Assembly: GCA_051439505.1 (NCBI GenBank)
Contig: JBFRWI010000194.1
Span: 1-21,341, forward strand
DNA length: 21,341 nucleotides
Direction of reading: 5' to 3'
DNA from: Hormoscilla sp.
GTDB taxonomy: Bacteria > Cyanobacteriota > Cyanobacteriia > Cyanobacteriales > Desertifilaceae
In this document: one piece after another, positions 1 through 21,341 of the stretch
How the letters are laid out: each line of letters begins with the position of its first letter
How positions within the stretch are numbered: the stretch's first letter is position 1
Translations under genes and position numbers: made by a program
Notes under the pieces: model-generated
Database searches by the model: none
The model's input: only the letters and a program-made list of their open reading frames with translations
Told to the model about the DNA's origin: nothing

Positions 1-148
1 TCTGGTCACAAGGCAAAGATCCATACGGGTAAAGCTGATGCCACCCACGGGGTCGGCTTTATCTCTAGCACCCGTTGGCAGCCAGAGACTGGGTTCCGAG
101 AGTACGAGAGTCGCACCCGATCGCGACCGGTAGTAACCTGTTTTTCCT

Positions 149-288
149 TCGTTCCCTGGCTCTGCCTGGGAACGCATATGTGAGGCTCTGCCGACCGTCA
201 CAAGGCGAGGGGCCCTAGCAGTCAAGCTGATGTTACCGCGAGGCTGAGCCTTTAACACCGGTTCCCAGCGATCGCCTGTGGGAACGAG
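149..288. repeat. Nested-palindrome small dispersed repeat (MITE/REP-like element of filamentous cyanobacteria)
   Basis: Left end TCGTTCCCTGGCTCTGCCTGGGAACG (149-174) is itself a hairpin. Right end GTTCCCAGCGATCGCCTGTGGGAACGAG (261-288) is a similar hairpin. The termini TCGTTCCC and GGGAACGA are inverted repeats, and the inner arms GAGGCTCTGCC and GGCTGAGCCT are near-complementary. A more degenerate related copy occupies about 1-137 (shared GTCACAAGGC, AAGCTGATG, GACCGGTAGTAAC). Confidence 0.65.
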
Positions 289-410
289 ACAATAGATATG
301 CTCCGGCGAGCCTTGCCGAAGGGACCGGTAGTAACAGGCTTTCTGGGAAGGGAAGAGGACCACCGAATACCCCCAACCTCAAATTATTCTTTGTCTCGCT
401 GCTTGGTGGT
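268..410 (+). repeat. Imperfect direct repeat A, copy 1 (copy 2 at about 1564-1705)
   Basis: 32-nt identical core GTGGGAACGAGACAATAGATATGCTCCGGCGA at 278-309 and 1574-1605, then shared GGACCGGTAGTAACA, GAATACCC and TCGCTGC blocks. Both copies start at a HIP1 octamer. Confidence 0.85.
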
Positions 411-575
411 TGATGTTACGGGGGTTATGGGGCTGTACGTCAAATATTATGGTTGAAAAAGATTGGTTTACAAAAGTTTACGCGATCGGGAGATATTCTG
501 GGGGTTTTGCCGCTAAGATGTAAGAAGAAAGTCCTGATTCGGGAAAATTTGCAGGCATCACCGAAGAGAGAACTG

Positions 576-851
576 ATGGTAGTTAGACAACCTCGTTACA
601 GTAAAGAAGAAATTGCCTGGCGCGGCGATCGCATCTATGAGACTCAAGTGCGCCCCCAAGTTGAAGCGGTTCATCACGGCAAAATAGTGGCGATCGACAT
701 TGAGACGGGAACTTTTGAGGTTGCAGAGGACATCTTGACTGCGACCGATCGGTTATTTGAGCGATCGCCAGAAGCTCAACCCTGGATCGTCCGCATTGGC
801 GATCGAACAGTTCATCGTTTTGGTGCGCGGAGTCTGAAAAAAACGATATGA
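576..851 (+). CDS. Small hypothetical protein of the type encoded upstream of clan AA aspartic proteases (DUF5678-like)
   Basis: The track ORF is 453..851; ATG 576 after GAAGAGAG gives MVVRQPRYSKEEIAWRGDRIYETQVRPQVE...GKIVAIDIETG. Its stop overlaps the next ATG (ATGA 848-851), indicating translational coupling. Confidence 0.7.
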   Translation: MVVRQPRYSKEEIAWRGDRIYETQVRPQVEAVHHGKIVAIDIETGTFEVAEDILTATDRLFERSPEAQPWIVRIGDRTVHRFGARSLKKTI

Positions 852-1234
852 TGCAAGGTGTGGTTAATGCTAGATGTGAGGCAATGATTCGTCTTGTGGT
901 TGGGGATAGACAAAATGTTTAAAGGCGAGTTATTGATGCGGTAATTGACACTGGTTACACGGGCTTCATCAGCTTGCCGAGTGAAATCATTGTTGCGTTA
1001 AATTTACCTTGGGTTGGAGTCGAACGAGGAACTTTGGGTGATGGTAGCGAAGCAACCTTCGAGGTATATGCGGCGACTGTTATCTGGGATGGCGAGTACA
1101 AAAACATTCCTGTGAATTTGGCTGAAACTGAGCCCTTAGTCGGAATGAGCTTACTTTACGGTTACGACTTGCGCATTCAAGCTGTAGAAGGTGGCACTGT
1201 CATAATTGAAGCGATCGCCCCATCGAAAATGTAG
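848..1234 (+). pseudogene. Clan AA (retropepsin-like) aspartic protease, interrupted by in-frame TAA at 920-922
   Basis: From ATG 848: MMQGVVNARCEAMIRLVVGDRQNV*RRVIDAVIDTGYTGFISLPSEI..., in frame with track ORF 974..1234. It has the catalytic DTG motif and a C-terminal PLVGM motif. The track ORF starts downstream of DTG and so lacks the catalytic Asp. Confidence 0.85.
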
Positions 1235-1309
1235 GGGCACAAATGAGCGGAAAAAATGAAAAATGTAACTACCGCCGTGCCCCGGCTGCCAGTGCCCAGA
1301 CGCGATCGC
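1211..1309 (+). repeat. Direct repeat B, copy 1 (about 100 bp, HIP1 at both ends)
   Basis: Near-identical to 1465-1571, sharing CCATCGAAAATGTAG, CACAAATGAGCGGAAAAAATGAAAAATGTAACTACCGCCGT and TGCCAGTGCCCAGA. Confidence 0.9.
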
Positions 1310-1338
1310 CCAGAAAAATGCGATCGGGCTATGGCGCC

Positions 1339-1394
1339 GGGGCACGGCAATAGATAGATTTGGGTTGATACCGATCTGTTATCCGTGCCCCTAC
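1339..1394. repeat. REP-like palindrome GGGGCACGG...CCGTGCCCC-TAC
   Basis: 9-bp inverted repeat at 1339-1347 and 1383-1391, ending in CTAC (GTAG on the minus strand). Related GTAGGGGCAC half-sites occur in repeat B. Confidence 0.55.
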
Positions 1395-1464
1395 CATTGT
1401 GATTCTATATTGGCTGAAACTGGCGCGATCGCCCGCCACCGAAGGTGCGATCGCACTCCTAAAT

Positions 1465-1571
1465 GCGATCGCCCATCGAAAATGTAGAGGCACGGCATCC
1501 ACAAATGAGCGGAAAAAATGAAAAATGTAACTACCGCCGTACACCAGTTGCCAGTGCCCAGATGCGATCGC
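1465..1571 (+). repeat. Direct repeat B, copy 2
   Basis: Matches 1211-1309; starts (1465) and ends (1564-1571) with GCGATCGC. Confidence 0.9.
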
Positions 1572-1705
1572 CAGTGGGAACGAGACAATAGATATGCTCC
1601 GGCGATCGTTGCGGAAGGACCGGTAGTAACATGTTTTCTGGGAGGAAGGACGGCCTGGAATACCCTCCACATCTAATATTATTTCTGTCGCTGCCGGTGA
1701 TTATC
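1564..1705 (+). repeat. Imperfect direct repeat A, copy 2
   Basis: Matches 268-410 with a 32-nt identical core. Confidence 0.85.
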
Positions 1706-1747
1706 GCCTCGCTTTATCCGTCACTATTAGTCAACCCAAAGGAGCAG

Positions 1748-1777
1748 TTGACAGCAAGCACAAAGATGCGTTAAGCT
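1748..1777 (+). promoter_or_regulatory. Putative sigma70-type promoter for the DUF262-HEPN operon
   Basis: TTGACA (1748-1753), 18-nt spacer, TAAGCT (1772-1777), just upstream of the ORF. Confidence 0.45.
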
Positions 1778-1798
1778 AAGAATTGACTCGGCCTCTGG

Positions 1799-2842
1799 AT
1801 GCAGAAATCCGGGCAAAGCAAAAAACAGTTGACTATATATAACACGAGAGAATTACCAGTGGAAGTGCTCGTCCGGAAATACCGAGATGGGCTGGATGAA
1901 GACACCAATGAGTTGTATATACCAGACTATCAACGAGATATGAATTGGGACGAAAGTCGGCAGTCAAAGTTTATTGAATCTATTTTTATAGGATTACCTA
2001 CCCATATTGTTGTGGCCGATCTGCGACCAAAGCCAGAAGATGATTGGGAGGATTTCGGTCGGTTAGAAATTGTTGATGGAACTCAACGTATCCGAACTTT
2101 AGACATATTTCTCAATAACGAGCTACAGTTGTGTGGACTAGAAAAGCTCAAGAAACTTAACAACTTCAAATTCCGCGATTTGTCCCTAGCAAGACAACGA
2201 CGCTTTAACAGGGTCAGAATTCGCACGAGCGTGCTGACGGCGAAAGCTGATGAAGAAACGCGACGGGATATGTTTGAACGCATCAATGCAGGTAGCGTCG
2301 AACTATATGATATGGAGAAGCTTCTAGCTAGAGATACTGGACCGTTTATCCATCTGCTTGAAGAACTCGCCAAAACTCCCAAATTTATGCAACTATGTCC
2401 CAGATCGGAGGTACTTGTCCGCAAACGGGAACCTGAAGAATTTGTGTTACGTTTTTTTGCCTACTTAAATAACTATCAGAATTTTGACAGGCAGGTCAAT
2501 AAGTTTCTCCATGAATATATAGAAGCACGTAACCATGCTGGAATTGACCCAGATGTTATGGGCTGTGAATTTCACAAAATGTTAGACTTTGTTGACAAAT
2601 ACTTTCCCCATGGATTTAGCAAAACCAAAGGTAATGTGAGAACACCAAGAATTCGCTTCGAGGCAATTTCTGTAGGAGTTGCACTCGCTTTGAGAGAAAA
2701 GAGCGGTCTCGAACCAAAATCAATGGCCTGGCTTGACTCGCCAGAATTTAAGGCATATACTAACTCAGATGCCAGCAAATCCAGATCTAAAGTGATTCGG
2801 CGGATCGAATATGTTCGCGATCGACTTCTCAGTAAATCATGA
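1799..2842 (+). CDS. DUF262 (GmrS/ParB-like) domain protein; N-terminus possibly frameshifted
   Basis: Motifs IPDYQR...W, FIESI..GLP, IVDGTQR.RTL and FERINAG match the DUF262 QR/DGQQR/FxxxN signatures. Coupled to the next gene by ATGA overlap at 2839-2842. Confidence 0.85.
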   Translation: MQKSGQSKKQLTIYNTRELPVEVLVRKYRDGLDEDTNELYIPDYQRDMNWDESRQSKFIESIFIGLPTHIVVADLRPKPEDDWEDFGRLEIVDGTQRIRTLDIFLNNELQLCGLEKLKKLNNFKFRDLSLARQRRFNRVRIRTSVLTAKADEETRRDMFERINAGSVELYDMEKLLARDTGPFIHLLEELAKTPKFMQLCPRSEVLVRKREPEEFVLRFFAYLNNYQNFDRQVNKFLHEYIEARNHAGIDPDVMGCEFHKMLDFVDKYFPHGFSKTKGNVRTPRIRFEAISVGVALALREKSGLEPKSMAWLDSPEFKAYTNSDASKSRSKVIRRIEYVRDRLLSKS

Positions 2843-3537
2843 CTAGCACGTTATTTCAGGACTTCAACGAACGCTCGAAGGAAGTGAGCAAATATTTTCT
2901 GCTCTTGAAGAGTTTGGAGCAGGAGACTACTAAATTAAGTATGGAAGGTAAAGGGGGAAGCCAAAAAATACGAGCAATTGATTCTGAGTTAATCAATACC
3001 TTAAAATCCAGTGGTTTTCTGTTGCTCTATAATCTAGTATAATCGACAATGCGAAACGCGATCGGAGCAATATTTAACGAACTGCAAAGTCAAGGATTTG
3101 ACTACGACAAAATTAGACCGGAACTCAAAAAAGTTATCCTCAAAAACCTCAAGAAGCGAAACCAAAAAAAAATATTTTCAAGTATAACAGCTATTGCGGT
3201 AGATATTATTACTGCTGGATTTGAGAAAGAAGATCTTTTTTCGGGAAACGTCGATGCTAGAAAAATCAGATATCCGGCAACTGAATATGGATTTTCACAT
3301 CTGACTGATTATGCCAAAACAGGTCATGGATTGGATTTATTGATAATCAAGTCAAATAGGAATGATTTAGCCCATGGCTATAAATCTTTTGCCGAGGTAG
3401 GAAAAGAAAAAACTGCAGATGAGTTATTATAGATTAAGAAGAAGACAGTCAGCTATTTAAGGGAAATCATGCAAAATATTGAACAATATTTATCAAATAA
3501 AGAATACTTAGATTCATCGACTACAGGGACTCCTTAA
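2839..3537 (+). pseudogene. HEPN nuclease (MAE_28990/MAE_18760-like), interrupted by TAA 3040-3042 and TAG 3430-3432
   Basis: Track ORFs 2839..3042 and 3049..3432 plus the tail to TAA 3535-3537 are one frame: ...LLYNLV*STMRNAI...FSGNVDARKI...RNDLAHG...ADELL*IKKKTVSYLREIMQNIEQYL.... RNDLAH is the HEPN Rx4H motif. Confidence 0.85.
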
Positions 3538-3676
3538 TGAAATCAATATGATTGAGGATGCTGCTGTTGAGGTTTGCTTGTCCTAAAATGGTTTGTTCCT
3601 TGCTAACTGCTTGTATCATCTTTGTCCTCCAGTCACACTCGTCCTCGTACTCAAATATCATGCTTTAAAAGCAAGG

Positions 3677-3730
3677 GGGCGATCGCCGTCGTTCGTAGTA
3701 AAGACTTTAGTCTTTCCCCCCCGATCGCCC
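3677..3730. repeat. Palindromic intergenic element
   Basis: GGGCGATCG (3677-3685) and CGATCGCCC (3722-3730) enclose the inverted repeat AAAGACT-TT-AGTCTTT (3700-3715). Confidence 0.5.
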
Positions 3731-3738
3731 GCCGCCGA

Positions 3739-3747
3739 TGCTATAAT
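3739..3747 (+). promoter_or_regulatory. Extended -10 element TGCTATAAT
   Basis: Perfect TGnTATAAT, 32 nt before ATG 3780. Confidence 0.55.
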
Positions 3748-3779
3748 AATTACAATTGCGAAGATATCCCAAAATTACC

Positions 3780-4295
3780 ATGACACAAGAACTGATAGAC
3801 CTGAGAACTAGCATCCTGTCAGGGCGGTATGAAGATGCCTTGGCAATTGTCGATGAGATGGAAGAGATGAGTAGAAAATCAATATTGCGAAATATCAAGA
3901 ATTATCTGATGAGGATGTTGATTCACTTAATTAAGAACCAAGTCGAACAGCGATTGACAAATTCTTGGGCAGTGTCTATCAGAGATTCAATTAGGGAAAT
4001 TCAAGATTTGAATATCATGGGAAATAATAAATCTCATTACGTGAAGGCAGATGCTTGGGATGAGTTGCTAGAACTGGGTTTTGAGGCGGCAATTGATCGA
4101 GCTAGTTTAGAAGTGGGAAACGGGGAATATCAACCAGTGCAACTGCTGGAATTGACAGACAAGGCAGAGATATTGAGGACAGCAAATCAATTACTATCTT
4201 TGACATACGCCCATTCAGCAGATAGCTTGGGAAGTGCCATCAATGCAGAATTGAGGAAATTAGCAGGCGGTGCAGATTGGAATAAAGTAGGATAG
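3780..4295 (+). CDS. DUF29 family protein
   Basis: MTQELIDLRTSILSGRYEDALAIVDEMEEMS...LIHLIK...SWAVSI is a typical cyanobacterial DUF29 pattern. ATG 3780 is preferred over TTG 3756. Confidence 0.75.
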   Translation: MTQELIDLRTSILSGRYEDALAIVDEMEEMSRKSILRNIKNYLMRMLIHLIKNQVEQRLTNSWAVSIRDSIREIQDLNIMGNNKSHYVKADAWDELLELGFEAAIDRASLEVGNGEYQPVQLLELTDKAEILRTANQLLSLTYAHSADSLGSAINAELRKLAGGADWNKVG

Positions 4296-4303
4296 AGTAG
4301 CAG

Positions 4304-5287
4304 ATGAACGACGAACAATCCACTATAATTAATCTAGAAGTTACCGCAACTAAAGAACGCCTCGATCGCCACCTGCCCCAGGAACTGCCAGACCTATCCC
4401 GTTCTCGGATCCAAAAGCTGATAGAACAAGGGCACGTGCAAGTAAATGGCAAGGTCTGCACTGCCAAAAAGACGATCGTGCAAAGGGGCGATCGCCTGAC
4501 ACTGAGGATACCTCCGGTGCAACCCACAGAACTACAACCGGAAAACATCCCTTTAGATATTCTCTACGAAGATGAAAGCTTGCTAATAGTCAACAAACCG
4601 GCTAACTTAGTGGTCCACCCGGCACCAGGTCACCAAACAGGCACCTTAGTCAATGCAATTTTAGCTCACTGTCCCGACTTAGCGGGCATCGGTGGGGAAA
4701 TGCGACCGGGAATAGTCCACCGACTGGATAAAGATACCACAGGCGCGATCGCGATCGCCAAAACCGACATCGCCCTGCAACATCTGCAAGCACAACTGAA
4801 AGCCAAAACCGCCCGGCGAGAATACCTAGGAGTAGTCCACGGTGGACCCAAAAACAGCGAGGGCCGCATCGACCAACCCATCGGGCGTCACCCGCGCGAT
4901 CGCCAAAAAATGGCAGTCGTCCCCCTAGAAAAAGGAGGACGAACTGCCATTACCCACTGGCAAATATCTGAAAGACTGGGTAACTACAGTCTCATGCAGT
5001 TCCAACTAGAAACCGGTCGCACCCATCAAATTCGCGTTCATGCCGCCTATATCGGCCATCCCATAATCGGCGACCCCACCTACAGTAAGAATAGGGGCGT
5101 GGGTGTCAACCTGCCCGGTCAAGCACTCCACGCTTGGAAACTGCGCTTGCAGCATCCCCTATCTGGAGAGTGGATACAGGCGATCGCCCCTCCACCGGCA
5201 GCCTTTACCAGACTCTTAGAAGTCTTGCGCCTACGCCTTGGTTTTCCGATAAGGGACCGTTGCCTCGTAATTGATGTTGACAGTTGA
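4304..5287 (+). CDS. rluD: RluA/RluD family 23S rRNA pseudouridine synthase with N-terminal S4 domain
   Basis: S4 segment RLDRHL...[19 protein letters not shown], catalytic [23 protein letters not shown] and LHA motifs. Confidence 0.92.
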
Positions 5288-5998
5288 CACCCTGCCTATG
5301 GGGTTGGGTGTGGGAGAAATAGCCCGTGCCATACCCACAAACTGAGATGGATCGCCCGCCTTGGCCTTCTTGTCTTGTGGCACAAAACGGCGCACCTGGT
5401 TTTGCCAAACGATTTGCGGGAAGCCTGCTATGGACCGGTAGTACGGACCATAACGAGGCGTCTTCAGGTTAAAGGGGGTTTCCCCTTGCGGGCGCTGGGG
5501 CAGAATCCGTCGCCGTTGATAGGGCACTGTATCATAACCAAAATTGCTCATGTACTCCTCGCCAGAGAGCAACTCATCGATAAAACCTTGCACGCCCTTA
5601 GTGGCAATCACGATCGACCAGGCAATTTTTTCCCGTTCGCTGTAAACATCGCGACCCAGCAGCCGCTGTACGCAAATCTCAACAAACCGGTAGTTGCTGT
5701 TCGTCTCGTAATTCAGCCGCAGGAACGGATCGGAAGTCGCCAGACCCTTGATAAAATCCCGCACCGTGATTTGTCCGAACCGCAGCTGCGATTCCAAGAA
5801 TGTTTGCTGGTTACGCTTCAGGATCTGATGTTCGCTATACACCTGGCGATAGGCCGCCCAAATCAACTCGTCCATCCCACCTGCTGAGAGCAAGTTTTCG
5901 CTGGAGTAAATTTTGGGTTGCTCTTCTCCGGGAACCTCATACCCAGCTACCCGAGGATTTATGGTCACGGGGGCGTAGTCTAATAACGGAATTGCCAC
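5231..5998 (-). CDS. cpcG: Phycobilisome rod-core linker CpcG
   Basis: [10 protein letters not shown]...AAYRQV...FLESQLR...NSNYRFV...VPYQRRR...AGDP. Hydrophilic C-terminus, so not CpcL. GTG start with GGGAGA RBS. Confidence 0.93.
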
Positions 5999-6142
5999 CT
6001 TTATTAAATCTCCCTAAATCTGAAATCTGAGAAAATCTTACAAACCTTAACTTTTCTCACTATATATTAATGTGGCGTCTATCTCTCAAACCTTCCAGGG
6101 CTTTGTGCAATAATTCTTAACATTCTCTGGGAGGGCGACCCT

Positions 6143-6730
6143 TCACGAGTACCCCATCCAAAAAGCCAGGGGATTTATCCGGCATGGCACAAGCGGCCAG
6201 TAACGCAAGTAAGTTTCCATCTCTGGTGGTTCCTGAGGGTCGCCGAAGGGCTGCCACCGGGGCGGTTCCAATCCCAGTCCCAAACAGAGATGACAGATAA
6301 CGTCAAAAAAACGCCGATCGTGACCGGGCGAACCTAAATGAGCATGAGCATATTCATGGACAACTACGCTCAACCAGTCCGCCGGTGCTGTCCTACCCAC
6401 ATCGATGAGAATCTCTACAGGATTTCGCCAGATATTGCAACAACCGTCTATACCAAACTCTGGCGCTAAAGGGGTGGCCAGAATGCGGATCTGACGGCGC
6501 ACCTCCGCATGAAAGCAGCCGTGACAGGCTTCCAGACTGTCATGGAGTTGAGCGTTAATGGCGTCAATGTGATTGCCAACCCAGGTAATCATCTGTGGAT
6601 TATCCGGAATCGGAACCATCTTTGGGTCTAAGGCCAGTTGACGCACAGCCTGCAAATATTCATAGCCGCGTGCAAAGGGACTGACATCACCAGCCCCATA
6701 CCGAGTAATACTGTCTGGGTTCCCTGGCAT
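6143..6730 (-). CDS. Hypothetical HExxH zinc-metallopeptidase-like protein (SprT/YgjP-like motif); start uncertain
   Basis: VVVHEYAHAHLGSPGHDRRF (HExxH...H..xF). 5' end overlaps the cpcS 3' end. Confidence 0.65.
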   Translation of the reverse strand: MPGNPDSITRYGAGDVSPFARGYEYLQAVRQLALDPKMVPIPDNPQMITWVGNHIDAINAQLHDSLEACHGCFHAEVRRQIRILATPLAPEFGIDGCCNIWRNPVEILIDVGRTAPADWLSVVVHEYAHAHLGSPGHDRRFFDVICHLCLGLGLEPPRWQPFGDPQEPPEMETYLRYWPLVPCRINPLAFWMGYS

Positions 6731-7301
6731 CCTCTACTTGTTGGGGGGTTGTCTCTTCACTGCTGGAAATATCTAAAGGAGATCCGATCCTGGTTTCCAC
6801 ACATAAGGATGCGGTGCTGAACCCGCCGAAGCGCTTCACCGCACTGGTCCGCATCCGCAGATCCGAATTAATAAAGGAGAAACGTTCTTGAGAACTCATG
6901 GTTTCATATTCGGTCAGCAGAATCAGCCCATCTTCATCGTCCATCAAATAACGACCAGCTACCGGTGCTATTTCAGCATAGCCTTTTTCTCGCAGTAACT
7001 GACCTGCTCTGGGATTCTCCCGATCGGGCACTATGACCATCACCGTCGAGTCTGTATGATTTTCATCTGTTTTATCCCACGCCATGGTCCCCTGCCAACT
7101 TACTAGGGCTCCACCGGCAGCCAAACTCGGGTCTACCTGATGTAACTGGCAGATTTCCACCACTCGCCGATCGTCCGCTGCCAGAGTTTTCACTTCTATC
7201 TCTGAGGCCCCTGTCTCCGCACGCCTGAAGGGCAGATGATGTGTCGATCGCTGCGATCGCCACCTGCCGGCAGACGCGATAAAGAATTCCATTGCGTCCA
7301 T
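6687..7301 (-). CDS. cpcS: S/U-family phycobiliprotein lyase, CpcS-I type
   Basis: EFF..SAGRWRSQR.THHLPFRRAE, GYAEIAPVAG, KRFGGF and terminal GW fit CpcS-I. Confidence 0.8.
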   Translation of the reverse strand: MDAMEFFIASAGRWRSQRSTHHLPFRRAETGASEIEVKTLAADDRRVVEICQLHQVDPSLAAGGALVSWQGTMAWDKTDENHTDSTVMVIVPDRENPRAGQLLREKGYAEIAPVAGRYLMDDEDGLILLTEYETMSSQERFSFINSDLRMRTSAVKRFGGFSTASLCVETRIGSPLDISSSEETTPQQVEDAREPRQYYSVWGW

Positions 7302-7436
7302 CTATTTCCCCCATACCACTGCTACATCTGTTACCGGATTCTACCATGCTGTCGCCGCCAATACAGGCTTTTATGAATTTTTGTTACTTTCCTAAATTAT
7401 TGCTTGACAATGTATCGATTTTAGCAGCAAAGCATT

Positions 7437-7454
7437 GTTACATCTGTTGACAAT
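7437..7454 (+). promoter_or_regulatory. HLR1-like (RpaB-type) direct repeat upstream of nblA
   Basis: GTTACATC-TG-TTGACAAT, 10-bp period, imperfect match to (G/T)TTACA(T/A)(T/A)-N2-(G/T)TTACA(T/A)(T/A). Confidence 0.45.
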
Positions 7455-7488
7455 CAAGAAAAGACAATTCGCGCCTGGGAGTAAAGCC

Positions 7489-7656
7489 ATGAAAAAGCCT
7501 TCCAATCTCACCTTGGAGCAACAATTCAAAATGAAAGTCTACCAAGAGCAGGTTAAAAGTATGAGTAAGCAAGAAGCTCAAGAATGCTTGCTCGAAGTCT
7601 TGCGACAGATGATGGTCAAAGATAACTTGGTCAAGCAGTTGCTCAAGAATGCTTAA
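7489..7656 (+). CDS. nblA: Phycobilisome degradation adaptor NblA
   Basis: 55 aa, LTLEQQF...QVKSMSKQEAQECL...QMMVKDN signature; GGGAG RBS before ATG 7489. Confidence 0.92.
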   Translation: MKKPSNLTLEQQFKMKVYQEQVKSMSKQEAQECLLEVLRQMMVKDNLVKQLLKNA

Positions 7657-7660
7657 GCTG

Positions 7661-8362
7661 CTATGGACTCTGCCGATCGCCGGTTGTGGGGGGACGGCCT
7701 ACCGCGCCCCCCTCGGTCTTGCTAGAGGCGATCGCATCGATCGGATCTGCTACTGGGAATTCTTGCCGCAACTGCAGATCGTACTTGTGTAGTCCGTTGA
7801 TGCTGCCACTGAAGCTACCGACGATCGTCTTGAGATCTGCAATCAGTTCCCCTTGGCAACTATGAACCTGCCGGTCGAGAACCAGGATTTGGCAGCCAAA
7901 TTGCCTACATAACCATTCGATCAAGTCAAACCCAAATCTAACTAGCCGGTCTTGGTTGGCAACCACAATACATGCGATCTCGCCTCTGATGACTCGTTCT
8001 AACATGGCCAGAAATCTAGGCCGGCTAAAATTGAGTCCGGAGCCAATTTCACAGATCGCTTCACAGTCTGGATACTCTGCCATGAGATCGGCAGCTTGTC
8101 TCCTCAACTGCTCCTGCTGGCTTTGGAGGGCAACTCTGGCATACAGAATGGTTGTAGAACTGGAATTTTGACACTCAGCTGTCGTTTGGCCAGGCTCGCC
8201 GATACCCGATCGTTGGAGATATTCTTCCAGGTCGTAACGTCTTTGTCCCGCCGCCGTGCGGATCGCCTTGATTTTTCCTTGCGCTTCCCATCTCGTCAGA
8301 GTTCTGGTATGAACTCCCAAAGCCGAGGCTGCAACCCGAGGCGTCACATAATGATTAGACAT
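7661..8362 (-). CDS. IS607 TnpA-like protein (MerR-type wHTH + serine-recombinase domain) with the catalytic Ser replaced by Ala; no tnpB
   Basis: N-terminal AASALGVHTRTLTRWEAQGKIKAIRTAAGQRRY; then YARVA in place of YARVS (GCC codon at 8129-8131), EIGSGLNF and DRLVRFGFD. Confidence 0.85.
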   Translation of the reverse strand: MSNHYVTPRVAASALGVHTRTLTRWEAQGKIKAIRTAAGQRRYDLEEYLQRSGIGEPGQTTAECQNSSSTTILYARVALQSQQEQLRRQAADLMAEYPDCEAICEIGSGLNFSRPRFLAMLERVIRGEIACIVVANQDRLVRFGFDLIEWLCRQFGCQILVLDRQVHSCQGELIADLKTIVGSFSGSINGLHKYDLQLRQEFPVADPIDAIASSKTEGGAVGRPPTTGDRQSP

Positions 8363-8442
8363 CTTTCTTCTTCCTGTTAGTGCCGGTCAGCTACTGAAAA
8401 TTTACAACTGACAACGATCGCTAGCCACCATTCCACCCTGCG

Positions 8443-8471
8443 ATCGTAACTAAATTTGTCCAAAATGTCAA
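8443..8471 (-). promoter_or_regulatory. Putative sigma70 promoter of the TnpA-like gene
   Basis: On the minus strand, TTGACA (8471-8466), 17 nt, TACGAT (8448-8443). The -35 is overlapped by 9-bp-period repeats (TGTC at 8457 and 8466). Confidence 0.6.
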
Positions 8472-8528
8472 AATAATTCCCCAAAAATCAGCTCTGACGG
8501 AGGATTGAGTCAGTTGGGACAACAGAAA

Positions 8529-8548
8529 ATATTACAGATTGTTACTTT
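8529..8548 (+). promoter_or_regulatory. Direct-repeat regulator site upstream of cpeBA (HLR1- or PepB-box-like)
   Basis: ATATTA-CAGA-TTGTTA, also readable as ATTACAGA-TT-GTTACTTT (10-bp period). The same ATATTACA-N3-TGTTA occurs upstream of cpeC. Confidence 0.55.
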
Positions 8549-8655
8549 GTCTTTAATAATTGGGACCGCAAAACCAATTATCGCCTAAAGTAAAGAGTAG
8601 CTGGTCAGATTACTTGACGAGCACCATCTGAGTACCTTAGACTTGGGAGATATAA

Positions 8656-9189
<534 letters not shown>

Positions 9190-9235
9190 CCAAATCCTTT
9201 AACGAGTTAAAGCCGAACTTCTCGGTGCGCTTTGA

Positions 9236-9787
<552 letters not shown>

Positions 9788-9811
9788 TGACATTAAAGTA
9801 AAATTCGCTTG

Positions 9812-9898
9812 CTAATAGGATGTCATCCTATTAGTTCCTAGGGGCTCTTAGTCGTATTGCTTGCCTGTTGAGGGTTGAGTAGCGGCTAAGAGTCCCTA
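9812..9898 (+). terminator. Two tandem stem-loops after cpeA (mRNA 3' end, terminator or stabiliser)
   Basis: CTAATAGGATG-T-CATCCTATTAG (9812-9834), then TAGGGGCTCTTAGTCG (9839-9854) pairing with CGGCTAAGAGTCCCTA (9883-9898) using G-U pairs. Confidence 0.7.
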
Positions 9899-10008
9899 CT
9901 GTTGTGCTATGGTAAACCAAGTAGTTGTGCAAAATTAGTTTGAGATTTGATTGTTTAGTCAATAATGCTATAACCCTTGCTATGTGGTTATTTGAAGCTC
10001 TCTGCGGT

Positions 10009-10044
10009 CGAACTACGAACTACGAACTACGAACTACGAACTAC
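10009..10044. repeat. Heptamer tandem repeat (CGAACTA)x5, STRR-like
   Basis: Five perfect units ending about 11 nt before the cpeY ATG. Confidence 0.95.
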
Positions 10045-10055
10045 TTATTGGCGTT

Positions 10056-11345
10056 ATGGATAAACGGTTTTTCAATATCTTTAATTTGACGGAAGACCAG
10101 GCGATCGCCCTGTTGAAAACTCCGTTAGAGGAACTGGAAGATAAGTCGGACCGCTATGTGGCGGCATCCCATTTGATTAATTTTCCCACAGCGCGATCGA
10201 TCTCTGCTTTGATAGAAACGATACAAGACCCAGACCAGGAAATGTATCATCGCATTGCTAGACGTAAAGCGGTGGAAAGCTTGGGGCGTTTGCAAGCGGC
10301 AGTGGCATTGCCGGTGATTCGCGCTTGCTTGGCAGATGATGATTGCTATACGGTAGAAAATGCTGTCTGGGCAATTGGGGAAATTGGTACTGAAGATGAG
10401 GCTATTTTAGAAGAGATTGCCCAACTGTTAGAAAAACCGGGGCAGACTTACCGGGTGATTATTCAGGTACTGGCGAAATTAGATTATCAACCAGCCCTGG
10501 ATCGGATTAGGAAGTTTGTAGAGGATCCTTCTCAACCGATCGCCAGTGCGGCGATCGCGGCGGTCTGTCGGTTCACGGGGGATTACACTCAGATGTCCTC
10601 GGTGGTGCAGTTACTGCAACATCCTAATGTTAACGCCAGGCGCGGCTGCATTCAAGATTTGATCGATGCTAAATATTATCAGGCAATTCCTAAAATTGCT
10701 AGCTGTCCTGTTTCTCTAGTGTTTCGCCTGCGGGGCATTAGACTCTTGGCAGAAGCAGGGGTGCCAGCAGGTGATATTGCTTTTAAGGATATAGAACCAT
10801 CTCTGGATCGAGTGATTCGCGATCGCCCATCTGACCTAGAATTGGTACATGAATACGACGAAACCCCCACTCTAGAATTTTTAATTTCTGAACTATATCA
10901 CACGGATTTTGGGCGGTGTTATCTGGGTAGCAAAACTCTCCTGGAAGTTTATCCCGAACTTGCTCCTGAAGCGCTGATGGCGACTTTTGCAGAAAAAGCA
11001 CATAATGATTATGGTGCTCACTATCATGTAATGAAACTGTTGGGTTGGCTCAAATATGCCCCTGCTTACGATATGCTGGTGGAAGCTCTACAAAACCGCA
11101 GCCCTCAGTTTCAAAAGTCCCGGGCTGCAGCGGCGATCGCCCTCGGCAACTTGGGGGACGATCGGGCAATTCCACTGCTGTCCGATAGTCTGAAAACAGA
11201 AATTTTTGAGTTTAAATATGCTTGCTTGCTGGCCTTAGAACAGTTGGGAGGCAAGGACAAGATATCAATTGCCGCCGATGATGCAGATTGGTTGGTACGG
11301 GCGAAAGCAATAGTTATAAAGCATAACACCCTACCCAACCATTAA
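10056..11345 (+). CDS. cpeY: HEAT-repeat phycoerythrobilin lyase CpeY
   Basis: MDKRFFNIFNLTEDQAIALL...RYVAASHL...RIARRKAVESLGRL...TDFGRCY...DYGAHYH; 429 aa, downstream of cpeBA. Confidence 0.9.
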   Translation: MDKRFFNIFNLTEDQAIALLKTPLEELEDKSDRYVAASHLINFPTARSISALIETIQDPDQEMYHRIARRKAVESLGRLQAAVALPVIRACLADDDCYTVENAVWAIGEIGTEDEAILEEIAQLLEKPGQTYRVIIQVLAKLDYQPALDRIRKFVEDPSQPIASAAIAAVCRFTGDYTQMSSVVQLLQHPNVNARRGCIQDLIDAKYYQAIPKIASCPVSLVFRLRGIRLLAEAGVPAGDIAFKDIEPSLDRVIRDRPSDLELVHEYDETPTLEFLISELYHTDFGRCYLGSKTLLEVYPELAPEALMATFAEKAHNDYGAHYHVMKLLGWLKYAPAYDMLVEALQNRSPQFQKSRAAAAIALGNLGDDRAIPLLSDSLKTEIFEFKYACLLALEQLGGKDKISIAADDADWLVRAKAIVIKHNTLPNH

Positions 11346-12214
11346 GCATTATGATTCATTTGAGGGCAACCGAGGCTCTCGGCTGTATTATTGCGGGTAA
11401 AAGGATTCCAAGTGCCTAACTCTTGTCCTGCATGCCCGCAAAGCATAGCCCGATCGGACTCACTCAGTCCTTGAGCCAGGGTAAAATCAGCTCCAGCAAT
11501 ACTCTGTATATGTTCCAAACTAGCTCCGGTCAAGTCAGCAGCCCGCAGATCGGCAAACTGCAACTCGACACCATTTAATCGAGCAGAACGCAAGCAAGCC
11601 CCCGTCAAAAAAGCTTTCTGGAGGTTGGCCCCACTCAATGCCGCGCCCTCTAAATTAGCTCCGGTCAAATCAGCTCCGCTCAGGTAAGCTCCCCGCAGGT
11701 TAGCTCCCCGCAGATCTACTCCCCTCAGAAGCGCCGTGTTCAGAAAAGCCCCAGCTAGATTGGCTTTTGGCCCCACGGCTCCAGAACTTTTATAAACAAA
11801 TCCTTCTGGCCAAATTGTCTCGCGATCGTAGTAAGCTAGTTGTAGCTTGGCGAGTTCCAGATTAGCACCAGTCAGATCTGCCTGCTGCAATTGGGCCCGG
11901 TTCAAATAACTCTCTTGCAAGTTGGCCCCACTCAGGTTAGCTCCCCGCAGGTTGGCCCCTCTGAGATCGGCACCCTTGAGGTTCGCCTCAGATAGGTTGG
12001 CCCCACTCAGGTTAGCTCCAATTAGGTTAGCTTTGTGTAGATTCGCTTTGCTAAAATCTACACTGGATAAATCGATCCTCATCAGTTCCATCCCCTGGAA
12101 GTCAGCACCAGCAAGATTGGCTCCTGGTTTCAGGGCTGATATGATCTCGGTAGGATTTCCATTCGACCCGGTGCTATTTTTCGCGTAGCGATCGCTCTTT
12201 CCCATTGACTGCAT
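11342..12214 (-). CDS. Pentapeptide-repeat protein (start uncertain: ATG 12253, 12214 or 12205)
   Basis: Two long A(N/D)Lxx repeat blocks separated by TIWPEGF...GAVGP. Convergent 4-bp overlap with cpeY. Confidence 0.88.
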   Translation of the reverse strand: MQSMGKSDRYAKNSTGSNGNPTEIISALKPGANLAGADFQGMELMRIDLSSVDFSKANLHKANLIGANLSGANLSEANLKGADLRGANLRGANLSGANLQESYLNRAQLQQADLTGANLELAKLQLAYYDRETIWPEGFVYKSSGAVGPKANLAGAFLNTALLRGVDLRGANLRGAYLSGADLTGANLEGAALSGANLQKAFLTGACLRSARLNGVELQFADLRAADLTGASLEHIQSIAGADFTLAQGLSESDRAMLCGHAGQELGTWNPFTRNNTAESLGCPQMNHNA

Positions 12215-12321
12215 GCTATGAATTGCTATATTGATTAAATTATAGGTTAACATGCCTTCGCCTTCTGACGGACAGGCCGGACTTGTCCTACGAATTGCCC
12301 ACTGACAACTAACAACCAACT

Positions 12322-12900
12322 ATGCTGCTAACACCGCCAATGACCATGATGGATTTCTTTAAAAAAAGTGAAGGAATCTGGTTTTCCGATCGCACAGTCC
12401 ATCACTTTGACTCTCAGGCGGATGAGTCAGGGAAATCTAATCTGATTATTCAAGTGTTCGATCGGGATGACCCCAGAGTCAAGCAAATTTGCGCAGAGCA
12501 AAAGGTCGATCTAGCCAGAGCTGCTGGTGGTGCGAGTTTTGGCTGGCAGGACAACCTCGACTTATCCGAACCTAACCCCAATTATGCCGCAATTCTGGTT
12601 GACATTCCCGATCCTGACAATAGTCGAACTGGGTTTTTTCTGCGTAACCGTGGCTATGTAGAAGGAATTCCGGTTGTGGGTCGATACCATTTTGCCCCGG
12701 ATGGGATATTGACGATCGATACTGAATATGAAAGAAACCAAGGTCAGGAACGCTGCTGGTTTCTCTCCGATGACTTTCGGGTGCGCGTTAGTAGCGTCAG
12801 GATGATGAATGGAGTTAATCTGATAGCCTATTGCTCGGAACGCCGCTGCGTGGGGCGATCGGACTTAGAAGAGATGATTGCCTTCAATCGTACTAGATGA
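12322..12900 (+). CDS. cpeU: S/U-family lyase CpeU
   Basis: PPMTMMDFFKKSEGIWF..RTVHHFD...DESG.SNL, RNRGYVEGIPV, GQERCWF. Confidence 0.8.
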   Translation: MLLTPPMTMMDFFKKSEGIWFSDRTVHHFDSQADESGKSNLIIQVFDRDDPRVKQICAEQKVDLARAAGGASFGWQDNLDLSEPNPNYAAILVDIPDPDNSRTGFFLRNRGYVEGIPVVGRYHFAPDGILTIDTEYERNQGQERCWFLSDDFRVRVSSVRMMNGVNLIAYCSERRCVGRSDLEEMIAFNRTR

Positions 12901-12909
12901 CCACCGATC

Positions 12910-12957
12910 ACTGACAACTGACAACTGACAACTGACAACTGACAACTGACAACTGAC
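12910..12957. repeat. Heptamer tandem repeat (ACTGACA)x6 plus ACTGAC, STRR-like
   Basis: Perfect units ending 2 nt before the cpeZ ATG. A degenerate copy at 12301-12321 precedes cpeU. Confidence 0.95.
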
Positions 12958-12959
12958 CT

Positions 12960-13583
12960 ATGACCACAGAAGATTTGTATCAACAACTGAAACATAAGAA
13001 TCCGAGACTGCGCGAAAGAGCAATGCGCCAAATTGCAGACGAAAAAACTGCCAATACTATTGGGAAAATGATGGCAATTTTGTCTGATGAAGATGTGGTC
13101 TACCGGCGGGCCGCCGTGCAAGCTTTGGGTCTGATTGGTTTGGATGCTGTCCCTGCATTGTTAGAACAACTGACAGGCAGTGATAATGAAACAGTCAGGG
13201 CTAGCTGCGCTAAAGCACTGGCCGCGATCGCCCTGAATTTCCCCGAAGAGAACTTCCCCAAAGAAGCGCTTGCGGGTTTGCAAACAGCTCTCAAAGATCC
13301 CAACCCAGTAGTAAAAATCTCCGCAGTGGGCGCACTCGGCACAGTGGGACCACCCGCCTTGGATATTCTCGTCGATGCCATGACTATCGATGATATTGCT
13401 CTCCAAGTCGCGGTGATTAATGCCCTCGGATCCCTGGGAGACTCTAAAGCTGCTGACGTGCTATCCCCCCTTACCCAGGATGAAGCAGCTGACCCCTACA
13501 TTCGGGAGTCAGCTATCAGTGCTTTATCTCGCCTAGAGCAAGTTACCAACTTTAAATCCAAAACATCCGCTGCGACAGACTAA
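12960..13583 (+). CDS. cpeZ: HEAT-repeat bilin attachment chaperone CpeZ
   Basis: LYQQLKHKNPRLRERAM...EDVVYRRAAVQALG...VRASCAKALA...YIRESAISALSRL; 207 aa in a PE cluster. Confidence 0.85.
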   Translation: MTTEDLYQQLKHKNPRLRERAMRQIADEKTANTIGKMMAILSDEDVVYRRAAVQALGLIGLDAVPALLEQLTGSDNETVRASCAKALAAIALNFPEENFPKEALAGLQTALKDPNPVVKISAVGALGTVGPPALDILVDAMTIDDIALQVAVINALGSLGDSKAADVLSPLTQDEAADPYIRESAISALSRLEQVTNFKSKTSAATD

Positions 13584-15298
13584 AAATTGCGCTGACGCCA
13601 CTTATTTAAATAAGTTTCTCCTATTGCAGCAGTTGGCTGCAACTCGGCGACTTGTTGTTGTAAAGTGGCAATCAGCTTTGCCTGTTCTTCAGACTGCTGT
13701 TGCAAAGATGCGTAACTCATTAATGGTCCATTTCCTAGGGTCTGAGTTGGCCGCTCTTGCCAACCGTTAAGCTGTTGTTGCAGTTGCGCCACCACCTTTG
13801 CTTGCTTTTCCGACTCCTGCCGCAAAGATTCATATTCTGATAGTGGCACCCGATCGGAATATAGCCGCATCTGTTGTTGCAATGCGGCGATCGCCCGTTC
13901 TTTTTGTTCCGACTGTTGCCGCAAAGATTCATATTTTTCCAAGGGCACCCGTTCTTGCAGTTCCCGGATCTGTTCTTGTAACTGGGCCATCTGATTTGCT
14001 TGCGATCGGGACTCATTCTGTAACAGTTCGTACTTTTCTAAGGGCTCCCGAGTTTGACCAATTTTTTCTTCTAGTCGAGCGATCTGACTTGCCTGTTCTG
14101 CAACTTTTTGTCGTACCTGTTCATAGGTGTATAGCGGCACACGCTGTAGCAACTCAGAGACCTGTTTTTGCAACTCCGCTACTACCTTTGCTTGTGTTTC
14201 CGACTCTTGCTGGACTGATTCCAATTCTAACTGCACGGCCTTCCTATTCTCGGCGTCCATACTATGTTGCAACTCATGCAACTGTTGTTGTAAGGACGCT
14301 ACCACCTGCGCTTGTGCTTGGGCGTCCTGCTGCAATGACTCATATTCTGAACGCGGCACCCGAGATGACAACTCAGAGATCCGAGAATGCAACTCTTCTA
14401 TCTGACTTGCTTGCCCTTGGGCCTCCTGCTGCAATGTTTCGTATTCATTGCGCGGCACCCGAGATGACAACTCAGAGATCTCGGAGTGCAACTGTTCTAC
14501 CTGACTTGCTTGCGCTGCCAAGTCCTGCTGCAATGACTCATATTCATTGCGCGGCACCCGAGATGACAATTCCTCTATCTGAGAGTGCAACTGTTCTACC
14601 TGACTTGCTTGTGCTGCCGCATCCTGCTGCAATGTTTCATATTCCGATCGCGGCACCCGGGATGACCATTCGCCCAGCTTTGTTTCTAACTCCTCTATCT
14701 GTGTTGCTTGTGCTGCCGCATTCTGCTGCAATGTTTCATAACTTTCCAGCGGCACCGTCCCATCTTTTAGACTTGCGATCGCCTTTTCCCACTCCCCCTG
14801 CTGTCCTTGTAACTCCTCTATCTGAGTTGCTCGTGCTTCCGACTCTTGCCGCAATGATTCATATTTTTCTAATGGTACCGTCCCCTCGTCCTTCGTTGCT
14901 AGAGCTGCTTCCAACTCCTTTATCTGTTCTTGTAAATCTACAATCAACTGTGCTTGTGCTTGATTACTTTCTGACTGCACCTCTGATTCTGTCACATCGG
15001 CAACTGGACTGGACAATTGACTATCCACCACCTGAAACTCTATGCCCAGCTTTGCTATTTCTGCATCTGTTAGAGTTTTATTGTCAACCGACTCACTTAG
15101 CGCGATCGCCATTTTTGCTGAGTCACTTTCGATCGAGATACACCCTCTTGCGATCTGCTCTACCATTTCCGAGCGGGACAAATTTGCCTTTACGGCCATC
15201 TTATCCAGCAACTTTCTTCCTGTGGGCGTCATTGAAATCCCCAGCTTGACCTTTATCTCTGAATATAACGCCGGAACTCCACGACTTTTCTTTGCCAT
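13580..15298 (-). CDS. Hypothetical protein: N-terminal RHH/CopG-like DNA-binding domain, about 12 x 33-aa helical repeats, and a PE-linker-like C-terminal tail
   Basis: ATG 15298 with GAGGTGG RBS. KVKLGISMTPTGRKLLDKMAVKANLSRSEMVEQIAR reads as strand-helix-helix with an SRSE motif. Repeats have the pattern VP..EYE.LQQ....QA.QI..L; the protein ends LQPTAAIGETYLNKWRQRNF. Confidence 0.85.
   Translation of the reverse strand: MAKKSRGVPALYSEIKVKLGISMTPTGRKLLDKMAVKANLSRSEMVEQIARGCISIESDSAKMAIALSESVDNKTLTDAEIAKLGIEFQVVDSQLSSPVADVTESEVQSESNQAQAQLIVDLQEQIKELEAALATKDEGTVPLEKYESLRQESEARATQIEELQGQQGEWEKAIASLKDGTVPLESYETLQQNAAAQATQIEELETKLGEWSSRVPRSEYETLQQDAAAQASQVEQLHSQIEELSSRVPRNEYESLQQDLAAQASQVEQLHSEISELSSRVPRNEYETLQQEAQGQASQIEELHSRISELSSRVPRSEYESLQQDAQAQAQVVASLQQQLHELQHSMDAENRKAVQLELESVQQESETQAKVVAELQKQVSELLQRVPLYTYEQVRQKVAEQASQIARLEEKIGQTREPLEKYELLQNESRSQANQMAQLQEQIRELQERVPLEKYESLRQQSEQKERAIAALQQQMRLYSDRVPLSEYESLRQESEKQAKVVAQLQQQLNGWQERPTQTLGNGPLMSYASLQQQSEEQAKLIATLQQQVAELQPTAAIGETYLNKWRQRNF
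14325..14760. repeat. Intragenic 99-bp tandem repeat (most similar copies)
   Basis: GGCACC recurs at 14355, 14454, 14553, 14652 and 14751 (exact 99-bp period) with highly similar flanks. Confidence 0.9.
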
Positions 15299-15583
15299 TA
15301 ACACCACCTCTAATTCTGTTATTTTTTCAGTATACCCTATCTAAGTCCTTGCTACAAGTCCCTTTCGGCTTTTCCCCTAGAGGCTGTCTTCTACTCCCTA
15401 TACTTACCTTAATTATGACTACAGATACCTCGATCTTCCAAGCTACTCTTCTTGCGGGGATCTTTGAGGACTTGAGGTGCTGAATACAAGTTTATTTTTG
15501 CTCCAAGGGCGATCGCACTGCCTAGCATCTTCTGGGCTACTCCCCACTACCTATTAGTATCATTCCAAAATATATTTTTCCTA

Positions 15584-15610
15584 GCGGTCAGCGGAAAAAC
15601 TGCTGACCGC
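15584..15610 (-). terminator. Stem-loop downstream of the atypical linker gene
   Basis: GCGGTCAGC / GCTGACCGC 9-bp perfect stem. No U-tract on the minus strand, so it may be a stabiliser rather than an intrinsic terminator. Confidence 0.55.
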
Positions 15611-15627
15611 GCTCATAAAAGACCGAT

Positions 15628-16653
15628 CTAGGAAAAAGTACGGGTGCGCCATTTATTCAATCGCGCCGATCCGATCGCGGCCAAGCGTTGCTGGTCTGCG
15701 AGTTTCAGGCGTAAAGAGGCGATCGCCTCTCGATCTGCTGCATACCGCTGTTGCAAAGCCTCATAACTTTCTGGCGCCGTTGGTTGTTGGCCATAGGTTA
15801 CACCCATCCCGCCATAGGAGTAAGGGCCTCCAGAACTCCATTTATTTAATTGGGCTGCTCCGATGGTAGCAGTCGGCTGTAATGCTGCCAACTGTGCTTG
15901 TAAAGTCCCAATCTCCGTTTCCAGTTCTTCACACTGACAACGCAAAGCATTCTCGGCTTGCTTGCGAGCCAGTTCTGCTTTGGAGATAATTTCTTCTGGC
16001 TGGATCTTCGGCTTGAGCACCTCAGCTAGCAAGGCATTGATATCCGTGACTGGGGCTTTGCCTGTAGGATTGTTGTAAATCAGGGCCCGATTCAGCCGAG
16101 GGAGATTTCCTGATAAACCCGCTTTATCGCTAGTCGAAATGCTGGGCAATAGTTGGAACATGTTGGTAAACCCAAGCAGTTTTTTGCCTGTCTGGGTTTT
16201 GTAGCCTCGGTAATAAGGCACGACGTTCTCCCCAAAGGCTTGCAGATACTCGTCGCTATCAATATAGGAGTCTATCTCCGCCTCAAAACCCCCTGCATCC
16301 AGCAGGCTACTGTGATAGAAAGTCTCCGAGTAGTCATCAGGTGTACGACCCAGCAGATGCTTGAAATTTAACTCGATCGCCCGGTAACGGGGGCAGCAGT
16401 CGAAGAACCGCGACCTGTACAAATCTGATTGTGCCACTTGACGGACAAATTCACGGACGCTGATTTCCCCAAGTTTTATCTGTGATTCCGGGACTGTGAG
16501 TCGTTCACTCTCCATCACGTGGGCATTCCCCAACACTTGCCGGTATACCGCCCGAATCACAATTTCCACTTCCGCTTCCGTTCGGCCTGGCCATAGCTCA
16601 ATTGGATCGGTTGCTTCAAATGATTTATACTGACTTTGCCAGGATTGAGCCAT
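15628..16653 (-). CDS. Phycoerythrin-associated rod linker with an atypical duplicated coiled-coil C-terminus (no CpcD domain)
   Basis: PBS linker domain IRAVYRQVLGN...ESERL...VREFVR...ELNFKHLLGR...FGENVVPYYRG, CpeC-like. The C-terminus has two L...AIG...LNKW modules. Confidence 0.85.
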   Translation of the reverse strand: MAQSWQSQYKSFEATDPIELWPGRTEAEVEIVIRAVYRQVLGNAHVMESERLTVPESQIKLGEISVREFVRQVAQSDLYRSRFFDCCPRYRAIELNFKHLLGRTPDDYSETFYHSSLLDAGGFEAEIDSYIDSDEYLQAFGENVVPYYRGYKTQTGKKLLGFTNMFQLLPSISTSDKAGLSGNLPRLNRALIYNNPTGKAPVTDINALLAEVLKPKIQPEEIISKAELARKQAENALRCQCEELETEIGTLQAQLAALQPTATIGAAQLNKWSSGGPYSYGGMGVTYGQQPTAPESYEALQQRYAADREAIASLRLKLADQQRLAAIGSARLNKWRTRTFS

Positions 16654-16714
16654 TCCTACCTCCCTTGAGTAGATTTGCTTATGTCTTTTGGCTAGCTATT
16701 TCCTTACCTTTCTG

Positions 16715-17020
16715 TTAACAACGTCGATCGAATCTTGTCTGCAAACCACCATATTTGAACCAGTATTGTTTGAGATCGTGATGGGGTGTATGTAAACTCG
16801 CTTTCGCTTGATATAGTATCACTTGTCTATGATCCCCTATCCAGATTTTGTCTATTGCTTCTACTGTAATCAAAGTTCCTCCTAAACTCTCCACGCATTC
16901 TGTAAATCTTTCTACCGTTGGATATTCCACCGTTTCCAATATAAAAAAGTTTCCCGAACTGATCAGATGTCTACTGCGGATCCACGCTTGCATCTTTTTT
17001 TCTGCTTGTGGCGGCAACAT
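16715..17020 (-). CDS. cpeR: Phycoerythrin regulator CpeR
   Basis: MLPP.A.KKM.AWIRSRHLI.SGNFF..ETV.Y...LHTPHH.LKQYW; lies after cpeT. Confidence 0.9.
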   Translation of the reverse strand: MLPPQAEKKMQAWIRSRHLISSGNFFILETVEYPTVERFTECVESLGGTLITVEAIDKIWIGDHRQVILYQAKASLHTPHHDLKQYWFKYGGLQTRFDRRC

Positions 17021-17043
17021 TTCTCCCTTCCACTCATTTCCTG

Positions 17044-17676
17044 CTAATCTATTAAATTTACTTCACACTGCGGTACTTCTTCAGCAAAGCTTTGCCGTTT
17101 CTCAAATCTGAGGGGTCCCGCCTTTGACCCCCATACTTGCTCGTGGGTATTGACATCCATACCCTTATCTAAACTCACCCAAGTTTTTGCCGTCAATTCC
17201 ACATCACTCACCAGATATGTTTCGCAGCCATTTCTATTTATCAAGCAATTTTTGCCCTCCACAGCACCCCGAAACATTTCCCCTTCCCGCCAGAAAATCA
17301 TTCCACAATTTTCACGACGTTTAATCTCCTGTGGCGTAATCGTTTTGAGAATATCTAACTCCCTTGCTGCACCCACATATGGTACCGGATCTTTGAGACC
17401 GTAGTTTTCTATATAAATCAGATCTCGATGAGCTACTAGACGATGGACTCCCTGACGGTATGGTCTCCAGAGATCGTAGTCATAAACTTGCTCGGAATAC
17501 AATCCCAGTCCCCCAAAAAATTCATAGGGTAATGGTCGCCAAAATATATGAATATGTGCATAGGTTGTCGGGTTAGCATTTGCCTGTTTTTCGTTACTAA
17601 AATCCCCCGCCATCCAACATGCTAGCGTCATCATCTCCCGTGCTATACTCCTCTTTTTTATCAGTGCGATCGCCAT
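17044..17676 (-). CDS. cpeT: T-family phycobiliprotein lyase CpeT
   Basis: WMAGDFSN..QA..NP..YAHIH..WRPLP, YSEQVYDYDLWRPYRQGVH, DKG...QVWGS. Confidence 0.9.
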   Translation of the reverse strand: MAIALIKKRSIAREMMTLACWMAGDFSNEKQANANPTTYAHIHIFWRPLPYEFFGGLGLYSEQVYDYDLWRPYRQGVHRLVAHRDLIYIENYGLKDPVPYVGAARELDILKTITPQEIKRRENCGMIFWREGEMFRGAVEGKNCLINRNGCETYLVSDVELTAKTWVSLDKGMDVNTHEQVWGSKAGPLRFEKRQSFAEEVPQCEVNLID

Positions 17677-17703
17677 TTTATTTTTGGATCAGTTTTTCTT
17701 TAG

Positions 17704-18240
17704 TTAATTTCCCGACAAGGAGCGAATTTCTGAGGCAAAAGAAGCAGTTACCACGCCTTTTCCATCACTGGTTTTGATCGTAGAAACTCTAAATCTGAGA
17801 TTATCTGTCGCAAACCAGATTCTCTCCTCTGCTGCTGCCCGATCGTACTCTGTCAGCAGGACGAAGGTGCCATCCGAGGTAAAATAGTAATCTCCTACTG
17901 CCGCGATCGTTTCCGCATAGCCCTGCGATCGCAGTAATTTCCCCTGATTTATGTTCTCCCGATCGGGAATTGGCACCAGGACGCAGCTTCCTGTCATAGT
18001 TTCCTCTTCATCCCAATCCGATCGGCCCTCCCAACTCATGCTAAAGGGGCTAATTGCCGCTGCTGGATCTATGCCTGCGGACTTACACAGCTCAATTACA
18101 GAGTCATCCGATCCTGCCAATGATACTATATCAATAGTCGATCGCACTTCTTCAAAATGGCTAAATGCCAAATTGTGACCGCTGCGCTGCGATCGCCAAC
18201 GTCCGATGGAAAGTTTAACAAATTCCCTAATATCCATCAT
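17704..18240 (-). CDS. cpeS: Phycoerythrobilin lyase CpeS
   Basis: SIGRWRSQRSGHNLAFSHFEEV.S, GYAE, AAEERIWF, TASFASEIR; cpeS-cpeT-cpeR gene order. Confidence 0.9.
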   Translation of the reverse strand: MMDIREFVKLSIGRWRSQRSGHNLAFSHFEEVRSTIDIVSLAGSDDSVIELCKSAGIDPAAAISPFSMSWEGRSDWDEEETMTGSCVLVPIPDRENINQGKLLRSQGYAETIAAVGDYYFTSDGTFVLLTEYDRAAAEERIWFATDNLRFRVSTIKTSDGKGVVTASFASEIRSLSGN

Positions 18241-18680
18241 TTCTTGGATTTCTGTTTCCGCTTCAATTTCTTCAACTTGCTCGTCTTTTTCGTGTCCTTT
18301 TTCTTCGCCTCAACGGACTTGCGTTTGCTTCTGACAGGTTTGACCTCTGCGTGAGTCGCCAAAGTAGCATCTTTACTCGCCTTTGTTGATGTTTCCGATC
18401 CCACTGTTTCCGATCCCGCTGTTTCTGACGACCCTGGCGCTGACGATGCTGGTTCTGCTGAAGGTGGTGACAGTTCTAGGGAGGATGATATCATCCTGAC
18501 GCCCTTAATTTTGCCTCCTATCCGCCCAATCTCCTGCATTTTCTGAGACAGTCGGCGGTAAGGCACTTTCACCCTATAGTTACTGGCACGGATTATATCT
18601 TGACGACACAAACCCGTCACCTCTATCTCCACCATCCGACTGTCGTCGTCAGACGATTTGTAGCACCTAACATTTGCCAT
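18237..18680 (-). CDS. CpcD-like domain protein with Ser/Ala-rich linker and Lys-rich tail
   Basis: RMVEIEVTG...R.SNY.VKVPY.RLSQ.MQ.I.R.GGKI. ATGA overlap with cpeS. Confidence 0.75.
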   Translation of the reverse strand: MANVRCYKSSDDDSRMVEIEVTGLCRQDIIRASNYRVKVPYRRLSQKMQEIGRIGGKIKGVRMISSSLELSPPSAEPASSAPGSSETAGSETVGSETSTKASKDATLATHAEVKPVRSKRKSVEAKKKDTKKTSKLKKLKRKQKSKK

Positions 18681-18797
18681 TTCTCGATTTCCTCGATTAT
18701 CTGCTCACTAGCCTAACCTATTGCCACACCTACCAAAGGCCAATAATAGTCAAGCTAATGAGCTTCCCACCCGGCAATATTTTACCTTCTTAGAGAA

Positions 18798-19043
18798 TTA
18801 CTCCTCTGCTGCTGGACTGCTGGGAGATAAACTTGCTTCCTCCACACTGACATTTTTTACCTTGCCTCCCATACCCATTATGTTCTGCATTACCTGAGAC
18901 ATACTGCTGTATGGAACTTTAATTTTATAGTTGCTGGTTTTGCTTATTTCGTTACAGCACATCCCCGTCACTTCTATCACCACCGAGCGATTATCATAAC
19001 TGCTCACTCCCGTCATCCCAACTGTCTGAATCCTCAACATCAT
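18798..19043 (-). CDS. Small CpcD-like (rod-capping domain) linker protein
   Basis: RSVVIEVTG...SNYKIKVPYSSMSQVMQNI..MGGKVKNVS; AGAGG RBS. Confidence 0.8.
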   Translation of the reverse strand: MMLRIQTVGMTGVSSYDNRSVVIEVTGMCCNEISKTSNYKIKVPYSSMSQVMQNIMGMGGKVKNVSVEEASLSPSSPAAEE

Positions 19044-19114
19044 TCATACCTCTTGCATGCTCTTACTTTTGATTTTTTCCACTTCCTCCGGTGGACTTTT
19101 TCTTCAACAGCATT

Positions 19115-19143
19115 TCCTGGGGCTTGTTTGACTAGCCCCAGGA
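19115..19143 (-). terminator. Stem-loop downstream of cpeD
   Basis: TCCTGGGGCT / AGCCCCAGGA perfect 10-bp stem, about 20 nt after the cpeD stop. Confidence 0.6.
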
Positions 19144-19162
19144 TTTTCCCGTCTTGCCTGTT

Positions 19163-19912
19163 TTACACCACTTCTGTGATCCTGACAATTGTGCCGCTCG
19201 TGCGATTAATCCGCTGAATTTGCGGCGACATCCTGCTGCCGGGCACGATATATTCCGTCGTGCTGCGACGACGAGGACCGTCAAATTTCGCCCCCTTCAC
19301 CACAATTTTGAACATCTTTTCCGTAGCATCGGCATAAGCTGCCATCCGACCACTTGACCGCAACGGGATTTTTGTCGTACCATTAGTTGCCACCGCTTCT
19401 ACCAAGCGAGATGAGGTCGTAGCGCTATCAATTTCTGCCCAACCCCGAACCAAAGACTGAGTGCGGTTATAGCCAATTTGCTTTTGCCCCACCTGAGTGC
19501 TCGCACCATGATAGTACGGGACTATATTCTCACCATAGTTGCTGTAGTATTCTTCGCTATCGATATAGGAGTCAATTTCCGCATCGTAGCCCGAATTAAT
19601 GCATAGCTGGATATGCTCCGACAGTTCTGCTTGATCCAGGGGGGCCCGTCCCAGCAAATGCTTGAAGTTCAGCTCCACGAACCGGTAGGGGGCACAGCTT
19701 TCAAAATACCGGCTGCGATAGAAATCTGATTTTGCCACTGCCCGGACAAATTCCCGCACCGTCATGCTGCGATCGCACAATTGCGATTCTGCACTTACCA
19801 GTCGTTCGCTTTCCATCACGTGGGGGTTTCCCAACACCTGCCGGTAAACTGCCCTGATTATTGCCCCCACTTCCGACCCAGAGCTTGTGGGCCATAGTTC
19901 CATTTCTTCCAT
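19163..19912 (-). CDS. cpeD: Phycoerythrin-associated rod linker CpeD
   Basis: ELWP...GNPHVMESERLV.AESQLCDRS.TVREFVR...CAPYRFVELNF...KFD.PRR.STTEYIVP...PQIQRINRTSG; 249 aa. Confidence 0.9.
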   Translation of the reverse strand: MEEMELWPTSSGSEVGAIIRAVYRQVLGNPHVMESERLVSAESQLCDRSMTVREFVRAVAKSDFYRSRYFESCAPYRFVELNFKHLLGRAPLDQAELSEHIQLCINSGYDAEIDSYIDSEEYYSNYGENIVPYYHGASTQVGQKQIGYNRTQSLVRGWAEIDSATTSSRLVEAVATNGTTKIPLRSSGRMAAYADATEKMFKIVVKGAKFDGPRRRSTTEYIVPGSRMSPQIQRINRTSGTIVRITEVV

Positions 19913-19960
19913 TCTTAAATTCCTTCTTTAAACCACTTTTGCCTGAGTTGGTCGATCAAT

Positions 19961-19982
19961 GGTGGGCGGTGCCCACCCTACG
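19961..19982. repeat. REP-like small dispersed repeat GGTGGGC-GGT-GCCCACC-CTACG
   Basis: 7-bp palindrome plus CTAC tail in the cpeC-cpeD spacer. A degenerate copy lies at 21155-21180. Confidence 0.7.
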
Positions 19983-20005
19983 AGTTATTTTTTTCGCTCG
20001 GGATC

Positions 20006-20878
20006 CTAGTTGACAGCGGTGATACTGGCAATCTTGCCGCCCTGTTGGTGAATCCGCTGGTACTCTTTCGACAGTTGATCGAAGGGCACCAGATACACCT
20101 TGTTACTGCGCCGGAATTTCGAGACGCGATTGACTGCCCCTGGCGAGCTATAGGCAGTGACTTCTACGCGGTATACCTTGCCTTCGGAAGTTGCTCCAGC
20201 TCCATGTCGAGTCCGCGCCCCCAGAGTTGGATCTTGGAAAGACCAACCATCCGATGCTCCCGAAGGCGGAATCACAGCCGTGGGTATGCCTTGAATCACG
20301 TACTTATTCAACCGTGGTTCATTTCCTGCCAAATTCCCTTTCAGGTCGCTGCTGGAAGCACCCCGCAAGAGTTGGAACATATGGGTAAACCCAACCATAT
20401 TCTTGCCAGTTTGGGTTTTGTAGCCCCGATAATACGGTACGATGTTTTCCCCAAACGCATCCTGATACTCATCGCTATCCAGATAGGAATCAATGTCCGC
20501 CTCAAAACCCGCTTCATCCAAGATCGCGCTGTGTGCTTTCATCTCTTCGTAGCTATTGGGGGCCCGACCGAGAATATGCTTGTAGTTCAACTCCGTTGCC
20601 CGATAGCGGGGGCAGCTGTCGAAAAACCGGGAACGGTACAGATCCGATTTCGCTACCCAACGGACGAACTCCCGCACGCTGATTTCCCCCAGTTTCAGTT
20701 GGGACTCTTCCACCGTCAGCCGTTCGCTGTCCATCACGTAGGCATTTCCCAACAGCTGCCGGTACACGGCGCGAATCACCGTTTCCACTTCTTCCTCAGA
20801 GCGCCCCGGGTATAGCTCTACTGGTTCTGTGTCCTCAAACAGGGCCACTCCTAATTCCGATGCCGGTCCAAATACCAT
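20006..20878 (-). CDS. cpeC: Phycoerythrin-associated rod linker CpeC
   Basis: ATG 20878 with AGGAGAG RBS: MVFGPASELGV.LF...PGRS.EE...GASSS.LKG...GARTR.G...KVYRVEVT...FRRSNKVYLVP...YQRIHQQGGKIASIT. Confidence 0.93.
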   Translation of the reverse strand: MVFGPASELGVALFEDTEPVELYPGRSEEEVETVIRAVYRQLLGNAYVMDSERLTVEESQLKLGEISVREFVRWVAKSDLYRSRFFDSCPRYRATELNYKHILGRAPNSYEEMKAHSAILDEAGFEADIDSYLDSDEYQDAFGENIVPYYRGYKTQTGKNMVGFTHMFQLLRGASSSDLKGNLAGNEPRLNKYVIQGIPTAVIPPSGASDGWSFQDPTLGARTRHGAGATSEGKVYRVEVTAYSSPGAVNRVSKFRRSNKVYLVPFDQLSKEYQRIHQQGGKIASITAVN

Positions 20879-21079
20879 ACTCTCTCCTGGGTAGCAACTA
20901 ATTGACTTTTCCTGAGAATGGGGGCCGAGTAACGTTAACAAACTTAACGATTCTCCCTCTCCACCAATTTACCATCCTGTTCTCTGGTATACAGAGCTAA
21001 ATCTCTTCAGCCTTTATACCCCTGTCTTCCCTTTATACACCCCTGCGACCACTTTGATTATTAAGATTTATGAATTTTA

Positions 21080-21097
21080 TTAACAGAATGTAATATC
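21080..21097 (-). promoter_or_regulatory. Direct-repeat site upstream of cpeC, shared with the cpeBA upstream region
   Basis: Minus strand ATATTACA-TTC-TGTTA versus cpeB ATATTACA-GAT-TGTTA. Confidence 0.55.
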
Positions 21098-21182
21098 AAC
21101 TGGAAATCTCTCAGAATCAGCGTCAGGGAGCACCCTCGCAGGGAGTCGGGAACTGGTGGGCGGTGCTGGCGGTGCCCAACGC

Positions 21183-21210
21183 GAGTTCGACCTTCGGAGT
21201 TCGACCTTCG
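21183..21210. repeat. 14-bp tandem duplication (GAGTTCGACCTTCG)x2
   Basis: Two perfect adjacent copies. Confidence 0.9.
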
Positions 21211-21217
21211 GATAAGG

Positions 21218-21341
21218 GCTGTCTGCAACCGTTGCGCCGCTGTCTGCAACCGTTGCGCCGCTGTCTGCAACCGTTGCGCCGCTGTCTGCAACCGTTGCGC
21301 CGCTGTCTGCAACCGTTGCGCCGCTGTCTGCAACCGTTGCG
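21218..21341. repeat. 21-bp perfect tandem repeat (GCTGTCTGCAACCGTTGCGCC), about 5.9 copies, truncated by the window end
   Basis: Identical units with no spacers; each contains the palindrome GCAAC-C-GTTGC. Confidence 0.95.

Follow-up and report, generated by a model that had tools for sequence, protein, structure and literature searches.

What is a transposase gene doing alone between nblA and cpeB, and is it anything more than the remnant of a mobile element? In the 21,341-nt stretch of DNA analysed here (the window, which is contig C194 of genome G000), a solo gene derived from the tnpA of an IS607 element lies convergent with nblA and divergent from cpeBA. A first-pass annotation had suggested that it is a transposase co-opted as a DNA-binding regulator. 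Domestication of the gene is well supported by the sequence comparisons described below, and it is very probable that the protein has some selected function and is thus more than a relic.

A solo tnpA gene between nblA and cpeB

The features needed for the argument are listed here by position in the window.

7489..7656 (+): nblA, convergent with the tnpA-derived gene, the two stops lying 4 bp apart
7661..8362 (-): solo IS607 tnpA-derived gene, 233 aa (ORF call, Pfam, NCBIfam, predicted fold)
7750..8349 (-): relic +1 reading frame overlapping all of tnpA; its counterpart in active relatives continues into tnpB, and here it holds 9 stops along the ORF; low end approximate
7787..7804 (-): degenerate helix-E motif, residues 187-192, with the family Arg at 187 and 192 replaced
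8129..8131 (-): codon 78, Ala replacing the catalytic Ser (alignment to TnpA homologues)
8213..8362 (-): MerR/BldC-like winged helix-turn-helix (HTH), codons 1-50, near-invariant among intact orthologues
8363..8397 (-): 35-nt leader with ribosome-binding site (RBS), without a single difference between the window and the four congeners
8455..8481 (-): relic of an IS607 left-end repeat motif and candidate binding site; a sigma70-like -35 hexamer (8471-8466) overlaps it
8529..8567 (+): promoter block of the host cpeB, conserved whether or not a genus has the insertion; an HLR1-like (RpaB-type) repeat lies in it at 8531-8548
8656..9787 (+): cpeB (8656-9189) and cpeA (9293-9787), divergent from the tnpA-derived gene; the names come from the first-pass annotation and the neighbouring CpeY, Pfam giving the phycobiliprotein family only

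The 233-aa protein is composed of a winged HTH (residues ~1-50), a linker, a serine-recombinase core (71-165), a helix E region (166-200) and a low-confidence tail (206-233). Pfam places MerR at 8-43 and Resolvase at 72-184, and the NCBIfam cut-off for IS607 transposases is passed with 142 bits vs 110, so that the protein has both the N-terminal MerR-like HTH with C-terminal serine recombinase domain and the score of an IS607 TnpA family member. In the predicted structure, the winged HTH, the recombinase core and helix E are confident, and the linker (55-66) and the tail (206-233) are disordered. Foldseek matches the predicted fold to 3LHK and 3ILX (E 7e-12). The earlier description of the gene proved accurate in its details: an intact, stop-free ORF with IS607 TnpA architecture and its motifs, a purine-rich RBS upstream, the nucleophile motif YARVALQSQQEQL, the C-terminal segment FSGSINGLH, and a stop 4 bp from that of nblA (the gap being 7657-7660).

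The catalytic Ser of the YARVS motif of active IS607 transposases is Ala78 in this protein. In the alignment with the solved ISC1904 TnpA, Ala78 falls on the Ser of the latter, and the position is Ser in 172 of 175 other TnpA homologues. Ser is needed for IS607 transposition, and its replacement by Gly abolishes transposition (PMC6188088); the window copy is therefore almost surely inactive as a transposase. Ala78 is not an assembly slip, because P0084, P0004, P0005 and all four congeners carry Ala too. The acidic pair E172/D176, probably the autoinhibitory pair described in PMC4058570, and the core Arg residues are retained. Among the seven intact orthologues, three (P0002, P0003 and P0085) keep the Ser, and P0003 and P0085 additionally keep R187 and R192; D85 and the family's usual Tyr at 189 are lost in all of them. 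In a tree test, a single origin of Ala78 gave p-AU 0.144, so that the Ala may have arisen once or twice. The first-pass statement that catalytic residues were lost while HTH and fold were kept is thus right for the window copy (Ala78, degenerate helix E) but fails as a marker of the clade, in which three members have Ser. As read from these sequences, immobilisation preceded catalytic decay, and this decay is patchy among the orthologues.

In this subfamily, the tnpB of an active IS607 element is an open +1 frame overlapping tnpA, and such a frame is not open here. Nothing in the window matches TnpB either (best E 0.13). A scan of 7641-7800 for left-end-type motifs gave no match, and no right end was found by it. 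It had been argued that the 4-bp gap leaves no room for tnpB or a right end. The part on tnpB stands, but a right end needs little space: a tnpB-less IS607 of ~880 bp in the genus ends right behind its own tnpA stop. This element (L135:1252-2128, on contig C170 of G000) has an intact tnpA; the orthologous congener site is empty and many other congener sites are occupied, and judged from these sites it is a mobile solo-tnpA family. A further observation concerns the widespread IS607 subfamily with the overlapping frame. At L025-L029, L087, L126-L133 and on contigs C1, C213, C125 and C174 of G000, the tnpB frame, in +1, extends back across the entire tnpA and meets no stop from a point close to where tnpA starts, leaving 500-590 codons open; this suggests a long N-terminal extension or programmed frameshifting. 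No description of an overlapping open tnpB frame in IS607 was found in the literature searched.

One site in one genus

The gene is present once in G000, as a copy-number check suggested by the first-pass annotation confirms. Other tnpA-like loci are on seven other contigs and are 30-45% identical, several of them with stops. A protein search restricted to lengths of 128-408 (669 candidates, 83 matches) found four full-length relatives that are 72-79% identical, followed by a gap down to active TnpAs at ~55%, and a cluster look-up added P0084 (91%) and P0085. Five intact clusters are 72-79% identical over their full length; such searches return near full-length products only and favour intact copies. 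P0006 and P0086 are apparently truncated products of the same kind as the congener pseudogenes. The orthologues form a clade with support 100/99 and a long stem. The closest homologues are syntenic orthologues; multicopy active elements in their place, which the first-pass annotation had named as fatal to its proposal, were not what was found. P0015 and P0020 form a sister lineage (support 96/90, long stems) with a similar HTH, the Ser kept and a degenerate helix-E motif; they may represent another domestication within this TnpA lineage, either earlier or in parallel.

The site between nblA and cpeB is occupied by the tnpA-derived gene in all four other genomes of the genus, with the same gene order. 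For three other IS607 copies of G000 that were tested, the congener sites are empty and the copies lineage-specific, so that sharing of the site is special to the tnpA-derived copy. Several copies, or empty sites in close kin, are signs of mobility; this gene has one copy in G000 and four of four congener sites filled, and is inherited vertically at a fixed locus. The locus is also found in sequencing runs; those covering the stretch best are marine-sediment runs, among which its source may be. Four runs were aligned to the locus. One contig of run X17 spans the whole of 6600-9300 with 225 differences, and one 5500-bp contig of run X16 spans nearly all of it, these two runs coming from two other studies; run X9 gives partial cover (7868-8540). 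The X16 contig is of the same length as the contig given for the Ser-bearing P0085, which suggests that a Ser-bearing allele may sit at this same site. The X9 contig is near the window allele over 525 nt (7868-8392, 11 differences) and switches at 7868 to the P0002 allele type, a mosaic which suggests recombination among alleles of the gene.

A lack of the gene at this locus in relatives had been named as a refuting outcome. All four congeners carry it, but all four copies are pseudogenes, with a shared frameshift near codon 9 and inserted small repeats; their cpeBA and nblA are intact. Maintenance of the ORF without stops or frameshifts is accordingly true of the window copy but not of these four. 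The congeners with the broken gene are presumably sponge symbionts (Hormoscilla). The insertions in L021-L024 are small nested repeats with inverted ends, found in the tnpA pseudogene and in the cpeB upstream region, and a 12-mer of them occurs 3-20 times per congener genome. Some genes neighbouring the locus in congeners look lengthened or split.

The first-pass annotation had proposed to look for a Ser-less, tnpB-less clade across phycoerythrin-containing cyanobacteria. In the genomes searched, the clade is confined to one genus. A metagenome scan for orthologues beyond the genus found 52 loci, 32-66% identical, of which none adjoins nblA, cpeB or cpeA; the nucleophile motif can be read in 43 of the 52, and all 43 have Ser. 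A scan of a genome collection gave 32 loci with only four orthologues, all within this genus, and P0015 as a query found no match above 56% in 401 order-level genomes. In seven genomes of a sister genus, nblA has neither the tnpA-derived gene nor cpeB adjoining. Other genomes of the order contributed 29 nblA loci; in four of these, a cpeB-like gene (68-77%) comes after nblA and there is no intervening tnpA. Since the junction exists without tnpA in other genera, it is older than the insertion. Therefore, adjacency to the cpeBA promoter, which had been offered as an argument for control, proves nothing on function; the position is an insertion site.

Selection on the reading frame

The dead +1 frame serves as a control for the tnpA frame. 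Over the ORF, the tnpA frame has no stops vs nine in the +1 frame. In seven of seven nearest active relatives, the matched part of the +1 frame contains 0-1 stops, and the frame is likewise open in 7/7 of a second set of loci, one element being common to both sets. Five of the nine +1 stops are common to the congeners, and a sixth is at an insertion edge; stops found in every lineage could have arisen while a tnpB-less element was still mobile. In neutral simulations with four templates, the lack of any frame-0 stop given 5-8 +1 stops has P 0.002-0.012. Six lineage-specific +1 stops vs no frame-0 point stop give P 0.024, and the three stops found only in G000 give P 0.16. In the congener pseudogenes, insertions alone disrupt frame 0, which is free of point stops.

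Constraint is unevenly placed within the protein. Columns conserved in at least 80% of 175 other TnpAs (all stored proteins of 180-260 aa outside the clade) number 37, and 32 of them are invariant in the seven intact orthologues, those changed being S78, Q82, D85, G190 and R192. Across the five orthologue clusters, 5/47 columns vary in the HTH, 30/95 in the core (P 0.007) and 19/35 in helix E; the corresponding means for active relatives, taken over five-member subsets of 10 of them, are 14.1/47, 21.2/95 and 8.6/35. By this measure, constraint has shifted towards the HTH, which is almost frozen, and away from helix E, whereas active relatives show the opposite pattern. In comparisons with the four congener pseudogenes, the HTH has a dN of 0.03-0.045 and the rest of the protein one of 0.17-0.20 (in one pair, P 0.0005). 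Omega over residues 51-233 is 0.65-0.76, where nine neighbours have 0.11-0.35, and it is not significantly lower than 1 (P 0.11); the four comparisons are non-independent and include time spent as a pseudogene. dS is also low in the HTH (0.08-0.14 vs ~0.26, P 0.20), so that constraint at the DNA level may act on this region as well. Per-domain dN/dS, for which the first-pass annotation had called, thus supports constraint on the HTH but not clearly on residues 51-233. Together, the stop asymmetry and the HTH point to purifying selection after immobilisation, with a weaker case for 51-233. The co-option proposed at first therefore stands as far as an immobilised, single-copy, vertically inherited gene with purifying selection on its HTH is concerned, and falls as to a wide spread and to Ser loss as a marker. 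By sequence tests, the gene is a member of the IS607 TnpA family that lacks the Ser, the tnpB and the mobility of an active element and shows the fixed locus and the selection expected of a domesticated gene.

A probable relic left end and the putative function

Active relatives have GGAYA-type repeats with ~9-bp spacing upstream of tnpA. The motif of this kind at 8455-8481 scores 13.0 (chance 0.0009 per 130 positions, the columns having been picked from an alignment that included the window sequence) vs -1.8 in a congener with the dead gene. It is ~50 bp from the cpeB promoter block, which is conserved in all six sequences aligned. Both the nblA-cpeB junction and this block exist without tnpA, which means that the element was inserted into an old junction just upstream of a host promoter. 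The HLR1-like repeat of the block has three mismatches to the HLR1 (RpaB-type) consensus given in PMC6525291. A second such repeat is upstream of nblA (7437-7454), and the window holds 12 matches vs 4.5 expected. A sigma70-like site matching at 10/12 overlaps the left-end motif; its -35-like hexamer is degraded in congeners and its -10-like hexamer is not conserved there. In RNA run X14, contigs, which show presence only, cover cpeB and not the tnpA-derived gene. Rfam gave no match in 7200-8800 at E up to 1.

IS607 TnpA is described as binding short direct repeats of the left end with a cooperative spread of ~70 bp, and IS1535 TnpA as covering bp 8-78 of its left end cooperatively (PMC6188088). 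On these grounds the following course of events is proposed. As the comparison of sites shows, the ancestor of the genus acquired an IS607 element immediately upstream of the cpeB promoter, and tnpB was then lost. We infer with good confidence that the TnpA protein was retained thereafter as a putative DNA-binding factor and not as an enzyme; catalytic residues would drift because the chemistry was no longer needed. The descendant protein most likely still dimerises via the intact recombinase core, and its frozen HTH would bind the relic left-end repeats. Binding there would repress the promoter of the gene itself and, over a distance of ~50 bp, modulate that of the divergent cpeBA, beside the RpaB-type site. 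By analogy with IS1535 TnpA, the coat would cover ~8430-8500 and end 30-50 bp from the HLR1-like repeat. The function would be dispensable in one lineage, in which the gene and the left-end motif decayed together; insertions only, one shared frameshift and no point stop fit one recent loss in the congeners. That a transposase-derived DNA-binding protein coats the relic end and tunes cpeBA is the reading we prefer, though we give it somewhat less than an even chance. A fuller version is more speculative: a host transcription factor may have been born from an IS607 serine transposase, with the relic left end as an operator tuning cpeBA in free-living members, and protein and operator may have been lost together in the presumably sponge-symbiotic lineage.

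The protein might act elsewhere, as a trans regulator or as a dominant-negative or repressing brake on IS607, its place beside cpeBA being accidental. All the selection evidence concerns the protein and not its target, the nblA-cpeB site predates the gene, other IS607 copies in the genome include several broken ones, and five near-identical IS607 copies are present in one of the congeners whose gene is dead. Nevertheless, the resident IS607 copies are only 30-45% identical to the gene, their upstream regions are absent from the top 25 motif matches, and no IS607 burst is seen in the remaining three of these congeners. Nor did a genome-wide motif scan give a convincing, regulon-like set of upstream sites: 113 positions score as high as the left-end motif, and the top seven examined are mostly inside ORFs. 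We regard action elsewhere as rather unlikely.

The protein might also be kept only to silence the element that encodes it. A promoter of the relic left end would fire towards nblA, and repression by the protein would limit antisense transcription into nblA, with no new regulation gained and the gene losable once the promoter decays. The sigma70-like site overlapping the left-end motif is consistent with such a lock-in, and its -35-like hexamer and the gene are both degraded in congeners. There is also no terminator-like site between the convergent genes; a GC-rich hairpin in the tail was considered as a terminator and rejected, since neither it nor the leader fold is above shuffles (z 0.3 to -0.65). 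However, mutation or deletion of the promoter would be an easy escape for the host, yet five clusters have kept the 233-aa protein with its RBS, and the -10-like hexamer is not conserved in the congeners. This explanation is unlikely.

Quite improbable is an old immobile relic in slow decay, with the ORF kept by chance, database bias and allele exchange and its 5' part conserved for a reason at the DNA or RNA level: the broken gene in all four other assembled genomes, the omega of ~0.7 outside the HTH with low dS within it, the allele mosaic of X9, and the fact that a tnpB-less IS607 can stay mobile in the genus (lineage-wide stops may then predate immobilisation) speak for it, but the probability that a neutral ORF of 233 codons escapes all stops is 0.06 at 0.125 substitutions per site and falls to 0.007 at 0.25, even the pseudogenes lack a frame-0 point stop, the core columns are invariant, and the HTH has ~3 changes vs 13-20 expected neutrally per 50 residues.

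The preferred reading, a DNA-binding protein on the relic end beside cpeBA, has parallels in known systems. With the IS607-family TnpAs (IS607, IS1535, ISC1904, ISC1926) as described in PMC6188088 and PMC4058570, the window protein shares domain order, fold, E172/D176, the core Arg residues and, upstream, a probable relic of the left-end repeats. It differs from them in lacking the nucleophile Ser, in the loss of D85 (common to all orthologues) and in the degenerate helix E, and its gene differs in having no tnpB, in being a single copy fixed at one site across the genus and in the shift of constraint to the HTH. From the sources as cited, the closest functional parallel is TldR, also a gene of an IS200/605/607-type element which lost catalysis and was kept as a DNA-binding regulator, a role that is putative for the window gene. 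TldR, however, derives from TnpB, is RNA-guided and has been demonstrated experimentally (10.1101/2023.11.30.569447), whereas the window protein derives from the serine transposase TnpA and would recognise DNA by its HTH. The closest structural parallel for the HTH is BldC of Streptomyces, its nearest solved relative (E 9e-5, TM 0.8), which binds direct repeats as cooperative multimers (PMC5859096). BldC is a 68-residue HTH-only protein, whereas the window protein keeps a whole recombinase core; with 233 aa and 37.6 bits vs 77, it also falls below the cut-off of the HTH-only BldC family (NF033787). Other DNA-binding proteins of mobile elements at promoters are Mu Ner, which was recruited by hosts and gave rise to SfsB (PMC8987985), and the element repressors Arc and CvkR (10.64898/2026.09.24.754181; PMC9938897). 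These were regulators already, whereas the source of the window gene is the transposase itself.

Domestication of mobile-element genes is a known principle, with TnpB-derived repressors as a recent example; the case of an IS607 serine transposase is apparently new. No report of a domesticated IS607 TnpA, or of this locus, was found in open-access papers and preprints (without their supplements), and the term IS607 is absent from the main text of a review on mobile-element transcription factors. Within one genus, to which its reach is limited, the locus displays a whole life cycle: insertion at a dated empty site, tnpB loss, catalytic drift, HTH freezing and loss in one lineage. The dead overlapping frame is a built-in control with which selection can be looked for in further solo tnpA genes. 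The function is putative; if cpeBA is the target, a transposon end became the operator of a major light-harvesting operon.

Several other features of the window were noted. At 1799-3432, a GmrSD_N gene is followed by a HEPN (MAE_28990-like) gene split in two (2839-3042 and 3049-3432), probably a broken defence pair. In the phycoerythrin cluster, beside a linker gene, 13580-15307 (-) encodes a 575-aa protein with a long repetitive coiled-coil region, and its C-terminus resembles that of the 341-aa linker; three congener loci of 16 kb, which end short of this region, hold no match to it. A short tandem heptapeptide-coding repeat near the contig end (21061-21333, -) is possibly an assembly or repeat-element feature. 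Finally, a 195-aa ORF at 6143-6730 (-), with an HExxH-like motif and no Pfam or NCBIfam match, adjoins a cpeS-like gene and is kept there in the congeners and at 4/29 nblA loci of the order.

Follow-up and report, generated by a model that had tools for sequence, protein, structure and literature searches.

Ribbon-helix-helix (RHH) proteins of the CopG/MetJ/Arc type (PF01402; PDB 1b01) share with the protein described here their head fold and its strand and turn residues, but CopG is 45 aa long, whereas the present head bears 100-900 residues of stalk together with a foot or a transmembrane helix. Another RHH protein, FciC, is encoded in the chromatic-acclimation islands of marine Synechococcus and, in the portion of PMC3877281 that deals with it, is proposed to regulate the phycoerythrin lyase and regulator genes around it. 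As described there, and the likeness is by description only, FciC has 55-67 aa and neither stalk nor tail. An N-terminal DNA-binding domain, a central coiled coil, and a C-terminal membrane anchor are reported for RocS of Streptococcus and RicO of Staphylococcus (in parts of PMC13042908 and bioRxiv 10.64898/2026.03.06.710092). The likeness to these is an analogy of layout: in those accounts RocS and RicO have a helix-turn-helix head of the MerR/MarR type, an amphipathic helix, and a role in origin segregation, whereas our protein has an RHH head, a tail that is not amphipathic by hydrophobic moment (replaced by a transmembrane helix in the orthologues of one family, f11), a patchy distribution, and an antenna-gene context. 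PEND and MFP1, likened by role only, are plant proteins, bZIP or filament-like, proposed to anchor plastid nucleoids to envelope or thylakoid membranes; most plastid nucleoid proteins of this sort are unique to land plants according to the pertinent part of PMC4154389. No cyanobacterial counterpart of these plastid nucleoid anchors was found in literature judged by title and the start of the abstract.

Among phycobilisome linkers, CpcL, the red algal LRC2 and LRC3 (as partly described), and the linker considered below all consist of PF00427 with a C-terminal attachment part instead of CpcD. CpcL has a PF00427 domain of the CpcG/CpcL group and a hydrophobic C-terminal helix, whereas our linker has a domain of the CpeC group and two hydrophilic modules. 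The rod linkers CpeC and CpeE have PF00427 followed by PF01383, which our linker lacks.

The window, that is, the whole stretch of DNA analyzed, comprises 21,341 nucleotides of a Hormoscilla sp. genome (GCA_051439505.1, contig JBFRWI010000194.1). Its relevant features are as follows.

8656..13583, plus strand: converging phycoerythrin block
8656-9787, plus strand: phycoerythrin beta and alpha subunit genes
10056-11345, plus strand: cpeY
12322-12900, plus strand: CpeS-family lyase gene
12960-13583, plus strand: HEAT-repeat cpeZ-like gene, its stop overlapping that of the RHH gene
13580..15298, minus strand: RHH-stalk-tail gene, 572 aa from ATG
15584..15610, minus strand: GC-rich stem-loop (z -2.2; no U-run) close behind the linker stop codon
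15628..16653, minus strand: tail-bearing phycobilisome linker gene, 341 aa, one PF00427 domain and two module copies
16715..17020, minus strand: cpeR-like gene, 101 aa, without a Pfam match and named from its place behind cpeS-cpeT
17044..20941, minus strand: upstream linker/lyase operon
17044-17676, minus strand: cpeT
17704-18240, minus strand: cpeS
18237-18680 and 18798-19043, minus strand: two CpcD-domain ORFs
19163-19912, minus strand: cpeD-like gene
20006-20941, minus strand: cpeC-like gene

The operon order behind the naming of cpeR is taken from part of PMC13079394. In phycoerythrin clusters, cpeR is the usual upstream neighbor of the tail-bearing and RHH genes. An initial reading of this DNA from sequence only (the sequence-only reading) had described the linker as adjacent to and co-oriented with the RHH gene; the co-orientation stands, but the 330 bp between them hold the GC-rich stem-loop, possibly a transcript end or stabilizer, so a transcript common to both genes is no more than a possibility. 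The RHH gene is retained at loci where the linker has decayed or been lost. CopG-type RHH proteins bind a specific operator as dimers, frequently in their own promoter. Gibbs sampling of 17 upstream regions for a shared operator gave scores of 10.9 for 12 nt (shuffles, 9.1-9.7) and 12.0 for 18 nt (shuffles, 11.3-11.5); as these are not clearly above the shuffles and some sites lie inside neighboring coding sequence, we claim no operator. A promoter scan did no better than chance, with 6 hits against 3.8 expected. Contigs of relatives spanning the gene occur in two metatranscriptome assemblies, contigs being no proof of transcription.

The RHH gene, for which an in-frame GTG at 15307 is an alternative start adding 3 aa, encodes four parts.

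15254..15298, minus strand: basic N-terminal arm, residues 1-15
15140..15253, minus strand: CopG-type RHH domain, residues 16-53 (from profile, predicted model, and alignment)
13730..14878, minus strand: stalk, residues 141-523, 11 acidic, Gln/Glu-rich helical repeats of ~33 aa, starting VP..[EK]YE.L
13583..13729, minus strand: terminal module, residues 524-572, the twelfth repeat passing into A.IGE..LN[KR]WR.R.F

By profile and predicted model, the head is of the CopG-type RHH fold, as the sequence-only reading had proposed. The best PDB match for a profile of homologous N-termini was CopG (1b01; E 2e-6), and the AlphaFold model has helices at 25-37 and 42-51. Foldseek returned CopG at the top, at a weak E of 0.43, with RHH proteins in the other top rows at weak E-values too. 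Pfam RHH_1 matched the whole window protein with E 0.0016 and 18.8 bits against a gathering score of 20.5 bits, while four relatives reached 26-29 bits, and 15 of 19 homologous N-termini matched at E<=0.05. KVKLGISM pairs with the CopG strand in the alignment, and residues 1-55 carry a net charge of +7. Conserved across the 19 heads are K18 (15/19), S22 (16/19), G39 (16/19), and S43 (all 19); we take K18 and S22 to be polar DNA-reading strand positions, and G39 and S43 the G-x-S turn of the fold. Relatives carry the database label "CopG family transcriptional regulator."

A pattern search from residue 141 yielded 11 segments, one of them (73 aa) with two units, giving 12 units of ~33 aa each. 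This count bears out the roughly 12 helical repeats seen earlier. TRF reports a 99-bp array (4.4 copies; 14310-14740). The 12 helical repeats and the exclusive matches of the stalk to coiled-coil families indicate a central coiled coil. The stalk differs widely in length between relatives, where lengths run from about 140 to 950 aa. A search with the whole protein returned 2 homologues because the stalk diverges. The protein contains no hydrophobic segment, its top 19-residue Kyte-Doolittle mean being 0.8.

The last repeat and both linker motifs quoted in the sequence-only reading were all located, and the tail common to the two proteins proved homologous: the last 50 aa of the RHH protein align with the two linker copies at 47% over 45 aa and 57% over 37 aa (pairwise E 1e-10 and 2e-10). 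Across the whole genome, the motif A.IGE..LN[KR]WR.R.F was found in the RHH ORF and the adjacent linker ORF and in no others. The idea that the tail was recently copied from the neighboring linker is not supported, since identity to the neighbor's tails (57% and 43%) compares with 54-59% to those of other genomes. The module stands at the C-terminus of every module protein and is highly conserved; 149 of 152 proteins have just 2-13 residues beyond the motif W, and this basic end carries a mean charge of +2.9. NCBIfam gave zero matches among 31 tails, Pfam gave nothing beyond weak generic coiled-coil matches on 22 linker ends, and the ESM Atlas was uninformative (tail, 0.79; a short member, 0.90, "hypothetical"). 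The earlier statement that no system of this kind is described agrees with literature judged by title and abstract start, in which no RHH-stalk-tail protein was found.

The adjacent linker has three recognizable parts.

16207..16581, minus strand: PF00427 linker domain, residues 25-149 (Pfam)
15838..15981, minus strand: module copy 1, predicted helix 225-272
15634..15765, minus strand: module copy 2, predicted helix 297-340, ending LNKWRTRTFS

Its PF00427 domain groups with CpeC and not with CpcG/CpcL, and Pfam finds no CpcD domain (PF01383). Same-genus relatives have two PF00427 domains, the window copy being the equivalent of the second. Tail-linker relatives have hydrophilic C-termini, and a separate CpcL-type gene lies on a different contig of the Hormoscilla genome. 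At eight of eight loci, all of one order (that of G308), a tail linker immediately precedes a CpcG/L-type gene encoding a hydrophobic C-terminus. Whole-linker alignments to LRC2/LRC3 extend beyond PF00427, but a profile of the C-terminal part alone fails to find them, leaving homology of the linker end to the LRC2/LRC3 coiled coil unsupported. The module-bearing linkers define an unrecognized class of phycobilisome linker, so far annotated generically. Tail linkers follow cpeR or precede cpcL in photoreceptor-linked clusters.

In family f11, whose named relatives are Pleurocapsa, Waterburya, and Xenococcaceae, an RHH head occurs in 25 of 26 genomes. From 19 regions we obtained 23 RHH-bearing ORFs, 19 of them complete. 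Each of the 19 ends in a 19-residue hydrophobic stretch (Kyte-Doolittle mean 1.98-2.98), and none bears the C-terminal module. The named relatives have a terminal hydrophobic helix at 10 of 12 loci, the other two being one truncated and one at a contig end. Upstream lies cpeR in 6 of the 19 regions, with a double-tail linker between in three, and at 11 of the 12 named loci. The order is the same in the window, two Hormoscilla loci, one Symploca locus, and the f11 loci, and the f11 transmembrane RHH genes are positional counterparts of the tail-bearing ones. The neighboring f11 linker retains its tails while the RHH protein has the transmembrane helix. In a quick tree (86 columns, weak support), the f11 heads fall among tail-bearing heads. 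By hhalign, the helix preceding the transmembrane segment is in register with module residues 2-36 (82.6%, E 1e-5); the match ends where the module motif begins and may reflect no more than the repeat common to such stalks. The transmembrane helix in place of the module in f11 and, elsewhere, the tail linker directly before cpcL are new here.

Our best explanation, which we put forward tentatively, is that the module is a foot docking at the thylakoid surface and that the RHH protein is a putative DNA-membrane tether or tethered regulator, with a layout like that of RocS, RicO, and PEND. The protein would form a parallel dimer whose two heads make one DNA-binding unit; the head fold comes from the profile, and dimerization and DNA binding are inferred from the RHH family. 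The coiled-coil stalk, judging from its composition and variable length, would be a spacer tolerant of length, and the foot would fix the far end to a membrane surface (the thylakoid being the likeliest) via a membrane-bound receptor or the basic-aromatic end. Chromosomal DNA would thus be tied to the membrane, or the protein would be a membrane-tethered regulator. On the PF00427 linkers, which are monomeric, two feet would hold rods of phycoerythrin or phycocyanin to the thylakoid, the double foot being a counterpart of CpcL's hydrophobic tail. What the RHH gene and linker have in common is a module and a long-standing gene order; they need not bind each other.

For the tether we counted the anchor swap at the same locus position with its in-register helix, the extreme C-terminal motif with its basic end, the tail linker without CpcD directly before a CpcG/L-type gene, the conserved CopG strand positions and turn, and the order of DNA-binding domain, coiled coil, and C-terminal membrane anchor in RicO and RocS. 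Against it we counted the hydrophobic moments of the tails (0 of 135 above shuffles, mean z -0.62), which do not describe a classic amphipathic helix; with its strict conservation the tail resembles a protein-recognition element more than a lipid-binding one. Also counted against it were the hydrophobic or Trp-rich N-termini of some tail proteins, which under the tether reading would make membrane-to-membrane linkers, as well as the hhalign ambiguity, the weak tree, the missing operator, and the patchy distribution.

Sampling of 401 genomes from the phylum turned up the module in 61. By family, it was seen in 0/29 genomes of f25 (10 of which carry cpeA, and which serve for the FciC comparison), 0/6 of f4, and 9/45 of f6; having gone unfound in several cyanobacterial families, it is not a core segregation factor. 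It is fused to RHH stalks, linkers with 1-4 PF00427 domains, HMA_2, and Trp-rich N-termini (7 representatives); some tail proteins are hydrophobic at the N-terminus (P0112). A plasmid collection gave a single match, the 284-aa Trp-rich tail protein of Gloeothece citriformis PCC 7424. The link of module and RHH genes to phycobilisome gene clusters is real. In the main rival, which we regard as unlikely, the module would dock on a phycobiliprotein surface that every strain has, on phycocyanin or the allophycocyanin core; the linker would tie rod to core or to an adjacent rod, the RHH protein would join DNA to the antenna or sense free phycobiliprotein, and the transmembrane version would have arisen later as a shorter way of reaching the same surface of the membrane. 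This fits the 28 of 149 scanned module representatives that are PF00427 linkers (11 with 2-4 domains), the high motif conservation, the possible role of tail proteins with membrane-type N-termini as antenna anchors, and the PF00427 plus coiled-coil motif of LRC2/LRC3 (part of PMC12837069). Of 19 genera examined, 8 have the RHH or a related short tail gene amid cpc, cpe, peb, or lyase genes, but the other 11 have it apart from antenna genes. Moreover, a PDB sequence search with tail profiles matched generic coiled coils alone and no phycobilisome chain (a new fold is not implied), a fold search with linker residues 220-341 returned only generic helix pairs, the tail linker adjoins cpcL, whose core-less rods bind membrane, and a direct swap to a transmembrane helix would be less parsimonious.

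Those helix pairs, the confident helices modeled for both linker copies (pLDDT about 95), a heptad register that continues through the motif in the alignment, stalk repeats resembling the first half of the module, and the unrelated neighbors at many loci suit a module that only caps and registers a coiled coil, with small residues at core positions, and drives assembly into dimers or filaments; the RHH protein would then be a structural nucleoid or scaffold protein whose antenna location is inherited linkage. We consider this improbable, as it leaves unexplained the conserved exposed residues, the basic-aromatic end, the extreme C-terminal position, the transmembrane replacement, and the fusion to monomeric linkers.

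A terminal tag for a protease adaptor or chaperone, controlling turnover or assembly of regulator and linkers, would suit an invariably C-terminal module portable across unrelated N-termini, with NblB-like HEAT-repeat and bilin lyase genes as frequent neighbors. It is very improbable: the internal first linker copy retains the A.IG core, transmembrane replacement suits location better than turnover, and the neighboring CpeS-family gene, tested and rejected as an obligate partner, is distributed differently (17/40 tail-positive and 8/40 tail-negative genomes).

Phycoerythrin specificity, as first proposed, fails: 32 of the 60 other genomes that carry the module show no cpeA match, an outcome that the sequence-only reading had itself named as refuting, and the RHH/tail gene adjoins cpcBACDEF in phycocyanin-only genomes. 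Least probable of all is a regulator specific for phycoerythrin that pairs with its neighbor linker by a shared coiled coil and so conveys rod assembly to transcription: the gene order of cpeR, tail linker, and RHH gene in 4/4 same-genus genomes and one Symploca locus, its recurrence in f11 with the transmembrane version, and cpeA in 9 of 11 linker-type genomes speak for it, but of the 43 genomes whose tail protein is single-tailed (RHH-type or fragmentary) 24 lack cpeA, 59 of the 60 other genomes showed one tail-bearing ORF apiece with the two types seldom together, neighboring tails show no special similarity, and an RHH gene that outlives its linker and f11 RHH proteins without a tail for pairing make a dedicated pair unlikely as a general function. 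A tether from DNA to the antenna, which the sequence-only reading also raised, or to the membrane may still hold.

A bolder form of the tether is doubtful: a cyanobacteria-specific connection from nucleoid to thylakoid, with an RHH dimer on DNA, a ruler-like coiled coil, and a docking module that also anchors linkers of 1-4 domains. If true, the dimer would perhaps sit on the antenna operons beside its gene and keep antenna genes at the membrane face where their products assemble; alternatively, a regulator would be held at the membrane according to antenna load. Translation of thylakoid proteins has been placed at the membrane face beside the nucleoid (part of PMC10601611). The family occurs, by database names, in the culturable genera Picosynechococcus, Cyanobacterium, Limnospira, and Planktothrix, and the natural anchor swap makes the tether idea easily testable. 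For the physical relation of chromosome to thylakoid in cyanobacteria, the RHH-stalk family offers a concrete candidate tether.

The window, an entire contig whose closest named relatives are Hormoscilla genomes, carries a phycoerythrin gene cluster. The names cpeR and cpeZ, which we assigned here by position, are presumptive. The features concerned are as follows.

Minus strand: cpeC-like and cpeD-like linkers, two CpcD-domain ORFs, cpeS and cpeT
Minus strand: cpeR-like gene, 101 aa, named from position
15628-16653, minus strand: 341-aa linker with PF00427 and two copies of a terminal module, the tail
13580-15298, minus strand: 572-aa protein with a ribbon-helix-helix (RHH) head, repeat stalk and tail
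Plus strand, converging on the RHH gene: subunit genes, cpeY, a CpeS-family lyase gene and a HEAT-repeat gene
18237-18680, minus strand: 147-aa ORF, a CpcD domain, then an Ala/Ser-rich spacer, then a very Lys-rich end
6143-6730, minus strand: 195-aa protein with an HExxH motif and no Pfam match
7661-8362, minus strand: IS607-family resolvase-like gene between a lyase gene and cpeB, short of the full-length context of its NCBIfam name
1799-3432, plus strand: GmrSD N-terminal-domain protein, then short ORFs
10009-10044 and 12910-12957: short tandem repeats, intergenic 7-bp arrays
21218-21341: perfect 21-bp tandem array at the contig end

The gene order cpeCDESTR is given in PMC13079394. Relative to two same-genus genomes, the window operon (15628-16714, 18237-19162) is reduced: its tail linker has one PF00427 domain rather than two, and it lacks two more full-length linker genes that those genomes have between cpeD and cpeS, where only CpcD-domain ORFs remain. 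Genes similar to the 147-aa ORF, with a CpcD domain and basic tail, precede cpeS in relatives (L053, L216, L219, L221). The 195-aa protein, whose place between a CpeS-family lyase gene and cpcG is kept in several families (L032, L033, L054, L056), is possibly a metalloprotease tied to antenna assembly. No partner nuclease gene was seen beside the resolvase-like gene, and the GmrSD region is a possible defence locus.

The sequence-only reading had described an RHH-like N-terminus, about 12 helical repeats and a tail common to the RHH protein and the adjacent linker, all of which the analysis bore out. Among PDB entries, a profile of 19 homologous N-termini matched CopG best (E 2e-6), and Pfam RHH_1 matched 15 of the 19. 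The structure model of the head has two helices (25-37 and 42-51), and RHH proteins occupied the top ranks of a fold search, with weak E-values. Twelve repeats of ~33 aa each follow. Stalk length is free, the RHH-stalk open frames varying from 561 to 963 codons within a genus and the proteins measuring ~140-220 aa in another family. In the 572-aa protein, the final 50 residues match the adjacent linker in two places. We infer that the RHH protein dimerises, binds DNA and attaches to a membrane, and likewise which membrane that would be.

Just upstream of the RHH start, a CTACAC...GTGTAG inverted repeat is conserved in a Microcoleus-like genus and one sister genus (L058, L060, L063, L065, L068-L070), and it is absent in the window. 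It overlaps a second inverted repeat that encloses the ribosome-binding site and extends to the start codon; the overlapping repeats are a possible operator or translational switch. A second, truncated RHH gene copy ending in unrelated sequence lies near a cpeT/cpcT-like gene in one sampled genome (L078:4368-5030, G212).

The terminal module is portable. A profile of 31 tails searched against 1.84 billion representatives (E<=0.001) matched 243 proteins, 150 of which were examined, with the consensus A.IGE..LN[KR]WR.R.F. Between 2 and 13 residues come after the motif Trp in 149 of 152 proteins. An RHH head was found on 38 of these 150; a Pfam scan of 149 listed proteins placed PF00427 in 28 (two to four copies in 11) and HMA_2 in 6, while 7 had Trp-rich N-termini and many others were fragments. 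No further ORF of the Hormoscilla genome carries the motif besides the RHH protein and adjacent linker, and it is covered by no entry in NCBIfam or the PDB and by no specific one in Pfam. A literature search, mostly at the level of titles and abstracts, returned no description of the module or of an RHH-stalk-tail protein. The RHH-stalk-tail family is real and apparently undescribed, and it is wider than the sequence-only reading had assumed.

Among individual members, two proteins from Microcystis and Pannus by database names (L043, L051) combine HMA_2 with two tail copies among unrelated neighbours, and a 284-aa protein on Gloeothece citriformis PCC 7424 plasmid pP742401 (L229:5251-6105) has a Trp-rich N-terminus and tail. 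Linkers P0055, P0078, P0083, P0099 and P0118 have three or four PF00427 domains and a double tail, a layout that recalls CpcN and Glr1262/Glr2806, yet none of the latter has a tail match.

In its working, the RHH-stalk-tail layout resembles RocS (PMC13042908), RicO (bioRxiv 10.64898/2026.03.06.710092) and the plastid anchors PEND and MFP1 (PMC4154389). Grouping the RHH protein with them was rejected on their defining head and helix tests. FciC, a known RHH protein among phycoerythrin genes, has only 55-67 aa (PMC3877281).

The window linker lacks a CpcD domain, and its PF00427 domain clusters with CpeC and separately from CpcG/CpcL. AlphaFold gave two confident helices (225-272 and 297-340), whose fold matches were generic helix pairs. 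Because two tails are usual on monomeric scaffolds (linkers, HMA_2) and one on dimer-forming RHH proteins, a pair of tails is suggested as the working unit. In the order of sampled genome G308, 12 of 58 genomes had a tail match, and in all eight loci read the tail linker stood immediately before a CpcG/L-type gene whose product has a hydrophobic end; in five of them, genes for a GAF-PAS histidine kinase and an OmpR-type regulator were close by. The hydrophobic helix is a mark of CpcL, and such a gene with a kinase-regulator arrangement is typical of CcaS-controlled operons, according to PMC9415938. LRC2/LRC3 share the layout of the tail linker (PMC12837069, PMC6811547), but their coiled coil had no detectable match to it. 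Tail linkers are an unrecognised linker class.

In family f11 (Pleurocapsa, Waterburya and Xenococcaceae among its named relatives), a hydrophobic helix replaces the tail in orthologues. The RHH head matched 25 of 26 genomes, including two that are tail-negative. Nineteen regions fetched around long ORFs, short stand-alone RHH matches being set aside, held 23 RHH ORFs, 4 of them cut by gaps or contig ends; all 19 others have a hydrophobic 19-mer (KD 1.98-2.98) at the C-terminus, with basic and aromatic residues ahead of it, and none has a tail. A cpeR gene lies upstream in 6 of the 19 regions, in 3 with a double-tail linker in between, the same order as in the window. In 12 named relatives, kept separate because some may duplicate genomes already counted, cpeR was upstream in 11, the hydrophobic end present in 10, the tail linker intact in 3 and reduced to short remnants in 2. 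Ahead of the hydrophobic segment, the stalk helix can be aligned in register to module residues 1-35, a match that may reflect the generic repeat. A quickly built tree of 69 heads, with 86 columns and weak support, has 20 helix-ended proteins among tail-ended ones. The helix is confined to one family and the tail is spread over many, so the helix is probably derived. At two loci (L121:4671-6062, L128:3027-4286) the RHH-stalk-transmembrane gene is followed immediately by another gene, whose product has a basic N-terminus, stalk and tail but no RHH; four loci (L115, L117, L118, L119) have two tandem RHH-stalk genes each.

Because a hydrophobic helix replaces it, the simplest reading is that the tail would place the stalk's end at a membrane surface. 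None of 135 tails had an amphipathic moment above shuffles, so a protein receptor there is at least as likely as direct lipid binding, and this receptor could be a phycobiliprotein. We favour, tentatively and at somewhat under even chances, a foot at the membrane or on a membrane protein. Docking on a phycobiliprotein as such is a weaker candidate, at about one chance in four. That the tail is a pure assembly cap is doubtful, and that it is a turnover tag improbable.

The tail profile matched 61 of 401 genomes of the phylum and cpeA 53 of 401 (E<=1e-62). Once the window's genome is left out, cpeA is present in 28 of 60 tail-positive genomes, which contradicts the proposed phycoerythrin specificity; the family is not tied to phycoerythrin. 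By type, assigned from fetched loci or, in some genomes, from the genus together with ORF length, cpeA was present in 19 of 43 genomes with single-tail proteins (RHH or fragments), 9 of 11 with linkers, 0 of 4 with HMA_2 and 0 of 2 with others. In one single-contig tail-positive genome, a family search showed a single rod-subunit pair in addition to the core genes, the subunits being named from gene arrangement. Linkage to antenna genes is seen: without phycoerythrin, the gene is often flanked by CpeS-family lyase genes, adjoining cpcBACDEF and cpcG, or, in the Microcoleus-like genus, placed behind pebAB or its remnants. Among genera with neighbourhoods read, an RHH-type or related short tail gene was beside antenna or bilin genes in 8 of 19 and not in 11, counts that are descriptive since kin are not independent. 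Broken or remnant pebAB adjoins an intact RHH-tail gene at L060, L064, L065, L074, L086 and L087, some of these genomes keeping cpeA.

The linker and RHH gene are adjacent in all four same-genus genomes and in Symploca sp. SIO3C6, and a deeper search of a sister genus turned up both types in 2 of 7 genomes, each time on different contigs; the pair is old, not obligate. A phycoerythrin-specific pairing of regulator and linker through the shared tail is very improbable: 59 of 60 other genomes showed a single tail-bearing ORF (17 candidates scored per genome), and the window RHH tail shares 57% and 43% identity with the two copies in the adjacent linker versus 54-59% with several tails of other genomes. 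With the tail read as a membrane foot, the family would join a DNA head, a coiled-coil spacer and that foot to an unrecognised linker class.
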